A stretch of 64,000 nt of DNA. It comes from Rhodospirillaceae bacterium (GTDB lineage: Bacteria > Pseudomonadota > Alphaproteobacteria > CACIAM-22H2). Of the stretch, positions 1-64,000 are shown in pieces; positions within the stretch are counted from its first letter, which is position 1, and each line of letters begins with the position of its first letter. A program made the translations under genes and the position numbers. The DNA is taken from contig JAIXXA010000132.1 of assembly GCA_027490975.1 (NCBI GenBank), positions 17,253 to 81,252 of the forward strand, given 5' to 3'. The notes beneath the pieces were generated by a model. The model saw only the letters and a program-made list of their open reading frames with translations. It had not been told where the DNA came from and searched no databases.

Positions 1-572
1 TCGAGCACGCGGCGCATCTCGTAGAGTTCGGCGATGTAGGCGCGCGACAGGCCGGGCGCGTACCAGCGCGATTTTCCATCCTTCTTGACCACGCCGAAAC
101 GCTGGAGCCGCACCAGCACGTCGCGCGCAACCGTCCGGCTCACACCGTGGTGGCGCGCGAGATCGCTCTCCACCACGCGCCAGGCGCAGAAAGCCGAGCG
201 CACCACGATCTCGGTTTCCACCTCTTTGTAGATGCGCTCCCAGCTTGCCGCACTGTTCAACTGCACCGGCGCCGACGGGACGCTTGCGGATTTGGGCAAG
301 GCGGCCGCCTCGATCACGACGTAGCCGCGGCCGGCGGCGTGCCGGATCGCGCCCGCAGCTGCGAGCTTTTCCAGGGCATGCCGGACCGGCGCGCGGCTGA
401 TGCCGAACTGGGCTGCGGTACGGGATTCGTAGAGGACCGAACCGGGCGCAAAAGTGCCGTCGGCGATCTGGCGGGTCAGGATTTCGAGCACGCGGGCCTG
501 AAGGCGCGGGGCTGCACCTCGCGTCTTCGCCGTTGCCCGTTCCAAGCGTTTGCCCGCAGCCTTCGCCATCAT
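1..572 (-). CDS. GntR-family (FadR-like) transcriptional regulator, C-terminally truncated by the window edge
   Basis: Minus-strand translation from the ATG at 572 gives MMAKAAGKRLERATAKTRG...RVLEILTRQIADGTFAPGSVLYESRTAAQFGISRAPVRHALEKLAAAGAIRHAAGRGYVV, a typical GntR winged-HTH. The ORF runs off the window start, so it is absent from the ORF track. Its start overlaps the stop of the next SDR gene. Confidence 0.75.
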   Translation of the reverse strand, partial: MMAKAAGKRLERATAKTRGAAPRLQARVLEILTRQIADGTFAPGSVLYESRTAAQFGISRAPVRHALEKLAAAGAIRHAAGRGYVVIEAAALPKSASVPSAPVQLNSAASWERIYKEVETEIVVRSAFCAWRVVESDLARHHGVSRTVARDVLVRLQRFGVVKKDGKSRWYAPGLSRAYIAELYEMRRVL

Positions 573-1336
573 ATCCCCGACGCCAGATAGCCTCCGTCGA
601 CCCGCAGCGTTGCGCCGTTCACGAAACGCGCGGCAGGCGATGCCAGAAAGACGGCCGCACCCACCAGTTCCGACACATCGCCCATTCGCCCCATTGCGCA
701 GCGCCGAATCGCTTCCGCCTTGCGCTCGGGCGGCATCTTGTCGCGATTGAGGTCTGTTAGGAAGAAGCCAGGCGCGATCGCGTTGACCCGGACGCCGCGC
801 GCCCCCCACTCCGCCGCGAGGGTCTGGGTCAATCCCGTCACGGCCCATTTGCTGGCGCAATAGGCGGCCGCGAGCGACCAGCCGGAATGCGCGGCCAACG
901 ACGCGATGTTGATTATCGTCCCGGAGCCGCGCGCCGTCATGCGCGCGCCGAATGCCGTGCAAGCGAAAAACACCGCCTTGACGTTGGTGTCCATAACCGC
1001 GTCGTACTCCGTTTCGTCGACTTCCAGCGCGGGCTTGATCGTCGTGGTGCCCTGGCAGTTGACCAGCACATCGACGGGACCGTGCTCGCGTTCCGCGCGG
1101 TCGGCCAATGCCCGGGCTGCGGCCGGCGCGCGCAGATCGGCGCAGTAGGCGACCGTCGCATCGCCCCCAAGCTCTGCGGCGACGGCGTCGAGCCGTTCGC
1201 GCCCGCGCGCCGCGATCAGCACGCGCGCGCCCGCCGCGCGCATGCCCAATGCGATCGCGCGGCCGATGCCGCTCGACCCGCCGATCACCATGGCGGTGGC
1301 GCCGCCCATCGAAAACGCATCCGTTTTGTCTGTCAT
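569..1336 (-). CDS. SDR-family oxidoreductase (short-chain dehydrogenase)
   Basis: 255-aa ORF with a GGSSGIGRAIA Rossmann motif and the SDR catalytic core (ASKWAVTGLT with YxxxK). High GC3 coding bias. Confidence 0.9.
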   Translation of the reverse strand: MTDKTDAFSMGGATAMVIGGSSGIGRAIALGMRAAGARVLIAARGRERLDAVAAELGGDATVAYCADLRAPAAARALADRAEREHGPVDVLVNCQGTTTIKPALEVDETEYDAVMDTNVKAVFFACTAFGARMTARGSGTIINIASLAAHSGWSLAAAYCASKWAVTGLTQTLAAEWGARGVRVNAIAPGFFLTDLNRDKMPPERKAEAIRRCAMGRMGDVSELVGAAVFLASPAARFVNGATLRVDGGYLASGI

Positions 1337-1413
1337 TGCGTGGCTCCTCCCGAGCGGCGCCGAAGTCGCGGCGGCGCGTGTTTGAATTCGATTGGCAGGT
1401 CAATAATGTTTAG

Positions 1414-1430
1414 TGTATACGATAGACACA
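1414..1430. promoter_or_regulatory. Candidate GntR-type operator (imperfect inverted repeat GTGTATACgatAGACAC) in the divergent SDR/SDR intergenic region
   Basis: AT-rich palindrome-like element seen between divergent genes adjacent to a GntR regulator. GntR operators are typically short palindromes around a GT...AC core. Inference only. Confidence 0.25.
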
Positions 1431-1483
1431 ACGTCCTGGAAGTCTGTCGTAAGCAATCCAACGGGCGAGCGGAGGAAACCAAC

Positions 1484-2227
1484 GTGACCGGCCGATTGGC
1501 GGGCAAAACGGCTTTCGTTACAGGTGCAGGACAGGGCATTGGCCGCGCTGTCGCACTTGCCTATGCGCGCGAGGGCGCCGCCGTCGTCGCCGCAAGCAGG
1601 TCGGGCGAAAAGCTCGCCGATCTGCCCGCCCTCGAACCTGCGATCCGCGTTCGGGCGCTCGACGTGACCGATCGGGCGGCGCTGCACGATGCGCTCGCGG
1701 CGGCCGAACCGATCGACATTCTTTTCAACGGCGTGGGCTGGGTGCATTCGGGCTCGATCCTGGCCTGCGACGAGGACGACTGGGCCCGCAGCTTCGAGAT
1801 CAATGTGACGACGATGTACCGCGCCATTCGTGCCGTTCTGCCCGGCATGATGGCGCGCGGCCGCGGTGCGATCGTAAACGTCGCGTCGGTCGCTTCCAGC
1901 CTCTCGGGCGTCGCGGAGCGCGCGGCCTACGGCGCCAGCAAAGCCGCCGTGATCGGCCTCACGAAGGCCGTCGCGCGCGACGCGATCGCCAGCGGGGTGC
2001 GCTGCAACGCGCTGTGCCCGGGAACCACGCACACCGCGTCGCTCGACGAGCGCATCGCGCGCGCTGCCGATCCGGATGCCCAGCGCCGCGCTTTCGTGGC
2101 GCGCCAGCCGATGGGACGCCTCGGCACCGTCGCGGAAATGGCCGAGGCGGCCGTGTTTCTGGCCGACGAATCGGTCCGCTTCATGTCCGGCACGGTTCTG
2201 GTCGTTGATGGGGGGCAAACGATATGA
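1484..2227 (+). CDS. SDR-family oxidoreductase
   Basis: GTG start at 1484 preceded by GGAGGA (1471-1476). Contains TGAGQGIGRAVA and the YGASKAAVIGLTK SDR motifs. The long upstream part of track ORF 887..2227 is low-quality translation. Confidence 0.85.
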   Translation: MTGRLAGKTAFVTGAGQGIGRAVALAYAREGAAVVAASRSGEKLADLPALEPAIRVRALDVTDRAALHDALAAAEPIDILFNGVGWVHSGSILACDEDDWARSFEINVTTMYRAIRAVLPGMMARGRGAIVNVASVASSLSGVAERAAYGASKAAVIGLTKAVARDAIASGVRCNALCPGTTHTASLDERIARAADPDAQRRAFVARQPMGRLGTVAEMAEAAVFLADESVRFMSGTVLVVDGGQTI

Positions 2228-3339
2228 AAAACTCGCCAGATCGCGCCGCAGCCGACGCCGCGGCGCTGGCACGATTCAGCCGCGCCGTTTTGCGCGCCGC
2301 CGGCGCCGATTCCGCAACGGCCGCTGCGGCCACCCGCGCGATGATGCATGCCTCGAGCCTGGGGATCGACAGCCACGGCATCCGGCTGCTCGGCCACTAC
2401 GTTCGCGCGATTGACGGCGGCCGCGTGAAAGGGCGGCCGCGACTGCGCTTTGCGCGGAACAAGGGTGCCGTGGCGATGCTCGACGCCGGACACGCGCACG
2501 GCGCGCTCGCCGCCTACCGCGCGATGGCGCGCGCGACGGCAATGGCCGCACGCCAAGGGATCGGCGCGGTCGGGATCGCCAATTCGTCCCACTTCGGCGC
2601 CGCAGGCGCCTACGCGCTGGCCGCCGCCGAAGAAGGATTCATCGGAGTCGCCGTCTGCAATTCCGATGCGTTTGTGCGTCTGCACGGCGGTGCCGCGCGC
2701 TTCCACGGCACCAACCCGATCGCCGCCGCGTGCCCTGTGGCCGGTGCGCGCCCGTGGCTGCTCGATATGGCGACCAGCGCCATTCCCTACAATCGGGTCC
2801 AGCTCTACCGCAGCCTCGGACGCGCGCTCCCTGCCGGAACCGCATCCGATGCGCGCGGCGCCGATACGCGCGCGCCGGAGGAAGCCGCGATGCTGGCGCC
2901 GCTGGGTGCCGCTTTCGGCTTCAAAGGGGCCGGGCTTGCGGGCCTCGTCGAGATTCTAAGCGCCGTCCTCACCGGCATGCGCCTGAGCTACGAAATCCTG
3001 CCGATGGGCGGCCCGGACATGCGCACGCCCAGACGCATGGGCGCGTTCGTCCTCGCGATCGATCCGCGCGCGTTCCTGCCGGGCGAGGCTTTCGCCAAAC
3101 GCATGGCGGTCTATCTGCGCACGCTGCGTCGGTCGCCGGCCGGATCCGGCGATGCGGCGATGGCGCCGGGCGACCGCGAATGGCGGCAGGCCGCCTTGCG
3201 CGCAGCCGCCGGCATTCCGATCGATCCGGAAACGCGCAAGGAATTCGCCCGTCTTTCCGAAACCTACGACGTGCCGGCGCCGTCGCTGCGAGAGTCGCCG
3301 AAAACCGGAAACATCCGCAAAGAAAGGAATGGGAGATGA
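2224..3339 (+). CDS. Ldh2-family (malate/L-lactate dehydrogenase family 2) NAD(P)-dependent oxidoreductase
   Basis: 371 aa with HGIRLLGHYV...GIANSSHFGAAGAY...LLDMATSAIPYNRV motifs typical of PF02615 (ureidoglycolate, sulfolactate and 2,3-diketogulonate dehydrogenases). ATGA overlap with dctP. Confidence 0.85.
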   Translation: MKNSPDRAAADAAALARFSRAVLRAAGADSATAAAATRAMMHASSLGIDSHGIRLLGHYVRAIDGGRVKGRPRLRFARNKGAVAMLDAGHAHGALAAYRAMARATAMAARQGIGAVGIANSSHFGAAGAYALAAAEEGFIGVAVCNSDAFVRLHGGAARFHGTNPIAAACPVAGARPWLLDMATSAIPYNRVQLYRSLGRALPAGTASDARGADTRAPEEAAMLAPLGAAFGFKGAGLAGLVEILSAVLTGMRLSYEILPMGGPDMRTPRRMGAFVLAIDPRAFLPGEAFAKRMAVYLRTLRRSPAGSGDAAMAPGDREWRQAALRAAAGIPIDPETRKEFARLSETYDVPAPSLRESPKTGNIRKERNGR

Positions 3340-4358
3340 ACCGTCTTGCCAAACTCGCGACTCTTGCATGCGTCGCGGTGGCTGTCGGCGCGCTCGCGCC
3401 GACGCGCGTCCACGCCGCCGAGCCCGCGCAACTGCTCGCACAGGCCAGTCCGACCGTGACGCTGCGCTTCAGCCACGTGCTGGGGCCCCGCGAGCCCTTC
3501 CACGAGGGCTTCCTCGCATGGGCGCGCGCGGTCGAACAGCGCACCAACGGCGGCCTCAAGATGGAGGTCTTCCACAGCTCGTCGCTGGGCCGCGAAGAAG
3601 ACATCATCGAACAGCTGCGCCAGGGCGCCAATCTCGGGCAGAACACGGACGCGGCCCGTTTGGGCAACTACGTGCCCCAGATCGCCGTCGTCAACGGCCC
3701 GTATTTCGCAGCAACGGCCGCCGACATCGAGCGCGCCGCCCGCACGCCGAGCCTCCAGCGCTGGCAGGCCGAGCTGGCCGAACGCCACGGCCTCAAGGTC
3801 GTATGCTTCAATTGGGTGCAAGGCGCACGGCACTTCTTCACGAACAAACCGATCCGCCGGCCCGAAGATCTGCGCGGGCAGCGTGTCCGCACGCCGCCGG
3901 CGCCGATCTGGCAGGAATCCGTCCGCGCGCTCGGCGCCGCGCCCGTCGCGATGGCCTTCAGCGAAATGTACCCGGCACTGCAGCAGCGCGCGATCGACGG
4001 GGTCGAACTCGTCTACAACAACATCCCGGCAGGCCGCTTCCACGAAGTTCTGCGCTACGCCAACGAGTCGCGGCACATTCTTCTGGCCAATTTCCAGGTT
4101 GTCGGCACCCGCTTCTTCAATTCGCTGCCGCCGGCCTACCAGACAGCACTGGTCGAAGAGTGCGAACGCGCAGGTGCCGCCACTTCGCGGCGCATCCAGG
4201 AACTCGAGGGCGAAGTCAAAGCCGATCTGCGACGCCGCGGCATGACGATCGTCGAAGACGTCGACCATGCGGCGTTCCAAGAGGCCGGCAAGCGCGCCTA
4301 CCAAGCGCTCAACCTGACAGAGGCCAAAGCCGCGATCGACCGCGAAATGGGCCGCTGA
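3336..4358 (+). CDS. dctP: TRAP transporter substrate-binding protein (DctP family)
   Basis: ATG at 3336 with upstream GGGAGA, followed by a signal peptide (MNRLAKLATLACVAVAVGALAPTRVHA) and a DctP-like body. Lies inside the longer track ORF 2730..4358. Confidence 0.9.
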   Translation: MNRLAKLATLACVAVAVGALAPTRVHAAEPAQLLAQASPTVTLRFSHVLGPREPFHEGFLAWARAVEQRTNGGLKMEVFHSSSLGREEDIIEQLRQGANLGQNTDAARLGNYVPQIAVVNGPYFAATAADIERAARTPSLQRWQAELAERHGLKVVCFNWVQGARHFFTNKPIRRPEDLRGQRVRTPPAPIWQESVRALGAAPVAMAFSEMYPALQQRAIDGVELVYNNIPAGRFHEVLRYANESRHILLANFQVVGTRFFNSLPPAYQTALVEECERAGAATSRRIQELEGEVKADLRRRGMTIVEDVDHAAFQEAGKRAYQALNLTEAKAAIDREMGR

Positions 4359-4404
4359 CGCGGCCCGCAATGCGCGCCTCGAGCCTTCAAACCGGGAGAC
4401 GGCC

Positions 4405-4899
4405 ATGAAAGATGGAAACTTCTACCGAACGGTCTGTCGGCTCGAGGCGGCAACGGCGGCCGCCTGCCTCGTCGCGATGGTGGCATTGGTTCTCGCAGGC
4501 GCCATCGCGCGGTCGCTCGAAAATCCGCTGAACTGGACGAGCGACTTCGCCACATTCTTTTTCGCCTGGGCGGTTTTTCTGAGCGCCGACGTCGCCTGGC
4601 GCAAGGGCAATCTGATGGCGTTCGATCTGGTCACGGACACCCTGTCGGCGCGACTCCGGCGGACCATAACACTCGTCAATCTGGCGATCATCGCGGGCTT
4701 TCTCGCCTACGTCGCGGCGGCAGGGCTCTGGCTCTCGTGGATCAGCCGCGCGCGCAGCTTCCAAGGCATTCCGGAGATCAGCTATTCGGTCGTCACGCTG
4801 AGCCTTCCGGTCGGCGCGTGCCTGCTCTTGGCGACGACGCTCTTCAAGATCCGCGACGTATGGGCGGATAGGGCCGCCGCCCACCATCAGCCCCAATAA
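4405..4899 (+). CDS. dctQ: TRAP transporter small permease (DctQ family)
   Basis: 164 aa, four predicted TM helices, in the typical position between dctP and dctM. Confidence 0.85.
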   Translation: MKDGNFYRTVCRLEAATAAACLVAMVALVLAGAIARSLENPLNWTSDFATFFFAWAVFLSADVAWRKGNLMAFDLVTDTLSARLRRTITLVNLAIIAGFLAYVAAAGLWLSWISRARSFQGIPEISYSVVTLSLPVGACLLLATTLFKIRDVWADRAAAHHQPQ

Positions 4900-4909
4900 A
4901 GGTCGCGCC

Positions 4910-6190
4910 ATGCTCGTCGTCGCCATCGCCTTCAGCGTATTCGTGCTTCTCGGCATGCCCGTGGCCTTCGCCATCGGCGTGTCCGGCGCGATCTTCTTCG
5001 TGCTGAATCCGGACCTTCCTTTCACCATTCCGGTCCAGCTCGGGGTCTCGCAGACCCAGAACTTCGCCTTGCTCGCGATTCCGCTGTTCATCCTGGCCGG
5101 CAACCTGATGAACTCCGCGGGCATCACCGAGAAACTGCTGAATCTCGCCTCGGTGGTCGCCGGGCGTCTGCGCGGCGGCCTTGCGCAGGTGACGATTGCG
5201 CTTTCCGCCTTCATGGGCGGCGTATCCGGATCGGCGATCGCGGACGCGGCGATGCAGTCGCGCATGCTCGGACCCGAGATGCTGCGCCGCGGCGTGAGCA
5301 AGGGCTATGCGGCCGGCATCCTCGCCTACAGTTCGATCCTCACGCCCATCATTCCGCCGGGCATCGGCTTCATCATCTACGGCACGATCGGCCAGGTTTC
5401 GATCGGCCGCCTGTTCGCGGCGGGTTTCGTGCCGGCAGCATTGCTGTGGATCGCGCTGTCGGTGGCCGTGACGGTCACCGCGCGCCGGCGCGGCTACCCG
5501 CCCGAACGCGCGACGGCACCCAGCTTGGGCGAAGCAGCGGCGGCTTTCCGCGGCGGGATTTGGGCGCTGCTGTTTCCGATTCTGCTGCTGGCCGGTTTGC
5601 GGAGCGGCGTGTTCACGCCCTCGGAGATCGGCGCCGTCGCCGTCGTCTACGCGCTTTTTGTCGGCGTCGTCGTGCACCGTCGCATGGGACGGCGCGAAAT
5701 GGCTGAATCGCTCGAAGGCAGCGTCGGCGACGTCGGCAGCACGATGTTCCTCATCGCGCTCTCGGCCATCTTCGCCTACGGCATCGTCTACGAACGTGTG
5801 CCCGATACGATCTCGGCAGCGATGCTCGACACGTCCTTCGGGCTCAACGGCGTGATGCTCATGATCGTCCTGTTCCTCCTGGTCGCCGGTTTCTTCATCG
5901 ACGCGACGGTGCTGATCATTCTGCTGACGCCGATCTTCCTGCCTTTGGTCCTCGATCTGGGCGGCGACCCCGTGCATTTCGGCGTCGTCTTCATCGTCGC
6001 GGCCACGATCGGCAATTTCACGCCGCCCGTCGGCGCCGCGATGTACGCGGTTTGCGCGATTCTGAAATGCCCGATCGCCGACTATACGCGGGAGTCGATG
6101 CCGTTTCTGGCGGCCGTCGCGTTCGTCGCGGTCTTGCTGATTTTCATTCCCGAGATCGTCCTGTCGCTGCCCAATCTGGTGTTCGGCTGA
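4910..6190 (+). CDS. dctM: TRAP transporter large permease (DctM family)
   Basis: 426-aa polytopic membrane protein with the DctM-like pattern MPVAFAIG...LAIPLFILAG. Confidence 0.9.
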   Translation: MLVVAIAFSVFVLLGMPVAFAIGVSGAIFFVLNPDLPFTIPVQLGVSQTQNFALLAIPLFILAGNLMNSAGITEKLLNLASVVAGRLRGGLAQVTIALSAFMGGVSGSAIADAAMQSRMLGPEMLRRGVSKGYAAGILAYSSILTPIIPPGIGFIIYGTIGQVSIGRLFAAGFVPAALLWIALSVAVTVTARRRGYPPERATAPSLGEAAAAFRGGIWALLFPILLLAGLRSGVFTPSEIGAVAVVYALFVGVVVHRRMGRREMAESLEGSVGDVGSTMFLIALSAIFAYGIVYERVPDTISAAMLDTSFGLNGVMLMIVLFLLVAGFFIDATVLIILLTPIFLPLVLDLGGDPVHFGVVFIVAATIGNFTPPVGAAMYAVCAILKCPIADYTRESMPFLAAVAFVAVLLIFIPEIVLSLPNLVFG

Positions 6191-6194
6191 GCGC

Positions 6195-6236
6195 TGCCGG
6201 GCCTTCCCTGCAAGCAAGGAAGGCCCGGCGTTCGTC
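6195..6236 (+). terminator. Putative intrinsic terminator after dctM (12-bp perfect stem GCCGGGCCTTCC/GGAAGGCCCGGC)
   Basis: Perfect inverted repeat at 6195-6206 and 6217-6228 directly after the dctM stop. The U-tract is weak (gttcgtcgctaatt). Confidence 0.45.
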
Positions 6237-6302
6237 GCTAATTCCGATGGACACTTGAGCTCGACGCACGGACAGGCTAGAAAAACGGCGGCGCTTCGCG
6301 AT

Positions 6303-6376
6303 GCGGGTGTAGCTCAATGGTAGAGCCGGAGCTTCCCAAGCTCAAGACGAGGGTTCGATTCCCTTCACCCGCTCCA
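6303..6376 (+). tRNA. tRNA-Gly(CCC): tRNA-Gly (anticodon CCC)
   Basis: GCGGGTGTAGCTCAATGGTAGAGC...CTTCCCAAGCTC...GGTTCGATTCCCTTCACCCGCTCCA folds as a cloverleaf: 7-bp acceptor stem, D, anticodon and T arms, TTCGATT T-loop, encoded CCA. Near-identical to E. coli tRNA-Gly(CCC). Confidence 0.9.
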
Positions 6377-6416
6377 GCCGCCCTCCCGCTCCGGCCCTGC
6401 TCGCCCTGGGGCGCGC

Positions 6417-7421
6417 CTAGCTGGCGCGCCCGGGCGCCGCTTCGCCCTTCGTCTTCCACAGGCTGAACAGGATGCCGGACGCCAGGATCGCGACGGTGAT
6501 GCCGAGCCCCCAGGCCGGCGGAAACTTCTCCCAGCCCAAGCCCCAGGCGACGAAGATCTTCGAGCCGATGAAGATCAGCAGGATCGCGAGCGCGTATTTG
6601 AGATAGTGGAAGCGATGGACCATCGCCGCGAGCGCGAAATAGAGCGCGCGCAGGCCCAGGATCGCGAAGATGTTCGACGTGTAGACGATGAACGGGTCCG
6701 TCGTGATCAAGAAGATCGCGGGCACCGAATCGACCGCGAAAATCACGTCGGCGATTTCGATCAGAATCAGCGCCAGGAACAGCGGCGTCATGAAACGCGC
6801 AAGCTTGCCCGATCCGGCCGGCGCTTTGGGGTCGGGAAGCTGCACGAAGAATTTCTCGCCGTGCAGCTTCTCGGTCACGTTGAAGCGCCGCTTGAGCCAG
6901 AGCAAAGCCGGATTGTTCGCAATGTCGGGCTGCTGGTCGCCCATATAGAGCATCTTCACGCCCGTGAAGACGAGGAAGAGGGCGAAGATGTAGAGCACCC
7001 ACGAAAAATTCTCGACGATCGGCGCGCCGATGCCGATCATGATCGCGCGCAGCACGATCACGCCGAGAATGCCCCAGAACAGCACGCGATGCTGGTAGAG
7101 GCGCGGGATCGCGAAGTAGCCGAAGATCATCGCGATGACGAAGACGTTGTCCATCGCCAGCGTCTTCTCGATCGCGAAACCCGTCAGGTATTCGACGCCG
7201 GACTGGGGCCCGAGATACCACCAGACCCACGCGCCGAACAGCAGGCCGAGGCTGATGTAGCCGGCCGACAGAATAAGGCTCTCCTTCGCCTCGATCTCGC
7301 GGTTCTCCTTGTGCAGAACGCCGAGATCGAGCGTGAGCAAAGCTGCGACGATGCCCATGAAGGCAAGCCACATCCACGCGGGTTTGCCGAGCCATTCGGC
7401 GGACAGGAAAGCGAATTCCAT
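6417..7421 (-). CDS. TerC-family integral membrane protein
   Basis: Internal ATG at 7421 (MEFAFLSAEWLGKP) with GGAG upstream. Multi-TM protein with the TerC signature region (AMDNVFVIAMIFGYF...DSVPAIFLITTDPFIVYTSNIFAILGLRALYF). The N-terminal extension of the track ORF is unlikely to be coding. Confidence 0.8.
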   Translation of the reverse strand: MEFAFLSAEWLGKPAWMWLAFMGIVAALLTLDLGVLHKENREIEAKESLILSAGYISLGLLFGAWVWWYLGPQSGVEYLTGFAIEKTLAMDNVFVIAMIFGYFAIPRLYQHRVLFWGILGVIVLRAIMIGIGAPIVENFSWVLYIFALFLVFTGVKMLYMGDQQPDIANNPALLWLKRRFNVTEKLHGEKFFVQLPDPKAPAGSGKLARFMTPLFLALILIEIADVIFAVDSVPAIFLITTDPFIVYTSNIFAILGLRALYFALAAMVHRFHYLKYALAILLIFIGSKIFVAWGLGWEKFPPAWGLGITVAILASGILFSLWKTKGEAAPGRAS

Positions 7422-7711
7422 CGGGAGATCCTTCGAGAATCGGCACGCGCATCGGGAGAGATCCGACATCGCGTTCGCGCCGACAGCGCACGCCAGAGGG
7501 GCCCGGATCAAGGGTTGGTTGCTATATGGGCGATAGTCCCGGCTTTTCAAGGCCCGTTTTTTCCGCGTGCCCGCTTGAATACTCGGCGGCGATCTTCCTA
7601 TTTCGCTCGCATCAGGGTCCGGGCCCCTCTGGTCGGCCTCTTCGGCGCGGCGATGTCGGACTCTTCCATCTCGGACGGGCGGAAAATGCCCGTCTCTCTT
7701 GGGAGAAGATC

Positions 7712-8122
7712 GTGACGCATTCCGGCTCCATCGATATCGACGGCGAGGTTCTGCCGCCGCCGCACAAGTCCCGGCGCACTGCCGACACCGACGCCGCACG
7801 CGAACGGCTCGAGGCCCTCGCGCGGACGCTCGACAGCGCCGTGCGCATCCCCGGCACGTCGATACGCATCGGCGCGGATGCGGCCCTCAATCTGATCCCG
7901 GGCCTCGGCACGCTCGCGGCCAAGGGGCTTGCGGGCTATCTGATCTGGGAAGCGCGCCGCCTCGGCGTGCCGACGCGCACGCTGCTGCGCATGGTCGGCA
8001 ATGTCGGCCTCGACGCGGCGATCAGCGCCATTCCCGTGCTCGGCTGGTTCGGCGACGTGTTCTGGCGCGCCAATGCGCGCAACATCGCCTTGCTGCGCGA
8101 CCATATCGACGCGCAAGCGTAG
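7712..8122 (+). CDS. DUF4112-domain membrane protein
   Basis: GTG at 7712 with GGGAGAAG upstream. Contains the IPGTSIRIGADAALNLIPGLGTLAAKGLAGYLIWEA motif characteristic of DUF4112. The upstream part of track ORF 7526..8122 has poor GC3 and is probably noncoding. Confidence 0.6.
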   Translation: MTHSGSIDIDGEVLPPPHKSRRTADTDAARERLEALARTLDSAVRIPGTSIRIGADAALNLIPGLGTLAAKGLAGYLIWEARRLGVPTRTLLRMVGNVGLDAAISAIPVLGWFGDVFWRANARNIALLRDHIDAQA

Positions 8123-8137
8123 GCCGCCCGACGGACC

Positions 8138-8920
8138 TCAGTAGCCGTCGTCGAGTTCGGCGCGCAGTTCCTCGAAGCTCGGCACGAAGCCGGTGGCGGC
8201 GGCCATCTTGGCACGTTCCGCATCGTCGAGATTTTCGACCGACGCGAGCCATGCGTCGAGCATCAGGCGAGCCTGGGCCGGCCCCACGATGTCGGTCGCA
8301 GCGGGCTTGCCCGTGCGCACGACGACGTTGGCCGACAGGCTGATCTGGCCCGAGCGCATGTTGAGGATGCTGACCATATGGGTGAGCCGCGCGTCGAAAT
8401 GCCGGAAGGCCGCCGGCAGGCGCACGGCGAACTGCCACCAGATCGGCTGCGCCAACCGGTAGAAGCGGTCCCAGTCGACGCCGCCGTCGCCCGCGCATTT
8501 CTTGGCCAGATCTTCGGCCTCGTGCACAAGCGCCTGTTCGAGCTCCTCGCCCAGAATGAGGCGCGCGAAATGCCGCACGCCGTGATGCACGGCGCGCGGG
8601 ACCTTCTCTTCGGCGAGCAGCGCGCTCAACGGCCGGAACAGAATCCGCCCGAACGGGTCTTTGCGCAGATGGCGCGCCCAGCGCCCTTCGAGTTCCTTGC
8701 CGATGCCGGCGAGCGCCACGCGCGCGATCTTGGCGATGCGGCCGTTGTTGATCATCTCGGCCATCGCGGCGTTGAGATCGCCGACCTCGAGCGGTTCGGC
8801 CTTGTCGGCTTGGCGCGCCTGCACCGTTTCGATGAAGCCGCACAGAATCTCGACGGCGAGAATCTCGAGTTTTTTCTGCTCTTCCGATCCTGCGCCCGAA
8901 ACGGAATCTCCGTCGGCCAT
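8138..8920 (-). CDS. Hypothetical protein (helical; possible ferritin-like/di-iron fold, family not recognised)
   Basis: 260-aa ORF with good GC3 bias and E/H-containing helices (EILAVEILCGFIE..., HHGVRHFARLILGEELEQALVHEAED). No confident family assignment. Confidence 0.65.
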   Translation of the reverse strand: MADGDSVSGAGSEEQKKLEILAVEILCGFIETVQARQADKAEPLEVGDLNAAMAEMINNGRIAKIARVALAGIGKELEGRWARHLRKDPFGRILFRPLSALLAEEKVPRAVHHGVRHFARLILGEELEQALVHEAEDLAKKCAGDGGVDWDRFYRLAQPIWWQFAVRLPAAFRHFDARLTHMVSILNMRSGQISLSANVVVRTGKPAATDIVGPAQARLMLDAWLASVENLDDAERAKMAAATGFVPSFEELRAELDDGY

Positions 8921-8997
8921 TGCGGATCTCCTTCTATAAGTGAAGATTATGCCGCTGCCGGATCAGGTCAAGAGATACCGCAGTGCAGCATCCGAAT

Positions 8998-10674
8998 TTA
9001 GGCGTGCTGCACCGCACACCAGCGCCGCCACAAAGCGCGGTAGAGACGTTCGTAATCGCGTGCATGGCGTTGCAGATTGCAAAGGGACGAGGCGGCGACG
9101 CGTGCGCGCAACGCCGGCCGGTCTTGGTGCGGGGCGGCCGCCGCAAGCCGTGCCGCAAGTTCGGCGAAACCCGCTTCGTCGTCGGCGGCCCAATCGGCAG
9201 CGCCGATGCGCGCCAGCAATGCGGCCGTCCAGCGCGCCATGATCGTCCGACCTCGCAAGGCTGCGATCGGCACGCCCATCCACAGCGATTCGAAACTCGT
9301 GGTGGCCCCGTTGAACGGCGTGGTGTCGAGGGCGAGATCGATGCGCTGGTAGAAGCGCAGATGCTCGATCAATCCGAGATTGCCGCGCTCGAACACGATG
9401 CGCTCCGGGGCGACGCCGAGTCCCTCGAAACGCTTGCGGAAATTCGCGACGGTCTCGGGATCGTCGTAGCGCTGCGCGGATTTGAGGCGCAGCTGCGAAC
9501 CCGGCACCGCGCGCAGCGCCGCCGCCCACAAGGCGAAAGTGCGTGCGGAGAATTTCGACGGATGGTTGGCTGAACCGAACGTGACGTGGCCGTTGGCGAC
9601 GCAGGGTGGGGGCAGAAGCTCGGGTGCGGACGCCAGATGCGGATGCACGAACATGGCGCGCGTGCGCAAAGGCCGCTCGGTCAAGCGGTCGTCGCCGCCG
9701 CCCGCCATCGCGGGATCGAGCACGATGCCGTCGAACACGTCGGTGCCCGTCGTGCTCGAATCGTAGATCGAGAGCTGGACGGGGGCGGGCCGATGCAATG
9801 CAACGCCGAGGCGGTTCTCGTCGAAATGGGCGGCACTCAGCACCAGAATGTCGATGCCGTCGGCGCGCATGCGCGTCGCAACTTCCGCATCCGACATGCC
9901 ACGCGTCGAGACCCAACCGTCGGCGAGCGCCTGAAAGCGCTTGGTGATCGCATCGTCGGCGCGCGTTTCGGAATACGCGAAGACCTCGAAGCGGCTGCGG
10001 TCGCGATAGGCGAACAGGGCTTCGAGCGGGCGGGCGACCGAATGGTAGCGGAAATCCGACGACACGTAGCCCACGCGCAAGCGCCGCTCGGGCTCGGGCA
10101 CGTTGCCGTGCGGTGCCGGCGGCTGCGACGGGGCGAGTGCGGCCGCGCGCCGGCGATTGAGCGCGAGGATCGCGTCGGGATCGCTCGCATCGTCGTAGGC
10201 CATGGCGAGAAGCTGGGCCTTATAGGCCCCGTCGCGCTCGGCACCGCTCGCACGTGCGGCCGCTTGCGCAAACGCCGCGGCCGCGCGTGCGGGCTCGGCC
10301 AAGCCCAGCAAAGCCTGGCCGAGCTCGTAGCGGATGCGCGGCGAATCGGGGGCCGCCTGCGCGCACAAGAGCCCGAGATTGACGGCAAGCTGGAAGCGGT
10401 TCGTGGCGCGCAGCACGTGGCCCAGCGCCACCATCAGATTGAGATTGGCCGGAGCGTCGCGCAACGCGGCATTCAGCATATGGGCTGCCCGTTCGCCCTG
10501 CCCCGCTTCGCACAGCGCAAGCGCATAGTCGCACAGGCACGCGACGTCGCGCGGGCGCAGGCGCAAAGCGCGCTCGAACAGGGCGAGCGACAGCGCGCTG
10601 TCGCCCGACTGCCGGGCCGCGACCGCAGCCGCCAGCAACACCTCGAAATCTTCGCGTTCGCCGTCCGAAGCCAT
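8998..10674 (-). CDS. TPR-repeat glycosyltransferase family 41 protein (O-GlcNAc transferase/SPINDLY-like)
   Basis: Start MASDGEREDFEVLL at 10674. N-terminal TPRs followed by the GT41 C-terminal catalytic region (RLRVGYVSSDFRYHSVA...GHVTFGSANHPSKFS...TTPFNGATTSFESLWMGVPIAALRG). The upstream extension of the 950-aa track ORF is an out-of-frame artefact. Confidence 0.85.
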   Translation of the reverse strand: MASDGEREDFEVLLAAAVAARQSGDSALSLALFERALRLRPRDVACLCDYALALCEAGQGERAAHMLNAALRDAPANLNLMVALGHVLRATNRFQLAVNLGLLCAQAAPDSPRIRYELGQALLGLAEPARAAAAFAQAAARASGAERDGAYKAQLLAMAYDDASDPDAILALNRRRAAALAPSQPPAPHGNVPEPERRLRVGYVSSDFRYHSVARPLEALFAYRDRSRFEVFAYSETRADDAITKRFQALADGWVSTRGMSDAEVATRMRADGIDILVLSAAHFDENRLGVALHRPAPVQLSIYDSSTTGTDVFDGIVLDPAMAGGGDDRLTERPLRTRAMFVHPHLASAPELLPPPCVANGHVTFGSANHPSKFSARTFALWAAALRAVPGSQLRLKSAQRYDDPETVANFRKRFEGLGVAPERIVFERGNLGLIEHLRFYQRIDLALDTTPFNGATTSFESLWMGVPIAALRGRTIMARWTAALLARIGAADWAADDEAGFAELAARLAAAAPHQDRPALRARVAASSLCNLQRHARDYERLYRALWRRWCAVQHA

Positions 10675-10679
10675 GAAGC

Positions 10680-11684
10680 CTAGAGCCAATCGGCCTTTCG
10701 GAACCGGTAATAGAGATAGCCGCACACCGCGACGATGACGCACAGCACGGCATAGTAGCCGTATTCGGTTTCGAGCTCGGGCATGTTCTTGAAGTTCATG
10801 CCGTAGATGCCCGCGATCGCGGTCGGCACGGCAAGGATGGCGGCCCAGCCCGCGAGCTTTTTGGTGACGTCGTTCTGGCTCGCCGCCGAAAGCATCATCG
10901 CCGCGTCGAAGGCCGAGGCCAGCGCTTCGCGCAGATTGTCGATCGACTCGTTGACCTGCAGCACGTGGTCGTAGACGTCGTGGTAGTAGGGCCGCATCTC
11001 GGCGTCGATGACGGGCAGGCTGTAGCGCTCGAGCCGCGCGCAGACTTCGAGCATCGGCGACACCGAGCGGCGGAAGCCCAAAAGCTCGCGGCGCAGCTGG
11101 TAGAGGCGGTTGACCTCGTCGGAGGTGAAGGTCTTGGCCAGAACGTGGCTTTCGATCTCCGCCACTTCTTCGGCGATCGTGTCGATCACCGGGAAAAAAT
11201 TGTCGGCCACGAAATCCATGACGGCATAGAGCACGTAGCCCGCCCCGCGCGCGAACATCTGGGTTTCGCGCTCGCAGCGCGTGCGCACCTCGCCGTACGA
11301 GATGGACGGGCCGTGGCGCACCGCGATCACGTAGCCGCAGCCCGCGAAGATGTGCGTTTCGCCGAACACGATCGCGTTGTCTTTGATCTGGGCGGTGCGC
11401 AAGACCATGAACAGCGCGTCGCCGTAGATATCGACCTTCGGGCGCTGGTGGGTGCGGTTGGCGTCTTCGACCGCAAGCGGATGCAGGCCGAAACGCTGCT
11501 GCACATGCGCCAGCACTTCTTCCGACGGCTCGTGCAGGCCGATCCACACAAAATCGCCGGCATCGAGGCGGTCGAGGGAAGCCTCGTCGAGCGGCAGATC
11601 GCGTTGCTTGATGCCGCCGCGATAGAGGGCACTGGCCACCACCATCGGCGTTCCGTATTCGGTCTTGAGATCGGAAAACGGCAT
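10680..11684 (-). CDS. corA: CorA-family Mg2+/Co2+ transporter
   Basis: Start MPFSDLKTEYG at 11684. Ends with two TM helices containing YGMNF and MPEL motifs. 5-nt gap to the downstream GT41 gene. Confidence 0.9.
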   Translation of the reverse strand: MPFSDLKTEYGTPMVVASALYRGGIKQRDLPLDEASLDRLDAGDFVWIGLHEPSEEVLAHVQQRFGLHPLAVEDANRTHQRPKVDIYGDALFMVLRTAQIKDNAIVFGETHIFAGCGYVIAVRHGPSISYGEVRTRCERETQMFARGAGYVLYAVMDFVADNFFPVIDTIAEEVAEIESHVLAKTFTSDEVNRLYQLRRELLGFRRSVSPMLEVCARLERYSLPVIDAEMRPYYHDVYDHVLQVNESIDNLREALASAFDAAMMLSAASQNDVTKKLAGWAAILAVPTAIAGIYGMNFKNMPELETEYGYYAVLCVIVAVCGYLYYRFRKADWL

Positions 11685-11864
11685 GTCGTGCCTTGCCCCG
11701 CCAGTTTCGCGCGCGGGACACAATAGGCCATCTCGCGCGCGAACGGGAGAGGGGCTGCTGCAACGGTCGACAGGCCCGGAAACGCAAGGTATAAGTGTGA
11801 CGTTTTCGCGAACAAACCACCGGAAAAACCCGGGGTGCCGCAAGAACCAAAGGGAGGAAAGCAG

Positions 11865-13232
11865 ATGAAGCGCAGTGTCGCTTTTGCCGTGTTGGCCGGA
11901 TTCATGGCTGCCGCCATGCCCGCCTCGGCGCAGGAAAAACTCGAAGTCTGGTGGGTCAAGGGCTTCTACAAGGCCGAAGACGACGCGCTGTTCGAAGCGG
12001 TGCGCAAATTCGAAGCCCGCACCGGCGTCAAGGTCGAGCTGTCGCAATACGCGATTCAGGACATGATCCCGAAGACCGTGGCCGCCCTCGAAGCGCGCAC
12101 GGTGCCCGACGTCGCCTACGCCGACGTCTACGATTTCCAGGTCACGAGCAAATGGGCCTTCGAAGGCCGCCTCGAGGATCTGTCGAGCATCCTGCGGCCG
12201 ATGGCATCGACCTTCGCGCCCAACACGCTCGAAACCACGCTGCTGTGGAACGACGTCGCCAAAAACCGCGCCTACTACGCCTTCCCGCTGCGCCAGCAGA
12301 CAATGCATGTGCAGATCTGGAAGGATCTGCTCGAACAGTCCGGCTTCAAGGAAAGCGACATTCCGAAGAACTGGGCAGAGTACTGGTCGTTCTGGTGCGA
12401 CAAGGTGCAGCCGGGCTTCCGCCGCGCCACGGGCACGCGCGGTTTCGCCATCGGCCAGCCGATGGGCGTCGATTCCAGCGACTCGTTCTATTCGTTCCTG
12501 ACGTTCATGGACGCCTACGGCGTCAAGCTCGTGGACGACGAGGGCAAGCTGCTGGTCGATCAGCCCGCCGTCCGCACGGGCCTCATCAACGCGCTCAAGG
12601 ACTATACCGACATCTACTCGCGCGGCTGCACGCCGCCGTCGGCCACGAACTGGAAGGACCCCGACAACAACGTCGCCTTCCACAACAAGACGACCGTGAT
12701 GACGCACAACGCGACCATCTCGATCGCCGCCAAATGGCTCGACGACTCCAACAACGCGTCGCTCACGCCGGCCCAGCGCGCCGAAGCGCTGGACAACTAC
12801 AACAACCGCATCATCACGGCAGGCTTTCCCAACCGTCCGAATGGCCAGCCAATGGTCTATCGCGCGGCGGTGAAAACCGGCGTGGTGTTCTCGGAGGCCC
12901 GCAACAAGGCGCGCGCGCGCGAGTTCGTGGCGTTCCTGCTGCAGGAGGAGAACCTCACACCGTACGTCGAAGGTTCGCTCGGCCGCTGGTTCCCGGTCAC
13001 CAAGAACGCGCAGTTGAGCCCGTTCTGGAACGCCGACCGGCATCGCCAGGCCGTACGCGACCAGTTCGCGGCCGGTACCGTGACGTTTGAGTTCACCAAG
13101 AACTGGAAGTTCTCGATGCTGAACAACGAGAACGTCTGGGCCAAGGCGATGAACCGCGTCGTCAACGAACGCGTGCCGGTCGAACGCGCCGTGGACGAAA
13201 TGATTGCCCGCATCAAGCAAGTCGCGGGCTGA
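11865..13232 (+). CDS. ABC transporter substrate-binding protein (family 1, sugar/carbohydrate type)
   Basis: ATG at 11865 with AGGGAGGA upstream. Signal peptide (MKRSVAFAVLAGFMAAAMPASA) followed by an SBP_bac_1-like body. Confidence 0.9.
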   Translation: MKRSVAFAVLAGFMAAAMPASAQEKLEVWWVKGFYKAEDDALFEAVRKFEARTGVKVELSQYAIQDMIPKTVAALEARTVPDVAYADVYDFQVTSKWAFEGRLEDLSSILRPMASTFAPNTLETTLLWNDVAKNRAYYAFPLRQQTMHVQIWKDLLEQSGFKESDIPKNWAEYWSFWCDKVQPGFRRATGTRGFAIGQPMGVDSSDSFYSFLTFMDAYGVKLVDDEGKLLVDQPAVRTGLINALKDYTDIYSRGCTPPSATNWKDPDNNVAFHNKTTVMTHNATISIAAKWLDDSNNASLTPAQRAEALDNYNNRIITAGFPNRPNGQPMVYRAAVKTGVVFSEARNKARAREFVAFLLQEENLTPYVEGSLGRWFPVTKNAQLSPFWNADRHRQAVRDQFAAGTVTFEFTKNWKFSMLNNENVWAKAMNRVVNERVPVERAVDEMIARIKQVAG

Positions 13233-13336
13233 CGATACGCGAAGTCGGCGGCTGCCCGTTTCGAACGGGCAGCCGCCGATGCCTTCAGCCACGCTTTCCA
13301 AGACGCAGCCGTTACCAGAAGCCAGGGCCGCCGGAC

Positions 13337-14215
13337 ATGTCGCAAGCCGCAACCGCCGATCTCTCCTCGTTCCCCTCGGCCGCGCCGGCCGCCGGGCGCA
13401 TGTCGAGCTGGCAGAATTGGGGCATGCTGCTGGTCCTGCCCTATCTCGCGGTGTTCTTCGTATTCGTGCTCTATCCGGTCGGCTACGGGCTGTGGCTCGG
13501 CAACGACCTGCAAAGCTATCGCGCGCTATTCGCGGACGACATTTTCTGGCGCTCGGTCGTCAACACGATCATTTTTCTCGGCGTCGGTGTGAATCTGAAG
13601 CTGGCGATAGCACTGCTGCTGTCGGGCTTTTTCGCAGTACCCCGCTGGTGGATCCGCGTGCTGGGGCTGCTGTTCATCTTGCCGTGGGCGGTGCCGTCGA
13701 TCCCGACGATTCTGTCCTTCCGCTTCATGCTGAACCCCGAATGGGGCGTCATCAATCAGGTCTACTACAATCTCACGTTCCTCGACGGGCCCAACTGGCT
13801 CAACAACCCGGTGCTCGGCCTGACGATGTCGATCGTCGTGCATATCTGGAAATCGCTGCCTTTCTGGACGCTGATCCTGCTTGCGGGCCGCCTTGCGATC
13901 TCGAAGGAAATGTACGAGGCCGCCGCCATCGACGGCGCTTCTTCCCTGCAGAAATTCCGCTTCATCACTTGGCCCGCGATGCGCCAGCTCTATTTGACCT
14001 GCACGATTCTGTCGATGTTCTTCACGCTCGGCGACTTCAACAGCGTCTACCTGCTAACCGGCGGCGGGCCGGCAGACCTCACGCATGTGCTGGCGACGCT
14101 CGGCATCCGCTACATCCGGCTCGACCAGGTCGATCTGGCGATGGCCTCAATCATCTGCGCTTTGCCGCTGATGGCGCCGCTGATGGTGTTCATGATGCGT
14201 CGTCTGTCGAAATAG
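13337..14215 (+). CDS. ABC transporter permease (MalF/UgpA-like)
   Basis: 292 aa, 6 TM, EAA-like loop (EAAAIDGASSLQKFRFITWP). Confidence 0.9.
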   Translation: MSQAATADLSSFPSAAPAAGRMSSWQNWGMLLVLPYLAVFFVFVLYPVGYGLWLGNDLQSYRALFADDIFWRSVVNTIIFLGVGVNLKLAIALLLSGFFAVPRWWIRVLGLLFILPWAVPSIPTILSFRFMLNPEWGVINQVYYNLTFLDGPNWLNNPVLGLTMSIVVHIWKSLPFWTLILLAGRLAISKEMYEAAAIDGASSLQKFRFITWPAMRQLYLTCTILSMFFTLGDFNSVYLLTGGGPADLTHVLATLGIRYIRLDQVDLAMASIICALPLMAPLMVFMMRRLSK

Positions 14216-14226
14216 GAACGGGTGCG

Positions 14227-15063
14227 ATGCGCAAATTCTTCACCGAAGCCCGCCTGCTGCTGGTTGCGATCCCGGTCTTTCTGTGGACCATGATCCCGCT
14301 CTACCATCTGATGCTGTTCGCGATATCGCCGCGCGACACGGCCTTCAAGGGCAAGCTGTGGCCCGACGATCCTACTTTTCGCAACTTCGAGCTCGTGCTG
14401 CAGCAGAAGCACTACTACCTCAATAATTTCTGGCACCAGATGTGGAACTCGCTGGTGATTGCACTCGCGGTCGGCTTCATCACTTTGTTCGTGGCGACGG
14501 CGGCGGCGTTTGCGATCAGCCGCCTGCGCGTGCGCGGCGGCCGGCTGATCATGAATCTGGCCCTGCTCACCTATTTCGTGCCGGCCGCGTTCCTGGCGCT
14601 GCCCATGTACAAGGCGATGGCGGTCTACGGCCTCCTCAACACGCAATGGGCGCTGATCTTCGCGATGGTCGCGATCGCCACACCCTATGCGATCTGGGTG
14701 CTCAAGCAGGCCGGCGACAAGCTGCCGATCGAACTCGACGAGGCCGCGATCATCGACGGCGCCACCGCCCCGCAGCTCTTCCGCTTCATCTTCCTGCCGC
14801 TGATGGCGCCCTCGATGGTCGCGGTCGGCACCTATGCGCTCTTGCTGGCATGGAACGAATATCTCTACGCGTTCCTGCTTTTGTCGCGCGACATCGACAC
14901 CACGCTGGCCGTGGCGCTGGGCGCGTTCCTGTCGGCCGACGATTCGCCGTGGGAATTGCTGATGACGGCGGGCCTCATCTACGCGCTGCCGCCCGCTGCG
15001 ATCTACTATGCGTTCCGCCGCTACATGGCGGCCGACTTGACCTCGGGCTCCGTCAAAAGCTGA
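14227..15063 (+). CDS. ABC transporter permease (MalG/UgpE-like)
   Basis: ATG at 14227 (MRKFFTEARLLL). EAA loop (DEAAIIDGATAPQLFRFIFLP). Confidence 0.9.
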   Translation: MRKFFTEARLLLVAIPVFLWTMIPLYHLMLFAISPRDTAFKGKLWPDDPTFRNFELVLQQKHYYLNNFWHQMWNSLVIALAVGFITLFVATAAAFAISRLRVRGGRLIMNLALLTYFVPAAFLALPMYKAMAVYGLLNTQWALIFAMVAIATPYAIWVLKQAGDKLPIELDEAAIIDGATAPQLFRFIFLPLMAPSMVAVGTYALLLAWNEYLYAFLLLSRDIDTTLAVALGAFLSADDSPWELLMTAGLIYALPPAAIYYAFRRYMAADLTSGSVKS

Positions 15064-15860
15064 TGCTGACGGCAGGCGAAATCGCCGCCTATGCGGAGCA
15101 AGGTTTCGTCGTGCCCGCGATGCGCCTCGACGCGGCGCGCGTCGCAGCGTTGCGCAGCACTCTCGACCGGCTCATCGCGGCCAATCCGCATATCCGGCCC
15201 GAGCGGCTCGTGAGCGCGCATATCGACGGCGAAAACGCCGAGGGCGTCAAAGGCTCGGCCGATTTCCTCGACCTCGCGCGCGATCCCGCGATCGTGGCGG
15301 CGGTTTCGCAGTTGATCGGCGCGGATGTGATTTTGTGGGGCTGCCAGATCTTCTGCAAACCCGGCAGCGACGGCATGGAAGTGCCATGGCACCAGGACGG
15401 GCATTACTGGCCGATCCGCCCCCTGGCGACCTGCACCGTGTGGATCGCCCTCGATCCCTCGAATGTGGCCAACGGCTGCCTGCGCCTGATCCCGGGCTCG
15501 CATCGCGACCGCACGCTGCTGCCCCACATGACCGAGGCGCGCAGCGACGTGGTGCTGAACCAACGCGCCGACGATGCGGGTTTCGATGCGTCCACGGCGA
15601 TCGACATCGAACTCGAGCCGGGGCAAATGTCGCTGCACGACGTCTACGCGATCCACGGCTCGAACCCGAACCGCTCGCCGCAGCGGCGCGCCGGCGTCGC
15701 GATCCGCTACATGCCGGCGACGTCGCTGTTCGCGCGCGATCTCATCGCGACGAGTGCGGCAAGCGGCTACAAGGTCGATTTTGCCACGCGGCCCATTTGG
15801 CTCGTGGCGGGCCGGGACCGTACGGGACAGAACGATTTCCGCATCGGCCACCGAAACTAG
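15063..15860 (+). CDS. Phytanoyl-CoA dioxygenase (PhyH) family Fe(II)/2-oxoglutarate-dependent oxygenase
   Basis: ATG overlaps the permease stop. Contains HQDGHYW...D...H metal-binding pattern (VPWHQDGHYWP, IHGSNPNRS) typical of PhyH. Confidence 0.8.
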   Translation: MLTAGEIAAYAEQGFVVPAMRLDAARVAALRSTLDRLIAANPHIRPERLVSAHIDGENAEGVKGSADFLDLARDPAIVAAVSQLIGADVILWGCQIFCKPGSDGMEVPWHQDGHYWPIRPLATCTVWIALDPSNVANGCLRLIPGSHRDRTLLPHMTEARSDVVLNQRADDAGFDASTAIDIELEPGQMSLHDVYAIHGSNPNRSPQRRAGVAIRYMPATSLFARDLIATSAASGYKVDFATRPIWLVAGRDRTGQNDFRIGHRN

Positions 15861-16507
15861 AATTTGCCGTATTTGAGGTAGGCCGCCTGCGGATCCATGC
15901 CGCCAAGGATGGCGCTGCGCACCGCGTTTTCCGTGCCGACGACCTCTTCGGTGCGCGTCACGGCCGCCTCGGCGATGGCTTGCGGGACCACGACGGCGCC
16001 GTCGGCATCGGCGAGCACATAGTCGCCGGTCGCGACCGTGACCGCACCGATCGTGACAGGTGCGCCGAACGCATCGGGGACCCAGCGTGCGCCGATATCG
16101 GCCGCCGTCGCAAAGCTGCAGAACACCGGGAAGCCGATTTCGACGATCATATCGACGTCGCGCGTCCCGCCGTCGACGAGATAGCCGAGCACGCCTTTGC
16201 GCTTGAGGGCGGCTGCCGACAATTCGCCCATCAAAGCGATTTCGTGCGTGTGCGGCTGGCAGACAACGACATGGCCCGACGGCGCCTTGGAGAGCAGCCC
16301 GGTCCAGGCAAGCAGCGTGTCGTGCGCGGTTTTGGTGCGGTCGATATGGCCGCTCACGGTCCACACAGGGCCGGCAAGCCGCATGCCGGGCGCAAGGGCG
16401 CGGATTGCGGGCGGCAGCACGCAGCGCTCGTGACCCATCGTACGCAGCACGTCGTGCACGGCCGAACTGTAGCAGCGGCCCAGCCTTTGGCTCAGCGTGT
16501 CGGTCAT
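15857..16507 (-). CDS. RraA-family protein (4-hydroxy-4-methyl-2-oxoglutarate aldolase / RNase E inhibitor-like)
   Basis: 216 aa with the RraA-like core GDYVLADADGAVVVP and LVDGGTRD motif. Confidence 0.85.
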   Translation of the reverse strand: MTDTLSQRLGRCYSSAVHDVLRTMGHERCVLPPAIRALAPGMRLAGPVWTVSGHIDRTKTAHDTLLAWTGLLSKAPSGHVVVCQPHTHEIALMGELSAAALKRKGVLGYLVDGGTRDVDMIVEIGFPVFCSFATAADIGARWVPDAFGAPVTIGAVTVATGDYVLADADGAVVVPQAIAEAAVTRTEEVVGTENAVRSAILGGMDPQAAYLKYGKF

Positions 16508-16598
16508 GGCAGTCTCCCGGAAGGATCGAACGGCTTGTCAGGTGCTTGGCGTCAAGATAAACCCCACGAACGCAATCTTGTAAAGGCGACACAACCCC

Positions 16599-16997
16599 AT
16601 GACGCAAAGTTTTGCGCTCTATTTTTGGATCGCGCTCGGCAGTGCGGTGGGCGGCGTGGCGCGCCATGCGGCATCGGCCGCAATTCTTGCGGTCGCGGAT
16701 CCGCAAGGCCTGCCGTGGTGGACGATTCTCGTCAACGTCACCGGCAGTTTTGCGATCGGGTTCGTCGCGGCCGCGACAGCGCCGTCCGGCCTGTGGCCGC
16801 AGAGCGACAATCTGCGCGTCTTTCTGACCGTCGGCATCTTGGGCGGCTACACCACCTTCTCGGCCTTTTCGCTGCAAACGCTCGATCTTGCACGCCAGGG
16901 CGAGATGGGGCTTGCCGGGCTCAATGTCGTTCTGTCGGTCGGGCTTTGCCTTGCCGCAGTCGCGGCGGGCCACTACGCCGCGCGCTTGTTCGAATAA
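16599..16997 (+). CDS. crcB: Fluoride ion channel CrcB/FluC
   Basis: 132 aa, 4 TM, conserved GGYTTFSAFS motif. Confidence 0.9.
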   Translation: MTQSFALYFWIALGSAVGGVARHAASAAILAVADPQGLPWWTILVNVTGSFAIGFVAAATAPSGLWPQSDNLRVFLTVGILGGYTTFSAFSLQTLDLARQGEMGLAGLNVVLSVGLCLAAVAAGHYAARLFE

Positions 16998-17019
16998 AGC
17001 CCCAAGGGAGACGCAAAAC

Positions 17020-18639
17020 GTGGCCGCAGAAAACGAACTCGGCGAATTCGACTACATCGTCGTCGGCGCAGGTTCGGCGGGCTGCGTGCTCGCCAACCGC
17101 CTGTCGGCCGATCCCGCCAACCGCGTGCTGCTGCTCGAAGCGGGCGGCAAAGACGACTATCTGTGGATCCATATCCCGGTCGGATATCTCTACACGCACG
17201 GCAATCCGCGCGTCGATTGGTGCTTCAAGACAGAAAGCGAGCCGGGCCTCGGCGGGCGCGCCTTGGGCTATCCGCGCGGCAAGGTGCTCGGCGGCTGCAC
17301 GGCCATCAACGGCATGATCTACATGCGCGGCCAAGCCGCCGACTACGACCATTGGCGCCAATTGGGCCTCAAAGGCTGGGGCTGGGACGATTTGCTGCCC
17401 TATTTCAAACGTTCGGAAGACAATGTGCGATTCGCCGACGACGCGCTGCACGGCACGGGCGGCGAAGTGCGCGTCGAAGAGATGCGCTTGTCGTGGGAAA
17501 TTCTCGACGCGTTCCGCGACGCAGCCGCCCAGACCGGCATCCCCAAGATCGACGACTTCAACGGCGGCGACAATTTCGGCTGCGCCTATTTCCAGGTGAA
17601 CCAAAACAAGGGCGTGCGCTGGACCTCGGCCAAGGGCTTCCTGCGCCCGGCGATGAAACGCGCGAATTTGCGCGTGCTCACGCATGCGACCGCGCACGGC
17701 CTCATCCTGGAAGACGGGCGCGTGGCGGGCGTGCGCGTTTCGCACGGCGGCAAAATCCACGCCGTGCGCGCGGCACGCGAAACCGTGCTGGCGGCCGGCG
17801 CTATCGGCTCGCCGCAGCTGCTGCAATTGTCGGGCATCGGCGATCCGGCCGAGCTCGCCAAACACGGCATTGCGTTGCGCCACGAAAGCAAAGATGTCGG
17901 CGCCAATCTGCAGGACCATCTGCAGATCCGCTGCGCCTACAAGGTCCACGGCACCAAGACGATGAACGAACGCGCCAATTCGCTGTTCGGCAAAGCCGCC
18001 ATGGCGCTCGAATACGCGCTGTTCCGGCGCGGGCCGCTGACGATGGCGCCGTCCCAGCTCGGTGCGTTCGCCAAGTCCGGCCCCGACAAGGCGACCGCCG
18101 ATCTCGAATACCATGTGCAGCCTTTGAGCCTCGACCGGTTCGGCGAACCCCTGCACCCGTTTCCGGCCTTCACGGCGTCGGTGTGCAATCTGCGCCCGAC
18201 AAGCCGCGGCCATGTGCGCCTCAAATCGGCGGACCCAGCGGCGGCCCCGGCGATCCAGCCCAACTATCTTTCGACCGACGAAGACAAGCGCATTGCGGCC
18301 GAAGCCATTCGCCTCACACGGCGCATCGTGGCGGCCCCGGCGCTGCAGCGCTTCCGGCCCGAAGAATTTCGTCCCGGCCGCGAGGCCGCGAGCGAAAGCG
18401 AACTCGTGGCGGCGGCGGGCCGCATCGGCACCACGATCTTCCATCCCGTTGGCACGTGCCGCATGGGGGCGGACGCAAACGCCGTCGTCGATGCGCGGCT
18501 GCGCTTGAACGGGCTTTCCGGCCTGCGCGTCGCCGACGCCTCGGTGATGCCGAGCATCACGTCCGGCAACACGAATGCGCCCACGATCGTGATCGCGGAA
18601 AAAGCCGCCGCTATGATCCTTGAGGACTCGCGCGGCTAG
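17020..18639 (+). CDS. GMC-family FAD-dependent oxidoreductase (choline/alcohol dehydrogenase-like)
   Basis: GTG at 17020 with AAGGGAG upstream. FAD motif DYIVVGAGSAGCVLANRL, GGCTAINGMIYMRG, C-terminal GMC signature (HPVGTCRMG...ADASVMP). Confidence 0.9.
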   Translation: MAAENELGEFDYIVVGAGSAGCVLANRLSADPANRVLLLEAGGKDDYLWIHIPVGYLYTHGNPRVDWCFKTESEPGLGGRALGYPRGKVLGGCTAINGMIYMRGQAADYDHWRQLGLKGWGWDDLLPYFKRSEDNVRFADDALHGTGGEVRVEEMRLSWEILDAFRDAAAQTGIPKIDDFNGGDNFGCAYFQVNQNKGVRWTSAKGFLRPAMKRANLRVLTHATAHGLILEDGRVAGVRVSHGGKIHAVRAARETVLAAGAIGSPQLLQLSGIGDPAELAKHGIALRHESKDVGANLQDHLQIRCAYKVHGTKTMNERANSLFGKAAMALEYALFRRGPLTMAPSQLGAFAKSGPDKATADLEYHVQPLSLDRFGEPLHPFPAFTASVCNLRPTSRGHVRLKSADPAAAPAIQPNYLSTDEDKRIAAEAIRLTRRIVAAPALQRFRPEEFRPGREAASESELVAAAGRIGTTIFHPVGTCRMGADANAVVDARLRLNGLSGLRVADASVMPSITSGNTNAPTIVIAEKAAAMILEDSRG

Positions 18640-20459
18640 AACCGCTTTGCGTGCGCGTCGTCAACGGCCGCGACTGCAGCGACCGCGGCTATCGGCAGCT
18701 CGACACGAAAATGCGAACCGTGGCCAGGTATGGAGTGGGCCGATACGCTGCCGCCCATCTCTTTCATGAGACCGGCGACGACGGCTAGACCGAGCCCAGC
18801 CCCGCCGAAGCGCCGCGTATTCCCCGTCTCGACTTGGTGGAACGGCTCAAAAATGCGCGCCAGTTGATCGGACGGAATTCCGATTCCGCTATCGTCAATC
18901 CCGACCGAAACATGGGTACGGCTCTGCGCCAGCACCACGCGGACCTCGCCTTCGTGCGGCGTAAATTTGATTGCGTTCTCGATGAGGTTGACGACCACCT
19001 GGCGGAAAGCGACGGGGTCGCCGAGCGCCAAATCGACCACGTCTTCGCGCAAGAAATCGACCGAAACGTTACGCTTTATCGCGATCGGACGAAGTATACC
19101 AAGGGCCGCTTCGATCTCGATCTTGACGTCGAACGCGACACGAGCAAGGGGCAGATGCCCCTGCTCAAGACGCACCGTATCGAGCAACCGGTTGATGAGT
19201 TCAAGCAGATGCGCACCCGACTGATGGATGTCGCGGACATACTGCGCTTGACGCGGCACAAGTGCCCCGCCGCCAATTCCCAGCTTCAGCATTTCGGTGA
19301 ACCCGATAATGGCATTGAGCGGTGTGCGCAACTCGTGCCCAAGCCTGCCGAGAAACTCGCCTTTCGCCGCATTCGCGCGCGCCAAGGCACTTGCCTGCGC
19401 GCGCAGATCGCGGTTTGCGGAACTTAAGCGTCGCGTGCGGACGAGCACGGCGCGCTTGAGCGCGCGCCGCTCGCCCAGCACGCGCGCCACGGCAAAGCCG
19501 GCCAGCATAGAAAGTACAATGCCCAACAAGCCAATCCAGAACGGCTCCGACTGCTCGAGAGCCTCCGAACTCGTCCGAACGCGCCAGAGGCGCCCCGCAA
19601 AATCGATACGGCGCTCGACGATATCTTCTTCCGGCGAGCCGCCCATTGCGAGCACAAGCCTGGGTGCTGTGCCGTTCGGAACGGTTCCGATATCCTCGAT
19701 CAGCAGCTTGAGACTGGTGCCCGAGACCGAACGCAAGGAGGGCACCAGCAGCCGTTCGATCGTGATTCCCATCGCAACCAATCCGAACGGACGGCCATTG
19801 GCGACGACAGGATGCAGCACCAGTACGCCGGGATTGCCGGTGTCAGCATCCTGCGTCAGCACCACGGGGGCCGAGGCTTGCGGGCGGCCTGTCGCAAAAG
19901 CGCGTTCGCCTGCCGCACGCCGATCAGCATTAGAATAAAAGTCGAAATTGTAGACTCTGGCATTGCCGATAGGTGGCTCGACAAGTACGACCGGTGCATA
20001 AACGTCGCGCGATCCCTCTGGCCACGGCAGGAACGTGGGATAACCGAGTGCCGCTCGCGATGTATCGCCTGCCTTTTCGGCAACGAGCTCGGCCAGTTGC
20101 GCGCCATCGACCAGTGGCGCAAAGGCCAATGCGCGGACCGAAGGAAGCAGATCTAGAATCCGCAATGTCGAGACGAAGTCGCGATAGGCGACCGCATCCG
20201 TCTGCGGGACGGCCCCGAGTTTTGCGGCAACCGACGACTGAAAGGCGAGCGCCATGTCGATTTCGCGCTGGATGCTGAGAACCACGCGGTCGGCGACGCG
20301 TTCTGCGCGCGTCCGTTGTTCCCTGGCAGCGACCGCAAGAAGGTCGGCATAGAGCCACCCAGTCAGCAAAAGGCCGACGGCGGCGGCGATGCCCCCCCAC
20401 AAGCCGGGGTGGTTCTGCCATCGCCGAAACGGTCGCCGCAAGAAATCGAGCGCCGCCAT
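18636..20459 (-). CDS. Sensor histidine kinase with periplasmic CHASE domain
   Basis: 607 aa: N-terminal TM, extracytoplasmic CHASE-like region (YNFDFYSNADRR...), second TM, HisKA (LGHELRTPLNAIIGFTEML) and HATPase_c (GGAGLGLAVVAGL). 4-bp convergent overlap with the GMC gene. Confidence 0.85.
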   Translation of the reverse strand: MAALDFLRRPFRRWQNHPGLWGGIAAAVGLLLTGWLYADLLAVAAREQRTRAERVADRVVLSIQREIDMALAFQSSVAAKLGAVPQTDAVAYRDFVSTLRILDLLPSVRALAFAPLVDGAQLAELVAEKAGDTSRAALGYPTFLPWPEGSRDVYAPVVLVEPPIGNARVYNFDFYSNADRRAAGERAFATGRPQASAPVVLTQDADTGNPGVLVLHPVVANGRPFGLVAMGITIERLLVPSLRSVSGTSLKLLIEDIGTVPNGTAPRLVLAMGGSPEEDIVERRIDFAGRLWRVRTSSEALEQSEPFWIGLLGIVLSMLAGFAVARVLGERRALKRAVLVRTRRLSSANRDLRAQASALARANAAKGEFLGRLGHELRTPLNAIIGFTEMLKLGIGGGALVPRQAQYVRDIHQSGAHLLELINRLLDTVRLEQGHLPLARVAFDVKIEIEAALGILRPIAIKRNVSVDFLREDVVDLALGDPVAFRQVVVNLIENAIKFTPHEGEVRVVLAQSRTHVSVGIDDSGIGIPSDQLARIFEPFHQVETGNTRRFGGAGLGLAVVAGLMKEMGGSVSAHSIPGHGSHFRVELPIAAVAAVAAVDDAHAKRF

Positions 20460-20466
20460 GCAGAAC

Positions 20467-20790
20467 TCAAACCGCCCGGATTTTCGTCAGGAAACGCTCG
20501 ACGTCGCCGCGCAGGGCTTGCGCCTGCCCCGTCACCGTCTCGGCCGCCACGCGCGCGCGGTCGGCCGTCATGCGCGTTCCGGCGGCAGACTGCGTGACGC
20601 CCCCGACATTCGACGACATGTCCTGCGTGCCGACGGCGGCCTGCTGGACATTGCGCGAATCGGCGTAATCGCCCCATGCCCCCGCCGCGTGCATGACAAG
20701 CCTGCCGAACACGAGCAGCGAGAATACGGCGACTATTGAGACCAGTGAATTTCGCACGCCAGCGGTGCGATGAAGAGTAACAATCGCCAT
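20467..20790 (-). CDS. Small MCP-like protein or pseudogene remnant (one TM plus the C-terminal signalling-domain tail of a methyl-accepting chemotaxis protein)
   Basis: 107 aa. Residues 45-107 (VQQAAVGTQDMSSNVGGVTQSAAGTRMTADRARVAAETVTGQAQALRGDVERFL) resemble the extreme C-terminus of MCPs. Lies 8 nt upstream of the CHASE kinase start. Confidence 0.45.
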   Translation of the reverse strand: MAIVTLHRTAGVRNSLVSIVAVFSLLVFGRLVMHAAGAWGDYADSRNVQQAAVGTQDMSSNVGGVTQSAAGTRMTADRARVAAETVTGQAQALRGDVERFLTKIRAV

Positions 20791-20799
20791 CGGGGGGCT

Positions 20800-20960
20800 C
20801 CGTTCTTCGGGCGGATTGTCGAGGCTACCACGATTATGCTTTTCTGGTTAAAAACCGGTTATTTGGTTAATCAAATTCGGTGTTTATTTGCTTCAGATTT
20901 GTGAATTTCCAATCCATGCGAACTGCCCCACCACAAGAGCGGCAAGTTTCTCCGAACATA
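20800..20960. promoter_or_regulatory. AT-rich intergenic/regulatory region with TGGTTAA direct repeats flanking an AACCGGTT palindrome
   Basis: About 40% GC in a 67% GC genome. TGGTTAAaaACCGGTTatttGGTTAA at 20845-20870. Sits between the MCP-like ORF / CHASE kinase and the Gfo-TPP-Ldh2 operon. Confidence 0.35.
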
Positions 20961-21064
20961 CTTTTGTAAGTCACCGAATACCGCGCATTTCTTCGACCGG
21001 GCCGGTTCCTTGACAGCCGCACACGCACATGCGCCGATAAGCGCAACAAGTTGGGGGAAACGTC

Positions 21065-22237
21065 ATGTCGGCAAATCGCATCCGCGCGCGCATCGGGCGG
21101 CGCCTGCGCCTCGGCTTCGTGGGCGGCAGCAGCTCGGCGATGATCGGGCCGGTGCACCGGCTCGCCGCCCGGCTCGACGATTTCTACGAGCCGGTTGCAG
21201 CCGCACTTTCGTCCGACCCGCAGCGCGGGCTTGCCGAAGGGACCGCCCTCGGGATCCCGCGCGTCTATCCGGATTTCGCCGCGCTCGTTGCCGGCGAAGC
21301 GGATCGCGCCGACAAGCCCGACGCGATCGCCATCGCGACGCCCAACGATCTGCATCGCGAACAAGCCTGTGCGGCCCTTGAAGCGGGCTATCCGGTGATC
21401 TGCGACAAGCCGCTTGCCAACGATCTGGCCGACGCGCGCGCGATCCAAGACGCCGTGCGGCGCACGGGCCTGCCCTTCGTGCTGCTGCACAATTATTCGG
21501 GCTATCCGATGGTGCGCGAGGCGCGTGCGGCCGTGGCGGCGGGCGAGCTCGGCAAGCTGCATCTCGCGCGCGTGAGCTATCTGCAAGGCAGCCTCGGCCA
21601 GTATGTCGAAGCGGATTACGACAATCTCAATCCGCGCCTCAAATGGCGCCTCGATCCCGCACGCGGCGGCAGCCATGTGATGGCCGACATCGGCACGCAT
21701 GCGCATCAATTGCTCGTCTACATAAGCGGCCGGCGCGTCGAGGCCGTGCGCGCGGATGTGGGCGCTTCGTTCGAAGCGCGCATTGCCGACGATACGGCAA
21801 GCGCGCTGCTGCGCCTCGAAGGCGGGGTGCGCGCAAGCTTCCTTGCAAGCAAAGCCGCGACGGGCGCCGAAAACGCGATTTCGATTGAGCTCTACGGCGA
21901 CAAAGGCGGGCTTGCCTGGGAGCATCGCGCGCCCAACGAACTCAAGATCATGCGCCCGCAAGCCGCGTTCGAGACGCGCACCCGCGGGCTTGCAAGCCTG
22001 CATCCGCTGGCGCAGCGCGCCGCGCGCATTTCGGCCGGCCACCACGAGGGCTTCTTCGAGGCCTTCGCCAATCTGATGTCCGATTTCGCCGACATTCTGG
22101 CCGCCCGGCTGCAGGGCCAATCCCCCGATCCGTTGGCGCTGCATATTCCGGGCATCGAAGACGGCGTTGCCGGAGCCGCCTTCGTCGAAGCGTGCGTGGC
22201 GTCGAGCCGCAGCGGCACGTGGCGCGATTGCGAATGA
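21065..22237 (+). CDS. Gfo/Idh/MocA-family NAD(P)-dependent oxidoreductase
   Basis: 390 aa. N-terminal Rossmann region RLRLGFVGGSS, then GYPVICDKP and the EKP-like motif region. The 500-aa antisense ORF 20867..22369 is an artefact. Confidence 0.85.
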   Translation: MSANRIRARIGRRLRLGFVGGSSSAMIGPVHRLAARLDDFYEPVAAALSSDPQRGLAEGTALGIPRVYPDFAALVAGEADRADKPDAIAIATPNDLHREQACAALEAGYPVICDKPLANDLADARAIQDAVRRTGLPFVLLHNYSGYPMVREARAAVAAGELGKLHLARVSYLQGSLGQYVEADYDNLNPRLKWRLDPARGGSHVMADIGTHAHQLLVYISGRRVEAVRADVGASFEARIADDTASALLRLEGGVRASFLASKAATGAENAISIELYGDKGGLAWEHRAPNELKIMRPQAAFETRTRGLASLHPLAQRAARISAGHHEGFFEAFANLMSDFADILAARLQGQSPDPLALHIPGIEDGVAGAAFVEACVASSRSGTWRDCE

Positions 22238-22283
22238 CGCCGAGGCTCGGATAGTCTCGGATGCGTCGAGGAGAACGGCCGAC

Positions 22284-23975
22284 ATGAACAATCCGAACGG
22301 GGCGGAAGCTTTCGTCAAACTTCTTTCCGCCCACAAGGTCGAGCACGTGTTCGGCCTGTGCGGCGACACGAGCCTGCCGCTCTACGACGCGCTGGCGCGC
22401 CTCGGCGGGCCGGGCGGCCATGGCATTTCCCACATCCTCACGCGCGACGAACGCTCGGCCGGCTACATGGCCGACACCTATGCGCGCCTCACCGGCAAGG
22501 TCGGCGTATGCGAAGGCCCGTCGGGCGGCGGCGCCACCTACATCCTGCCGGCCGTGGCCGAAGCCAACGAATCCTCGATCCCGATGCTCGCGGTCACGAC
22601 CGACATTTCGGTCTCCTCGCGCGGGCGCTACGTGCTGACCGAGCTCGACCAAGCAGCCTTGTTCAAGCCCGTGTCCAAATGGAACAAGGTCATCGACCGG
22701 GCCGGCGAAATTCCGGCAACGGTGCGCCGCGCCTTTCGCGAAGCCACGAGCGGCCGGCCTGGGGCCGTGCATCTGGGCCTGCCCTACGACGTGCAGAAAG
22801 ACCCCGTCGATGCCGCCGATGTTTGGGGCGAACCCCTCAATGCGGCGGCACCTTCGCATCGCGTCGCACCCGACGATGCCGCGATTGCAGCTGCCGTTGC
22901 GGCCCTCGCCAAAGCCAAACGCCCGGTCATCGTGGTCGGCGGCGGCGTCGTACTCGCGCATGCGGAAGCAGCCCTTGCGCGCGTGGCCGAAGCGCTCGAT
23001 GCCCCGGTGCTCACCACGATCTCGGGCCAAGGTTCGATCGCGGACGCGCATCCTTTGTCGGCCGGTGTGGTCGGCTCGAATGGCGGCACGATGCCGACGC
23101 GCGATCTCGTGGCTGAAGCCGATCTCGTGCTGTTCGTGGGCTGCCGCGCGGGCTCGGTCACGACCGAGCGCTGGCGCTTCCCGACGGCGGGCACGCCCAT
23201 CGTGCATATCGACGTCGATCCCGCCGTGATCGGGGCGATTTATGCGACGGCGGCGGGTGTGATCGGCGATGCGCGCCTTGCCCTCGACAAGTTGGCCGAT
23301 GCGCTGGGTGCCAAACGCAGCGGCGGCGATGCGGCCAGGCGTGTCGCCGCCGCGCGGGCGGCGCGCGAGGCTTCGTTCCTCGAATTGGCAAAATCCAACG
23401 CAACGCCGATCCGGCCCGAGCGTCTCGTGCACACGATGGCCGAATTGCTGCCCGAGGATGCCGTGATCGTCGCCGATCCCGGCACGCCGTGCCCGTATTT
23501 CTCGGCCTTCTATCCGAAGCGCCGCACCGGGCGCTGGTTCGTGACGAACCGCGCGCACGGCGCACTCGGCTATTCGCTGCCGGCCGTCGTCGGGGCCGCG
23601 ATCGCGCGCCCGGCCAGCAAATGCGTGGCCGTGATGGGCGACGGCAGTTTCGGCTTCGCCTGCGGCGAGATGGAGACGATCGCGCGGCTCGGCCTGCCGA
23701 TCACGCTCGTGGTCGTTTCGAACGCGGTCTATGGCTGGATCAAAGCCGGGCAGAAGACCGGCTATGGCGGCCGCTATTTTTCGGTCGATTTCAACCGCAC
23801 CGACCATGCGGCCGTGGCTTCCGCCTTCGGCCTCAAAAGCTGGCGCGTGGAAGATCCGGCCGATCTTGCGACCGCGCTCAAAGCCGCGTTCGAACATCCG
23901 GGTCCGACCTTGGTCGACGTGCTGTGCCAACCGCTGCACGAAGCCAAGGCACCCGTCAGCGAATGGGTGGCCTGA
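22284..23975 (+). CDS. Thiamine-pyrophosphate-dependent enzyme (acetolactate synthase / sulfoacetaldehyde acetyltransferase-like)
   Basis: ATG at 22284 (MNNPNGAEAFVKLLSAHKVEHVFGLCGDTSLPLYDAL). Has the three ALS-like domains including the TPP-binding GDGSF motif (VMGDGSFGFACGEMETI). Confidence 0.85.
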   Translation: MNNPNGAEAFVKLLSAHKVEHVFGLCGDTSLPLYDALARLGGPGGHGISHILTRDERSAGYMADTYARLTGKVGVCEGPSGGGATYILPAVAEANESSIPMLAVTTDISVSSRGRYVLTELDQAALFKPVSKWNKVIDRAGEIPATVRRAFREATSGRPGAVHLGLPYDVQKDPVDAADVWGEPLNAAAPSHRVAPDDAAIAAAVAALAKAKRPVIVVGGGVVLAHAEAALARVAEALDAPVLTTISGQGSIADAHPLSAGVVGSNGGTMPTRDLVAEADLVLFVGCRAGSVTTERWRFPTAGTPIVHIDVDPAVIGAIYATAAGVIGDARLALDKLADALGAKRSGGDAARRVAAARAAREASFLELAKSNATPIRPERLVHTMAELLPEDAVIVADPGTPCPYFSAFYPKRRTGRWFVTNRAHGALGYSLPAVVGAAIARPASKCVAVMGDGSFGFACGEMETIARLGLPITLVVVSNAVYGWIKAGQKTGYGGRYFSVDFNRTDHAAVASAFGLKSWRVEDPADLATALKAAFEHPGPTLVDVLCQPLHEAKAPVSEWVA

Positions 23976-23976
23976 C

Positions 23977-25029
23977 ATGCCCGCACTCGACAGAACCGAC
24001 ATCGAGATCGCCCCCGACCGGCTGCGCGCGTTTGCGCGTGCGCTTGTGGCCGCCGCCGGATCCGACGCAACCGAGGCGGCGTGCGTGGCCGACAATCTCG
24101 TCGAGGCCAATCTCTCCGGCCACGATTCGCACGGTGTGGGCATGCTGCCGATCTATTTGGATGCCGTGAAGCGCGGCAAGCTTGCGCTTGGTGCCACGCC
24201 CAAAATCGTCAGCGAGACGCTGGCGACGCTGGTCGTCGACGGCCAGCAGGGCTACGGCCAGACGATCATGCGCGCCGCCACCGACTTGCTGTGCGCCAAA
24301 GCGAAAACGGCGGGGGCCGCCGTGCTCGCCTTGCGCAACACCTTCCATATCGGCCGCGTGGGTGCGTGGGCCGAGCAGGCGGCAGCGCACGGGCTTGCCT
24401 CGTTTTTTGTGGTCGATGTGGCGGGCGTCGACGCCAAAGTCGCGCCGTTCGGCGGCATCGCCGGGCGGCTCGGCACCAATCCGATTTGCTTGGGCCTGCC
24501 GGTTCCCGGCTATCCGCCGATCGTCGCCGACATGGCGACGAGCCGCATTGCGGTCGGCAAAGTGCGCGTGGCGTTCAACAAGGGCGTGCCGGTCGCACCC
24601 GGCATCCTGATCGACCACGAGGGAAAACCCACGACCGATCCCGCAACGATGTACACGCAGCCCTCGGGCGCTTTGCTCGCAATGGCCGAGCACAAGGGCT
24701 ACGCGCTCTCGGCGCTCATCGAACTGTTTGCGGGCGCGCTCGGCGGCGGCGGAACCATCGCAACCTGGCAACCGAGCGAAACGCGCATCATCAACAACGC
24801 GATCGCGGTCGCGATCGATCCGGCGGCGTTGGGCACGGCCGAAACGGTCGCCGCCGAAGCCCAGAAGCTTGAAACATGGCTCAAATCCGGCCAGAGCGAC
24901 GTGATGCTGCCCGGCGAGCCCGAACGGCGCGCGCGCGCCAAACGTGCGGCTGCGATTCCGATCGATACTGGCAATTGGGGCCTGCTCGTCGAACTCGCCA
25001 AAAGCCTCGGCGTGGCCGTGCCCGCCTAG
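23977..25029 (+). CDS. Ldh2-family (malate/L-lactate dehydrogenase family 2) oxidoreductase, second paralog
   Basis: ATG at 23977, 1 nt after the TPP-enzyme stop. HGVGMLPIYL...NTFHIGRVGAW...ADMATSRIAVGKV motifs of PF02615. Confidence 0.85.
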   Translation: MPALDRTDIEIAPDRLRAFARALVAAAGSDATEAACVADNLVEANLSGHDSHGVGMLPIYLDAVKRGKLALGATPKIVSETLATLVVDGQQGYGQTIMRAATDLLCAKAKTAGAAVLALRNTFHIGRVGAWAEQAAAHGLASFFVVDVAGVDAKVAPFGGIAGRLGTNPICLGLPVPGYPPIVADMATSRIAVGKVRVAFNKGVPVAPGILIDHEGKPTTDPATMYTQPSGALLAMAEHKGYALSALIELFAGALGGGGTIATWQPSETRIINNAIAVAIDPAALGTAETVAAEAQKLETWLKSGQSDVMLPGEPERRARAKRAAAIPIDTGNWGLLVELAKSLGVAVPA

Positions 25030-25030
25030 C

Positions 25031-26023
25031 TCAGAACCAGCCGCGCTTCTTGAAATAGAGATAGGGCAGGATGGCGGAGGCGATCATGAAGCCGATCGCC
25101 ATCGGATAGCCGAAGCTCCAATCGAGCTCGGGCATCGACTTGAAGTTCATGCCGTAGACCGTGCCCACGAGCGTGGGCGGCATCAGCACGACCGAGACGA
25201 CCGAGAACAGTTTGATGATGCGGTTCTGCTCGATATTGATGAGGCCGAGCGTGGCATCGAGCAGGAAGTTCACTTTGCGGCTGTCGAAGTCCGCGTGTTC
25301 CATGAGCGAGGTCAAGTCGCGGTTGAGCGACTTGAAGCGCGCATGCATGTCTTTGGACTGTTTTTTGGTTTCGCCCTCGGCCGAAACGTCGAGGAAGCGA
25401 ACCACGCGCTGCAGGCCCAGCATGCTTTCGCGCGCAGTCGAGCACAGATCTTCGATGCGGCCGAGCTCGCGCAAGACGTCCTGCATCGATCGCTCCTGGG
25501 CCGCTTGCGCGGCCGGGCGCGCGCGATTGGCAAAGATCGTGCGCGAAATGCCGTCGAGGTCGGAACCGGCTTTTTCCAGAATGTCGGCGATGCGGTCGAC
25601 GAAGGCATCCATGAGGCCGATCATCGCCTCCTCGCCGTTCGCGCAACTGCCCGGCAGCCGCAGAAGGCGCGTGGCGAACTGCGTGACCGGGCGCGGGTCG
25701 TGGTAGCGCACCGTGACGAGGCAGCGATTGGTCAGCACGAAGGTGAAGGCATCGGCCGTGGGGTTCGGATCGTCGGCGCGCGCGAGGATCGTCGCGGTCA
25801 TGTAGAGGGCGCCGTTCTCCGAATAGAGCCGCGCCGAGGGTTCGATCTCGAGCATTTCGGCATGGGTCGGGATCGCCAGATTGAACGCCGCATCGACGCG
25901 TGCGCGGTCTTCCGGGGTCGGCGAATAAAGATCGATCCACAATGCCGCCGTCGGCACCGGATCGGACGCGCCGATTTCGCGTTTGACGATCGTGCCGTCC
26001 TGCGGGAGATAGGCGAAAATCAT
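25031..26023 (-). CDS. corA: CorA-family divalent cation transporter (second paralog)
   Basis: 330 aa ending in two TM helices with GMNF and MPEL motifs. Confidence 0.9.
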   Translation of the reverse strand: MIFAYLPQDGTIVKREIGASDPVPTAALWIDLYSPTPEDRARVDAAFNLAIPTHAEMLEIEPSARLYSENGALYMTATILARADDPNPTADAFTFVLTNRCLVTVRYHDPRPVTQFATRLLRLPGSCANGEEAMIGLMDAFVDRIADILEKAGSDLDGISRTIFANRARPAAQAAQERSMQDVLRELGRIEDLCSTARESMLGLQRVVRFLDVSAEGETKKQSKDMHARFKSLNRDLTSLMEHADFDSRKVNFLLDATLGLINIEQNRIIKLFSVVSVVLMPPTLVGTVYGMNFKSMPELDWSFGYPMAIGFMIASAILPYLYFKKRGWF

Positions 26024-26090
26024 GGCCGCTCAATTTCACACTTTGCGTCCGCGTGCAATCGCGGTGGGGCGCGAATCAAGATATAGCGAG

Positions 26091-26175
26091 TTACCCACAA
26101 CCTATTGTGTCTGGACCTTGACTTGGGCGACTCGATTGCTCACAATATGTTGTATTGCAAGTGGAGTTATCCACA
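26091..26175 (+). promoter_or_regulatory. gcrA promoter region with two DnaA-box-like motifs (TTACCCACA at 26091-26099; TTATCCACA at 26167-26175) and GANTC methylation sites (26073-26077, 26129-26133)
   Basis: Sequence shows one perfect and one 1-mismatch match to the DnaA box consensus TTATCCACA. The gcrA promoter in Caulobacter is DnaA-activated and CcrM (GANTC) methylation is cell-cycle relevant (established knowledge). Confidence 0.5.
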
Positions 26176-26223
26176 ACAGCTATGTCGAGCCGAAAAATCG
26201 GCAGTAAATCAAGGGGATGCGCA

Positions 26224-26709
26224 ATGGATTGGACGCCAGAGCAAATTTCAGACCTGACCCGCTTGTGGGGCGAGGGTCTGACGACGGCTGAAATCGGCAA
26301 GCGCCTGGGCATTTCCAAGAATGCGGTCGTGGGCAAGGCCCATCGCCTGCACCTGCCCGCCCGCCCGTCGCCGATCAAGCGCACGGGCCCGCGCCCGGCG
26401 GTTTACCGCCCGGCGACGCCGCGCCAGCCCGCCGCCCCGCGCGCGCCCCAAGCGCCGCGCGAGCCACGCGCGCCCTCGCAATCCGCGCAGACGAGTGCGG
26501 CCGCTTTGCGCGCCCTTGCCAACCAGCCTTCGGCCAAGCGCTTGCCGATGATGGCGCTGTCGGCCAGCACCTGCCGCTGGCCGATCGGCGATCCGGGCGA
26601 CACCGAATTCCATTTCTGCGGCGAGCGTTCGCTCGACGGCAAGCCCTACTGCTCGGCGCATGCCTCGATCGCCTACGTCAAGATGAAGCCGCGGACCGAA
26701 GCCGCCTGA
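26224..26709 (+). CDS. gcrA: Cell-cycle transcriptional regulator GcrA
   Basis: ATG at 26224 with AAGGGGA upstream. MDWTPEQISDLTRLWGEGLTTAEIGKRLGISKNAVVGKAHRLHLPARPSP, Pro/Ala-rich linker and C-terminal CSAHASIAY are the GcrA hallmarks (alphaproteobacteria-specific). Confidence 0.9.
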   Translation: MDWTPEQISDLTRLWGEGLTTAEIGKRLGISKNAVVGKAHRLHLPARPSPIKRTGPRPAVYRPATPRQPAAPRAPQAPREPRAPSQSAQTSAAALRALANQPSAKRLPMMALSASTCRWPIGDPGDTEFHFCGERSLDGKPYCSAHASIAYVKMKPRTEAA

Positions 26710-26737
26710 GACGGCGGTCTTCGCCTGCCCACGGCCC

Positions 26738-28237
26738 ATGGCTGACCCCGCACTGCTGATCGGCAAAGGCGAAGACGCGGCATTGCTGCGCCTTGCCATG
26801 GCCAACCGCCACGGGCTGATTGCCGGCGCGACCGGAACCGGCAAGACCGTCACGCTGCGCGTAATGGCCGAGCTTTTGTCGGAAGCCGGCGTGCCCGTGT
26901 TCATGGCCGACATCAAAGGCGATCTCTCCGGCGTTGCGCAAGCGGGCGCGGCGAACGACAAATTCGCCGCACGCGCAGCCGAACTCGGCGCCGACGATTT
27001 CGAATTCGCGGCGAGCCCCGTGCTGTTCTGGGACGTGTTCGGCGAGGCGGGCCATCCGCTGCGCGCGACGATCTCGGAAATGGGCCCGCTGATGCTCGCG
27101 CGCCTGCTCGATCTCAACGAGATCCAGACCGGCGTGCTCAACATCGTGTTCAAGGCCGCCGACGACGAGGGGCTGCTGCTGCTCGATCTCAAGGATCTGC
27201 GCGCGATGCTGGCCCACGTGTCGCAGAACGCGGCCGACTACGCGGCCAAATACGGCAACGTCTCGCCGGCTTCGGTGGGGGCGATCCAGCGCGGGCTGCT
27301 CGCCCTCGAAACGCAAGGCGGCGACAAGTTCTTCGGCGAGCCCGCCGTCGCGATCGGCGACCTCTTGAGCGTCGACGGCAAAGGCCGCGGGGTCATCTCG
27401 ATCCTGGCGGCCGACCGGCTGATGCAGCGCCCGCTGCTCTACGCCACGTTCCTGCTGTGGCTGCTGTCCGAGCTCTACGAAAACCTGCCCGAGGCGGGCG
27501 ATCTTGCGAAGCCCAAGCTCGCCTTCTTTTTCGACGAGGCACACTTGCTGTTCGCCGATGCGCCCAAAGCCCTTGTCGAGCGCATCGAACTGGTGGTGCG
27601 ACTCATCCGCTCGAAGGGGGTCGGCGTCTATTTCTGCACGCAGAACGCGCTCGACCTGCCGGACAACGTGCTGGGCCAGCTCGGCAACCGCGTGCAGCAC
27701 GGGCTTCGCGCCTTCAGCCCGCGCGACCAGAAGACCCTGCGCGCGACGGCCGAAACCTTCCGCGCGCGCCCGGGCCTCGACACCGCCAAAGCATTGCAGG
27801 AACTCAGCGTCGGCGAAGCGATCATCTCGCTGCTCGACGAAAAGGGGTCGCCTGTGCCGGCGATGCGCGCGCGCATCTGCCCGCCGCGCACGCGGCTTGC
27901 ACCTTTGTCCGACGACGAGCGCCGGGCGACGATCGACCGCAGCGCTCTGTTCGGCAAATACGAAGACGCGACCGACCGCGTCTCGGCCTACGAACAGATC
28001 GCCCAGGCCAAAGAGGCCCAAGCCAAACCCGGCGGCGGCGGCGTCATCGGCGAAGCACTCGGGTCCATTCTGGGCGGCGGCACACGGCCGGGATCGGGGC
28101 CGGGCCGCGGGCGGCCGCAGAAATCGGTTGGCGAACAGGTTGCAGGCGCTATTGTGCGCTCGGTTGCAAGCTCGGTCGGCCGGCAGATCGGGACCGCAAT
28201 CGTGCGCGGCGTATTGGGTTCGATCCTCAAACGATGA
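26738..28237 (+). CDS. DUF853-family NTPase (HerA-like ATPase, YjgR-like)
   Basis: 499 aa. Walker A GATGTGKT, and LANRHGLIAGATGTGKTVTL...VPVFMADIKGDLSGVAQ closely matches the E. coli YjgR family. 28 nt downstream of gcrA. Confidence 0.85.
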   Translation: MADPALLIGKGEDAALLRLAMANRHGLIAGATGTGKTVTLRVMAELLSEAGVPVFMADIKGDLSGVAQAGAANDKFAARAAELGADDFEFAASPVLFWDVFGEAGHPLRATISEMGPLMLARLLDLNEIQTGVLNIVFKAADDEGLLLLDLKDLRAMLAHVSQNAADYAAKYGNVSPASVGAIQRGLLALETQGGDKFFGEPAVAIGDLLSVDGKGRGVISILAADRLMQRPLLYATFLLWLLSELYENLPEAGDLAKPKLAFFFDEAHLLFADAPKALVERIELVVRLIRSKGVGVYFCTQNALDLPDNVLGQLGNRVQHGLRAFSPRDQKTLRATAETFRARPGLDTAKALQELSVGEAIISLLDEKGSPVPAMRARICPPRTRLAPLSDDERRATIDRSALFGKYEDATDRVSAYEQIAQAKEAQAKPGGGGVIGEALGSILGGGTRPGSGPGRGRPQKSVGEQVAGAIVRSVASSVGRQIGTAIVRGVLGSILKR

Positions 28238-28767
28238 AACGTCTACTTCCGATTCTTCTGGCGGCAATCTTGTTTGCCGTCGCGGCACCCGCATTCGCGC
28301 AAACGGCGCCGCAGGGTGCTGTCGTGCGCGTCGGCCCCGACAACATGCCGACTTGCGCCGTTGCAGACGTGGCGTGCGCGGTGGCGCGCTTCTATGCCTG
28401 TGCGGCTGCCCAAGACGCCGCCTATTGCGCCGAACTCGGCCTTGCGGAAATTCCGAAACTCGTCGAAGCGCCGCAGCCGGTCGAGTTCGCGATCGAGCGC
28501 ACGAGCACCATCGCGGCCAAAGACGTCACCGACGATCTCAAACATCTGCCGTGGTTCCGCCCTGGTTTTCTGCTGGTCGAAGCGCAGGTGCGCCGCTGCC
28601 CTGCCGACGGCAGCTGCGAGGGCGAGGAATGGGACGATTGGCAGATCTATATTCGCCGCGACGAAGCGACGGCCCAGATCGTCTATTGGCGCGGCGACAG
28701 CGAGCCCGACCAACCGCCGGAAATTCCGGAGAGTTTTCGCGCCCCCGCCGCCGCCACGGCCGAATAA
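28234..28767 (+). CDS. Hypothetical secreted protein
   Basis: ATGA overlap with the DUF853 stop. Signal peptide (MKRLLPILLAAILFAVAAPAFA) and several Cys residues. No family recognised. Confidence 0.6.
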   Translation: MKRLLPILLAAILFAVAAPAFAQTAPQGAVVRVGPDNMPTCAVADVACAVARFYACAAAQDAAYCAELGLAEIPKLVEAPQPVEFAIERTSTIAAKDVTDDLKHLPWFRPGFLLVEAQVRRCPADGSCEGEEWDDWQIYIRRDEATAQIVYWRGDSEPDQPPEIPESFRAPAAATAE

Positions 28768-28956
28768 AACCAGCCGAATAAAAGCGGCAATTTGCAGAGG
28801 CTTGGCGTAAGTTTGCCGGACAAGCCGGGTCCGTTCTGTTGCCCGGCGGCCACAGTTCCGAGGTTCCATCGTGACCGACCCGAATAAGAGCGCCAAGGGC
28901 GCGTTGTGCTTGTGTCGAACGGCTGCTTTCGGCGGCCTCGCAAGCGGAGCGCTTTC

Positions 28957-29493
28957 GTGAACGACGAAACGCTCAAGCAACTGCGCGCCGAAATGGTCGA
29001 ATTGCTGCCCCGGCTGCGGCGCTTTGCGCGCGGGCTCGCCGGAGCGCCCGACCAGGCCGACGATCTGGTGCAGTCCGCGTGCGAACGCGCCCTGGCCCGG
29101 ATCGACCAGTACCAGCCGGGTACAAGGCTCGACAGCTGGATGTTCCGCATCGTCCAAACCATCTATCTGGACGACCGGCGAGCGGTCAAGGTGCGCACCG
29201 GCGAAGGCCGGATCGACGCAAGCTTGGTCGAAGACGAACTTGCTTTCGACGGCGGACGCGGCCTGGAAGCGCACATGACCTACGAAGCCGTGCGCGCCGC
29301 GATCGCCCAACTGCCCGAGGAGCAACGCGTGGTGCTGACATTCGTTTGCATCGAAGGCCAGAGCTACAAGGAAGCCGCAGCGTCGCTGGGGATTCCGATC
29401 GGCACGGTGATGAGCCGCCTTGCGCGCGCGCGTGCGGCCCTTGCCAAGCGCATGGGCGAAAGCGGCGCGTCGCTTGCGGCCCCTGCCGAATAG
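28957..29493 (+). CDS. ECF (sigma-70 family group IV) RNA polymerase sigma factor
   Basis: GTG at 28957 after GGAG. Region 2 (DDLVQSACERALARIDQY...WMFRIVQTIYLDDRR) and region 4 HTH (QRVVLTFVCIEGQSYKEAAASLGIPIGTVMSRLARAR). Confidence 0.8.
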   Translation: MNDETLKQLRAEMVELLPRLRRFARGLAGAPDQADDLVQSACERALARIDQYQPGTRLDSWMFRIVQTIYLDDRRAVKVRTGEGRIDASLVEDELAFDGGRGLEAHMTYEAVRAAIAQLPEEQRVVLTFVCIEGQSYKEAAASLGIPIGTVMSRLARARAALAKRMGESGASLAAPAE

Positions 29494-29514
29494 AAGAGAA
29501 GGAAGACCGCCGCC

Positions 29515-30579
29515 ATGAACCAAGCCCGTTTCGACGACGAAAGTCTGATGCGCTATGCCGACGGCACGGCCGCGTCCGACGAAGTGTCGGCGATCGAAGC
29601 GGCCATGCACGGCGACGCTTCGTTGGTGCGGCGCGTGGCGATGTTCCGCCAAACCGCGGCCTTGGCGCATGCCGCCATGAACGAAGTGCTGCTCGAGCCA
29701 GTGCCCCAGCGCCTCATCGACACGGTGCTGCGTGCGCCCGCCGCGCAGAAGACCGCGATCGACGACGAAACGCTGATGGCCTATGCCGACGGCGCCCTCG
29801 ATGCCGCGGCCGCAGCGCGCGTTGCAGCGCGTGCGGCCGGCGACCGCGACACGGCCGCGCGCATCGCGATGTTCCGGCAGACCGGCGCAATGGCGCGTGC
29901 GGCTTTCGCGCCGGTTCTCGACGAGCCGGTGCCGGCCCGCCTCGTGGCCGCGATCCAGAACACAAAAGCGCCAACCAATCTCGTCGCGTTCGCGCCCAAA
30001 TCCGCCGCACGCGCGAAGACGCGCACCTGGGCGGGGGCGGCGATCGCGGCCTCGCTGCTGCTGTTCGTGGGCCTGGGTGCCGGCGGCGTGTTCACGGGCA
30101 GGCTCGATCCGGTGCTGGGCGGCCTCCAGCTTGCGTCGAGCGACCGCTGGCTTGAGAACGTGGCGGGCTTCTACGCGGTGGCCGAAGCCACGCAAGCCAG
30201 CGAAGGCCGCTTGCTCGTGGATTTCACGGCCGCCGACGTGCCCGAACTCGGCAAGTGGTTCGGCGCCAAGCTCAACCGCAATCTCGCCATTCCCGATCTG
30301 GCGCCCCACGGCTTCGAGTTGCAGGGCGGGCGCATGGTAATCGTCGGCGGCCGGCCTGCGGCCCAGCTCATCTACACCAACAGCGCCAACGAGATGGTCG
30401 GCCTCGTGATCGCCTTCTCGCAATTCAGCGAACGCGGGGCGCGCAACGAAGCGCGCCAGGGCGTCAATCTCGTGCACTGGCATCGCGGCGGCTACGGCTA
30501 CGCCTTCGCCGGCCGCATCGCCCCCGACCGCCTCAAGGCGCTTGCCGACCAGGCCTGGAACGACCTCGAAGCGATTTGA
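29515..30579 (+). CDS. Anti-sigma factor with tandemly duplicated N-terminal cytoplasmic domain, one TM helix and a periplasmic domain
   Basis: Directly downstream of the ECF sigma. Two copies of a DDE[ST]LM.YADG...AMFRQT...VL.EPVP.RL module (aa 7-70 and 84-150), TM helix WAGAAIAASLLLFVGLGAG, then a periplasmic C-terminal domain. Confidence 0.75.
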   Translation: MNQARFDDESLMRYADGTAASDEVSAIEAAMHGDASLVRRVAMFRQTAALAHAAMNEVLLEPVPQRLIDTVLRAPAAQKTAIDDETLMAYADGALDAAAAARVAARAAGDRDTAARIAMFRQTGAMARAAFAPVLDEPVPARLVAAIQNTKAPTNLVAFAPKSAARAKTRTWAGAAIAASLLLFVGLGAGGVFTGRLDPVLGGLQLASSDRWLENVAGFYAVAEATQASEGRLLVDFTAADVPELGKWFGAKLNRNLAIPDLAPHGFELQGGRMVIVGGRPAAQLIYTNSANEMVGLVIAFSQFSERGARNEARQGVNLVHWHRGGYGYAFAGRIAPDRLKALADQAWNDLEAI

Positions 30580-30585
30580 CGGCGT

Positions 30586-32046
30586 TCAGCGCTGGCCGAG
30601 CAGGGGGTCCGTGAAGGTCGCGTAGGCGTGGAAGAAGCGGTAGATGTTGGCGACGTAGGCTACCGTCTCGTCGCCCACGCTCTGCTGCACGACGCGCTCC
30701 ACATTGCCGAACCAGCTGTTGGGATCGAGGCCTTGCGCGCGCGCGCGCGCGCGCAGGCGCTGGATGCGGTTGGGGCCCGCATTGTAGGCGGCGATCGCGA
30801 ACAGGATGCGCTGCGAGGGCTCGATCTCGGGATCGTTGAAATAGCGGTCGCGGATGCGCGCCATGTAGGCGATGCCGGCGGCGACGTTGGTTTCTTCCTC
30901 GCCGATGTCGGCGAACCCGATCTCGGCGGCCGTCGGCGCCATCAGCTGCATGATGCCGATCGCGCCTACCGGGCTGCGCGCCTGCTGGTCGAGCCGCGAT
31001 TCCTGGAAACCTTGGGCGGCCATCAGCATCCAGTCGAAACCGTGCGTGTCGGCATGGGCGCGAAAATAGGACGAGAGCCTTGCAAGCTTGGCGCGCTCGT
31101 CGCCGGCCAGCGGATTGGCGAGGCTGCGCACGCTCTGGAAATACTGGCTCAGCAGCTGCGCGTCGCTGGCGGGCTTGGCCTTCTGTCGCCGCGCAAAAAA
31201 CGCGTCGGCGGCAGCGCGCAGCGCTTTGTCGCCCGGCCGAAAGCCCCAGGCGATGGAACCGCCTTGCGCGATCTTCACGTTCGTCGTCGCGATGTTCGGC
31301 AGCACGCGCGTCCACAGGGCGGCCAGATGCGAGTCGACGACCGTGATGTCGAAAATGCCGGCCGAGACCATCTCGAGCTTGTCCTCGTCGGCAAGAACAG
31401 GATCGAGCGCCGCGATTTCGATCGGGGCGCGGCCCTCGGCGACAAAGCGGCGGTTGAGGGCCTGCAGATGCTCGTAGTAGCTCGTGGCAACGCGCACCGA
31501 CAGGCGGCGACCGGCCAGATCCTCGAGCGTGCGCGGCGCATCGGCGCCCGAACGCGCGACGATCACCTCGTCGACATTGCGCAGATAGGGGCGCGAAAAA
31601 CCGATCTGGGCGCTGCGCGTCGGCGTGACCGTCATGCCCGAGGCGATCACGTCGCCGCGCCCGGCGAGCAGCGCCGGGATCAGATCCTCGAAGGCGAGCG
31701 GCACGAACAGCACGCGGATCTGCGGCTGGCCGCGCTTGCGCTCGCGATTGAGGTAGCGCGCGAATTCGTGCGCGAGCTCGGCTTCGAACCCGCGCACCTC
31801 GCCGCGCACGAGCTGGAAATCGGTGCGCGTCGGCGCGACCAGCACGCGCAGCATGCCGCGCTTGCGGATCTCGGCAAGGTCGCCCGTATGGCGCAGGTCC
31901 GAAAGATCGAGCAGTTCCGAGCCGTCGGGCAGTTCTTCCTCGATTTCGGCGTCCGGCTTCTGCGCAAAGGCGACTGCGACCGGCGCGAACAGCACGATCG
32001 CGGCGGCGAGCACAACGCGGCAAGTCGCAGAGATGCGCGGCAGCAT
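30586..32046 (-). CDS. MltF-like membrane-bound lytic murein transglycosylase (solute-binding domain + SLT domain)
   Basis: 486 aa. Signal peptide, SBP_bac_3-like region, and C-terminal SLT catalytic region (GAIGIMQLMAPTA...AYNAGPNRI). Confidence 0.85.
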   Translation of the reverse strand: MLPRISATCRVVLAAAIVLFAPVAVAFAQKPDAEIEEELPDGSELLDLSDLRHTGDLAEIRKRGMLRVLVAPTRTDFQLVRGEVRGFEAELAHEFARYLNRERKRGQPQIRVLFVPLAFEDLIPALLAGRGDVIASGMTVTPTRSAQIGFSRPYLRNVDEVIVARSGADAPRTLEDLAGRRLSVRVATSYYEHLQALNRRFVAEGRAPIEIAALDPVLADEDKLEMVSAGIFDITVVDSHLAALWTRVLPNIATTNVKIAQGGSIAWGFRPGDKALRAAADAFFARRQKAKPASDAQLLSQYFQSVRSLANPLAGDERAKLARLSSYFRAHADTHGFDWMLMAAQGFQESRLDQQARSPVGAIGIMQLMAPTAAEIGFADIGEEETNVAAGIAYMARIRDRYFNDPEIEPSQRILFAIAAYNAGPNRIQRLRARARAQGLDPNSWFGNVERVVQQSVGDETVAYVANIYRFFHAYATFTDPLLGQR

Positions 32047-32055
32047 GGCCGGCCT

Positions 32056-32787
32056 CTATCCCGCCAGCGCTTGCGCGATGTCCGCCGGGCGGTCGGTGAT
32101 GATGCTGTCCACCCCCCAGGCGACGAGTTCGCGCGCGCGCGCCGGCTCGTTGACGGTCCACACGAGCGCTTTGAACCCCGCTTCCTTGACGTCGCGCACA
32201 AGCTGGCGCGTGAGATGTTTCCATCCCGGATGGATCGCGATGCACCCGAGCGCCTCGGCCTCCGTGCGCCAGCTGCGGCCGAGCTCTTCGGCCAAATAGC
32301 CGCGCGGCAAGGAAGGTGCCGAAGCCTGTGCCGCCGCCAGCGCCTCGCGCTTGAAGCTCGAGACGATGGGCGTGGGGCCGCGCCAATGGGCAAGCACGGA
32401 CGCGCAAGCGCGTTCGGCCGTTTCGGCTTCGCGGCCCGGACAGGGTTTGATTTCGATGTTGAAGCCCATGCCGAGGCTTGCCATCAGCGCCATGGCTTCT
32501 TCGAGCGTGGGGACGGTTTCGCCCTTGAACGCGGGCCCGAACCAAGCGCCCGCATCGAGCTTCTTTATTTCGGCGAGCGTGGCCTCGGCAACCGGGCCTT
32601 TGCCGTTGCTGGTACGGTCGAGCGTTTCGTCGTGCATCAGCACGACTGCGTTGTCTTTGGTGAGTTTGGCGTCGAATTCGATCCAGGCCGCACCTTCGTC
32701 GTAGGCACGGCGAATGGCGACGAGCGTGTTTTCGGGCGCGTTGGCTTTCGCACCACGATGGCCGACGATGCGGGGCGGGTTGGGCAT
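32056..32787 (-). CDS. Glycerophosphodiester phosphodiesterase (GDPD/UgpQ family)
   Basis: IVGHRGAKANAPENT...IEFDAKLTKDNAVVLMHDETLDRTSNG catalytic motifs. Start taken at MPNPPRIVGH (32787) because the pnp terminator hairpin overlaps the longer 32814 start. Confidence 0.85.
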   Translation of the reverse strand: MPNPPRIVGHRGAKANAPENTLVAIRRAYDEGAAWIEFDAKLTKDNAVVLMHDETLDRTSNGKGPVAEATLAEIKKLDAGAWFGPAFKGETVPTLEEAMALMASLGMGFNIEIKPCPGREAETAERACASVLAHWRGPTPIVSSFKREALAAAQASAPSLPRGYLAEELGRSWRTEAEALGCIAIHPGWKHLTRQLVRDVKEAGFKALVWTVNEPARARELVAWGVDSIITDRPADIAQALAG

Positions 32788-32811
32788 CGAGAGCGATCCT
32801 AAGGGGAGGGT

Positions 32812-32850
32812 CAAAAGAAAAACCCCGCCAGAGCGAACGCTCCGGCGGGG
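32812..32850 (-). terminator. Rho-independent terminator downstream of pnp (stem CCCCGCC...GGCGGGG followed by U-tract)
   Basis: Minus-strand reading: CCCCGCCGGAGCGTTCGCTCTGGCGGGGTTTTTCTTTT, immediately after the pnp stop at 32884. Confidence 0.6.
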
Positions 32851-32883
32851 CCTGGTCGGTTCAGAAGGCGCGCATCCCGAAGC

Positions 32884-35019
32884 CTATTCGGCCGAAGGCG
32901 CCGGCTTCTTGTCGAACTGGTCGGAGATGTCGGCACCCGTCGCCTGGTCGACGCGGCGCATCGACAGCTTGACCTTGCCGCGGTCGTCGAAGCCGATGAG
33001 CTTGACCTTGACCGAATCGCCGACCTTGACCACGTCGCCGGTCTTCTCGACGCGGCGCGGGGCCAGTTCGGAGATGTGGACGAGGCCGTCCTTCGAGCCC
33101 ATGAAGTTCACGAAAGCGCCGAAATCCATGATCTTGACGACCTTGCCCGTGTAGATGGCGCCCATTTCGGGTTCCGACACGATGCCCTTGATCCAGTCGA
33201 TCGCCTTCTTGGCGTTTTCTTCCGAGACCGAAGCGACCTTGATCGTGCCGTCGTCTTCGATGTCGATCTTGCAGCCCGTCTGTTCGACGATCTCGCGGAT
33301 GACCTTGCCGCCAGTGCCGATGACTTCGCGGATCTTGTCCTTCGGCACCTGGAAGGTGGTGATGCGCGGCGCGTTCTTCGAGACTTCCTGGCGCGGGTCG
33401 TTGAGACCCTTGGCCATTTCGCCCAGAATATGCAGGCGCCCGTCCTTGGCCTGGCCAAGGGCGATCTTCATGATGTTCTCGTCGATCGACGTGATCTTGA
33501 GGTCCATCTGCAGGGCGGTGACGCCCTTTTCCGTGCCGGCCACTTTGAAGTCCATGTCGCCGAGATGGTCTTCGTCGCCGAGGATGTCCGTGAGCACGGC
33601 AAAGGCGCGGTCTTCCTTGATGAGACCCATCGCAATGCCGGCCACCGGGCGCGGCAGCGGCACGCCCGCATCCATCATGGCAAGCGACGTGCCGCACACG
33701 GTCGCCATCGAGGACGAACCGTTCGACTCGGTGATCTCCGACACGACGCGGATCGTGTAGGGGAACTTGTCCTTGGGCGGCAGCAACGGGCGGATCGCGC
33801 GCCAGGCGAGCTTGCCGTGGCCGATTTCGCGGCGGCCGGGCGAACCCATGCGCTTGGCTTCGCCGACCGAGTAGGGCGGGAAATTGTAGTGCAGCATGAA
33901 GTGTTCGCGATACTCGCCTTCGAGCGCGTCGATGATCTGCTCGTCGTCGCCCGTGCCGAGCGTGGCCACGACCAGCGCCTGGGTTTCGCCGCGCGTGAAC
34001 AGGGCCGAGCCGTGCGTGCGCGGCAGGAAGCCCACTTCCGTCACGATCGGGCGCACCGTCTTGGTGTCGCGCCCGTCGATGCGCCGGCCCGTGTCCAGGA
34101 TGTTGTCGCGCACGACCTTGGCTTCAAGTTCCTCGAACAGGCCGCCGAACACGGCGGCTTCTTCCGGGATTTCCTTCACGGTCGCAAGGGCCGCGGCCTT
34201 GACGGCGGCAACCTTGTCGCGGCGCGCGAACTTGACGGGTTCGGCATAGGCCTTGCCGAGATCGCCCGCAAACGCCGCGATCTTGGTTTTGACGGATGCG
34301 GCAACCGGCGAGGCTTGCGTGAGCGGCCACGGATCCTTGGCGGCCGTTTCGGCGAGCGCGATGATGAGATCGATGACCGGCTGGAACGCGCGGTGGCCGA
34401 ACATCACGGCCCCCAGCATCGTCTCTTCCGTCAGTTCCTTGGCCTGCGATTCGACCATCAGCACGCCGTCCTTGGTGCCGGCCACGACGAGATCGAGATC
34501 ACTCGCCTCGAGATCGGTCTGCAGCGGATTGAGACGGAACTCGCCGTTGTAGACGCCGACGCGCGCAGCGCCGATCGGGCCCATGAACGGAATGCCCGAG
34601 ATCGTGAGCGCGGCCGAACAGCCGACCATCGCGACGATATCGGGATCGTTTTCGAGATCGTGGCTCAGCACGGTCGCGATGACCTGCACTTCGTTGCGGA
34701 AGCCCTCGGGGAACAGCGGACGCACCGGACGGTCGATCAGGCGCGAGACCAGCGTTTCCTTTTCCGTCGGGCGGCCTTCGCGCTTGAAGAAGCCGCCGGG
34801 GATCTTGCCGGCCGCGAAGGTCTTTTCCTGGTAGTGGACGGTCAGCGGGAAGAAATCTTGGCCGGGCTTCGCCGATTTGGCGCCCACGACCGTGCACAGC
34901 ACGACCGTATCGCCGTAGGTGGCCATCACGGCCCCGTCGGCCTGGCGCGCGATCTTGCCGGTTTCGAGGACGAGCTTGCGCCCGCCCCACATCATTTCCT
35001 TGCGAACGACGTCGAACAT
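32884..35019 (-). CDS. pnp: Polynucleotide phosphorylase (polyribonucleotide nucleotidyltransferase)
   Basis: Start [31 protein letters not shown] at 35019. Two RNase PH domains, KH, and S1 ([15 protein letters not shown]) domains. Highly conserved. Confidence 0.95.
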
Positions 35020-35213
35020 GGAATTACTCTCTTTCTTTCTGCCGCGTACGGACCCGCCGACGCGCATCCCGTGATGCGCGCGACGTGGCGACGGTTGCGA
35101 AAGCCCGGATGGCCCTCGCCCCAACCGGCGCCGCCCCTGTCGATCGGGACGTCGAATATGGGTTGCGCGGCGTCGTACGACGGACCGCCGCGCGGGGTGT
35201 TTGGCTGGAATCG

Positions 35214-35270
35214 GAAAAAAGCGCGCGCCGCATCTGCCCCGGCTTCGGGTACAGACGCCGCGCGCGCTTC
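35214..35270 (-). terminator. rpsO terminator / pnp leader GC-rich hairpin followed by U-tract
   Basis: Minus-strand GCGCGCGCGGCG...CGGCGCGCGCTTTTTTCC directly downstream of the rpsO stop. In E. coli the equivalent rpsO-pnp intergenic hairpins are the rpsO terminator and the RNase III autoregulation site (established knowledge, by analogy). Confidence 0.5.
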
Positions 35271-35298
35271 GGTCGGTGGAAGGTCAAGCAGTCGGCTT

Positions 35299-35568
35299 TT
35301 AGCGACGCAGGTCGAGGCGCCCGATCAGCGTCTCGTAGCGCTTCTTGTCTTTCGACTTCAAATAGTCGAGCAGCGAGCGACGCTGGCCGACCATCATCAG
35401 CAGGCCGCGGCGCGAATGGAAATCCTTCTTGTGCGTCGTCAGATGCTCGGACAGTTCCTTGATGCGCTCCGACAGGAGGGCAACCTGGACTTCCGGCGAA
35501 CCCGTGTCGCCCTTCTTGACGGCATAGGCTTCGACGATTTCGGTCTTGCGTGCGGCGTTCATCGACAT
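35299..35568 (-). CDS. rpsO: 30S ribosomal protein S15
   Basis: 89 aa [43 protein letters not shown]... with AAGGAGAGA RBS. The track ORF is N-terminally over-extended. Confidence 0.95.
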
Positions 35569-35585
35569 CGGTCTCTCCTTGGACC

Positions 35586-36494
35586 CTAGAGGTTGAAGAC
35601 GCGCGTGGGGCGCAAAGTCGCACCGTCGGACGCTGCAAGTGCGACCAGCTTGCCGTCGCAAAAGACGACGAGCACGGGCGCCTCGAGCGGGGATGGTTCC
35701 ACGCGGGGGTCTCGCAAAGCCTGGCCCCTTCGAAGGGCGGCGGCTTGTTCCACGGTCACGGCCAGAGCCGGGATGTCGTCCAGCACGGTCTCGACCGGGG
35801 CGAGGGCCCCAAAGCGGGCGGGACTATGCCCAAAACCCTCCAGTTTTTCCAGGGAAATCGCGGCCGCGAGGCGGAATCGCCCGACCGCCGTGCGCCGCAG
35901 TTCCGTCACATGGGCGCAAGTCCCCAGGGCAAGCGCCAGATCGCGGCCAAGGCTGCGCACATACATGCCCTTGCCGCTGGCGACCCGGAACCGCGCGCCA
36001 TCAGCATCCGCTGCCCCCAGATATTCGAGCTTGTGGATCAAGACCTTGCGCGATTCCATCGCGACGTCTTCGCCGGCCCTTGCGCGCGCATAAGCGCGCT
36101 CGCCGTCGATTTTGATGGCCGAATAGACCGGCGGAGTCTGGTCGATCTGGCCGACAAAGCGGCCCAGAACGCCCGCAATCTGGGTGTCTGTCGGGCGAAT
36201 GTCGGAGGTGGCGACAACCGCCCCTTCGCGGTCGTCGGTCGCCGTCGCCGCCCCCCAGCGCACGGCAAATTCGTATTCTTTGTCGCCGTCCACAAGATAG
36301 GGCAGCGTCTTGGTGGCCTCGCCAAGGGCGATCGGCAGCACGCCCGTGGCCAGCGGATCCAGCGTGCCGGCATGCCCACCTTTGGCCGCGTTGTAGACGC
36401 GCCGCACGCGGCCGAGCGCTTGGGTCGAAGACAGGCCGAGCGGTTTGTCGAGCAGCACCCAGCCGTCGATTTTGTCGCGTTTGGCGCTGCTCAC
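35586..36494 (-). CDS. truB: tRNA pseudouridine(55) synthase TruB
   Basis: GTG at 36494 overlapping the rbfA stop by 4 nt. [13 protein letters not shown]...[22 protein letters not shown] catalytic Asp motif. Confidence 0.85.
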
Positions 36495-36934
36495 GCTTTT
36501 TTCTTGGTCCGGCGCTTGGGTGCCGGCTTCTCCGGCGGCGGCGGCGAAATGTCGGCGGCGACCTTGGGATCGCGCAAGGCGCGATCGATGCGCTCGGCAT
36601 AGTCGAACGAGGTGTCGCGCTGGAAATGCCATTCGGGCGCCACGCGCAGATCCACGCGCCTTGCGATCTCGCCGCGGATATAGGCGCGCGCCCGGCCGAG
36701 TGCCGCAATGGCGGGCTCGGCCCCGACGCTGCCGAGCGTGGTCACGAACGCGGTCGCGTGTTTGAGGTCGGGCGCGACGCGCACTTCGCCGATCGTGATG
36801 CTGAGCGTGTCCTGCAGATCGGGATCGCGGAAATGCCCGTCGCGCAGCACCTCGATGAGGGCGCGGCGCAAAGCTTCGCCCACGCGCAATTGGCGCTGCG
36901 AGGCCCCTTCGCTCGAATGTCCGTCACGTTTCAT
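36491..36934 (-). CDS. rbfA: Ribosome-binding factor A
   Basis: Start MKRDGHSSEGASQRQLRVGEALRRALIEVL at 36934. RbfA KH-like fold sequence with a basic C-terminal tail. Confidence 0.9.
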   Translation of the reverse strand: MKRDGHSSEGASQRQLRVGEALRRALIEVLRDGHFRDPDLQDTLSITIGEVRVAPDLKHATAFVTTLGSVGAEPAIAALGRARAYIRGEIARRVDLRVAPEWHFQRDTSFDYAERIDRALRDPKVAADISPPPPEKPAPKRRTKKKA

Positions 36935-37047
36935 GGCCGTCCTTTTAGCCCAAATGCGCGCAAGCGCAAAGCGGCCGGGCGGCGATTGACAGGCCGTATC
37001 TCGCTTGGTACCGTCTTTAGGGTGTATCAATATGGGGGATACATACA

Positions 37048-38325
37048 ATGGTATTGCATCGGATCGTGTTTGCAGCACTCGCCCTGCTGCTGTCTACCGC
37101 CGCCGCAAGTGCCCAATCGGTGCACACGATGCCGGTGGGCAGCGTGTTCGAAGGCAAGGTCGCGTTCGCGCGCTCCGAAGTGCCGCTGCCGCCGGGCAAG
37201 TGGACGCTCGCGAGTGCGGGGGAAGAATTGACCGCAATAACTGCCGGTGCGGCAACATTCCGCCTCGCCTTCGCCAATCTCGTCCAGATCGAGGGCGGCA
37301 AATTGTCGGCGCTCGTCGCGATCCACGGCACGCGCAACGTCGAAGCCGTCGGCTGGACGCGCGACTCGACCTGCGACCGCAGCGACATGCTCTATGTTGC
37401 GGCCGACAAAAATTTCCGCGCGACGGACCAATGGTGTTCGTATATTTCCCACAATATTCGAAGCTGGGTCGCGACCGAGCAGACGCCACCGAGATCGGCC
37501 ACGTTGTTCGAGTATCTGCGCAAAGAAAACATCAAAAAACCTTGGACGATGCTGGCCACGACGTCGCGTCTTGTGCGCAACGGCGAACTGATCGTCGTCA
37601 GCTACGAGGTCGATCCGCAGATGCATGGCGGGCCAGCGACAAAGATCATTGCGCTGCAGACGAGCGAATGGCATCCGCAGCGCATCCAGGACTATCCAGC
37701 ACACCGGGCCTATGCCGACAAATGGATCGAATGGTCCAAGCCCCTTCTCGACGGACTCAAAGAAGGATTCGGCAGGACGCTGCGCACCGCCAGATTGCCG
37801 ACGTTTCCGAAAATGGGCCTGGCTGCGATGGGCATCCGGCACGCCCCGGTCGGAACGCATTTCGTCACGGAGAATGGCGGTTTGCGCATTCAAGCCTTGG
37901 AAGGCACGGCGGTGACGACGGTCAATGCGCGCAACAACACGACACAATGGCAAGTCGGCGGATTGGTTCCCGTCGGCAGCAACCGCGTAACCGACCCCGA
38001 AAGAGCCGAACGCATCTTGCCGCTGCAAGTCGGTAACAAGACGGTCTTCGAGCGCTCGGCCACCGTCGGTACGCTCAAATGGCGGCATACGATGGAAGTT
38101 GTCCGGACCGAAACCTTGTCGGTCGACGGGCGCGACTATGCGACGTTTGTCGTGGAAGATCGAATCGAGGGGCTGTCGCCGTCGCAGCAGGGCTTTGTCA
38201 TGAAGCGGACCGCGTGGTTCGCGCCCGAGGCAGGTTGGCTGCTGCGGATGGCTGAAGAGCAGCTCGGCGGCGAGCCGGTAACGATGAACAATTGGCGGGT
38301 CGTCAAGATCGTGCCGCCCAGCTAA
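37048..38325 (+). CDS. Hypothetical secreted protein (no recognised family; locally lower GC)
   Basis: 425 aa, signal peptide MVLHRIVFAALALLLSTAAASAQS. Codon usage includes AAA/ATT/TAT-rich stretches (about 37400-38000) unlike its neighbours. A TTGACA -35-like element lies upstream at about 36990. Confidence 0.7.
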   Translation: MVLHRIVFAALALLLSTAAASAQSVHTMPVGSVFEGKVAFARSEVPLPPGKWTLASAGEELTAITAGAATFRLAFANLVQIEGGKLSALVAIHGTRNVEAVGWTRDSTCDRSDMLYVAADKNFRATDQWCSYISHNIRSWVATEQTPPRSATLFEYLRKENIKKPWTMLATTSRLVRNGELIVVSYEVDPQMHGGPATKIIALQTSEWHPQRIQDYPAHRAYADKWIEWSKPLLDGLKEGFGRTLRTARLPTFPKMGLAAMGIRHAPVGTHFVTENGGLRIQALEGTAVTTVNARNNTTQWQVGGLVPVGSNRVTDPERAERILPLQVGNKTVFERSATVGTLKWRHTMEVVRTETLSVDGRDYATFVVEDRIEGLSPSQQGFVMKRTAWFAPEAGWLLRMAEEQLGGEPVTMNNWRVVKIVPPS

Positions 38326-38334
38326 GGCGCAAAC

Positions 38335-39315
38335 CTACCGCCGCACGTCGACGACAACGCGGCCTTGGATTTGGCCCGCGACGATGGCCTCGGCGAGTTT
38401 GGGCAGATCCTCGAGGCCACACACGGTGAGCCCTTCGCCGGGCAGGCCGTCGGGCAGCAGGGCCGCGAGTTTCCGCCACGCATCTTCGCGCTCGGGCAGC
38501 GGGCACAAAACGGAATCGATGCCGATCAGTTTGACGCCGCGCAGGATGAACGGCATCACCGTGGTCGGCAGATCGGCCGAGCCTGCAAGGCCGCAAGCGG
38601 CAACGGCGGCCCGGCGCGCGCACCCTGCCAGCACGCTTGCAAGCGTCGTCCCGCCGACCGAGTCGATGGCCCCGCCCCAGCGCTCGGTCATAAGCGGCTT
38701 CGAGGGGGCTGCAAGTTCGGCGCGATCGACGATGCTGGCCGCGCCGAGGCTGCGCAGATAGGGCTCAAGCTGGCGCCGGCCGGTGGAAGCGGCGACCTTG
38801 TGGCCGAGCTTGGCGAGCAACGCGACGGCGACCGAGCCGACGCCGCCGGCGGCCCCCGTCACCAGAATTTCGCGGTCGCGGCGCAGGCCCGCGGCTTCGA
38901 GTGCGTGCACGGCCATCATCGCGGTGAGGCCGGCGGTGCCCATGCCCATCGCCCATTTTTCGTCGGTACCCGCCGGCAGTTTCACGAGCCAGGCCGCCTG
39001 CGCGCGCGCCTTTTGCGCCATGCCGCCCCAGTAGCTTTCGCCCACCCCCCAGCCGGTCAGGATCACGCGGTCGCCGGGTTTGAACGACGCATTGCTGGAG
39101 CTTTCGACCGTGCCCGCCCAATCGACGCCCGGCACCATCGGGAAGCTGCGCACGATCTTGCCTTTGTCGGCGATCGCGAGCCCGTCTTTGTAGTTGAGCG
39201 AGGAATAGGCGACGGCAACCGTTATCTCGCCCTCGGGCAACGCTGCCTCGTCGAGCGATTTGACCGACGCTTCGACCTTGCCGTCCAGTTTGTCGAGCAC
39301 GAGTGCACGAAACAT
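38335..39315 (-). CDS. MDR-superfamily NADPH:quinone / acryloyl-CoA reductase-like oxidoreductase (YhdH/AcuI family)
   Basis: 326 aa. MFRALVLDK..., GAAGGVGSVAVALLAKLGHKV nucleotide-binding motif. YhdH-like pattern. Confidence 0.85.
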   Translation of the reverse strand: MFRALVLDKLDGKVEASVKSLDEAALPEGEITVAVAYSSLNYKDGLAIADKGKIVRSFPMVPGVDWAGTVESSSNASFKPGDRVILTGWGVGESYWGGMAQKARAQAAWLVKLPAGTDEKWAMGMGTAGLTAMMAVHALEAAGLRRDREILVTGAAGGVGSVAVALLAKLGHKVAASTGRRQLEPYLRSLGAASIVDRAELAAPSKPLMTERWGGAIDSVGGTTLASVLAGCARRAAVAACGLAGSADLPTTVMPFILRGVKLIGIDSVLCPLPEREDAWRKLAALLPDGLPGEGLTVCGLEDLPKLAEAIVAGQIQGRVVVDVRR

Positions 39316-39419
39316 CGAAGCCCCTCCGGTTGGCCGGTAAACTCGGGCGCTTATGCGTTTTCGTCAAGCCTTGAGTGGCCGCCCTTGAGTAGCTGTCTGC
39401 CGTACGGCATCCTTGCCCC

Positions 39420-40532
39420 ATGGATTGCATTTCCGACTGGCTGGTCGCCGAGGGTCCGCACGTGGCAGACATGGGCGCGCTGCTGAGCGGCTTGGCCGAG
39501 CGGCTGCTGGCGGCCGAGATCCCCGTGGCGCGCATGGCAACCATGATCGAAACGCTGCATCCGCGCTTCATCGGCGCGATGCGCGTCTGGGAACCGAACG
39601 GCGACGTGAAGCTGCGCCGCGCCACGTTCGACGACCCGGTCATAACGGCGGCCCCCAAACGCTTCACGATCGACGAGCTGCAGGAAACCGGCGATTGGGT
39701 CGAATTCAAGCTCGACGATCCGCGCATCGACGCCTACGACCTGCTGCCGCGCCTGGCACAGGAAGGCCACACGCATTACCTGCTGATGCCGCTCCGGTTC
39801 CGCGAAGGCCCGCTGCAGGGGATGTCGTTTTCCACCAAACAGGCGGGCGGCTTCACGGCCGCGCAGAGCCGTGCCATCCGCACGCTGCAGCCGAGCCTGG
39901 CCTTGACCGCCAACGTGATCGCCACGCACACGATGTGGCGCGAGGTGCTGAAGGCCTATGTCGGCGAAGTGCCGGGCGATTTGATTCTGCAAGGGGCGAT
40001 ACGGCGGGCGGACGTGCGCCGCGTCCAAGCCGCTTTGATCATGACCGACATGCGCGGCTTCACGCGGCTTGCCAATGCGAGCACGCCCGAGGCGACGGTC
40101 GCCGCCCTCAACGCCTATCTCGACAATGTGGTGCCCGCGATCGCGGCGGCGGGCGGCGAAATCCTCAAATTCATCGGCGACGGCGTGCTGGCCACGGTCC
40201 CATTCAACGATGCCGGGAACGCTGCGGCGGCCTGCGCAGCGGCTTTTGCGGCAGCCCAAGCGATTCGCCAGGCCGCCCCCAATGTCGGCATCGCTTTGCA
40301 TGTGGGCGAGGTCGCGTTCGGCAATATCGGGGCGGGCGACCGGCTCGACTTCACGATCATCGGGCGCGACGTCAATCTGCTCGCGCGCATCGAAAAAATC
40401 TGCGGCGAATTCCACGAAGACATCGTGATGTCGCAGGCTTTTGCCGCTTTGTGCGGTGCGCCAGCGCGCCTCGTCACGCGCTTCACGCCCAAAGGCTTCG
40501 ACGGCGAAGAGGCCGTGTTCGCACCGGCCTAA
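39420..40532 (+). CDS. Class III adenylate/guanylate cyclase with N-terminal sensory domain of unknown type
   Basis: C-terminal CHD domain (IMTDMRGFTRL...KFIGDGVLA...GEVAFGNIGAGDRLDFTIIGRDVNLLARIE). The N-terminal roughly 190 aa are unassigned. Confidence 0.85.
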   Translation: MDCISDWLVAEGPHVADMGALLSGLAERLLAAEIPVARMATMIETLHPRFIGAMRVWEPNGDVKLRRATFDDPVITAAPKRFTIDELQETGDWVEFKLDDPRIDAYDLLPRLAQEGHTHYLLMPLRFREGPLQGMSFSTKQAGGFTAAQSRAIRTLQPSLALTANVIATHTMWREVLKAYVGEVPGDLILQGAIRRADVRRVQAALIMTDMRGFTRLANASTPEATVAALNAYLDNVVPAIAAAGGEILKFIGDGVLATVPFNDAGNAAAACAAAFAAAQAIRQAAPNVGIALHVGEVAFGNIGAGDRLDFTIIGRDVNLLARIEKICGEFHEDIVMSQAFAALCGAPARLVTRFTPKGFDGEEAVFAPA

Positions 40533-42250
40533 GCGATCCCCAACCGCCGGTCGGCCACGTTCCAGAACTGCGTGTGGAACGCGCGCAAGGACGGGCGATG
40601 GCCGATGCTGACGATCGCCGTGTCGGGCAGGCTGCGATCGAGCAGTTCGTAGATATGCGCTTCGTTGGCGTCGTCCATCGCGGCGGTCGCTTCGTCGAGG
40701 AACAGGAAGTCGGGCTTCGCCAGCAGCGCGCGCGCGACGGCCAGGCGCTGCTGTTCGCCCGGCGACAAAGTCTGCCCCCAATTGGCGTGTTCGTCGAGGC
40801 GCGCGCCCAATGCCGGCAGGCGCACAGCCTCGAGCGTGGCGCGCAAGGTTGCGTCGTCGGCCCCACCATTGTGCGGATAGAGCAAGGCCTCGCGCAGCGT
40901 GCCGATCGGCATGTAGGGTTTCTGCGGCAAGAAGAGCGGCCGCGCGGCCTTCGGCAGCAGCACGGCGCCGCGCCCGAACGGCCAGATGCCCGACAGCACG
41001 CGAAACAGCGTGCTCTTGCCGCTGCCGGACTCGCCGGTCAGCAGAATGCGCGCACCGGGCGCGATCGCCACGCCGGCATCGGCAATCAGCACGCGCCCGT
41101 CGGGCAAAGCCACGTCCACGCCCGCAAGGCGCAACTGCCCGTCTTGCGAAGCGCCGTGCACAAGCGGGGCGGCCCGCTCCGCCTTCGCGGCGGCGGCCAC
41201 GGCCGCTTCGAAATCGAGCAGCCGGTCCACGACCGCCTTCCAGTCGGCCAGCTGCGAATAGGCTTGCACGAAGAAGGACAAGGCACCCTGCACCTGGCCG
41301 AAGGCGGACGCCGTCTGCATGAGGCCGCCCAGCTGCATCGAGCCCGAAAAATAGCGCGGGGCCGCGACGATGAACGGGAACACGATCGCGATCTGCGCGA
41401 ACAGGCTCGTGAACAGATTGAGCTTGAGGCCCGCCCACATGAGATCGCGCCAATTGGCGACGACGGCGGCAAAGCGCGCCAGAAAATCGCGCCGCTCGCG
41501 CGCTTCGCCGCCATAGAGGGCGACCTGTTCGGCGTTTTCGCGCAAGCGCATCAGCCCGTAGCGGAAATCGGCCTCCACGCGCTGCTGCGCGTAGTTGAGC
41601 GGAACGAGCGGCTTGCCCACTTTGTGCGTGAGCCACGTGCCGACGACCGAATAGACGAGGGCAAACCACACCATGTAGCCCGGGATCGCGATCTCGCGGC
41701 CGAACAGCGTGAAGCCGTAATCGCCCGACAGGCCCCACAAAATGCCCAGGAACGCCACCAGCGTGAGCACCGAATTGACGAGCTGCACGAACAGCCCGAG
41801 CGTGGTCGCAACGAACAGGCGCACGTCCTCGGCGATGCGCTGGTCGGGATTGTCGGTATCCGCGCCGGTCAGCTGGAAACGGTAGTAGATTCGCGCCTTG
41901 AGCCAGCCGTCGATGTAGCGCTTGGTGAGCCAGTCGCGCCAGCGTATCTGCAGCCACAGGCTGAAATAACGCGTGGCGACGAAATTGCCGATGAAAAGCG
42001 CCGCAAGCCAGCCGAACACCGCGAATTCGGCCCAGAACGTGGCTTCGTCGCGCTCCTGCAGCGCGTTGTAGAAATCGTTGTTCCAGCTGTTGAACAGCAC
42101 CTCGAGATAGACCCCGCCGACCGTGAGGCCCATCACGGCGCCGAACAGCAGGCAGGCCGGCAAGCGATCTTCCGACACCCAATAGGGGCGCGTGAGGCGC
42201 CACAGCCGTGCCGCAAATCCCGCCGGTTTTTCGCCCGTCATGTTCGGCAT
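40529..42250 (-). CDS. ABC transporter fused permease/ATP-binding protein (SbmA/BacA-YddA-like)
   Basis: N-terminal 6-TM domain plus C-terminal ABC ATPase (GESGSGKSTLFRVLSGIW, LSPGEQQRLAVARALL, LFLDEATAAMD). Start at MPNMTGEKP (42250). The upstream track extension is unlikely to be coding. Confidence 0.85.
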   Translation of the reverse strand: MPNMTGEKPAGFAARLWRLTRPYWVSEDRLPACLLFGAVMGLTVGGVYLEVLFNSWNNDFYNALQERDEATFWAEFAVFGWLAALFIGNFVATRYFSLWLQIRWRDWLTKRYIDGWLKARIYYRFQLTGADTDNPDQRIAEDVRLFVATTLGLFVQLVNSVLTLVAFLGILWGLSGDYGFTLFGREIAIPGYMVWFALVYSVVGTWLTHKVGKPLVPLNYAQQRVEADFRYGLMRLRENAEQVALYGGEARERRDFLARFAAVVANWRDLMWAGLKLNLFTSLFAQIAIVFPFIVAAPRYFSGSMQLGGLMQTASAFGQVQGALSFFVQAYSQLADWKAVVDRLLDFEAAVAAAAKAERAAPLVHGASQDGQLRLAGVDVALPDGRVLIADAGVAIAPGARILLTGESGSGKSTLFRVLSGIWPFGRGAVLLPKAARPLFLPQKPYMPIGTLREALLYPHNGGADDATLRATLEAVRLPALGARLDEHANWGQTLSPGEQQRLAVARALLAKPDFLFLDEATAAMDDANEAHIYELLDRSLPDTAIVSIGHRPSLRAFHTQFWNVADRRLGIA

Positions 42251-42266
42251 TCCTCGGTGGCGCCTG

Positions 42267-42737
42267 TCAGACCGCGCGTTCGAGCGGGTCTTCGAAGGGC
42301 GTTTCGCTGGGGTCTTCGAAGCGCTGCAGCCGCGCTGCCGCAAGCCTTGCAAAGCGCAGCGTGAGGGCGCGGCGGCGCGGTGCAGCCAGCGGCGCGCAGA
42401 TCTGGAACGGCCGCCGCAACGCCCCGTCGAACGCGTCGGCCACGATGAGGCCGGCGGTTTCCGGGATCAGACGGTCGGGAAAATCGGCCGGGACCGCAAA
42501 CGCAAACGCGTCGCACCATTCGAGATATTCGGGCCATTTGGCGTCCGACTGGAAATCGGCGGCCGACGATTTGATTTCGACGATCGCAAAGCGCCCGTCG
42601 TCGGCGAGGGCCAGAATGTCGGCGCGCCTGCCGCTCGCAAGCCCCGCCTCGGCAATGCCGACATAGCCGAGATTGCGCAGAAGCCTGAGGGTGCCGCGCC
42701 GGACCTGGCGTGCGACAAGATCGTCGCGCGGCTTCAC
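42267..42737 (-). CDS. MmcB-like / PD-(D/E)xK nuclease-fold protein (DUF1052-like)
   Basis: GTG at 42737 overlapping the upstream gene stop (GTGA). 157 aa with a D...EIK motif (ADILALADDGRFAIVEIKSSAADFQSD) matching PD-(D/E)xK / MmcB family proteins. Only this C-terminal frame segment of the long 742-aa track ORF looks protein-like. Confidence 0.55.
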   Translation of the reverse strand: MKPRDDLVARQVRRGTLRLLRNLGYVGIAEAGLASGRRADILALADDGRFAIVEIKSSAADFQSDAKWPEYLEWCDAFAFAVPADFPDRLIPETAGLIVADAFDGALRRPFQICAPLAAPRRRALTLRFARLAAARLQRFEDPSETPFEDPLERAV

Positions 42738-44464
42738 ATGAAACCGGCTTGGCGCATCAGCACGAACAGGTCGCGCTGGGCGCGCGCCTTTTCGGCCGGA
42801 TCGACGATGTCGGCCACCACTTCGCCTTCGAAATTGGGCCGCTTCAGCATGCCCACGATGATGGCGCGCGCAAGGTTCGACGCCTTGCCCGGCGGCAGCG
42901 AAGTGGGCAGGCACATTTTCATCAGCATCATCGTGCGCATGCGCAAGGGCCGCGCCGGATCGTCGATCTTTTCGAGGATGCGCTCGGACTTGACGAAATG
43001 CACGAGCAGGTCGTCGAGGCGCGTGCAGATGCGCTCGACATGTTCGGGCGGCAGCGGCGAACTGCGGATCTCGCCCCAGACTTGCGTGATGCCGGCCATC
43101 TTCTCGTTGGGGGGCACGCGCGCTTTGACGATGTCGGAAATCGACTCGACGTTCACGAGCACGTCTTCGATGAGGCCGAAGGCCTCGTCCGGATAGAGGC
43201 GGGCGGTCGGCGTCTGCGTGAGCGCGATCAAGAACCGCGTCTTGCGCAGCGGATTGAGCATGACCATCGCAATCCACGCGGCCGCGGCCCGGAACCCCCC
43301 CGCGCCGCCGCGATTGAGGATGCGCATCTTGCGTTGCACGAGCGCATCCACAAGATAGCTGCCGCCGAGCGGCGGAGCCGCATCCGGCATCAGCCGGTCG
43401 AGGATCTGGCGGAAGGTCGGGATTTCCTGCTCGGGATCGCTGCGCACGAGCGGATTGGCGCCGCTGAGCTGGATGCGCACGCGCTCGATCAGCACCTGGC
43501 TGCAGCCGGGCAAGCGCCCGGCCTGCACGAGGCGCGCGATCTGCACGATGCTGTCGTCGGTCCCGCCTTCGGCGGCCGCCGGTGCGACGCCGGGCGGCGG
43601 GGCTTGCCATTGTCCGAGGGCAACGTCGAGCAGCTTGTTGACGGCGGCGGCAAGGCTCGGCTGGTCGCCGAGCAGGTCCTGGATCACGCTCGCCGTGCCC
43701 AGAATGTCCGCCACGAAATCGTCGAGCCGGCGAGCGGCCGCGTCGTCCTGGCTGTCGTTGATCCAGAACAGCAGGCGCTCGAGCTTGCCGAGATAGTTGC
43801 GAATTTCGATGAGTTCGCGGCTGACGGCCACGCGGAACAGAAAATCGGCATTGGCCGGACTGTCGCCAGCGCCTGCCGCGACTTTGGCGACCGTGGCGTC
43901 GAGTCCGAGCTGCTTGATCGACGGCAGTTGCAAGGTTTCGACGTCTTTGGTGCGCTTGCCGATCTCGGTCGCAAAACCGAACAGCGCATCGCGACGCTGG
44001 GCGACCGTCGCCCCGCCGGCCGCGCCTTCGGCCTGCAGCGTGGCGACCTGGTTGAGCGCGCTGCCGACCAGCGAATCCTGATCCTGCAGCCGCTTGTATT
44101 CGCGGTAGTTGTGCAGCACCTCGATCGGCGTCAGGCTCTGCTTGTCGAGATACATGCGCATGAGCCGGTTCATGGCCATGCGCGCCTGCAACTGCAGGCA
44201 ATCGTCGGCCGTCTGGCAGGCCGGGGCGGCGTCGATGCGACCGACCGTCAGTTTCTCTTCGCGCTTCTCTTTGATCTTGGTGAAGACCGCCGTCTGCGAG
44301 CCGCCGCTTGCCTTTTCGCGGAAAACCTTGACGCCCTCGACCTCGCGCTTTTCGAGCATGCGGCGCGCGAACGCTTCGGCCTCCGCCTGGTTGGGCAGGC
44401 TCGTTTCGATAATCCATCGGCCTTCTTTGAGGCACTGGACCTCGAAAATCTCTTTTTTGAACAA
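42734..44464 (-). CDS. Conserved hypothetical protein (576 aa, soluble, alpha-helical; family not recognised)
   Basis: Balanced amino-acid composition (K/E/I present) and strong GC3 bias, unlike the overlapping R/G-rich antisense ORFs. Translationally coupled to the MmcB-like gene. Confidence 0.7.
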   Translation of the reverse strand: MFKKEIFEVQCLKEGRWIIETSLPNQAEAEAFARRMLEKREVEGVKVFREKASGGSQTAVFTKIKEKREEKLTVGRIDAAPACQTADDCLQLQARMAMNRLMRMYLDKQSLTPIEVLHNYREYKRLQDQDSLVGSALNQVATLQAEGAAGGATVAQRRDALFGFATEIGKRTKDVETLQLPSIKQLGLDATVAKVAAGAGDSPANADFLFRVAVSRELIEIRNYLGKLERLLFWINDSQDDAAARRLDDFVADILGTASVIQDLLGDQPSLAAAVNKLLDVALGQWQAPPPGVAPAAAEGGTDDSIVQIARLVQAGRLPGCSQVLIERVRIQLSGANPLVRSDPEQEIPTFRQILDRLMPDAAPPLGGSYLVDALVQRKMRILNRGGAGGFRAAAAWIAMVMLNPLRKTRFLIALTQTPTARLYPDEAFGLIEDVLVNVESISDIVKARVPPNEKMAGITQVWGEIRSSPLPPEHVERICTRLDDLLVHFVKSERILEKIDDPARPLRMRTMMLMKMCLPTSLPPGKASNLARAIIVGMLKRPNFEGEVVADIVDPAEKARAQRDLFVLMRQAGFM

Positions 44465-44530
44465 CGCACGCCCCCGGTCCTAACTGCTTATCCATATTAA
44501 ACGCGACGCGTTGCGGGTTACAATGGGGCC

Positions 44531-45298
44531 ATGTTGGCGGTCGAGCGAATTCCGTGTTTGCAGGACAATTACGTCTGGCTGCTGCGCAGCGCCGGCGGCG
44601 AAGGCGTTGGCGTCGTCGATCCGGCCGAAGCGGCTCCGGTCGAGGCGGCCTTGGCGCGGCACGGTCTTTCCTTGACTCACATCTTCAACACGCACCACCA
44701 CGGCGACCATGTCGGCGCCAATCTGGCGCTCAAGGCGAAACACGGTGCCGCGATCGTGGGGCCGCGCGCAGATCAAGCGCGCATTCCGGGCATCGATGTG
44801 GCGCTGGGCGACGGCGAGACCTACACGTTCGACGGCGAAATCGCCACGGTGCTCGACGTGCCCGGCCACACGCGCGGTCATATTGCGTTCTGGTTTGCCG
44901 GCAGTGCTGCGCTGTTTTGCGGCGACACGCTGTTTGCGCTCGGCTGCGGGCGCATGTTCGAAGGGACTGCGCCGCAAATGTGGCAGTCGCTGGCGAAGAT
45001 CCGCGCCCTTCCCGACGCGACGCAAGTTTACTGCGCGCACGAGTACACGCAGAGCAACGCAAAATTTGCGGTCAGCGTCGATCCGGACAATGCGGAACTG
45101 CGCGCGCGGGCCGCCACGATCGACCGCCAGCGGCATGCCGGCGAAGCAACCGTGCCCTCGCTGCTGGGCCTCGAAAAGCGCACCAACCCGTTTTTGCGTG
45201 CCGACGATGCAAACCTTGCGCGCCGCATGGGACTGCCCGCGACGCAGCCGGCCGCGGTCTTCGGCGCCTTGCGCGCGGCCAAGGACGCGTTCCGATGA
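44531..45298 (+). CDS. gloB: Hydroxyacylglutathione hydrolase (glyoxalase II)
   Basis: 255 aa. NTHHHGDHVGAN metal-binding motif and the GloB C-terminal region. Confidence 0.9.
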   Translation: MLAVERIPCLQDNYVWLLRSAGGEGVGVVDPAEAAPVEAALARHGLSLTHIFNTHHHGDHVGANLALKAKHGAAIVGPRADQARIPGIDVALGDGETYTFDGEIATVLDVPGHTRGHIAFWFAGSAALFCGDTLFALGCGRMFEGTAPQMWQSLAKIRALPDATQVYCAHEYTQSNAKFAVSVDPDNAELRARAATIDRQRHAGEATVPSLLGLEKRTNPFLRADDANLARRMGLPATQPAAVFGALRAAKDAFR

Positions 45299-45654
45299 CC
45301 AGCGAATACCGCGTCGTGTTTTTCGACGATCGGGAGATCGTGATGGCGCTCATCGAACATGCGCGCACGCAAGGCACGAAACTGCCCGCGAGCAAAGCGA
45401 TCAAGCTCGAAATCGACCGCGCCACGCTGACGGCAAAACTTGCTTTTGCGCGCCGCAGCACCCCGAACGAGGCGCCGATCGAGTTCAACTCGGCAGCGCT
45501 CGCACAAGCGCTGATCCGCTACTGCAAAAAGGCCGGCATTCCGCTGCCCGTGAAGTCCAACAAGGAACTGCGCGTCATGGACGACCGCGTGGCTTTCATC
45601 GTCGAACTGCAGCGCGCGCCCGCCGATGCGCTGGTCCCGGTCGAATACGAGTAG
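45295..45654 (+). CDS. Hypothetical protein (119 aa), translationally coupled to gloB
   Basis: ATGA overlap with the gloB stop. Good GC3 bias. No family recognised. Confidence 0.55.
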   Translation: MTSEYRVVFFDDREIVMALIEHARTQGTKLPASKAIKLEIDRATLTAKLAFARRSTPNEAPIEFNSAALAQALIRYCKKAGIPLPVKSNKELRVMDDRVAFIVELQRAPADALVPVEYE

Positions 45655-45717
45655 CTTGAAAAAGCAGCGACCCCGCCGGACACCGGATCCGGCGAGGCCG
45701 CACGCGACGTGCTGCGT

Positions 45718-46698
45718 TCAATTGCGCTGGCTGATCGACACCGCATAGGCGGGCTGGCGCGCCGTGAAGAGCGGATCATTTGTCGGCCCCGCAATGCCGT
45801 CGGCGAGATTGAGAGGATCGAAAATGCGCTCGTCGCAGGCTTCGTTCTTCGCAAGAGCCGTGAAATTCATGCGACCGAGCCGGGTCGTGGGCCGCTGTTC
45901 TTCGTCCGGCCATTGCTGGGTCGCATTCGTGGCCTCGTCGCCGGGGCGGCCGAAAACGACAACCATGTCGAAAGCAGCGGTATTGGCGGCGATCCGCGCT
46001 TTCATGTCGTCGACGAGGAAATCGGCGGGCTTGGCGGCGGCTTCCGCGTCGGTGAGACCGACTTCGCCGCCGACCGGCACCATCTTGAATTTGACCAGGC
46101 GATTGACGCCCGCCGCATCGGTCAAGGTGTAGCCGTGGATGCCCCAATAATTGACGCCGACCCAGGAACCCGGCACCGGTTTGCTCGCAAGATACCGACC
46201 TTGCGCGGTGGTTTCGGGGTTGGCTTCGGTGAAGGCGCGGATCTTCTCCGCATCGGGGCGGCCGTCGGCACCCGGTACGCGCGCTTGCAGGAAAGCCAGC
46301 ATCTGGTCGGGCGATTTCACGAAATTGATCGGCGCGTTGACCATCACGAACTCGGTCTCGGCGCGGCCGCCGTCGTCGATCCGGAAGGAGAAACCGCGAT
46401 TGACCGTCTTGGTCGCGTCGGCGACCTTCGGATTGCCGCCGCCGACCGACAGGCGGGCTACAACCGGCGAAGTCTTTGCGAAAATTGCGGATTTGCTGAG
46501 GGCCGCGGCTTCCGCCGTGGGCGTGAACGTGCCTGCAAAACACTGGCCTTTGGCGCCGCTCGGCCGCGCCTTTTGGTTGCCGGTGAGTGCACGCTGGATT
46601 TCGACGATTTTGCCCGGATCGGCGGTTTGGGCGAAAACCGGTGCGCTCGCGGCGACCAAGGCCGACGACAGCGCAAAAGCGGCGAATTTGAGTTTCAC
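45718..46698 (-). CDS. Catalase-related peroxidase (small haem catalase-like protein, SrpA-like), secreted
   Basis: 326 aa with signal peptide. The catalase-core-like N-terminal region (RGFSFRIDDGGRAETEFVMVNAPINF) is typical of catalase-related immune-responsive domain proteins. Confidence 0.75.
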   Translation of the reverse strand: MKLKFAAFALSSALVAASAPVFAQTADPGKIVEIQRALTGNQKARPSGAKGQCFAGTFTPTAEAAALSKSAIFAKTSPVVARLSVGGGNPKVADATKTVNRGFSFRIDDGGRAETEFVMVNAPINFVKSPDQMLAFLQARVPGADGRPDAEKIRAFTEANPETTAQGRYLASKPVPGSWVGVNYWGIHGYTLTDAAGVNRLVKFKMVPVGGEVGLTDAEAAAKPADFLVDDMKARIAANTAAFDMVVVFGRPGDEATNATQQWPDEEQRPTTRLGRMNFTALAKNEACDERIFDPLNLADGIAGPTNDPLFTARQPAYAVSISQRN

Positions 46699-46765
46699 GG
46701 GGGTGCTCCTTCAAACGGCTTGCGAAAGATGTCGCACTTGCCGTTCGCTTGGCGGAATTCGCAGG

Positions 46766-47614
46766 TTACGCGCCGTCGGTCGGAATTTCGTTCGCGGGAT
46801 CGTCCGTCGGCTCGAACAGCAAGACGCCGCCCAAGCTTGCCGGCAGAACCACGCTTCGGGACGCGCTGCCGGGCGGCGTCGCGAGCGCATAACCCGCAAT
46901 CCACGGCAAGCACGGCGGTGCGACGCCCAAGCGCCGTTCCGTGGCGGACGGATCGCGGAACACGAGCGTACCGCGCGCCGTTGCAAGTCCCGGCGCATCG
47001 TCGATGCGGATAGGCGCAAGGCCCGTATAGGCGGCATAACGCAGAACCGCCGCATGCGGGTCGGCCACACAGATCTCGACGTGTTTCAAGCGCGTCGCCT
47101 CGTTTTTGTGGCGCAGCCATCGTGCCTGCCACAGATGTTCCGGCGTGTGCTGTTCGACGAACTGCACACGGCCCTCTTCCATCACGCCCGGCTTGGTGCG
47201 CACGACCGTGAAGCGCGCTTCGCGAAAACCGTCCGGCGTTTCGATCGGGCGGCGCAAGGCGACGGGCTCGAGCGGCGCAAAGCCGTTGGCCTGCAGGCGC
47301 GCCTGGTCGCCCGCCGGATCGACGGTGCCGAACGCGATCAGATGCACGCCCGTGTAGCGCGCGATCCCGGCGCGCAAGGTGGCGGCGTTCGGCGTGTCGG
47401 CGATCGGCGCCAGGAATTCGAGATAGCCGCCTTCGAGCATCACGCAATGGTTGCCGGTCCCGGCCGGGATGGGCGGATCGCCGACGCTTTGCGCCGAAAA
47501 CGGCGTCACACAGAAGCCGAGATCGGCCAACGCGGCGGCCGCCGCCGCCGGGTCCGGCACCCAATGCGCAATATGGTCGAGCACGAGTTGGCCACGTTCG
47601 GGGCGCTGGCTCAT
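46766..47614 (-). CDS. VOC-family (glyoxalase/bleomycin-resistance/dioxygenase fold) protein
   Basis: Start MSQRPERGQLVLDHIAHWV at 47614 (ATGA overlap with the upstream MBL gene). Two VOC-like modules. The N-terminal extension of the 563-aa track ORF is an artefact. Confidence 0.7.
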   Translation of the reverse strand: MSQRPERGQLVLDHIAHWVPDPAAAAAALADLGFCVTPFSAQSVGDPPIPAGTGNHCVMLEGGYLEFLAPIADTPNAATLRAGIARYTGVHLIAFGTVDPAGDQARLQANGFAPLEPVALRRPIETPDGFREARFTVVRTKPGVMEEGRVQFVEQHTPEHLWQARWLRHKNEATRLKHVEICVADPHAAVLRYAAYTGLAPIRIDDAPGLATARGTLVFRDPSATERRLGVAPPCLPWIAGYALATPPGSASRSVVLPASLGGVLLFEPTDDPANEIPTDGA

Positions 47615-48492
47615 GGCTTGCGCCCGAGCTGCAGATGGAAATCGCGATGCGCCACGCGCCGCGTGGCACAGTCGAAGCGCATCAGATCTTCGCCGACCGC
47701 GATCGGCCCCGCATAGTCGCGCGCGACCTCGGCCAGCACCGCATCGCGATCGAAGCGCGTCGGCACAAAATGGTTCAGCACGAGCAGCTTCGCGTTCGCC
47801 TGGGCTGCGACACGCCCGACTTCGTCGGAGCGCGTATGGTATGAGGCCACGGCCGCAACCGTCGCGGCCGAGCGCACGCCGTGCACGGGCTGCAAGTCGC
47901 GATGCACAAAACATTCGTGCACCAGCACGTCGGCTTCGCGCGCGACTTCGATCAAAGCCGGGCAGAAAGCGGTATCGCCGCTGAAGGCGGCTTTGAGGCC
48001 TTCGGCTTCGAACACGAAGCCGAAGGCGTGGCGCACGGGCGCGTGGGCGACGGCGACGGCCGTCACGCGCACGCCGCCTTCGTCGAACACCGTCCCCGGT
48101 GCGATCTCGACCGTTTCGATTTCGAACGCGGCGACCGAGCCGCGCTGCTCGTGCGCGATGCGCAAGCGCCGCTCGGTTTCCCACAAAGCCATCGTGCCTT
48201 CGACAAAAGCCTTGGTGCCCGGCGGCCCGAACACGCGCTGCGCACGCGGCCGACCCTGATGCCAGCTCGAAATCACGAGCTGGTAGAAGTCGACGACATG
48301 GTCGGTGTGCAGATGCGTCAGAAACAGCGCGTCGATGTCGGCCCCGCGGCTGCCCGCTTCGACGAGGCGCTGGGTGACGCCCGAGCCGCAATCGACGAGA
48401 AACTGCTGCCCGCGCGCGCGCACCAAATTCGACGGGCCGCGACGCGCCGGGTCGCATTGCGGACAGCCCGTTCCCAGCAGCACGATTTCCAT
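47611..48492 (-). CDS. MBL-fold metallo-hydrolase (RNase Z / beta-lactamase superfamily)
   Basis: 293 aa. HLHTDHVVDF (HxHxDH) motif. Confidence 0.85.
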   Translation of the reverse strand: MEIVLLGTGCPQCDPARRGPSNLVRARGQQFLVDCGSGVTQRLVEAGSRGADIDALFLTHLHTDHVVDFYQLVISSWHQGRPRAQRVFGPPGTKAFVEGTMALWETERRLRIAHEQRGSVAAFEIETVEIAPGTVFDEGGVRVTAVAVAHAPVRHAFGFVFEAEGLKAAFSGDTAFCPALIEVAREADVLVHECFVHRDLQPVHGVRSAATVAAVASYHTRSDEVGRVAAQANAKLLVLNHFVPTRFDRDAVLAEVARDYAGPIAVGEDLMRFDCATRRVAHRDFHLQLGRKP

Positions 48493-48567
48493 CGCCGAAG
48501 ATCCCCCGCGTTCAAAGAACGCAAAGGATAGCGGCGTTCGGTCCGCGTTGCGAGATGCGCAAGCGTC

Positions 48568-49467
48568 TCAGAGGCCCCGGCGCGTGCGCTGGTTCTCTTC
48601 GATCATGCGGATCATGTCGTCGTATTCGCTGCGCGCGGCCGGCACAGGCTTCAGCATCTTGCCGTCGACGATGCCTTTCCACACCTCGGGTGCGTCGACC
48701 GGCATCGCGAGCAACGCGTCGCGATAGGCGGCCACCAGATCGTCGGGCAGTTTGCGCGCGACCCACGGCGAATTGGGAATGAGCGGCGAGCGCCAGACGA
48801 TGCGCACCGCCCCTGCCGGGATCATCTTCTTTTCTTCCATGCGCGTGATGTTGCTGCGCTCGGCATTGTTCCACCAGGTCGCGGCCGCGTCGTACTGGTT
48901 GCCGACCACGGCCAGAACGCCGGTCTCGTGGTTGCCGGCAAAGCCCGTGCGCGCGAAATGGCGGGCCGGAACGAGGCCTTCTTTGGCCATGAAATAGCTT
49001 GGTGCGACGAAGCCCGAGGCCGAATTGGGATCGGCGAAGGCGATGCTCCTGCCGCGCAGATCGGCGAGCGAGCGGAAGCTCGAATCCGCGCGCACGACCA
49101 CGACCGAGTGGTAGCCGACAGCCCCGTCGAGATCCATGTCCTTGGCGATCGGCACGATGTCTTCGCCCATCAGCTGCACGGCGCGCGCATAGGCGGCCGG
49201 CCCCATGCGCGCGAACTCGACCTGGCGTGCGGCCAAGGCTTCGACGACGGCGGCATAGTCGTTGCCGCGCCGCACCGTGACCGGCACGCCGAGCTTGGCG
49301 CGCATGTAGCCTGCAAAAGCGTCGAACCGCACCAGCGTGTCAGCTTCGTTTTCGGCACTTGTGATGCCGAAGCGCAGTTCTTTGAACGAGGCGCGCCAAT
49401 CTGCCTTGGCCGGCAGGGCGCCGAATGCGGCAAGTATGGCGCAGGCCGCAAGCAGATGCTTCAGCAT
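48568..49467 (-). CDS. PhnD/SsuA-type ABC substrate-binding protein (phosphonate/phosphite-binding family), orphan
   Basis: Start MLKHLLAACAILAAFGALPAKA (signal peptide) at 49467. PhnD-like body (RFGITSAENE...GYHSVVVVRADS). No cognate phnC/phnE adjacent. Confidence 0.8.
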   Translation of the reverse strand: MLKHLLAACAILAAFGALPAKADWRASFKELRFGITSAENEADTLVRFDAFAGYMRAKLGVPVTVRRGNDYAAVVEALAARQVEFARMGPAAYARAVQLMGEDIVPIAKDMDLDGAVGYHSVVVVRADSSFRSLADLRGRSIAFADPNSASGFVAPSYFMAKEGLVPARHFARTGFAGNHETGVLAVVGNQYDAAATWWNNAERSNITRMEEKKMIPAGAVRIVWRSPLIPNSPWVARKLPDDLVAAYRDALLAMPVDAPEVWKGIVDGKMLKPVPAARSEYDDMIRMIEENQRTRRGL

Positions 49468-49632
49468 GGCGAATCCTCCCTCTCGAACGGGTTGAACCGG
49501 GTCTAAGTGTGCGCCGACGCCGTGGCGGTCGCATGACGGCTCGAATAACCTTGTGCGACGAAGTCCCTCGATGGCACGGCGCTTGCTCACCCGAATGCGG
49601 CCGTCTAACGCTGCAGAAAACAAAGGAAATCG

Positions 49633-50673
<1,041 letters not shown>

Positions 50674-50704
50674 TTTTGCGCTTCGAAAAAAGAGGAGTCC
50701 GACC

Positions 50705-51760
50705 ATGAAAAAACATCTGAACCGTCGCCAGTTCGGCACGGCCCTGCTGGGGGCGGGTGCCGCCACGCTCGCCTCGCCCGCAATCTTCGGCCTCAATGCC
50801 GTGGCGCAGATAAGGCGCGGCGACGAACTCGTCGTCGGCATTTGGGGCGGCGCGCAGGAGCGCATCACGCGCCAGCACATCGTGCGCCCGCTCGAGGAGA
50901 AGCACGGCGTCAAAATCAACTACGTGCTCGGCGGCACGCCCGAGCGGCGCGCGCGCGCCTACCAGGAACGCGGCCGGCCCTCCTTCGACCTGCTCTATCT
51001 GAACATTTTCGAAAGCCGCCAGGCCGTCAAAGACGGGGTCACGCAAGCGCCCGCCCTCGACCGCGTGCCGAACGCCAAGTTCCTCTACGAGCCCGCCAAG
51101 CTCGGCGGCTACGGCGTTGCCTTCAATCCCGTCACGATCGTCTACGACAAGCGCAAGGGCTCGGTTGCGTCGTGGAAGGATCTGTGGAAGCCCGAATGGA
51201 AGGGCCGCATCGCTTGGCCGAGCTATCCGGGCGCGCAAGGCACGGCCGGCCTGCTGATGGCCGCCAAAGTGTGGGGCGGCTCGGAGCGCAATATCGACAT
51301 CGGCTTCCAGAAGATCCGCGAGCTGAAGCCGTTTGCGGCGATCCAGGGCAGCCAGGACCAGCTCTACACGATGTTCGACCAGGGGGTCGCCGACATCTCG
51401 ATCGAATTCGGCTCCTTCACGCGCAGCTACGCCGAAACGCGCAACGCCAATATCGAGATCGCCAACCCGGCCGAAGGCCAGGCTTTGGCGCAGAACGTGG
51501 CGTGCCCGACGGTCGGCACCACCAAGCAAGCGCTGGTCGAGGCCTTCATCGACCTGCATCTGGGCGAAGCCTGCCAGCTCGCTTACGCGCGCGAGATCTA
51601 CTATTCGCCGACGGTGAGCAACCTTGCGATCCCGGCCGACCTGCGGCCGAAGCTGGTACTCGGCGACGACGTCAAGAAGCTCGTCGATTTCGACTGGGAT
51701 CATGTGATTTCGCAGCAGACGGCCTGGTCGTCGCGCTTCAACCGCGAAATCGCAGGCTGA
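50705..51760 (+). CDS. ABC transporter periplasmic substrate-binding protein (PotD/PotF-like, Tat signal)
   Basis: ATG at 50705. Twin-arginine signal MKKHLNRRQFGTALLGAGAATLASPA. Confidence 0.85.
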   Translation: MKKHLNRRQFGTALLGAGAATLASPAIFGLNAVAQIRRGDELVVGIWGGAQERITRQHIVRPLEEKHGVKINYVLGGTPERRARAYQERGRPSFDLLYLNIFESRQAVKDGVTQAPALDRVPNAKFLYEPAKLGGYGVAFNPVTIVYDKRKGSVASWKDLWKPEWKGRIAWPSYPGAQGTAGLLMAAKVWGGSERNIDIGFQKIRELKPFAAIQGSQDQLYTMFDQGVADISIEFGSFTRSYAETRNANIEIANPAEGQALAQNVACPTVGTTKQALVEAFIDLHLGEACQLAYAREIYYSPTVSNLAIPADLRPKLVLGDDVKKLVDFDWDHVISQQTAWSSRFNREIAG

Positions 51761-51801
51761 CGAAACACGGGCCCAGCCAAGCGCGGAAGGACCACGACAG
51801 C

Positions 51802-53517
51802 ATGACTCGCGACCGCGCTTGGTTGGGCGTTCTCCTCTCGGCTCCGGCGACGGCATGGCTTGCCGTCGCCTTCGCCGCCCCATTGGCCGTCGTTGCCCTG
51901 CTGTCGCTGCAGGAAACGGCCGATCCTTTTGCGGCCCTGTCGCTCGTTCCGTCCTTCAAGCAATTCGCCGACATTCTGGGCGACCGCTATTTCCTCGGCA
52001 TCATCGCCGAAACGATCCTGCTGGGCTTGGGCGTGACATTGGGTGCGGTTGTGCTCGGCTATCCGCTGGCGATGTGGCTGGCGGGCTTGCCGCAGCGCTG
52101 GCGCTCGGTTGCGTTTGCGGTGGTGCTGATCCCGCTTCTCACCAACGTGGTCGTGCGCTCGCTCGGCATCGTGCTGCTGCTCGCACCCGACGGCCTCTTC
52201 AACGGTTTCTTGCGGCCTTTCGGGCTCGCGCGCCCGCAAGGCTATGTATTCACGCATTTCGCCGTCGCGATCGCGTTGATCCAGGTGTTTTTGCCGTTCA
52301 TGGTGCTGTCGCTCTACGATTCGCTTGCCAATCTCGACGGCCGCTTCAAAGAGGCCGCGGCCTCGCTGGGCGCGTCGCGCGCGCGCATCTTTTTTGCGGT
52401 GACCCTGCCCTTGTCGCTGCAGGGCCTGCGCGCAGGCGTTACCATCGTGTTCCTGCTGTCGTCGACTGCCTACGTGTCGGCGACGATCCTGGGCGGCAAG
52501 AAGGTGTGGACCACCGGCATGATCGTCTGGCAGGAGGCGCTGCAGAATCTGAACGCGCCGACGGCTGCTGCCCTTGCGATGATCATGCTGGCATGGGGCA
52601 TCGGTTTTGCGTTTCTGGCCGAGCGCATCGTGCGCCGCTTCTCGCCGTGGCTTGCCCCCGACAGGCCGCGACAAGCGCCGATCGCGCTGCCCGCCGCGTT
52701 CGAGCGCGTGCTGGTGCGCGCAGCCGATTTCTGCGGCCAAGCGCTGTGGCACCTGCTGCTGGCACTCGGCATTCTTCTGCTGCTGTTCCCGCTGATGCTG
52801 GTGGCCGTGCAGTCCTTCAACGACGTGCCGCAGGCAAGCGTGGCGGGTTTCCGGGCCTTTACGTTCAAATGGTATGCGGCCGTGTTCGAGGTGGGCGCCT
52901 ATTTGCGCGCCTTCGAGATCTCGGCGCAGCTTGCCGCCGCCTCGGTCGCCTGCGCGCTCGCTTTGGCGCTGCCGGCCGCCTTCGTGCTCGTGCGCTTCGG
53001 CTATCCCGGACGCGGCGCGGTGCAGGCTTTCTGGATGCTACCGCTCGCCCTGCCGCATGTCGCGATCGGCGTGGGCATGCTGCGGCTGCTGCAATGGTAC
53101 GTCGCGATCCCGCCTTTCATAGGGCTGCTGCTCGTGCATGTGGTGCTGATCGTGCCGTTTGCGATCTCGCTGCTGCGCAGCTCGGTTCTGCAGCTCGACA
53201 CGGCCCTCGAGCAGGCGGCGGCGTCGCTGGGTGCCAATCCGGTGCGCGTGTTTTTCCTGATCGTGCTGCCCAATCTCGCGCCCGGCCTCGCCGTTGCCGG
53301 CATCATCGGGTTCCTGATTTCGTTCGGCGAGGTGACGGTCACCTCGTTCCTCACCACAGCACGGCTCACCACGCTGCCGGTGCGCATCTATGCCGAGGCG
53401 AGTTTCAGCCTCGAGCCGACCGTGCACGCGGTCTCGACCCTGCTGATTCTGGCGACCGTCGCCCTGCTCGCGATCGTCAATCGCTTCGTAAAGCTCGACC
53501 GCGTCTGGGCAAAATAG
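51802..53517 (+). CDS. Fused two-domain ABC permease (PotB-like + PotC-like in one 571-aa polypeptide)
   Basis: Two consecutive 6-TM permease modules, each with its own EAA loop (EAAASLGASRARIFFAVTLP and EQAAASLGANPVRVFFLIVLP). Start MTRDRAWLG at 51802. The upstream part of the 891-aa track ORF is out of context. Confidence 0.85.
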   Translation: MTRDRAWLGVLLSAPATAWLAVAFAAPLAVVALLSLQETADPFAALSLVPSFKQFADILGDRYFLGIIAETILLGLGVTLGAVVLGYPLAMWLAGLPQRWRSVAFAVVLIPLLTNVVVRSLGIVLLLAPDGLFNGFLRPFGLARPQGYVFTHFAVAIALIQVFLPFMVLSLYDSLANLDGRFKEAAASLGASRARIFFAVTLPLSLQGLRAGVTIVFLLSSTAYVSATILGGKKVWTTGMIVWQEALQNLNAPTAAALAMIMLAWGIGFAFLAERIVRRFSPWLAPDRPRQAPIALPAAFERVLVRAADFCGQALWHLLLALGILLLLFPLMLVAVQSFNDVPQASVAGFRAFTFKWYAAVFEVGAYLRAFEISAQLAAASVACALALALPAAFVLVRFGYPGRGAVQAFWMLPLALPHVAIGVGMLRLLQWYVAIPPFIGLLLVHVVLIVPFAISLLRSSVLQLDTALEQAAASLGANPVRVFFLIVLPNLAPGLAVAGIIGFLISFGEVTVTSFLTTARLTTLPVRIYAEASFSLEPTVHAVSTLLILATVALLAIVNRFVKLDRVWAK

Positions 53518-53588
53518 GGTTAACGAATATCGCTTGCCGGTTTTGGGCGCTGCGCTAGAATGTACGTCTTGCTTTCGGGAGAATTTCG

Positions 53589-53804
53589 ATGGCTTCGAGC
53601 ATCAGCGACAGCGTGCCCGGCGGCACGCCGCAGACCCAGCGCCCGACCGAAACGACGCAGACGGCGCCGTCCAGCGCCCCGCGCGACGGGATCACGCGCC
53701 GCGACACCGTGCCCGCGAGCCAAGAGAGCGTCACGCGCGCCGATGCGCCCCCGCCGCCGCCGGCCGGCACCCAGCGCGGCCAGACGGTCGATATCAGCGT
53801 CTAA
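53589..53804 (+). CDS. Possible small (71 aa) low-complexity S/T/P/Q-rich protein
   Basis: GGGAGA RBS 7 nt upstream of the ATG. Almost every codon ends in G/C, consistent with coding in this genome. No homology recognised, and it could be noncoding. Confidence 0.3.
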   Translation: MASSISDSVPGGTPQTQRPTETTQTAPSSAPRDGITRRDTVPASQESVTRADAPPPPPAGTQRGQTVDISV

Positions 53805-53828
53805 TCGTAGCCGTTCGGCCGCGGCGCT

Positions 53829-55415
53829 TCAGTTCGCCGCGAGCCACACGCCGCCCAAATCCTGACCGAGAAGATGCGACGGCGTGATGTGCCAGCCGCG
53901 CACGTTCGATGCCAGCGGCACAATGCGCGTGAACCAGAATAGCGGCACGGTATAGGCCAGATCGAACGTATGGATCTGGAAGTCGCGCACCAGCGCCTTG
54001 CGCTTGGCGAAATCGGTCTCGCGCTCCTGCGCGTCGAAGATTTCGTCGAGACGCCGGTCGAGATGGCGCGACACGTTGAAACCCGGCACGCGGTCGATTG
54101 AGATGAAGCGCCGCAGCTGGAAATTCGGTTCGTCGGCGAACTCGGTCGTGAAATCGAGCATGACCTGGAACTGGCCCGAGGTGCGGGCCGAGAAATAGGT
54201 CGCCCGCTCGGCCTGGCGCTGCTCGACCGTGACGCCGATCTGGCGCCATTGGTCGATCGCCCACACGGCCACGGTCGGGAAGGGCGGCAGCGACATCGAA
54301 ATGATCTCGAAGCGCAGATTGGGCACGCCCGCCTCCTGCAAGAGGCGGCGCGCTTCGGCGCGATTGCGCGCCATGTCGCGTCCCATGCCGGGGTATGTCG
54401 CAAGTTCGGCTGCCGTCGGCGCATAGGCATAGCCCGGTCGCAGCAGCGAGCCAACCGCACTCACCTGCGACACGCGGGCGAGCGCCTCGACCGAACCCCA
54501 ACGGTCGAGCGCAAGGTTGAGGGCGCGGCGCACGCGCACGTCGTCGAACGGCTTTTGTTCGATATTGAAGGAGAGGATCAGGCCCGAAAGCCAAGACTCT
54601 TCCTGGAAGGCGACGCGCGGGCCCGCCACGCGGGCCTTTTCGGCCGGACTGATGCCGCGGAACTCGGCCATCACCTGCCCGCCTTGGATGGCGTTCAGCA
54701 TTGCAGCGCCGCTCATCGTCACGGCGCGGAAGCCGTCGAGATAGGGCTGGCCCGCACGGAAATAGCCGTCGAAGCGCTTGCCGGTCCAATGCGAGCCGCG
54801 CACGCGTTCGCCGAACACGAACGGGCCCGAGCCCATCGTTTCCTTCTCCGGATAGACCGGATCTTGGGCGAGCTTGGCGGCCGAGTAGATGCAATTGAAC
54901 GGCGCCGCGAGATACGTCATGAACGCGGGATTGGGATTGTTGAGGCGGAAAACGACCGTGTCGGCGCTGGGTGCGTCGATCGCGGCCACGTCGGCGAAAT
55001 GGTCGCGCCGCGCCGAGCGCGCGCCGCCGGTCGGGTTGCGGATGCGCTCGAAGCTCGCTTTGACGTCGGCCGCCGTGAGCGGCGAGCCGTCGTGGAAGCG
55101 CACGGGCTGCGCGATTTTGAAGCTGTAGGTCTTGCCGTCGGGCGACACGGTCCACGACGTGGCGAGATCGCCCTCGATTTCGGGATATTTTGTCGCGTTG
55201 AACCGCACCAGGGTCGAATAATGGGGGGCGAGATGGTGGATGACCGCGAAATTCGTCGCCGCGTGGCAGTCGGTGGTGTCGGGCTCGCCGCCGACCGCAA
55301 AAATCATCTCGCCGCCGCGCCGCGGCGTTTCCTGCGCCGAAGCAGTGCCGAAGCCCGAAATGCCGACGAACGCCAATCCAGCGAGGGCAAGCCCCGCGAC
55401 TGTCCGAAACCACAT
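53829..55415 (-). CDS. ABC transporter substrate-binding protein, family 5 (peptide/nickel/opine type), orphan
   Basis: Start at MWFRTVAGLALAGLAFVGISGFGTASA (signal peptide). SBP_bac_5 body. No permease or ATPase genes adjacent. Confidence 0.85.
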   Translation of the reverse strand: MWFRTVAGLALAGLAFVGISGFGTASAQETPRRGGEMIFAVGGEPDTTDCHAATNFAVIHHLAPHYSTLVRFNATKYPEIEGDLATSWTVSPDGKTYSFKIAQPVRFHDGSPLTAADVKASFERIRNPTGGARSARRDHFADVAAIDAPSADTVVFRLNNPNPAFMTYLAAPFNCIYSAAKLAQDPVYPEKETMGSGPFVFGERVRGSHWTGKRFDGYFRAGQPYLDGFRAVTMSGAAMLNAIQGGQVMAEFRGISPAEKARVAGPRVAFQEESWLSGLILSFNIEQKPFDDVRVRRALNLALDRWGSVEALARVSQVSAVGSLLRPGYAYAPTAAELATYPGMGRDMARNRAEARRLLQEAGVPNLRFEIISMSLPPFPTVAVWAIDQWRQIGVTVEQRQAERATYFSARTSGQFQVMLDFTTEFADEPNFQLRRFISIDRVPGFNVSRHLDRRLDEIFDAQERETDFAKRKALVRDFQIHTFDLAYTVPLFWFTRIVPLASNVRGWHITPSHLLGQDLGGVWLAAN

Positions 55416-55493
55416 GGCCGTTTCTCCCAAAACAACTTTATGAGACACAGCTTATAGGGCAAGCGGGGGCCAGGGCAAGCGGAGGACCGGGCA

Positions 55494-56291
55494 ATGGAAC
55501 AAAGCATTCTGAAACGTCCGGGCGCGGACCTGCACTATTGGAGCTTCGGATCGGGACCGGCTCTCGTTTTTGCGCACGGGCTCGGGGGCAACGCACTGTC
55601 CTGGTGGCAGCAGATCCCATACTTCCAGCGCAGATGGCGCTGCATCACGTTTTCGCATCGCGGCTTCGCACCTTCGACGGTAGCAAGCGGCCTGCCTGAT
55701 CCCGCCGATTACGCGGGCGACCTTGCGGCCCTGGTCGACCATCTCGGTCTCGGCGATGTGGCGATCGTCGCCCAATCGATGGGCGGCTGGGGTGCGGTCG
55801 AATTCGCGCTGCAGGCGCCGAAGCGCGTGCGCGCGATCGTGCTGGCCGCCACGAGCGGAACGTTCGACGCGCGTGCGGCCGATCCAAAGGCTTTTGCGGC
55901 ATGGGAGGTTTGGGCCGCCGCCGAACGCCTGCGCCTCAACGCCGCTTCGATCCATCCGGCGGCAGGCGAAGCCATGGCCCGGGATCGGCCCGACCTCAAA
56001 TTCCTCTACAGCAGCATCGACGCGATGTCGCAGGGGCTCGACAAAGAAGCCCTGCGCAAGCGCCTGTTTGCCGCCCGCGTGCGCCCGCTTGGCGATGCCG
56101 CGCGTTTGCCCATGCCCGTGCTCGTCGCGTGCGGGGAAAAGGACCCGGTCTTCGCCTCGCCCCTGGGGGCTGCGTTTGCTGCCGCTTTCCCGCAAGGCCG
56201 GCATATTGAATTTGCAAAAGCCGGGCATTCGGCCTATTTCGAAATCGCGCCCGAATTCAATCGCCGGATAGAGGCTTTCCTCGCCCCATGA
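55494..56291 (+). CDS. Alpha/beta-fold hydrolase
   Basis: 265 aa. HGLGGN oxyanion region, nucleophile elbow AQSMGG, C-terminal GHSAY (His). Confidence 0.85.
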   Translation: MEQSILKRPGADLHYWSFGSGPALVFAHGLGGNALSWWQQIPYFQRRWRCITFSHRGFAPSTVASGLPDPADYAGDLAALVDHLGLGDVAIVAQSMGGWGAVEFALQAPKRVRAIVLAATSGTFDARAADPKAFAAWEVWAAAERLRLNAASIHPAAGEAMARDRPDLKFLYSSIDAMSQGLDKEALRKRLFAARVRPLGDAARLPMPVLVACGEKDPVFASPLGAAFAAAFPQGRHIEFAKAGHSAYFEIAPEFNRRIEAFLAP

Positions 56292-56989
56292 AAGCGCCGA
56301 TCTTCTACAGCAAACCGGTCCCGCTCGCGGCCGAAATCCACGGCACCAAGCGCTTTCGCGCGATCGCCGATTTCCGCTTCGCGCGCGCGGCCAACGCGGT
56401 TCCGCTTGGGGCCAGCGAAATGGGGATTGCAGCGCGCCACTATCCGCTCGTCTTCGCTGCAACCGAGCCCGGCGGCATTGCCGCGATCCTGGGCGTGCAG
56501 ACGGGCGAAAACCTTTTCGTCGATGCCGACGGCAAATGGGCGCCGGACGTCTACGTACCGGCTTTCGTGCGCCGCTATCCGTTCGCCTTCGCCGAGCAGG
56601 ACGACAAACTGATCTTGTGCATCGACGAAGCGGCGAACGCGCTCGACGACGCAGAAGGGCCGTGGCTGTTCAACGTCGACGGGACCACGACCGGGTTCAC
56701 CGACCAGGTCGTGCAGTTCAACCGCGAATTCCAGATCCAAGCGCGAAGTGCCGCCGAATTTGCGGCTGCCGCCGCCGCCGCGGGCTTGCTCGCCGAAAAC
56801 CGAGCGGAGATCGAAACCCGCAGCGGCAAAAAGATGACGCTCGGCGGGTTCCGCGTGATCGACCGCGCCAAATTCGAAGCGCTGTCCGACGAAACCTTCC
56901 TCGATTGGCGCAAGCGCGGCTGGCTCGACATGGCGGCAGCGCACTTCCTGTCGTTCCATTCCTGGCAGAATCTGATCGCGCGCGCCTGA
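56288..56989 (+). CDS. SapC-family protein
   Basis: 233 aa with ATGA overlap with the hydrolase. NAVPLGASEMGIAARHYPLVF...YVPAFVRRYPFAF matches the SapC family (PF07277). Confidence 0.7.
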   Translation: MKAPIFYSKPVPLAAEIHGTKRFRAIADFRFARAANAVPLGASEMGIAARHYPLVFAATEPGGIAAILGVQTGENLFVDADGKWAPDVYVPAFVRRYPFAFAEQDDKLILCIDEAANALDDAEGPWLFNVDGTTTGFTDQVVQFNREFQIQARSAAEFAAAAAAAGLLAENRAEIETRSGKKMTLGGFRVIDRAKFEALSDETFLDWRKRGWLDMAAAHFLSFHSWQNLIARA

Positions 56990-56992
56990 CGT

Positions 56993-58951
56993 TTACTTCT
57001 CGGCCATGGCGAAGACTTCGCCTGTCTCGCCTTCGCGCAGGCGCTCGAGATGGTATTCGGCAAGCGCATCGTCGGGATAGCGCCGGCACAGATCCTCGAA
57101 CGCCGCGAGTGCTGCCGGATCCGCGCTTTTCATGAGTTCGAACGCGGCCAGATAGAGCGTCGTGTTTTCGTCTGCGGCACGTGCACCGGTCAGCGGTTCG
57201 AACACGTGGATGGGTTCGGACTTGCCTTTGACAATCACGCCGCCGACCTTACGGCAGGGAACTTCGGGCGAGGCGTCGCGCGTCTGCTGCGTGATCAGGA
57301 TGCGCGTGCCGAAATACTTGTTGAGACCTTCGAGGCGGGCGGCCGTGTTCACGGCGTCGCCGAGCGCTTTGTATTCGTAGCGGTCGAGCGAGCCGAAATT
57401 GCCCACGTTCGCTTCGGCCGTGTGCACGCCGATGCGCGTCACGCCGAAATCGACGCCCTTGGCGCGCTCTTCGGCGCGGAAGCGTTCGGAGAACCGGTCG
57501 ATGTCGAGTGCAGCCTGCAAAGCGCGCTTGGCGTGGTCGGGCTGCTCGCGCGGCGCGTTGAACATCGCGTAGATCGCGTCGCCCGTGAATTGGTTGATGG
57601 TGCCGCCGAACTTCCAGATCTCGCGGCAGCCGCCGTCGAGATAGCGGTTCAGGATATCGGCAAGGTGTGCGGCTTCGAGCTTTTCGGACAGGGTCGTGAA
57701 ACCCTGCACGTCGGTGAAGATCAGCGACATCGGCCGGCGGCTTGCCGACAGGTCGAGCTTTTTGGGATCCTTGACGATCTCCTGCAGCAGTTCGCCCGAC
57801 ACGTATTTGCTGAAAACGCCTTGGATGAATTTCTTCTGCTGGCGTTCTGCGCGACCCGACCACGCATCCGACAGCCAAAGCGCAATGCCCAAGGCCACCA
57901 CCGGCTCGATCAGCGGCAGCAGCAGTTGCCTGTCGCGGAACAGATAGAAGGCGCCGACCCACAGCGCGGCGATCGCGACGACGGCCCCGCTCGCGCGCAG
58001 CCAGATCGGCACGCCCGTATTGCCGAGCGCTGCCCCGATCAAGGCGAGCAGCGCCAAGGTCGTAACGAGCGGAACCAGCGCCCGATCCTCGGGCGCAACA
58101 CGGCCCTCGAGCAGCTGGGCCAGAATATGCGCCTGGATCACGATCCCGGCGATGGTGCCCTCCCGCCCTTCGCGGGCGACCGCAAACGGCGTGCGATGGC
58201 GGTCGGTCAGCGACAGATCGGCCCCCAGCAGCACGATCTTGCCGGCGATCCAAGCGTCGGGCAGCACAGGCACGGCATGCGAGGGGAAAATGCGGAAGGA
58301 CGGCGTCTGCGCATCGGGCTGGCCGCGCCACGCGATGATGCGCCGCGTTTCGGGAATCGCCGCCCCAAGCCGCTCGGCAAGGCGCGCGGCGACGTTGGGC
58401 AGGCGCGTGCCGTCGTGGCCTTGGCGCGGCTGGGGCACAAAACGGATCGTGCCGTCGCGAATGTCGGGCTCGATGTCGGCGAGGCCCCGCCATTCGGGCA
58501 CCACGAATTCGTCGAGATAGGCGCGCTGCTCCTCGGTCACGTAGAGCGGGGAGTCGCTGTAGCTGATCGCAAACGGAATCTTGAGGGCGGCCAGGACCGC
58601 GCGCAGTTCGTCGTCTTTGTCTTCTTCGGTTTCCTGGTCGAGCAGCACGTCGAGCAGCAGGGCTTTGGCACCTTTGGCAGCCAGCGCTTCGATCGTCTTC
58701 GCCAGAAACCGACGGTCGATCGGCGAGCGGTACGGAAACGAAGACAGCGTTTCTTCGTTGATGGCGGCCACGACGATGTCGGGATGCTGTGGCTCGGGTG
58801 CCGTCACGGTCGCGATGCGGTAGTCGGTCGTCCAGCGTTCGGCCGTGCCCACGAACGGAAACAGCCGGAAGATACCGAACGCGACCGTCGCGGCCACAAC
58901 CGCAATCGCAACCGAAATGCCGATGCGGCGAAAAACGAGTGCGGCACTCAT
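56993..58951 (-). CDS. CHASE2-sensor class III adenylate/guanylate cyclase
   Basis: N-terminal TM, periplasmic CHASE2-like domain of about 300 aa, three TM helices, then CHD cyclase domain (SLIFTDVQGFTTL...KFGGTINQFTGDAIYAMF...NTAARLE). Start at MSAALVFRR (58951); an alternative ATG lies at 58978. Confidence 0.85.
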   Translation of the reverse strand: MSAALVFRRIGISVAIAVVAATVAFGIFRLFPFVGTAERWTTDYRIATVTAPEPQHPDIVVAAINEETLSSFPYRSPIDRRFLAKTIEALAAKGAKALLLDVLLDQETEEDKDDELRAVLAALKIPFAISYSDSPLYVTEEQRAYLDEFVVPEWRGLADIEPDIRDGTIRFVPQPRQGHDGTRLPNVAARLAERLGAAIPETRRIIAWRGQPDAQTPSFRIFPSHAVPVLPDAWIAGKIVLLGADLSLTDRHRTPFAVAREGREGTIAGIVIQAHILAQLLEGRVAPEDRALVPLVTTLALLALIGAALGNTGVPIWLRASGAVVAIAALWVGAFYLFRDRQLLLPLIEPVVALGIALWLSDAWSGRAERQQKKFIQGVFSKYVSGELLQEIVKDPKKLDLSASRRPMSLIFTDVQGFTTLSEKLEAAHLADILNRYLDGGCREIWKFGGTINQFTGDAIYAMFNAPREQPDHAKRALQAALDIDRFSERFRAEERAKGVDFGVTRIGVHTAEANVGNFGSLDRYEYKALGDAVNTAARLEGLNKYFGTRILITQQTRDASPEVPCRKVGGVIVKGKSEPIHVFEPLTGARAADENTTLYLAAFELMKSADPAALAAFEDLCRRYPDDALAEYHLERLREGETGEVFAMAEK

Positions 58952-58967
58952 GCGCGCCTGGGCGCGC

Positions 58968-59684
58968 TCACGGAGCAACGGCGCGCGCCAGCGCGCGCGC
59001 TTGGTCGTTGCAGCCCTTTTCGATCATCCAAGCCGCCTGGAGCAGCGGATCGCTGAAGCTTGCAGGCATGCGGTGGATGACGACGTTGGCCGCATTGCCG
59101 CCGACGTCGAACACGTAGCCGCGCCCGTCGGCAAGCGGGATGCGTGCGGGCAGGGCAAATCGGTCGCTTTCGGCCGGCCACTGGCCGCGCGCACGCCAGC
59201 TGCGGTCGGCCGGTTCGATCGCGAGCCCCGTCGCCTCGGCAAAACGCGGCCCCCACAGCACGGGCGTCGCGTCGCCCGCAATGCAGCGCGCACCCGAGCG
59301 GCTCACATCGAGCACCCACGGATCGGGCAGTTCGGCCGCGTCGCCGCCCGCGCGCACGACACCGAGTGCGGCCGTGCCGGCGACGCGCTGGTTCATCAGA
59401 TTCTTGAGCGCGTCGCCGACATTGGCGCCGCCCGCCGCCGCCTGCCCCGGGGCGGGCGCTTCTTCGTAAGGGCCGCGCAGCTTCAAAGAGCGCCCGTCGG
59501 CCGCAATCAGCGTAAGGCGCTGGCCGGCGGCAAGCACCAGCACTTTGGTGCCGTCGACCTTGGCGCCGGGGGCAAGTTCGATGCCCCTGGCTTCGACCAC
59601 GACAAGCTCGTTCGCCGTCGCCGCCCCGGCGAGGCCGACGAAAAGCGCGATGGCGGTACAAAACGATCGGGCAAAACGACGCAT
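58968..59684 (-). CDS. Hypothetical periplasmic protein (signal peptide; possibly FecR-like partner of the CHASE2/CHAT module)
   Basis: Start MRRFARSFCTAIALFVGLAGAATA at 59684. The remainder of the 360-aa track ORF is an artefact. Sits between the CHAT and CHASE2-cyclase genes with 10- and 16-nt gaps. Confidence 0.6.
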   Translation of the reverse strand: MRRFARSFCTAIALFVGLAGAATANELVVVEARGIELAPGAKVDGTKVLVLAAGQRLTLIAADGRSLKLRGPYEEAPAPGQAAAGGANVGDALKNLMNQRVAGTAALGVVRAGGDAAELPDPWVLDVSRSGARCIAGDATPVLWGPRFAEATGLAIEPADRSWRARGQWPAESDRFALPARIPLADGRGYVFDVGGNAANVVIHRMPASFSDPLLQAAWMIEKGCNDQARALARAVAP

Positions 59685-59694
59685 AACTGCGAGT

Positions 59695-62600
59695 TTAGCT
59701 TGGATTGCGTGCAGCCGGCAATGGTTCGGCGCTGCGGGCCGCCGCACCGTCGCCCTGAAGCACGAATGCGCCCCAGAAGAACGGATGGGCGCTGGCGGCC
59801 TCGTCGGCCAGCGCCATCTGCGATGCCGCAAGGGCGCGCGCAATGCCGCCGCGCGTATTGCCGCCGAGCCGGTCGAACATGCCCGTGGTGAGCTGCACGG
59901 TCTGCTGCGAGGGCACTTGCCAGTGCGTGACCAGAAGGCCGCGGGCCCCTGCAAAGAAAAACGCTTCCGCCAAACCCGACAGCGATTCGCCGCCAAGCCG
60001 CGCGCCCGAGGCCGCCGTGTTGCAGGCCGAGAGCACGACGAGATCTGCATCCAGGCGCATCGCGGCGATCTCGCTTGCTTCGAGGAGCCCGTCTTCGGCC
60101 GGGTCGGCCACGTCGGCGGCTTGTGCGCTCAGGGCAAGGCCCGGCTGCGCTTGGCAGCGCAATTCGCCGGGCAGCAGCCCGTGCGTGGCGAAATACAGAA
60201 CGCGATAACGCTCGAGCTGCTGGCGGCGCAGATTGGCGGCCGTGGCATTCGCACCCAGCAGCAGCGCGTCTGGCCCGGCATTGAGCGAAGCCGCCACGCG
60301 GCGCACCTCGTCGGCGGTTTCCGGCAAGGGGGCAAGCGCGCGGATCATCGCTGCGGGCACGGCGCCGTCCGAGCGGCACGCGTCGGCAAGCGCACCGAGC
60401 CCGTTGGCAGCGCCGCCGCCTTGCGGTGCGCCGCCAAAATTCGGATTGGCGAGCGCAAAAAACGGCTCGGGGGCGGCCGGGCGAGCCGCCAGCGTGCGAA
60501 GGTTTAGGAAGGCGCGCACGCTCGGCGGGCTTGCGGTCGCAACGCGGCGCGCCAGCCACGCCGTCTGCCGGTAATCGCCCGCCACTGCCGCCTGCGGCGG
60601 CGCTTGCGTCGCCAAGACGGCAAAAGGCAGGCTCGCAAGTGCGCCATTGGCGACGACGAACAATTGATCGACTTCCGCCAGCGCCGCATCGAACGGCCCC
60701 AGCAAAGTGCGGTAAAGCCGGTGCGACAGCGCCACGTCGAACGGGGCCACGTCGCTGCGGCCGCTGATCTCGAAGGCGGCGCGCAGGATGCGCACCTGGT
60801 CGGCGAGCTGCTCTTCGTCGGCCGCCAAGCGAGCGGCCTGGATCCCGTCGCGGCGCACGAGGAATGCAAACGCGCCGTCGGGCCCGGTCAAATAGAAGAC
60901 GAGCGCCTCGCGCGGTCCCAAGGCGGCGCGCAGTTCGTCCGGCGCGACAGGCTGCGGCGAGACGAGGCGCGAGAAGCCGGGGGCGGCAGATTCAATATCG
61001 GCTTCGAGTGCGGCGGCTTTCGCCGTCGCGGCGTTGAGGTCGTCGCGCAGCTTGGCCACGCGTGCGGCATCGCGCAGCGCCGTCGGCTTGCCGAGCTCGC
61101 CGGCAAGATCGAGGCCCAGACGGTCGCGGCTGCGCAGCGCGTCTTCGTGCGCGCCCACGACGGGCGCCAGACGCGCATCGTCGCGCGCGAGGCGCTGGGC
61201 GGTGCGCGCAACGGCGCGCCCGGCCGTGCCGTCGCGCATCAATTGGGCGACCGCGAACATTTCGGCATGCAAGGCCGCGGCTGCCGCCGGATCGCGCTTG
61301 GCTTGCGCATCGGCCGCCTCGAGGAACGGGCGCACTTGAGCGAAGGTCAGCGTGCGCACCGGCACTTGCGCGAGCACGATGCGGAACGCATCGCGGTAGT
61401 TCTCGATCGCGGCTGCATAGCGCCCGTCGCCGCTTTGCTCGCGCGCGAGCGTCATCAGGCTTTGCGCGACCGGCCAGCCGCCGCCGAACACGCGCAAGGT
61501 CTGCTGCGCCGAGGCCGCCAGCAGGCGCTCGGCATTGACGAAATCGCCGCGCGCACCGAGCACTTGCCCGAGCTGCGACAAGGCGCGCGGCTGCCACCAG
61601 GGCGGCAGGCCCGGAATGCTGTCGATGATGCGGCGCGCTTCGAGGGCGGCGGACTCGGCCCCCGCAAGATCGCCGGTTTCGAGCGCCATCGACGAGGCGA
61701 AAAGAAGTGCGTGCGCGAGTTCGGCCTGCAGCACCACGGCGCTGCCGAAAATCGAGCCGCCGCCGCCGGCATCGAGGCTCGCCGGGATGCCGCCGCCCAG
61801 CGTTTCGATCAAGGCGCGCCGCCGCTGGATCGTGTCGCGCGCACTCGCAAGGGCCCGCTCGTACTGGCGCTGGTTGGCGGCATGCAGCGCGAGAAAGGTC
61901 TGCAGGCGCGGATATTCGCCGGGGTCGGGCGAGCGCAAGATCAGCGCTTCGGCACGCTGGAACAACGCATCGGCCTCCTCGAACCGGCCTTGCGCCGATA
62001 CTTCGAGCGCAAGCGAGCCCATCGTCGTCCCCGTGCCCGGATGGTCGGGGCCGAGTGCCGCCGTCTGCAGAGCGAGCGAGCGCCGATAGGCAGCCTCGGC
62101 CCCCGCATTGTTGCCGACGCTGTTGTAGAGCCGCGCAAGCTCGACAAGATCCTGATAGCCGCCGACCGCATCGCCGCTTGCGACCGCCGCGCCGAACGTC
62201 GCCTCGAGATGGCCGCGCAGCGCCGCGACGTCGAACGGCCCCGGTGCGGCATCCCCCAACGACAGGCGCATCGCTTCGACCAAAGCCGGCAAGGCGGCAG
62301 GCTGGCCCTCGGCGACCGCCAGGCGATTGCCCGATACGATCGCCGCCGCAACAAGCGGCCAGCCGCCGTCTTTGAGCGAACAGGCGGCGACCATCAACGT
62401 CGTGTCCGCGCCGACCCATTCGGGCGACTTGCACGCCGCACGCAAGCCGAGCGTGCGGATCGGCGCGCTCGTCTCGAACCCGCGCGTCAGAAACGCCCGG
62501 CGCGCATCGGGCTCTTGCGGCACGTTGCGCAATTCCGCCAGAGCCTGCGCCGAGCCGTAGACGCGCGGGCTGTTGGCGCAGAAAACTTCGCGCAGGTCGG

Positions 62601-62748
62601 GCTGCAGGCGGTTGGGCACTGCCCGGCACGCTTCGCCCGACAAGGCCGTGCCGACCGGCGTTTCGGGGCCTTGCCCCCCGCGCATCGCTTGGCAACCGGC
62701 CAAGGCGGCCGCGAGCACGCAGACCGCGATTTGCGGAAAGAGCCTCAT
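59695..62748 (-). CDS. TPR-repeat CHAT-domain (caspase-like peptidase) lipoprotein
   Basis: Start MRLFPQIAVCVLAAALAGCQ (lipobox LAGC) at 62748. TPR region. C-terminal CHAT domain with His (YFATHG) and Cys (LVVLSACNTAASG) catalytic dyad. Confidence 0.85.
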   Translation of the reverse strand: MRLFPQIAVCVLAAALAGCQAMRGGQGPETPVGTALSGEACRAVPNRLQPDLREVFCANSPRVYGSAQALAELRNVPQEPDARRAFLTRGFETSAPIRTLGLRAACKSPEWVGADTTLMVAACSLKDGGWPLVAAAIVSGNRLAVAEGQPAALPALVEAMRLSLGDAAPGPFDVAALRGHLEATFGAAVASGDAVGGYQDLVELARLYNSVGNNAGAEAAYRRSLALQTAALGPDHPGTGTTMGSLALEVSAQGRFEEADALFQRAEALILRSPDPGEYPRLQTFLALHAANQRQYERALASARDTIQRRRALIETLGGGIPASLDAGGGGSIFGSAVVLQAELAHALLFASSMALETGDLAGAESAALEARRIIDSIPGLPPWWQPRALSQLGQVLGARGDFVNAERLLAASAQQTLRVFGGGWPVAQSLMTLAREQSGDGRYAAAIENYRDAFRIVLAQVPVRTLTFAQVRPFLEAADAQAKRDPAAAAALHAEMFAVAQLMRDGTAGRAVARTAQRLARDDARLAPVVGAHEDALRSRDRLGLDLAGELGKPTALRDAARVAKLRDDLNAATAKAAALEADIESAAPGFSRLVSPQPVAPDELRAALGPREALVFYLTGPDGAFAFLVRRDGIQAARLAADEEQLADQVRILRAAFEISGRSDVAPFDVALSHRLYRTLLGPFDAALAEVDQLFVVANGALASLPFAVLATQAPPQAAVAGDYRQTAWLARRVATASPPSVRAFLNLRTLAARPAAPEPFFALANPNFGGAPQGGGAANGLGALADACRSDGAVPAAMIRALAPLPETADEVRRVAASLNAGPDALLLGANATAANLRRQQLERYRVLYFATHGLLPGELRCQAQPGLALSAQAADVADPAEDGLLEASEIAAMRLDADLVVLSACNTAASGARLGGESLSGLAEAFFFAGARGLLVTHWQVPSQQTVQLTTGMFDRLGGNTRGGIARALAASQMALADEAASAHPFFWGAFVLQGDGAAARSAEPLPAARNPS

Positions 62749-63260
62749 GCGCCGGGAGCCGGCGGCAGGCGCCGGCGCGTGTAGTCGCACAGCATGTTCA
62801 TGAGCGCCTTCATCATCGAATCCTTGAGACCGTACGATTCGACCACGTGCGGCGGCGGCAGCATCATGCGCGCATGCCGGTCGGCGGACGTTTCGTCGAG
62901 CGGCAAACCGGCCTTGGTGCGCGAATCGAACGGCACGGTCGAGCGGCAATACTCCATGAGCGACGTCATCAAGCGCACGATATCGGGCTCAAGCGACATC
63001 ATGCGCTGGGTGAGCTGCTGGCTGTTGACGACGATGCAGACCGTGTCTTCGCCCGCGACCGCCGTCGCCATGCGCAGGCCGCCGTCGATGATCGCCATTT
63101 CGCCGAACAAGGCGCCCGGCCCCAGGCTTGCCACGATGATCGGCGCATCCACCCCTTTTTTGAGGATAAGGACTTTGCCCTTTTCGACCAAAAAAGCTTC
63201 GGCGCCGATTTCGCCTTCCTTGAAGATGATTTTTGCCTTGGCGTAGGTGCGTTTGAACAT
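62745..63260 (-). CDS. Standalone cyclic-nucleotide-binding (cNMP/CAP-effector) domain protein
   Basis: 171 aa. Phosphate-binding cassette FGEMAIIDGGLRMATAVA. No HTH. Stop overlaps the CHAT start (ATGA). Confidence 0.8.
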   Translation of the reverse strand: MFKRTYAKAKIIFKEGEIGAEAFLVEKGKVLILKKGVDAPIIVASLGPGALFGEMAIIDGGLRMATAVAGEDTVCIVVNSQQLTQRMMSLEPDIVRLMTSLMEYCRSTVPFDSRTKAGLPLDETSADRHARMMLPPPHVVESYGLKDSMMKALMNMLCDYTRRRLPPAPGA

Positions 63261-63265
63261 GGCGG

Positions 63266-63967
63266 CTAGAAGTCGCCCTTGCGGATCTGGAACACGTCGG
63301 GATTCTGCGGATCGCGAATGTACGAAACTTGCAGCGTCGGCGGCACGGTCGGGCGCTGGCCTTCGGGGGCTGCCACGCCGGCGAGGGCCGCGATCGTTCG
63401 CCGGCCTTGCGTGTCGTCGCCGCGGAAGACCAGCACGGCCCCGTCGGGCTGGGCCAAATTGACCGCGACCGTGTCGGCTTTGTAGCCCACGGAAACGAGA
63501 TGGGTCTGCAGCATGCGCGCCAGATCGACGGCCGTGGCAGGCGCGAGCTGCGGATTGGCGGCCCCGCCGAAGGTGACGGTCACCTGCACAAGCTGGCGCG
63601 AGCGGAAGCCAATGACGTAGGCGACCTGCGCGGGGCCGCTGCCGGGCAGCAGGTCGGGCACGGTGATCGCCAGAATCTGCGTGCGCTCGACCCCGTTTTC
63701 GACGGTCTCGATCCGGTCGGCGGGAATCGAAAAATCGCGCCGAATGGCTTGGCGCACCTGGTCCGGCGTCATGCCGAACAAGGCCGAGCGGAAGCCGGTC
63801 AGGCGAAATTCAGGCTCGGCCGCGGCGGGTGTTCCCGTCGCAGGCGGCGTTGCCGGGCGATTGGGTGCGGGGGCCTGCGCAAGAACGGCGCCGGCACCAA
63901 ACGCCAGCCCGCAAAACGCGACCAAAACGCCGACAATGGCGCGGATACGCTGAATTTTTCTTCCCAT
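63266..63967 (-). CDS. Hypothetical secreted protein
   Basis: 233 aa. Signal peptide MGRKIQRIRAIVGVLVAFCGLAFGAGAVLA and Pro/Ala/Thr-rich linker. First gene of the minus-strand cluster, 5 nt upstream of the cNMP-binding gene. Confidence 0.6.
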   Translation of the reverse strand: MGRKIQRIRAIVGVLVAFCGLAFGAGAVLAQAPAPNRPATPPATGTPAAAEPEFRLTGFRSALFGMTPDQVRQAIRRDFSIPADRIETVENGVERTQILAITVPDLLPGSGPAQVAYVIGFRSRQLVQVTVTFGGAANPQLAPATAVDLARMLQTHLVSVGYKADTVAVNLAQPDGAVLVFRGDDTQGRRTIAALAGVAAPEGQRPTVPPTLQVSYIRDPQNPDVFQIRKGDF

Positions 63968-64000
63968 TTGCCTACCCCATTTCTACCAAATACCGCCGTT

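What the first reader, a model, noticed from the sequence alone, without database searches (positions are those of the whole stretch)
29515..30579. Anti-sigma factor with a tandem duplication of its sigma-binding N-terminal module
Two clearly homologous 65-70-aa segments (DDESLMRYADGTA...AMFRQTAALAHAAMNEVLLEPVPQRL and DDETLMAYADGALD...AMFRQTGAMARAAFAPVLDEPVPARL) precede the single TM helix. Typical RsdA/ChrR-like anti-sigmas have one such module. No Cys/His zinc ligands are present in either copy. A duplicated module could sequester two sigma molecules or a second ECF sigma encoded elsewhere.
Basis: seen in the sequence. Interest (0 to 1): 0.55.

Follow-up and report, generated by a model that had tools for sequence, protein, structure and literature searches.

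The report
Anti-sigma factor with doubled sigma-binding domain
A membrane-bound inhibitor of a stress-type sigma factor carries two complete copies of its sigma-binding domain instead of one, an arrangement kept under selection in one group of uncultured Rhodospirillales, found nowhere else among its detectable relatives, and apparently undescribed.

Summary
ORF 29515-30579 (354 aa) follows an ECF sigma gene (28957-29493). It encodes two gap-free 68-aa modules (aa 6-73 and 82-149, 46% identical, z=21 against shuffles), one TM helix and a periplasmic domain. Each module is a complete non-zinc class I anti-sigma domain of four helices, RseA/MucA-like at the front with a NepR-like 'EPVPxRL' helix 4.

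The duplication is lineage-specific. All 18 species-level genomes of a 'Tagaea-like' Rhodospirillales clade have two modules, and that clade has 100/100 bootstrap support from sigma plus periplasmic domain. The 13 syntenic sister loci have one module.

Both copies are equally constrained (dN/dS 0.34 and 0.35; linker 0.71). Both keep every family-invariant residue, including the known sigma4 and sigma2 contact determinants. AlphaFold folds each copy confidently but gives no fixed mutual orientation.

Among 1.84 billion representative proteins, 2,254 carry this module. Within the 150 best hits that could be inspected, only this clade has it twice. Nothing comparable turned up in the literature searched.

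How it works is inferred. Most likely there are two sigma docking sites per membrane anchor, so one inhibitor holds two sigma molecules. A clamp on one sigma, or a different partner for copy 1, cannot be excluded. This is a new variant of a known kind, of moderate interest.

The parts
28882..28905 (+). ECF-type promoter GAATAA-N14-CGTT, probably autoregulating the sigma/anti-sigma operon
   Evidence: Conserved upstream of the sigma gene in the aligned upstream regions of the related loci, in both the two-module and one-module clades. Only one match in the 64-kb window, 0.15 expected by chance.
28957..29493 (+). ECF sigma factor gene (178 aa, GTG start, TAG stop)
   Evidence: Pfam Sigma70_r4_2 3e-17, Sigma70_r2 6e-11, PhyR_sigma2 2e-13. 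NCBIfam sigma70-ECF 2e-22. Start context TCGTGAACGA conserved. 82-98% identical across two-module loci.
29499..29505 (+). Shine-Dalgarno AAGGAAG, 9 nt upstream of the anti-sigma ATG
   Evidence: Read directly from the sequence. Supports translation starting upstream of copy 1.
29515..30579 (+). Anti-sigma factor CDS (354 aa plus stop)
   Evidence: 100% identical protein present in public MAGs (P0001; cluster of 41 members).
29530..29733 (+). Anti-sigma domain copy 1 (aa 6-73), the N-terminal added copy. Predicted helices 8-16, 21-31, 35-60, 65-73
   Evidence: Module HMM 99.2 bits. AF2 pLDDT about 95 for helices 1-3. dN/dS 0.34. 18 invariant positions across the clade.
29734..29757 (+). Inter-module linker (aa 74-81), fast-evolving and variable in length
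   Evidence: dN/dS 0.71. Length is 3, 5, 7 or 8 aa in different members. Lower pLDDT.
29758..29961 (+). Anti-sigma domain copy 2 (aa 82-149), membrane-proximal and positionally equivalent to the single module of the sister clade. Predicted helices 84-91, 97-109, 111-135, 141-149
   Evidence: Module HMM 99.1 bits. Weak zf-HC2 and NepR hits. NCBIfam NF052375 anti-sigma 1e-7. MAFFT aligns single-module orthologs to this copy. dN/dS 0.35.
30028..30093 (+). Single transmembrane helix (aa 172-193)
   Evidence: Highest Kyte-Doolittle hydrophobicity window. 5 K/R and 0 D/E in the 21 residues before it, which places the N-terminus in the cytoplasm.
30127..30576 (+). Periplasmic alpha/beta sensor domain (aa 205-354) with an RseB/MucB-like predicted fold
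   Evidence: AF2 pLDDT mostly above 90. Foldseek hits to RseB 2v42 (E 5.7e-4) and MucB 6in9. No Pfam hit. The most constrained part of the protein, dN/dS 0.26.

Best explanation
The ORF encodes the single-pass membrane anti-sigma factor of the ECF sigma encoded 21 nt upstream. Both genes are transcribed from an autoregulated ECF promoter (GAATAA-N14-CGTT).

Shown here: its cytoplasmic part is two complete, separately folding, non-zinc class I anti-sigma domains in tandem. They arose from one internal duplication at the base of a Tagaea-like Rhodospirillales clade, and both have been kept under equal purifying selection.

Inferred: both domains can bind sigma, so each membrane anchor offers two docking sites and holds two molecules of the cognate sigma. 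Sigma and anti-sigma are co-transcribed. Doubling the sites per inhibitor would therefore give an excess of inhibitory capacity, meaning a tighter OFF state. It would also release two sigma molecules for each anti-sigma destroyed when the RseB-like periplasmic domain senses its signal.
For: Architecture (shown):
- The repeat is real: z = 21, and each copy hits the family module HMM at about 99 bits.
- All 18 species-level genomes of the clade have two modules, and all 13 sister loci have one.
- The loci are orthologous: sigma lies directly upstream, with a shared small secreted-protein gene and HerA_C ATPase, and the same promoter.
- The two-module clade is monophyletic at 100/100 bootstrap using only sigma plus the periplasmic domain.

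Both copies functional (shown):
- dN/dS is 0.34 and 0.35, against 0.71 for the linker.
- Both keep residues that are near-invariant in 145 single-module relatives: D11 145/145, P59 143/145, L62 144/145, plus E56, P57 and V58.
- The copy-specific residues R8, A23 and D64 also occur in 10-20% of ordinary single-module relatives.
- There is a Shine-Dalgarno ahead of copy 1.

Sigma-binding competence (inferred from established knowledge):
- Class I ASDs contact sigma4 through the helix-1 Asp of 'MDGE' and contact sigma2.1/2.2 through helix 4 (PMC7406223).
- The module aligns in that register with MucA, and both determinants are intact in both copies.
- One sigma has only one helix-4 groove and one sigma4 surface. 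Keeping a full set of determinants in each copy is therefore explained most simply by two sigma-type partners.

Independent units:
- The AF2 model of aa 1-165 has pLDDT 88 but pTM 0.47.
- The linker varies in length and evolves fast.

Single partner nearby: there is no second sigma or ASD gene in the window, nor within +/-6 kb in 30 of 31 loci.
Against:
- The linker is only 3 aa in 14 members. That may be too short to fit two whole sigma molecules side by side.
- The copies are only 46-47% identical, and each has clade-fixed private residues: R8, N51, E52 and D64 in copy 1, and R21 and A23 in copy 2. Their specificities may therefore differ.
- Conservation is mildly asymmetric. Late helix 3 and helix 4 are better conserved in copy 1, and helix 1 with the DGxL loop in copy 2. 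That would fit a split clamp on one sigma.
- The residues kept in both copies are invariant across the whole family, so they show competence but not partner identity.
- The dosage and ultrasensitivity argument is reasoning, not data.
Confidence: 0.45

Rival explanations
1. Bivalent clamp on one sigma (subfunctionalisation). The two domains share out the work on a single sigma molecule. For example, helix 4 of copy 1 holds sigma2 while the helix 1-3 bundle of copy 2 holds sigma4. This would give a 1:1 complex with higher avidity or altered release kinetics.
For: Conservation is mildly asymmetric by helix. Late helix 3 and helix 4 score 0.74 in copy 1 against 0.63-0.64 in copy 2. Helix 1 and the DGxL loop score 0.83 and 0.77 in copy 2 against 0.79 and 0.59 in copy 1. 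Each copy has lost one ancestral hallmark that the other keeps: A8->R and loss of L14 in copy 1, E23->A in copy 2. The short 3-8 aa linker keeps the domains close together.
Against: Both copies still keep both contact determinants, the helix-1 Asp and the EPVPxRL helix 4, at 97-100%. A split clamp would free half of them from selection. dN/dS is identical in the two copies. The 'lost' hallmarks are ordinary variants in single-module relatives. The asymmetry is small.
Confidence: 0.2
2. Neofunctionalised copy 1. Copy 2, which matches the ancestral module in position and in its helix-1 signature, inhibits the cognate sigma. Copy 1 has evolved to bind a different sigma-like partner encoded elsewhere, such as another ECF sigma or a PhyR-type sigma mimic. 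The protein would then be a hub linking two pathways.
For: Copy 1 has more clade-invariant private residues (R8, V36, N51, E52, D64; 18 invariant positions against 13 in copy 2). It is the added, membrane-distal copy. The second half of the module is NepR-like (PF18557 in 23/42 relatives, best E 2.7e-6; PDB 3t0y_B). Region 2 of the sigma resembles the PhyR sigma-like domain. NepR is known to switch between EcfG and PhyR (PMC6101532).
Against: No second sigma or sigma-like gene is in the 64-kb window or within +/-6 kb in 30 of 31 loci. The cognate sigma is unusually conserved in the two-module clade, at 89% mean identity. That fits extra constraint coming from two interfaces on the same partner. 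The private residues of copy 1 all occur in normal single-module anti-sigmas.
Confidence: 0.2
3. Intramolecular regulation. In the resting state the two domains pack on each other or compete with each other, as a built-in decoy or autoinhibitor. This would tune how much sigma-binding surface is exposed.
For: The domains are homologous helical bundles joined by a short linker. No data exclude transient contacts between them.
Against: AF2 gives no confident inter-module arrangement: pTM 0.47 and 0.49 despite pLDDT 82-88. The linker length is not conserved. No precedent was found.
Confidence: 0.07
4. Copy 1 is a non-functional relic, a mis-called start or an assembly artefact.
For: Pfam finds nothing in copy 1 when it is scanned alone.
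Against: Copy 1 dN/dS is 0.34, equal to copy 2. It has 18 invariant positions and pLDDT of about 95. It has its own Shine-Dalgarno. It is present in 18 species-level genomes, including chromosome-level MAG records, and in more than 50 distinct proteins. The copies are only 60% identical at the DNA level.
Confidence: 0.03

Closest known systems
Class I anti-sigma domain (ASDI) membrane anti-sigma factors: RseA/MucA, RsiW, RskA, ChrR
   Same: Each module has four predicted helices, matching the class I description of a three-helix bundle plus a fourth helix (definition from PMC6101532). The helix-1 'DG' Asp and the helix-4 hydrophobic stripe, which contact sigma4 and sigma2 in RseA, ChrR, RsiW and RskA (PMC7406223), are conserved. 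The gene is co-transcribed with an ECF sigma and encodes one TM helix and an extracytoplasmic sensor domain. The best structural matches of the cytoplasmic part are ChrR, MucA and RslA. Family-level Pfam hits are zf-HC2 in 40/42 and RseA_N in 10/42 relatives.
   Different: There are two complete ASDs in tandem instead of one. There is no zinc site, so this is not the ZAS subtype. Helix 1 is short, as in RseA. The helix 3-4 junction carries the NepR-like EPVPxRL motif. The periplasmic domain is not RseA_C but has an RseB-like predicted fold.
NepR, the class II two-helix anti-sigma of the alphaproteobacterial general stress response (EcfG/NepR/PhyR)
   Same: The 'AF..VL.EPVP..L' stretch of each module aligns with the conserved core of NepR (3t0y_B, 2lfw_B; PF18557 in 23/42 relatives). 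Region 2 of the partner sigma scores on the PhyR_sigma2 model. Both systems are alphaproteobacterial.
   Different: NepR is a soluble protein of about 60 aa with two helices, and it works by partner switching with PhyR. Here the motif is embedded in a four-helix ASD that is membrane-anchored and duplicated. No PhyR-like gene is nearby. The window's own NepR scores are below Pfam threshold (13-14 bits against 25.7).
Single-module orthologs in sister alphaproteobacterial MAGs (P0034-P0049; loci L019-L030)
   Same: They share synteny, promoter, sigma (67-73% identity), TM helix and periplasmic domain (46-51% identity overall).
   Different: They have one ASD, and proteins of 271-296 aa against 335-360 aa.
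Anti-sigma factors with 2:1 stoichiometry through dimerisation (SpoIIAB/RsbW type; from general knowledge)
   Same: Two inhibitor units take part in one regulatory complex.
   Different: Those are kinase-fold proteins in which a homodimer binds ONE sigma. Here two ASDs sit in one polypeptide and probably offer two sites. The fold and the sigma class are unrelated. The comparison rests on recalled knowledge and was not tested here.

Membership tests
Class I anti-sigma domain (ASDI) | [quoted passage not shown] | tested here: met
   AF2 DSSP gives helices 8-16, 21-31, 35-60, 65-73 for copy 1 and 84-91, 97-109, 111-135, 141-149 for copy 2. pLDDT is about 95 for helices 1-3 and lower for helix 4. 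13 of 16 Foldseek hits are ChrR, MucA or RslA, though E-values are only 0.8-9. This is a predicted structure, not a solved one, and coordinates were not inspected.
Class I anti-sigma domain (ASDI) | Sequence homology to ASDI profiles (zf-HC2 / RseA_N) | tested here: met
   At family level, zf-HC2 matches 40/42 relatives (best E 6.6e-7) and RseA_N matches 10/42 (best E 5e-5). Copy 2 alone is sub-threshold (zf-HC2 E 0.016; NF052375 1e-7; ChrR TIGR02451 0.002). Copy 1 alone has no Pfam hit but matches the family module HMM at 4e-30.
Class I anti-sigma domain (ASDI) | Helix-1 residue contacting sigma4 (RseA D11) and helix-4 stripe contacting sigma2.1/2.2 (PMC7406223) | tested here: met
   The Asp of 'ADG' is 100% conserved in both copies and in 145/145 relatives. 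E56, P57, V58, P59, R61 and L62 are conserved in both copies. The register with MucA comes from the HMMER alignment. These are contacts by homology, not by observation.
Class I anti-sigma domain (ASDI) | Encoded next to, and co-transcribed with, an ECF sigma factor | tested here: met
   The sigma gene ends 21 nt upstream on the same strand. The pairing recurs across the related loci, and the ECF promoter is conserved upstream.
Class I anti-sigma domain (ASDI) | Physically binds and inhibits its sigma | not testable with these tools
No experiment was possible.
Zinc-binding anti-sigma (ZAS) subtype | H-x3-C-x2-C zinc motif | tested here: not met
   There is no Cys in the whole protein. The only His residues in the N-terminal part are 32 and 52.
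NepR (class II ASD) | Short soluble two-helix protein reaching the PF18557 threshold | tested here: not met
   The NepR score is 13-14 bits against a cut-off of 25.7, and it covers only module positions about 47-63. The protein is 354 aa with a TM helix, and each module has four helices.
NepR (class II ASD) | Works with a PhyR anti-anti-sigma encoded nearby | tested here: not met
   No further sigma-like domain is found in any ORF of the 64-kb window. The rest of the genome was not searched.
RseA/MucA family | RseA_N cytoplasmic domain plus RseA_C periplasmic domain that binds RseB | tested here: not met
   The window protein has no RseA_N or RseA_C Pfam hit. Its periplasmic domain instead resembles RseB/MucB itself.

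The most novel reading that the evidence does not exclude
The two domains have different partners. Copy 2 holds the cognate ECF sigma, while the NepR-like copy 1 docks a second sigma-type protein encoded elsewhere, such as another ECF sigma or a PhyR-like sigma mimic. A single membrane sensor would then couple two transcriptional programmes, or would carry a built-in partner switch, which would be a new signalling logic for ECF systems.
Probability: 0.18. Interest if true: 0.7.

Novelty: new variant of a known kind. Interest (0 to 1): 0.5.

Why it matters
ECF sigma/anti-sigma pairs are generally treated as 1:1 switches, and are used that way as orthogonal parts in synthetic biology. A naturally selected anti-sigma with two complete sigma-binding domains would be a test case for how stoichiometry sets the threshold and gain of such a switch. 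Two sigma molecules might be held per anchor and released per proteolytic event. Alternatively it could show how one sensor is wired to two partners.

It also exposes a blind spot in current surveys. The largest ASDI classification kept only the best-scoring domain per protein (PMC7406223), so multi-ASD architectures have not been counted.

The single-module orthologs with identical genomic context provide a natural control for experiments.

Tried and rejected
1. I tried to model the sigma/anti-sigma complex with AF2.
   - No complex model was obtained.
2. Sequence searches of the PDB gave little.
   - The whole protein found nothing.
   - A two-sequence module profile found only noise.
   - A 42-sequence profile gave only marginal NepR and MucA hits.
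3. The module phylogeny could not order copy 1, copy 2 and the single-copy module.
   - The NJ tree puts copy 1 and copy 2 as sisters.
   - Bootstrap support is poor: copy 1 plus copy 2 15%, copy 2 monophyly 28%.
   - The claim of a single event rests instead on clade monophyly from independent regions and on synteny.
4. 'Complementary degeneration' is not strong evidence for a split clamp. The lost hallmarks are common variants in single-module relatives.
5. I looked for a second sigma nearby and found none, apart from a distant one in L021.
6. Five literature searches found no description of tandem class I ASDs (the 'ASD' acronym mostly returns cardiology). Three papers were also checked. 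PMC10733313 concerns RsbW-type domains and is not relevant.
7. P0180 and P0241 were flagged as two-stretch hits in the exhaustive search. They are false doubles, with second stretches under 7 bits.

Full report
**Observation**

- Residues 6-73 and 82-149 align without a gap at 46% identity.
- The local alignment score is 148, against 30.7 +/- 5.6 for 2000 shuffles, z = 21.
- A hydrophobic helix at aa 172-193 follows. Five K/R and no acidic residues precede it, which places the N-terminal half in the cytoplasm.
- The protein has no cysteine at all, so a zinc-binding HxxxCxxC site is impossible.
- The gene lies 21 nt downstream of a 178-aa ECF sigma gene at 28957-29493 (Sigma70_r2, Sigma70_r4_2).
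- It has its own Shine-Dalgarno, AAGGAAG, 9 nt before the ATG.

**What each module is**

Scanned alone, copy 2 gives only sub-threshold hits: zf-HC2 E 0.016, NepR 0.078, NCBIfam 'antisigma' 1e-7, ChrR subfamily 0.002. Copy 1 gives none. At family level the picture is clear.
- Among 42 diverse relatives of the module, 40 hit zf-HC2 (best E 6.6e-7) and 10 hit RseA_N (5e-5), both with the first half of the module. 23 hit NepR (2.7e-6) with the second half.
- A profile of these sequences aligns its front half with MucA (6in7). It aligns its 'AFxxVLxEPVPxRL' tail with NepR (3t0y_B, 2lfw_B), at marginal E-values.
- AlphaFold2 predicts four helices for each copy, with pLDDT of about 95 for helices 1-3 and lower values for helix 4.
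- Foldseek on the cytoplasmic model returns only 16 hits, and 13 of them are ChrR, MucA or RslA in complex with their sigmas. E-values are weak, 0.8-9.

Each module is therefore a complete, non-zinc class I ASD of the short-helix-1 RseA/MucA type, with a NepR-like helix 3-4 junction.

**Distribution and origin**
- A search of 5.8 billion proteins found two length classes. Proteins of 335-360 aa cover 99% of the query at 52-100% identity and all have two modules. Proteins of 271-296 aa cover 77% at 46-51% identity and have one module plus the same TM and C-terminal domain.
- In species-representative genomes, 18 loci, mostly labelled Tagaea sp. MAGs (Rhodospirillales), carry two modules. 13 sister loci carry one.
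- The loci are orthologous. The sigma gene is directly upstream wherever it could be checked, at 82-98% identity in the two-module clade and 67-73% in the one-module clade. A small secreted-protein gene and a HerA_C ATPase are syntenic. The same GAATAA-N14-CGTT ECF promoter precedes the sigma gene in the aligned loci, and it occurs once in the window.
- Using only sigma plus the periplasmic domain, so independently of the repeat, the two-module genomes form a clade with 100/100 bootstrap support. This points to one duplication event at the base of that clade.
- The 68-aa module tree agrees in topology but is not resolved by bootstrap.
- The copies are 60% identical at the DNA level and 56% at third codon positions, so the event is old.

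**Are both copies functional?**

Yes, by every available criterion.
- Across 19 two-module genes, dN/dS is 0.34 for copy 1 and 0.35 for copy 2. It is 0.71 for the linker, 0.50 for the juxtamembrane and TM part, and 0.26 for the periplasmic domain.
- Both copies keep the residues that are near-invariant in 145 single-module representatives: D11 145/145, P59 143/145, L62 144/145, plus E56, P57 and V58.
- According to the co-evolution and structure analysis of class I ASDs, sigma4 is contacted through one helix-1 residue, the Asp of RseA 'MDGE'. Sigma2.1/2.2 is contacted through helix 4 (PMC7406223). Both determinants are intact in both copies.
- Each copy has clade-fixed private residues: R8, N51, E52 and D64 in copy 1, and R21 and A23 in copy 2. 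R8, A23 and D64 each occur in 10-20% of ordinary single-module relatives, so they do not indicate loss of function.

**Rarity**
- A module profile scored against 1.84 billion representative proteins found 2,254 carriers.
- Among the 150 best, only two representatives, both from this clade, are true doubles at 219 and 185 bits. The next hit scores 79 bits.
- Two other 'two-stretch' hits are false.
- Doubles whose two modules together score below about 60 bits would not have been listed.
- The largest ASDI survey kept only the best envelope per protein and never mentions tandem or duplicated domains.
- Five literature searches found no description of tandem class I ASDs.

**Mechanism**

Shown: there are two autonomous ASDs. 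The AF2 model of aa 1-165 has pLDDT 88 but pTM 0.47, so the two modules have no defined mutual orientation. The linker is fast-evolving and 3-8 aa long.

Inferred: a sigma factor offers one helix-4 groove and one sigma4 surface. Retention of a full set of determinants in each copy is therefore explained most simply by two sigma-type partners per anti-sigma. No second sigma is encoded in the window or in 30 of 31 neighbourhoods. The cognate sigma is very conserved in this clade, at 89% mean identity, with only six fixed core differences from the sister clade. On that basis I favour two molecules of the same sigma per anchor, at confidence about 0.45. With co-transcription from an autoregulated promoter, this would double inhibitory capacity per transcript and double the sigma released per anti-sigma destroyed.

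Rivals:
- A bivalent clamp on one sigma, confidence 0.2. A mild helix-wise asymmetry and the short linkers hint at it.
- A different partner for copy 1, confidence 0.2. The NepR-like motif and the larger number of private invariant residues in copy 1 are compatible with it.
- Intramolecular regulation, confidence 0.07.
- A relic or artefact, confidence 0.03, which is effectively excluded.

**Comparison with known systems and verdict**

The protein works like, and by the tested criteria is, a class I ASD anti-sigma factor of the non-ZAS type. It is not a NepR and not an RseA family member (see the membership table). What is new is the tandem, selectively maintained ASD, which makes this a new variant of a known kind. 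For a specialist it is a moderate surprise. It comes with a clean natural control, the single-module orthologs in identical context, and an obvious set of decisive experiments. Interest 0.5.

Noticed in passing
window 30127-30576 (anti-sigma aa 205-354): The periplasmic domain has no Pfam family, but its confident AF2 model matches RseB/MucB (2v42 E 5.7e-4, about 91 aligned columns, 13% identity). An RseA-like anti-sigma domain and an RseB-like sensor fold would then sit in one polypeptide. It is the most constrained part of the protein, with dN/dS 0.26.
   Followed up: partly
window 29650-29733 and 29878-29961 (module positions about 40-68 of each copy): The 'AFxxVLxEPVPxRL' stretch of this class I ASD subfamily matches the core of NepR (PF18557 in 23/42 relatives; PDB 3t0y_B and 2lfw_B). 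Region 2 of the partner sigma scores on PhyR_sigma2. This hints at an evolutionary link between this membrane anti-sigma family and the class II NepR/EcfG system.
   Followed up: partly
window 28837-28854: An imperfect palindrome, TGTTGC-N6-GCCACA, lies about 28 nt upstream of the -35 element. The TGTGGC...GCCACA form is conserved across the two-module loci and is much less clear in the one-module loci. It may be a binding site for an additional regulator.
   Followed up: no
window 28234-28767 (+): A small Cys-rich secreted protein (signal peptide MKRLLPILLAAILFAVAAPAFA, no Pfam family) is encoded immediately upstream of the sigma gene. It is syntenic in both the two-module and one-module clades. 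It may belong to the same signalling system.
   Followed up: partly
window 26738-28237 (+): A HerA_C-type (DUF853) ATPase gene (E 2.5e-213) lies upstream and is syntenic in most two-module loci and in some one-module loci. No link to the sigma system is known.
   Followed up: no
window 28243-30483 (-): A 746-aa ORF runs antisense across the sigma and anti-sigma genes. The purifying selection seen in the + frame and the high G+C content suggest it is a spurious antisense ORF. It was not examined further.
   Followed up: no
loci L001-L018 (record titles): Submitter taxon labels for the two-module MAGs are inconsistent: Tagaea, Telmatospirillum, Azospirillum, Asaia bogorensis, and Magnetospirillum for P0133. 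The sigma and anti-sigma sequences nevertheless form one tight clade. All 18 are MAGs, and no cultured carrier was identified.
   Followed up: no

Follow-up and report, generated by a model that had tools for sequence, protein, structure and literature searches.

In the 64,000-nucleotide stretch of DNA analysed here (the window), a gene for an uncharacterised 576-aa protein, a gene for an MmcB-like nuclease, and a gene for an ABC transporter follow one another on the reverse strand. We propose, with modest confidence, that the three form a lineage-specific operon in which mmcB has been rewired and in which the large protein has a function independent of MmcB. The two upstream genes share the four nucleotides GTGA, an overlap kept among close relatives, and no LexA box of the kind found in front of standalone mmcB genes in other lineages lies upstream of either.

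The small gene encodes an MmcB-like protein

mmcB (positions 42267 to 42737, reverse strand) begins with GTG and encodes 156 aa, not the 157 aa given in an earlier note drawn up from the sequence. The protein matches PF06319 (DUF1052) with E=1.7e-43 and 148.4 bits (gathering cutoff, 22) over profile positions 14 to 147 of 148. Residues E30, D40, E54, and K56, which make up an intact E...D...ExK motif, are invariant across 31 diverse aligned homologs and align with the corresponding residues of PDB entry 3dnx (SPO1766 of Ruegeria pomeroyi), which was itself retrieved by sequence search with E=3.4e-31. The AF2 model of the protein (pLDDT 91.5) matched 3dnx in Foldseek with E=5.6e-17 and TM scores of 0.78/0.83, giving a restriction-endonuclease-like fold, and was followed by weak matches to NucS/EndoMS, Bax1, SfsA, the AdnAB nuclease, and Cas4-like proteins. 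The family, also known as COG5321, has been classed as PD-(D/E)xK (PMC1189080, PMC3424549). By family and predicted fold, assignment of the small protein to the MmcB/DUF1052 PD-(D/E)xK nucleases is clear; the earlier note had proposed this identity, and the PD-(D/E)xK core on which it depended is present in the model.

In Caulobacter crescentus, the one organism for which such a role is known, MmcB protects against mitomycin C, and mmcB has been described as SOS-regulated (review PMC9578287). The gene in the window differs from its Caulobacter counterpart in that it has no LexA box and no promoter or Shine-Dalgarno sequence of its own and appears to be coupled to the gene upstream. With at least 6790 clusters, the MmcB family is far more widespread than the family of the large protein.

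The large protein belongs to an uncharacterised family with signalling fusions

The upstream gene (positions 42734 to 44464, reverse strand) runs from a TTG start, which is fixed because an in-frame TAG lies 15 nt upstream, to a TGA stop. Its product is a soluble protein of 63.5 kDa with a pI of 8.4 and no predicted transmembrane segment. An N-terminal beta-beta-alpha-beta-beta domain (about residues 1 to 64) is followed by a linker carrying an invariant cysteine, Cys83, and then by an all-helical body (residues 87 to 573); the AF2 model has a pLDDT of 86.4. Pfam, NCBIfam, PHROG, and PADLOC each returned no match, in agreement with the description of this reading frame in the earlier note as lacking recognisable motifs. 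Searches of PDB sequences stayed at chance level, both with the protein alone (best E=0.021, histidine ammonia-lyase) and with a profile of its family (best E=0.77, S100-A9), and when ten N-terminal domains were scanned by themselves against Pfam at E<=10, no consistent match emerged. Foldseek, which identified 3dnx for the small protein, found nothing for the large one at E<=1e-3 in PDB or BFVD: the PDB matches were weak and confined to generic helical-repeat proteins, and in BFVD the N-terminal ~64 residues resembled small uncharacterised phage proteins below threshold.

The reading frame is a genuine, conserved, uncharacterised gene. A profile search recovered 996 family representatives (clusters at 50% identity) at E<=1e-3 and 408 at E<=1e-30, so that the large protein does have homologs, a point on which the earlier note had made its interpretation depend. 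A word-indexed search with a 70-sequence profile returned the same 20 close relatives and nothing further, and the metagenome locus scan for the family used a 13-sequence subset of the alignment. Family members, which come from alphaproteobacterial metagenome-assembled genomes (MAGs) and from marine, freshwater, and soil metagenomes, are mostly 560 to 590 aa long and align end to end. The conserved residues W17, C83, E115, K227, G266, and G284, taken from the invariant columns of the 70-sequence alignment (22 to 75% identity), are all present in the window protein. Of the best 150 representatives, 17 end in a cNMP_binding domain that replaces the final ~85 residues, and in 2 the C terminus is fused to a Ser/Thr kinase.

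Because relatives are fused to cNMP-binding or Ser/Thr-kinase domains, we infer that the 576-aa protein most probably serves signalling as a regulator or scaffold, a role to which the fusions of distant relatives and the generic helical fold are the two pointers. The confidently predicted all-helical body recalls alpha-solenoid (HEAT/ARM-like) scaffolds, and importins, cohesin/condensin HEAT subunits, and similar proteins are its best, though weak, structural neighbours. The TM scores are only 0.1 to 0.24, however, with no match at E<=1e-3, so that the resemblance is one of class and not of homology, and Pfam detects no repeat family. With cNMP-binding (PF00027) effectors the likeness is of another sort: the same ~490-residue core occurs joined to such a domain in roughly a ninth of the best 150 representatives, whereas the window protein has an ~85-residue helical C-terminal module of its own and no cNMP-binding domain. 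Comprising ~1000 clusters at 50% identity, with fusions to cNMP-binding and kinase domains and no Pfam model or structural relative, the family could reasonably be given a domain entry of its own and taken up for functional work.

The stop-start junction is conserved within a clade

The TGA of the large gene (42736 to 42734) overlaps the GTG of mmcB (42737 to 42735), so that the two reading frames share GTGA at positions 42734 to 42737 of the reverse strand, as the earlier note had described. A direct reading of the junction gave TTCATGTGA, without variation, in 17 related loci; in two more (L033 and L034), matched coordinates show mmcB beginning with the last base of the final sense codon of the large gene, as in the window. 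Over the 170 nt that precede the conserved MmcB core, the mmcB frame has no other ATG, GTG, or TTG, and no purine-rich Shine-Dalgarno sequence precedes the GTG in the junction sequence. Start/stop overlaps of 4 nt are common in bacteria, but the invariance of this one among relatives down to 61% protein identity exceeds chance, and the conserved ...AGF C terminus of the large protein explains it in part. Genes for proteins with a joint function are often coupled through an invariant 4-nt overlap of this sort. The sequence arrangement supports translational coupling of the 576-aa gene and mmcB. In locus L029, which has lost mmcB, the GTGA junction is kept and now opens the ABC transporter gene, which fits a single translation-coupled unit.

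The pairing has a narrow range. Of the 21 loci with >=61% identity, 19 have the two genes together (the 17 read directly plus L033 and L034), and the clade that has the pair consists of Tagaea/Telmatospirillum-like MAGs in which the large proteins are 61 to 95% identical. The two exceptions, L002 and L029, retain a large gene whose product is 81 to 83% identical and have lost mmcB, which makes two losses of mmcB within the clade. Beyond the clade, a jackhmmer MmcB profile found mmcB beside the large gene in none of 42 distant loci (homolog <=45% identical, >=500 nt of downstream sequence), and the called genes agree. In the loci examined outside the clade, mmcB is standalone or the first gene of its own small operon, and no 576-aa gene accompanies it. 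Distant members of the 576-aa family lie mostly in housekeeping contexts, and all-against-all clustering of neighbouring reading frames in the distant loci yielded no family-wide partner of the large gene. What this clustering did return was mostly shadow frames of the large gene, together with inherited EamA and DUF1194 neighbours in a marine subgroup. The pairing is thus specific to one clade and probably reflects local gene order rather than a new two-part machine. The earlier note had suggested that the two genes may be a unit for DNA damage or nucleic-acid processing; the coupling that it described and the synteny among close relatives hold up, but on the present comparison the pair does not appear to be a widely conserved functional unit.

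Control regions of the proposed operon and of standalone mmcB genes

The 66-nt intergenic region between gloB and the large gene contains a promoter-like element on the reverse strand (positions 44494 to 44523) made up of TTGTAA (44523 to 44518), an 18-nt spacer, and TAATAT (44499 to 44494). In an alignment of this region from 15 clade loci, CATTGTA and TTAATAT are the conserved columns. A scan with sigma70 and terminator consensus sequences called no promoter and no informative terminator, the -35/-10-like element falling below threshold; the conservation of the two blocks nevertheless suggests that they are a sigma70-like promoter of the operon.

No LexA box (GTTC-N7-GTTC, with at most one mismatch) occurs between positions 42267 and 44560, and none was found in the 14 promoter regions checked from clade members that carry mmcB. 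In two of three outside lineages, standalone mmcB is preceded by a perfect GTTC-N7-GTTC at a distance of 10 to 30 nt from its start, one lineage being represented by the near-duplicates L075 and L076 and the other by L077; the third, L078, has no box. Even without the canonical alphaproteobacterial LexA box, the operon could respond to damage through some other control.

Neighbouring genes

A gene for an SbmA/BacA-type ABC half-transporter (positions 40529 to 42250, reverse strand; alternative ATG at 42241) starts 16 nt past the mmcB stop. The earlier note had it converging on the pair; it is in fact co-directional with mmcB, and the gene that converges on it is a class III cyclase gene (39420 to 40532, forward strand). 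Being co-directional and only 16 nt downstream, the ABC gene is probably the third cistron, and the consensus scan found no terminator-like site in or beside the short gap. Its product matches PF06472 (ABC_membrane_2; E=5.5e-58), PF05992 (SbmA_BacA; E=1.1e-37), and PF00005 (ABC_tran; E=1.5e-17). This fusion of a membrane domain to an ABC ATPase is shared with SbmA/BacA-related transporters of the YddA/Rv1819c type, but every NCBIfam match falls below its equivalog cutoff and the link between the ABC gene and the pair holds in only part of the clade. The ABC gene directly follows mmcB in the closest loci (L001, L017, L033, and L034) and is absent from the flanks of L012, L014, and L015 (61 to 63% identity, 6 kb downstream); the downstream sequence of L013 and L016 is too short to judge its presence.

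On the other side, divergent from the large gene, lies gloB (positions 44531 to 45298, forward strand), a hydroxyacylglutathione hydrolase gene with the Pfam domains Lactamase_B and HAGH_C. Within the clade, no neighbour of the 576-aa gene is more constant: gloB adjoins it in every locus that has upstream sequence, L029 and the 55%-identical L067 included. Neither gloB nor the ABC gene was found beside more distant members of the 576-aa family. Just upstream of the locus are glyoxalase-like, catalase-related, and MBL-fold genes. DUF1052 is reported to co-occur with Lactamase_B (PMC3424549), which suggested an ancestral gloB-mmcB pair; gloB was near none of the three outside mmcB loci, and this idea found no support.

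A proposed rewiring of mmcB and the alternatives

In the explanation that we favour, transcription of the operon would start at the sigma70-like promoter conserved in the short interval between the large gene and divergent gloB, and co-transcription would carry mmcB as the second cistron, the gene having lost, in this clade, the LexA-box promoter of its standalone relatives. Because its GTG, which has no Shine-Dalgarno sequence, overlaps the upstream TGA, MmcB would come from ribosomes that finish translating the large gene and then reinitiate. The outcome would be steady, SOS-independent expression set by translation of the upstream gene. MmcB itself would be an ordinary PD-(D/E)xK repair nuclease, like the one to which Caulobacter owes protection against mitomycin C, and the large protein a soluble signalling regulator or scaffold whose function does not depend on it. 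To our knowledge, MmcB is one of few bacterial factors tied specifically to mitomycin-type crosslink repair, and a clade in which its gene gave up an SOS box and came to be expressed through translational coupling would amount to a natural rewiring experiment. Neither this rewiring nor the 576-aa family overturns current understanding.

A physical partnership would also account for the arrangement. Within this clade the large protein could be dedicated to MmcB, as a helical scaffold that forms a complex with the nuclease and recruits, restrains, or targets it. The persistence of the GTGA overlap in 19 of 21 clade loci across 61 to 95% protein identity favours such a complex, as do the lack of an independent Shine-Dalgarno sequence or promoter for mmcB and the common use of helical-repeat proteins as interaction platforms. 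However, the 576-aa family does without mmcB in all 42 distant loci, MmcB, with its at least 6790 clusters, works elsewhere without the large protein, and L002 and L029 have an intact large gene and no mmcB, which makes a dedicated partnership rather unlikely. A bolder reading, in which the 576-aa protein would define a new family of second-messenger- or kinase-linked helical regulators and would have been recruited in this clade as a stoichiometric partner controlling or targeting the MmcB crosslink-repair nuclease, with protein-level control taking the place of LexA, strikes us as improbable. The large protein might instead work with gloB, with the ABC transporter, or with both, for example in dealing with reactive electrophiles or imported toxic compounds, MmcB being a fellow traveller in a cluster for stress or detoxification. 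This would suit the constancy of gloB (L029 and L067 included), the direct coupling of the large gene to the ABC gene in L029 after loss of mmcB, and the glyoxalase-like, catalase-related, and MBL-fold genes just upstream, but the ABC gene is missing from the flanks of L012, L014, and L015, distant family members have neither neighbour, and adjacency within one genus-level clade may reflect inherited gene order; we regard such a role as quite doubtful.

Our favoured explanation, a rewired mmcB behind an independent regulator, also has to be set against the toxin- or defence-like pair that the earlier note had entertained; in such a toxin-antitoxin or anti-phage module the nuclease would be the effector, and the large protein would serve as its sensor or antitoxin. 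A small nuclease and a larger uncharacterised protein with overlapping genes have the outward form of such a module, one distant family member adjoins a TIR-TPR gene and a MazE/PIN pair, and another lies near an integrase and ParE. Yet PADLOC reported no family for the large protein and, for MmcB, only an insignificant best match to a candidate model (E=0.0064), leaving the suggestion without support from that quarter and, in our estimate, very improbable. Members of the MmcB family are chromosomal repair genes that elsewhere have SOS boxes, the contexts of the 576-aa family are mostly housekeeping, and the locus itself has housekeeping neighbours, stable synteny, and a GC content that does not stand out.

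Organization of the large gene and mmcB

The large gene has 576 codons on the reverse strand, with its TTG start at 44464 and its TGA stop at 42736-42734; an in-frame TAG 15 nt upstream of the TTG, together with the conservation of the first residues among homologs, fixes its start. Its final codons read ...GGT TTC ATG TGA, and the G of this ATG and the TG of the stop codon together form the GTG (42737-42735) that opens the mmcB frame, which ends on the same strand at 42267. The GTGA overlap described in an earlier note, made from the sequence alone, is real and is read at 42737-42734; the small protein has 156 residues, not the 157 given there. The mmcB frame has no other start codon in the roughly 170 nt before the conserved core and none between the GTG and the core, and the GTG lacks a purine-rich Shine-Dalgarno sequence. 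On the same strand, 16 nt after the mmcB stop, begins the gene for an ABC half-transporter with an ABC_membrane_2/SbmA_BacA membrane domain (ATG at 42250, alternative start at 42241). The pair had been taken to converge on this exporter gene, which in fact lies downstream in the same orientation; the gene converging on it encodes a class III nucleotide (adenylate/guanylate) cyclase (39420-40532, forward strand). No terminator-like site was found in or beside the mmcB-ABC gap, the two matches of the scan here lying well within the large gene and ABC coding sequences. Upstream, the hydroxyacylglutathione hydrolase gene gloB (44531-45298, forward strand) diverges from the large gene across a 66-nt gap.

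The small protein matches Pfam family PF06319 (MmcB-like, formerly DUF1052; E=1.7e-43), which has been placed in the PD-(D/E)xK superfamily from sequence analysis (PMC1189080; PMC3424549), and its sequence also matches the solved structure 3dnx (E=3.4e-31). E30, D40, E54, and K56, all invariant across 31 diverse aligned homologs, make up the E...D...ExK pattern of PD-(D/E)xK nucleases. The AlphaFold2 model (pLDDT 91.5) again matches 3dnx (E=5.6e-17; TM 0.78/0.83), and the weak matches that follow are all to PD-(D/E)xK nucleases (NucS/EndoMS, Bax1, SfsA, the AdnAB nuclease domain, and Cas4-like proteins). The family match, the retained residues, and the 3dnx fold of the model bear out the earlier reading of an MmcB-like PD-(D/E)xK protein, and the PD-(D/E)xK core is present in the predicted structure. 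This assignment is solid, and it is an ordinary one. At least 6790 clusters make up the very large MmcB family. According to a review (PMC9578287), the Caulobacter member is an endonuclease under SOS control that confers protection from mitomycin C and cisplatin.

The pairing is specific to one clade

A scan of one genome per species gave 18 loci, all in the Tagaea/Telmatospirillum-like clade to which the window belongs (Tagaea, Telmatospirillum, and unnamed MAGs of Rhodospirillales); their large proteins are 61-94% identical. mmcB lies immediately downstream of the large gene in 17 of them, and the junction TTCATGTGA, its GTG in the mmcB frame, is identical in all 17; just past it, the sequence varies by in-frame indels. 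In two metagenome loci, L033 and L034, mmcB likewise starts at the end of the large gene. Within this clade, the pair is a unit as an arrangement. mmcB has been lost twice within the clade with the large gene intact (L002 and L029), which shows that the large gene can do without it. In L029 (contig Ga0164290_1000068, 6680-6780), mmcB has been deleted exactly and the TTCATGTGA junction kept, and the retained GTG now starts the ABC transporter gene (MSQRFSARLWRLTRPYW...), so that the transporter is now translationally coupled to the 576-aa gene. This reuse suggests that the junction is a coupling point for whichever gene comes next. Several Tagaea loci have an extra ORF of about 220 aa, without a Pfam match, between mmcB and the ABC gene (L005:8201-8863), and mmcB-ABC gaps of about 0.8-0.9 kb are also found in L003, L004, L006, L009, L011, and L018; the ORF is absent from the window's much shorter gap.

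A wider survey covered 47 more metagenome loci and nine loci from exact-protein look-ups, in which every ORF was searched with an iterated MmcB profile. For 42 of these loci, the identity of the large protein does not exceed 45% and 500 nt or more of sequence follow downstream, and mmcB was absent from every one; the neighborhoods of these distant family members differ among themselves and are mostly housekeeping. Of three examples of mmcB from outside, each is standalone or first in a small operon of its own, and none is accompanied by a large-gene relative. The synteny of the pair therefore holds within the clade but not among the distant loci, and the notion of a general functional module made up of the two genes finds no support, given this absence and the two in-clade losses. 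The pairing is an operon rearrangement specific to this clade. Two standalone mmcB genes are followed by a conserved ORF of about 147 aa without a Pfam match (L075:4483-4929; L077:4490-4930), 41% identical between the lineages and overlapping the mmcB stop by 4 nt in L075; it may be a different recurrent MmcB partner.

No LexA box in the window's operon

The alphaproteobacterial LexA box is GTTC-N7-GTTC. Perfect boxes (GTTCCGGTATTGTTC; GTTCTCAAGATGTTC) lie 10-30 nt upstream of the start of standalone mmcB in two independent lineages, represented by the near-duplicate loci L075 and L076 (3978-3992 in each) and by L077 (3970-3984), the genomes being a Hyphomonas-like and another alphaproteobacterial one. 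These boxes agree with the SOS control reported in Caulobacter; at the standalone mmcB of a third lineage, L078, no box was found. The mmcB gene of the window differs from the standalone genes of L075/L076 and L077: no LexA box occurs within 42267-44560 with one mismatch permitted, and one-mismatch matches across the window are no more frequent than expected by chance (42 observed, 47.9 expected). Likewise, none was found in the 14 promoter regions checked in mmcB-carrying clade loci. It appears that the clade's operon rearrangement took mmcB out of the SOS regulon, making the locus a neat case of rewired regulation. It does not amount to a new kind of system. Across 15 aligned clade loci, CATTGTA and TTAATAT are the only conserved columns of the gloB/large-gene intergenic region. 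The window carries the promoter-like blocks TTGTAA (44523-44518) and TAATAT (44499-44494) on the reverse strand, 18 nt apart, a putative sigma70-type -35/-10 pair judged by sequence; a generic promoter scanner gave the pair no score.

The large protein belongs to an unnamed family

The description of the large protein as uncharacterized was correct: searches of Pfam, NCBIfam, PADLOC, and PHROGs gave zero matches, and its sequence, alone or as a profile, matched nothing meaningful in the PDB. The protein is soluble (63.5 kDa; pI 8.4) and has no hydrophobic segment. A word-indexed search returned only 20 relatives, all hypothetical proteins of Rhodospirillales-type MAGs. An exhaustive profile search over representatives of 50%-identity clusters returned 996 at E<=1e-3, of which 408 also passed E<=1e-30. 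Most are 560-590 residues long and aligned end to end, so the ORF is a member of a big but unnamed family, every named member found being labeled "hypothetical protein." Only W17, A29, C83, E115, K227, G266, and G284 are invariant among 70 members whose identities span 22-75%.

The AlphaFold2 model (pLDDT 86.4; pTM 0.75) comprises a beta-beta-alpha-beta-beta domain (residues 5-64), a poorly ordered linker, and an all-helical body (87-573). Foldseek against the PDB found nothing at E<=1e-3, and the best matches (importins, cohesin/condensin HEAT subunits, and designed repeat proteins; TM 0.1-0.24) reflect fold class, not homology. Matches among the viral models of BFVD are confined to the N-terminal ~64 residues and are not significant (E 0.03-0.5); in the model, this domain (residues 1-64; 44269-44464), unrecognized by Pfam, superposes at 2-3 A rmsd on many uncharacterized phage proteins of 60-90 aa. 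In the 150 best family representatives, the last ~85 residues are replaced by a cyclic-nucleotide-binding domain in 17, and a Ser/Thr protein kinase is appended in 2. These fusions are the most telling clue to function and point to a putative regulatory or signaling role for the common ~490-residue core. With a big family, no Pfam model or structural relative, and signaling-domain fusions, the large ORF is more interesting than could have been known from the earlier reading, and the locus usefully draws attention to the family. A Ferrovibrionaceae MAG (L021) carries tandem family paralogs on one strand (6001-7728 and 8090-9817; 52% identical). In a subgroup at 41-43% identity, a conserved ~430-aa protein without a Pfam match, 84% identical between the two loci (L023:4508-5803 and L019:1883-3169), is divergent from the family member.

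Interpretation and neighboring genes

We propose, with slightly better than even confidence in the whole, that a constitutive promoter would drive the large gene, mmcB, and finally, in the window's sub-lineage, the ABC gene; that MmcB would be produced through termination-reinitiation at the GTGA overlap, its level then tracking how much the gene upstream is translated rather than DNA damage; and that the large protein would have its own MmcB-independent function, probably regulatory. The main rival, that in the clade the large protein came to act on MmcB as a physical partner or as its regulator, agrees with the tight, conserved coupling, but it is weakened by the two mmcB losses and by the absence of the association outside the clade, and we consider it rather unlikely. 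Lower still we would put a link between the large protein and gloB or the ABC transporter; neither gene lies nearby in any of the 42 distant loci. The toxin or defense reading of the pair, also raised in the earlier note, gains nothing from PADLOC, composition, or context and is highly improbable.

Just past gloB lie stress/detoxification-type genes (45718-48492, reverse strand), encoding a catalase-related protein (45718-46698), a Glyoxalase_3 protein (46766-47593), and an MBL-fold hydrolase (47611-48492) with a sub-threshold match to the anti-Pycsar Apyc1 family. Caulobacter MmcA has been described only as a probable detoxifying enzyme. Two forward-strand ORFs have no Pfam match, one of 118 aa directly after gloB (45298-45654) and one of 425 aa with an N-terminal hydrophobic leader (37048-38325). 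The cyclase and ABC genes overlap by 4 nt at their 3' ends, and the cyclase, syntenic in many clade loci, is a curious neighbor, as some members of the 576-aa protein's family bear cyclic-nucleotide-binding domains.

Follow-up and report, generated by a model that had tools for sequence, protein, structure and literature searches.

A lineage-specific operon encoding a CHASE2 cyclase and a TPR-CHAT lipoprotein as a candidate part of a two-partner secretion-derived envelope signalling module

What signalling logic does an operon follow that encodes a CHASE2 receptor cyclase, a stand-alone cyclic-nucleotide-binding protein and a caspase-like CHAT lipoprotein side by side? Five such genes (g1 to g5) lie in the window, a stretch of 64,000 nucleotides from a Rhodospirillaceae bacterium. 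The first-pass annotation had read them as a self-contained circuit in which the cyclase product is sensed by the binding protein, which in turn acts on the protease. Our comparison with related genomes indicates that the operon is one lineage's own form of a bacterial module that is widespread and unstudied. With modest confidence, we regard it as the portion, within the window, of a six-gene module for signalling from envelope to cytoplasm, derived from a widespread proteobacterial system centred on two-partner secretion (TPS).

The open reading frames of all five genes were confirmed on the minus strand (Table 1), and direct reading of the sequence bore out the tight junctions described earlier, with gaps of 5 nt (g1/g2), 10 nt (g3/g4) and 16 nt (g4/g5) and an ATGA overlap that sets the g3 start on the g2 stop. 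Inside the operon, promoter- and terminator-like sites did not exceed the shuffled expectation. Upstream of g1, aligning the window sequence with the corresponding regions of L001, L005 and L092 revealed a promoter-like motif, TTGCCG-17 nt-TATTTG, which is a candidate on the basis of conservation; its -35 half falls past the window end, which cuts the conserved unit and leaves only 33 nt upstream of g1. The gene neighbourhood proved to be conserved, as the identical five genes occur in the same order in 16 related contigs (CHAT identity 57-92%). Since the outer flanks differ among these contigs, the shared order reflects more than chance. In the following, "the clade" denotes the Tagaea/Telmatospirillum-like Rhodospirillales to which the window belongs.

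Table 1. Positions of the operon genes and their features in the window
Feature	Position	Strand	Basis or remark
-10-like half of promoter-like motif, TATTTG	63987..63992	-	Conserved upstream of g1 in relatives
g1, exported protein, 233 aa	63266..63967	-	First gene of the operon; clade-specific
g2, cytoplasmic stand-alone cyclic-nucleotide-binding protein, 171 aa	62745..63260	-	Pfam cNMP_binding 1e-17, residues 4-87
g3, TPR-CHAT lipoprotein, 1017 aa	59695..62748	-	Pfam TPR_12 2e-20, CHAT 2e-52
g3 lipobox Cys19	62692-62694	-	L-A-G-C19
g3 TPR region, ~residues 200-460		-	
g3 CHAT domain, residues 674-1000	59749-60729	-	Pfam
g3 putative catalytic His856	60181-60183	-	FATHG motif
g3 putative catalytic Cys909	60022-60024	-	LSACNT-type motif
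g4, exported protein, 238 aa	58968..59684	-	Novel family, core component
g5, CHASE2 receptor nucleotidyl cyclase, 652 aa	56993..58951	-	Pfam CHASE2 1.5e-26, Guanylate_cyc 5e-14
g5 TM1, residues 10-28		-	Hydropathy
g5 periplasmic CHASE2, ~residues 29-290	58037-58885	-	Position of Pfam match, residues 23-305
g5 three TMs after CHASE2, residues 291-361		-	Hydropathy
g5 cytoplasmic class III catalytic domain, residues 407-580	57212-57733	-	
g5 catalytic residues D414, D458, N535, R539		-	Alignment to 3r5g
g5 base-specifying Gln454	57590-57592	-	
g5 base-specifying Lys528	57368-57370	-	

Pfam confirmed the CHASE2, CHAT, TPR, cNMP_binding and cyclase domains named by the first-pass annotation, and its prediction of g3 as a lipoprotein also held: among the 22 distinct orthologues with a covered N-terminus, 18 carry a lipobox of the form [LA][AS][GA]C. 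Because this lipobox is conserved, g3 is predicted to be exported and to lie on the outer (sensing) side of the inner membrane. The His/Cys dyad expected of a CHAT protease is retained, with FATHG in 42/49 and an LSACNT-type motif in 49/49 distinct orthologues scanned. Hydropathy and alignments identified N-terminal hydrophobic signal sequences on both g1 and g4. Neither protein matched a family in Pfam or NCBIfam, the FecR domain considered earlier was absent from both, and fold searches returned weak and generic matches. In g1, the signal peptide is followed by a disordered Pro/Ala-rich linker (~residues 23-47) and a tandem helix + 4-strand domain, suggesting a BLIP/BamE-like periplasmic protein whose insertion is specific to the clade. 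g4 starts with a small beta domain, continues with a helix and an Ig/FN3-like sandwich and ends in two helices, and its Cys134 and Cys225 are invariant in the alignment.

The small binding protein g2 carries the phosphate-binding cassette FGEMAIIDGGLRMATA and a conserved C-terminal tail, ...KALMNMLCDYTRRRLPP, in which no HTH or other output domain was found; a match to the NCBIfam CRP model is limited to the cyclic-nucleotide-binding (CNB) part. Within the clade, g2 is present without exception and neither its cassette nor its tail varies; the family is confined to ~25 clusters at at least 62% identity. That g5 and g2 form a producer/receiver pair, as proposed before, is supported by this clade-wide retention and by Niveispirillum, where a different small CNB protein directly follows the orthologous cyclase. 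Since hydropathy detected no hydrophobic signal or signal peptide on g2, g2 and the lipobox-bearing g3 are predicted to reside on opposite sides of the inner membrane. With g3 outside, a cyclic nucleotide would be unable to switch the protease on directly, and the proposed step from binding protein to protease could not be upheld.

The nearest solved relative of g5 is P. aeruginosa CyaB (3r5g, 5e-30), and the cyclase residues D, D, N and R are conserved both in the alignment to this structure and in the orthologue columns. At the base-specifying positions, the canonical Lys/Thr is replaced by Gln454/Lys528 in 16/16 clade sequences and 0/24 others (40-orthologue column comparison), and none of the 150 nearest cluster representatives has the Gln/Lys pair. 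Given this exchange, the product of g5 may not be cAMP.

The conserved system extends beyond the operon and, as judged from gene neighbourhoods, comprises TpsB, a transporter of the outer membrane of the ShlB/FhaC type, usually a giant exoprotein, TpsA, the TPR-CHAT lipoprotein, g4 and the CHASE2 class III cyclase. CHAT, g4 and the cyclase occur in the same order at ~40 loci in the Alpha- and Betaproteobacteria. Neither g1 nor g2 accompanies this triad in Sphingomonadales, Acetobacteraceae, Burkholderiaceae and others, and no cNMP-binding gene is present in ~25 other lineages that retain CHAT, g4 and the cyclase. Therefore, g2 is best regarded as a late, clade-restricted addition and not as a protease regulator. 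Both g1 and g2 are clade-specific insertions. A ShlB/FhaC-type barrel gene (TpsB) lies beside the module genes in all relatives, so that the module is not self-contained: in Sphingomonadales and Burkholderiaceae TpsB directly follows the cyclase, and in every clade relative a divergent ShlB/POTRA_2 outer-membrane gene is located ~100-210 nt upstream of g1. By analogy with these relatives, the TpsB of the window locus is expected just past the window end in divergent orientation. TpsA (TPS domain, 6e-32) adjoins the set in L012, L013, L018, L022, L025, L029 and L032-L036 but is absent within 10 kb of the clade loci. Since the exchange of Lys/Thr for Gln/Lys, the disappearance of TpsA and the acquisition of g1 and g2 all fall on one branch, they count as one evolutionary event and not as replicated co-evolution.

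We slightly favour an outside-in mode of envelope sensing, running from TpsB, CHAT and g4 through CHASE2 to a cyclic nucleotide and its dedicated receiver. The predicted topology places g3, g4, g1 and the CHASE2 domain in the periplasm and the g5 catalytic domain and g2 in the cytoplasm; in agreement with the earlier view of CHASE2 as a periplasmic sensor, hydropathy locates 1 + 3 transmembrane segments flanking this domain. A surface or periplasmic event would be relayed via TpsB and periplasmic CHAT and g4, possibly with g1, to CHASE2. For most lineages this would mean the state of the exoprotein TpsA, and for the TpsA-less clade a cue received by TpsB/g1. Since nearly all orthologues scanned have kept the His/Cys dyad, the relay step is probably proteolytic. 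CHASE2 would then switch the cyclase, and g2 would read the cyclic nucleotide and contact a partner through its conserved tail. As the relay precedes CHASE2 in this model, the protease would be an input component and not an output.

The direction of signalling is not readable from sequence, and an inside-out arrangement would fit the same anatomy. The cytoplasmic cNMP state, via cyclase-bound g2 or the cyclase itself, could alter CHASE2 and thereby sequester or release the CHAT protease, which would cleave a target at the surface or in the periplasm, namely TpsA in most lineages and g1, g4 or TpsB here. CHAT and g4 accompany giant-exoprotein secretion systems (TPS and type I secretion, T1SS) even without a cyclase, which recalls the Lap system, where LapG acts on LapA and CdrA. 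Furthermore, g2 is translationally coupled to g3, and contact between receptor and cyclase has a precedent in S. meliloti, where Clr is reported to form a complex with a cyclase (PMC10463352). However, CHASE2 is known solely as an input domain, and the one studied cyclase context is outside-in (PMC7529298); the dedicated CNB protein is missing from most lineages, and Pfam detected no LapD- or LapG-like domains in the window proteins. We therefore consider this arrangement unlikely; if true, it would rescue the idea that the nucleotide controls the protease, but across the membrane and indirectly. A signalling link might also be missing altogether, with CHAT and g4 acting as TPS maturation or quality-control factors and the cyclase as an independent, merely co-transcribed sensor. 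In L039 the order is CHAT-g4-TpsB with no cyclase in between, in L030 CHAT and g4 go together with a type I secretion pair, and for this reason CHAT and g4 may primarily serve secretion rather than sensing. Nevertheless, at ~40 loci in two classes the cyclase gene is tightly spaced and sits immediately behind g4 or between it and TpsB, and the set persists in the window's clade despite the loss of TpsA, which makes mere co-transcription rather improbable.

The direct circuit, in which cAMP or cGMP binds g2 and g2 itself activates the CHAT protease, draws on the adjacency and ATGA overlap of g2 and g3 and on a logic like that of defence systems, which include CHAT proteases activated by cyclic oligonucleotides. 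It contradicts the predicted topology, g2 is missing from most genomes that keep CHAT-g4-cyclase, and g3 has no PADLOC match while those of the cyclase and the CNB protein are generic; we judge it very improbable. Of the resemblance to phage defence noted in the first-pass annotation, a generic likeness remained and nothing specific. A Pycsar- or CBASS-type module of cyclase and nucleotide-sensing effector would be in line with the PADLOC matches of g5 to PycC models (5e-24) and of g2 to the CNB part of PycTIR (7e-5). However, PycC scores are equal or better for canonical Lys/Thr orthologues and for an unrelated soluble cyclase also encoded in the window, no effector domain is present in g2, g5 is a membrane receptor, and the neighbours are housekeeping genes without further PADLOC matches, leaving this reading scarcely any credence.

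Several known systems share parts of the favoured outside-in module. The Bordetella FhaC/FhaB TPS has a dedicated processing protease, the lipoprotein SphB1, and the relatives of our locus likewise encode an envelope lipoprotein protease together with a ShlB/FhaC-type POTRA_2 TpsB and a giant TpsA whose N-terminus bears a TPS domain. SphB1 is a subtilisin, whereas the protease here is of the CHAT type (caspase fold); moreover, the window-type loci include a CHASE2 cyclase and g4 as integral members, and the clade differs from Bordetella in having no TpsA within 10 kb. In the Lap system of Pseudomonas (LapD/LapG/LapA-CdrA), c-di-GMP signalling runs inside-out. The likeness is one of working logic only, in that a cysteine protease in the periplasm occurs together with a nucleotide-signalling protein of the inner membrane that has a periplasmic domain, and with a giant adhesin secreted by T1SS or TPS; the five window proteins are not Lap homologues, as none matched GGDEF, EAL or LapG-type families in Pfam. 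In Burkholderia, the gene of a CHASE2 histidine kinase is directly preceded in its operon by that of a periplasmic LysM-FecR partner (PMC5192318). There, a small exported protein gene lies 10 nt upstream of the CHASE2 receptor, in the position and spacing class of g4; however, g4 shows no FecR signal, and the Burkholderia output is a histidine kinase without CHAT or TPS. In Rhodospirillum centenum, also of the Rhodospirillales and compared by description, the cyclic-nucleotide system gcyA/gcyB/gcyC-cgrA uses cGMP, not cAMP, and for cyclase function it requires non-catalytic, "hypothetical" proteins whose genes adjoin that of the receptor (PMC4681086, PMC10187061); CgrA, a regulator of the CRP type, carries an R-T cassette, in contrast to g2 with its R-M and its lack of an HTH. 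The NsrA-CyaK/CyaD1/CyaD2-Clr pathway of S. meliloti differs in that homologues of CHAT, g4 and TpsB are all missing within 9 kb of cyaK, the receptor Clr is an HTH-bearing transcription factor whereas g2 lacks an HTH, and CyaK has Lys/Ser at the base-specifying positions in place of the Gln/Lys of g5. It shares with the window module an inner-membrane CHASE2 class III cyclase, CyaK being ~30% identical to g5 over CHASE2 and catalytic domain and scoring 1.5e-19 with the CHASE2 HMM built here. Perception of a proteinaceous signal by the CHASE2 cyclases CyaK and CyaD1/D2, and with it the rise in cAMP, depends on the outer-membrane barrel NsrA (PMC7529298, PMC13001267), a role that TpsB may play by analogy, and in both systems a CAP-type domain reads the cyclic nucleotide, as predicted here for g2.

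The five minus-strand ORFs described by the first-pass annotation were present (see the table), and Pfam searches recovered the expected domains: cNMP_binding in g2 (1e-17), TPR_12 (2e-20) and CHAT (2e-52) in g3, and CHASE2 (1.5e-26) together with Guanylate_cyc (5e-14) in g5. For g1 and g4 no Pfam or NCBIfam family was matched, and NCBIfam has no model for g3 or g5 either. Read directly off the sequence, the genes are separated by 5 nt (g1/g2), 10 nt (g3/g4) and 16 nt (g4/g5), and g2 and g3 overlap by ATGA; a consensus scan for internal promoters and terminators gave nothing above the shuffled expectation and was uninformative. The g5 stop codon lies 3 nt from that of a convergent SapC-family gene. 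At the other end, the window extends 33 nt beyond the g1 start, to just before the position where a TpsB gene is expected, and it holds the -10 half of a promoter-like motif, TTGCCG-17-TATTTG, which is kept in three relatives.

Coordinates of the operon genes and of other features discussed in the text
Feature	Sequence	Position	Strand	Description
g1	window	63266-63967	minus	exported protein, 233 aa
g2	window	62745-63260	minus	cNMP-binding protein, 171 aa
g3	window	59695-62748	minus	TPR-CHAT protein, predicted lipoprotein, 1017 aa
g4	window	58968-59684	minus	exported protein, 238 aa
g5	window	56993-58951	minus	CHASE2 cyclase, 652 aa
SapC-family gene	window	56288-56989	plus	Pfam 3e-58
Soluble class III cyclase	window	39420-40532	plus	370 aa
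L030	Rhodobacterales MAG	1-9269		CHAT locus with T1SS genes
L039	betaproteobacterial MAG	1-3253		CHAT-g4-TpsB locus
L079		12761-13387		208-aa protein after the cyclase
L092	clade relative	19739-20711		cNMP_binding-EAL protein
L098	Azospirillum ramasamyi plasmid NZ_CP029832.1	339788-359518		locus of another CHASE2 cyclase

To place the operon in an evolutionary context, the CHAT protein was scanned against one genome per species, which yielded 78 loci, and these were compared by tblastn with all five proteins and by gene calls on metagenome contigs. The complete order g1-g2-g3-g4-g5 was found only in one clade of Rhodospirillales MAGs (labelled Tagaea, Telmatospirillum, Azospirillum and similar), where it recurs in 16 loci with CHAT proteins 57-92% identical; the neighbourhood is thus conserved in related genomes, as the first-pass annotation would lead one to expect. 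Since this order is kept while the outer flanks differ (SapC, MarR, DctPQM, ABC transporters), the five-gene block represents a conserved unit. In all 16 loci, the opposite strand carries a gene that begins some 100-210 nt upstream of g1 and whose product is an outer-membrane protein of the ShlB/FhaC type, i.e. the TpsB transporter of two-partner secretion (TPS). The TpsB of the clade relative L001 showed POTRA_2 (7.7e-20), ShlB (2.4e-17) and an RGY loop motif, and Pfam labels on other clade contigs agree with this.

The triad of CHAT, g4 and CHASE2 cyclase is distributed far more widely in the same order, including Sphingomonadales, Acetobacteraceae, Burkholderiaceae and others, at 32-49% identity. 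These loci outside the clade lack g1 and g2; their TpsB gene comes after the cyclase on the same strand, and the gene for the giant exoprotein TpsA is located upstream of CHAT or after TpsB. The TPS domain of TpsA was matched at 6e-32 in the distant locus L012 and also in L013, L018, L022, L025, L029 and L032-L036, while no TpsA was found within about 10 kb in the clade relatives. Other versions of the locus carry a giant protein of ~4460 aa or >2750 aa directly upstream of CHAT, and a Sphingobium plasmid has the gene order CHAT-cyclase-g4-like-TpsB-giant. Judging from how the triad and the TPS genes are distributed across the loci, the ancestral unit comprised TpsB, TpsA, CHAT, g4 and the CHASE2 cyclase, and the clade of the window arose from it by loss of TpsA, inversion of TpsB and insertion of g1 and g2. 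The operon had been regarded as a self-contained circuit; this view has to be given up, as relatives place TpsB and, outside the clade, TpsA in the same locus. More distant CHAT homologues (Bacteroidota, Acidobacteriota and others; L037-L078) have no CHASE2 neighbour according to the family HMM, which does detect CyaK of Sinorhizobium meliloti, and we therefore claim no CHAT-CHASE2 linkage outside this family.

Several loci depart from these arrangements. In L039 the genes for CHAT, g4 and TpsB follow one another and no cyclase gene lies between them. In L030, CHAT is directly preceded by the genes of a T1SS ABC transporter and of HlyD, and g4 is located 3 kb downstream of CHAT, beyond two metabolic genes. 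In a lineage with the ~4460-aa giant upstream of CHAT (L079-L084), a conserved 208-aa protein without a Pfam family is encoded right after the cyclase and occupies the usual position of TpsB. Furthermore, many relatives (L001-L005, L007, L008, L012 and L026) have the SapC-family gene as the neighbour of the cyclase gene on its 3' side, and it may be functionally linked to the module. In L012, with its TpsA-type locus, both genes have the same orientation and SapC comes after the cyclase, whereas the two genes are convergent in the window.

The CHAT domain of g3 (PF12770, residues 674-1000) scored 178.8 bits against a gathering cut-off of 24. Its lipobox, L-A-G-C19 followed by Gln, recurs as the same type in 18 of the 22 distinct orthologues with a covered N-terminus, including those of the distant loci L012, L013, L024 and L089, in line with the lipoprotein predicted earlier. 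Both residues of the expected His/Cys dyad are present, in the motifs FATHG (His856) and LSACNT (Cys909); of 49 distinct orthologues scanned, all have the Cys motif and 42 the His motif. For the assignment of the dyad we relied on motifs because a PDB sequence search with g3 returned only TPR matches (kinesin light chain) and hence no solved CHAT relative. By these motifs, g3 is a predicted CHAT peptidase of the caspase-haemoglobinase fold and is probably catalytically intact. The g4 family comprises 78 clusters, all annotated as hypothetical and none with a Pfam domain. g4 itself starts with a signal peptide, two of its cysteines are invariant, and its confident AF2 model (pLDDT 84.8) shows a small beta domain and a helix, followed by an Ig/FN3-like sandwich and a pair of helices. 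For g1, the 60 homologue clusters are likewise all hypothetical; in the protein, a signal peptide and a disordered Pro/Ala linker precede a tandem helix-plus-four-strand domain (model pLDDT 82.4), and one distant homologue was found outside any such module. We also considered g1 as a remnant of TpsA, which was ruled out by hhalign (probability 0.4%) and tblastn; g1 has no TPS domain. The FecR domain (PF04773) envisaged for these proteins was found neither in g1 nor in g4 at E<=0.01, nor in any of 41 g4-family members at E<=1.

The cyclase g5 carries a CHASE2 domain (PF05226, residues 23-305; 93.9 bits against a cut-off of 26.3). Predicted hydropathy peaks at 10-28, 291-309, ~316-338 and 343-361 suggest the classical CHASE2 topology, with one TM helix at 10-28, a periplasmic part up to ~290 and three TM helices up to 361, which agrees with the periplasmic sensor proposed previously. 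The catalytic domain is closest to the class IIIb cyclase CyaB of P. aeruginosa (3r5g, 5e-30). The residues for metal binding and the transition state (D414, D458, N535 and R539) match their counterparts in the alignments with CyaB and CyaC (1wc0) and are conserved in 40 of 40 orthologues and in all 150 cluster representatives described below. What g5 lacks is the base-specifying pair of adenylate cyclases, a Lys before the second metal Asp and a Thr/Asp before the Asn. The corresponding residues, as visible in the CyaB and CyaC alignments, are Gln454 and Lys528 (Q/K), invariant in all 16 clade sequences, whereas the 24 orthologues outside the clade have K/T or K/S without exception, K/S being the pair of S. 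meliloti CyaK. Nor does Q/K correspond to the guanylate-cyclase pair, which has Glu and Cys (or Gly, Ser, Ala) at these two positions. When 1.84 billion cluster representatives were searched exhaustively with the g5 catalytic region using HMMER and the best 150 were aligned, K/T was most frequent (107), accompanied by R/R (12), D/x (8), E/[AGS] (7), R/T (5), N/T (3), T/T (2) and minor others; Q/K occurred in none of these 150.

About 29% of these 150 nearest 50%-cluster representatives (P0173-P0322) thus have non-canonical pairs, of which E/[AGS] is guanylate-cyclase-like. The variety of pairs suggests that the retrieved cyclases, which by length mostly resemble CHASE2 receptors, may hold a range of nucleotide specificities still to be explored. 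The window also encodes a second, soluble class III cyclase, 28% identical to the g5 catalytic domain, with the canonical Lys/Thr pair (ILKFIGDG ... FTIIGRDVN); because of this pair, the genome has at least one ordinary adenylate-cyclase-type enzyme besides the Q/K one.

The stand-alone receiver g2 (cNMP_binding, 64.3 bits) has an intact phosphate-binding cassette, FGEMAI..RMATA, which is invariant in the clade and in which the residue following Arg is Met and not Ser, Thr or Ala. It has no export signal, and conservation is high in its C-terminal tail, ...KAL.NMLC[DE]YTRRRLPP. Pfam and NCBIfam searches gave no HTH family for g2, which supports its earlier description as a receiver without an output domain; the NCBIfam CRP model covers residues 4-102 only, at 22.8 bits against a cut-off of 266. 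The g2 family is confined to ~25 clusters at >=62% identity. The cyclase and g2, first put forward as producer and receiver, occur together throughout the clade, and the orthologous cyclase of Niveispirillum cyanobacteriorum TH16 is immediately followed by the gene for another small CNB protein, distinct from g2 (Pfam 4e-18). The cassette of this Niveispirillum protein reads Arg-Ser-Ala and it accompanies a K/T cyclase, compared with Arg-Met-Ala in g2. By gene order, the cyclase-to-g2 pairing is credible. Two further CNB candidates were discarded: a match near a Sphingorhabdus locus belongs to an unrelated 816-aa redox protein, and P0170, a 203-aa relative, has no adjoining cyclase.

The Q/K switch coincides with the gain of g2, a receiver private to the clade whose Arg-Met-Ala cassette is likewise unusual; because these changes all map to one branch, they count as a single event and not as statistical co-evolution. 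Given the Gln/Lys pair, cAMP should not be assumed to be the product of g5. It is conceivable, although we consider it rather unlikely, that the clade cyclase has been re-specified and that the module signals by cGMP or a non-purine cNMP, as an insulated channel fed by a protease-dependent envelope sensor. One clade relative (L092) encodes a cNMP_binding-EAL protein 7 kb downstream of the module, a hint that in these organisms there may be cross-talk between signalling by cyclic mononucleotides and by c-di-GMP.

How the signal travels is constrained by the predicted compartments. According to the first-pass annotation, the cyclic nucleotide would act through g2 on the CHAT protease. g3, g4, g1 and the CHASE2 domain are predicted on the periplasmic side, and g2 and the cyclase domain in the cytoplasm; a direct step from g2 to CHAT would therefore be ruled out by topology as long as the conserved lipobox is functional. 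Moreover, it is phyletically unnecessary, since most lineages lack g2. We favour the opposite order, in which CHAT and g4 (and g1), together with the TpsB barrel, would provide the input to the CHASE2 receptor and proteolysis would form part of the relay; the near-universal retention of the dyad argues for the latter. Two precedents lend support to such a placement: in S. meliloti, both the perception of a protein signal by CHASE2 cyclases and the ensuing rise in cAMP depend on NsrA, a barrel protein of the outer membrane (PMC7529298, PMC13001267), and a Burkholderia CHASE2 histidine kinase has an exported LysM-FecR partner co-encoded immediately upstream (PMC5192318). The main rival, compatible with the same sequence data, is an inside-out, Lap-like arrangement, in which the receptor would control the protease in the periplasm and thereby the trimming of the secreted giant; it would account for CHAT-g4-TpsB without a cyclase in L039 and for T1SS genes beside CHAT in L030. 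A further CHASE2 cyclase (L098, 32% identical) has other envelope partners, namely two DUF4384 proteins, an OmpA-family and a SUMF1/EgtB/PvdO-family protein, with a Crp/Fnr regulator 4 kb off, and is consistent with a general cooperation of CHASE2 receptors with periplasmic proteins encoded beside them.

The likeness in logic to phage-defence systems that had been noted for this locus turned out to be generic only. In PADLOC, g5 matches PycC of Pycsar-type systems with 83 bits; controls, comprising canonical K/T orthologues and the unrelated soluble cyclase of the window, score as well or better (82-101 bits), and the resemblance is therefore generic. g2 matches the CNB part of PycTIR and lacks the effector domain, and no PADLOC defence match was obtained for g3, g4 or g1. 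A system of the SAVED-CHAT/Csx29 type (CRISPR type III) was rejected as well, as g3 has a lipoprotein signal and neither a SAVED domain nor a PADLOC match.

The only studied CHASE2 cyclase case, that of S. meliloti, requires an unexplained outer-membrane partner. The locus and its ~40 relatives define a set of conserved periplasmic partners, i.e. the CHAT lipoprotein, the Ig-like g4 and the TpsB barrel, and the long-open question of CHASE2 input thereby becomes directly testable. This set also connects cyclic-nucleotide signalling with the export of giant proteins by two-partner secretion, which would be a route for sensing surface contact or secretion state. Furthermore, the Gln/Lys cyclase and its dedicated, effector-less receiver offer a compact system to study how class III cyclases change nucleotide specificity and what stand-alone CNB proteins do.

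Our literature search found no paper mentioning CHASE2 together with the CHAT domain, and a search on TPS, cyclase and CHAT returned matches that were not relevant. The closest characterised system is NsrA/CyaK/Clr of S. meliloti, which, like the module as predicted from the clade relatives, combines a CHASE2 cyclase, an outer-membrane barrel partner and a CAP-type receiver. Unlike the module, the cyaK neighbourhood lacks CHAT, g4 and TpsB/TPS genes, and the S. meliloti receiver is a transcription factor, whereas g2 has no HTH. Signalling by CHASE2 receptor cyclases is thus already known; new here are the partner set, the clade-specific receiver and the putative specificity switch.
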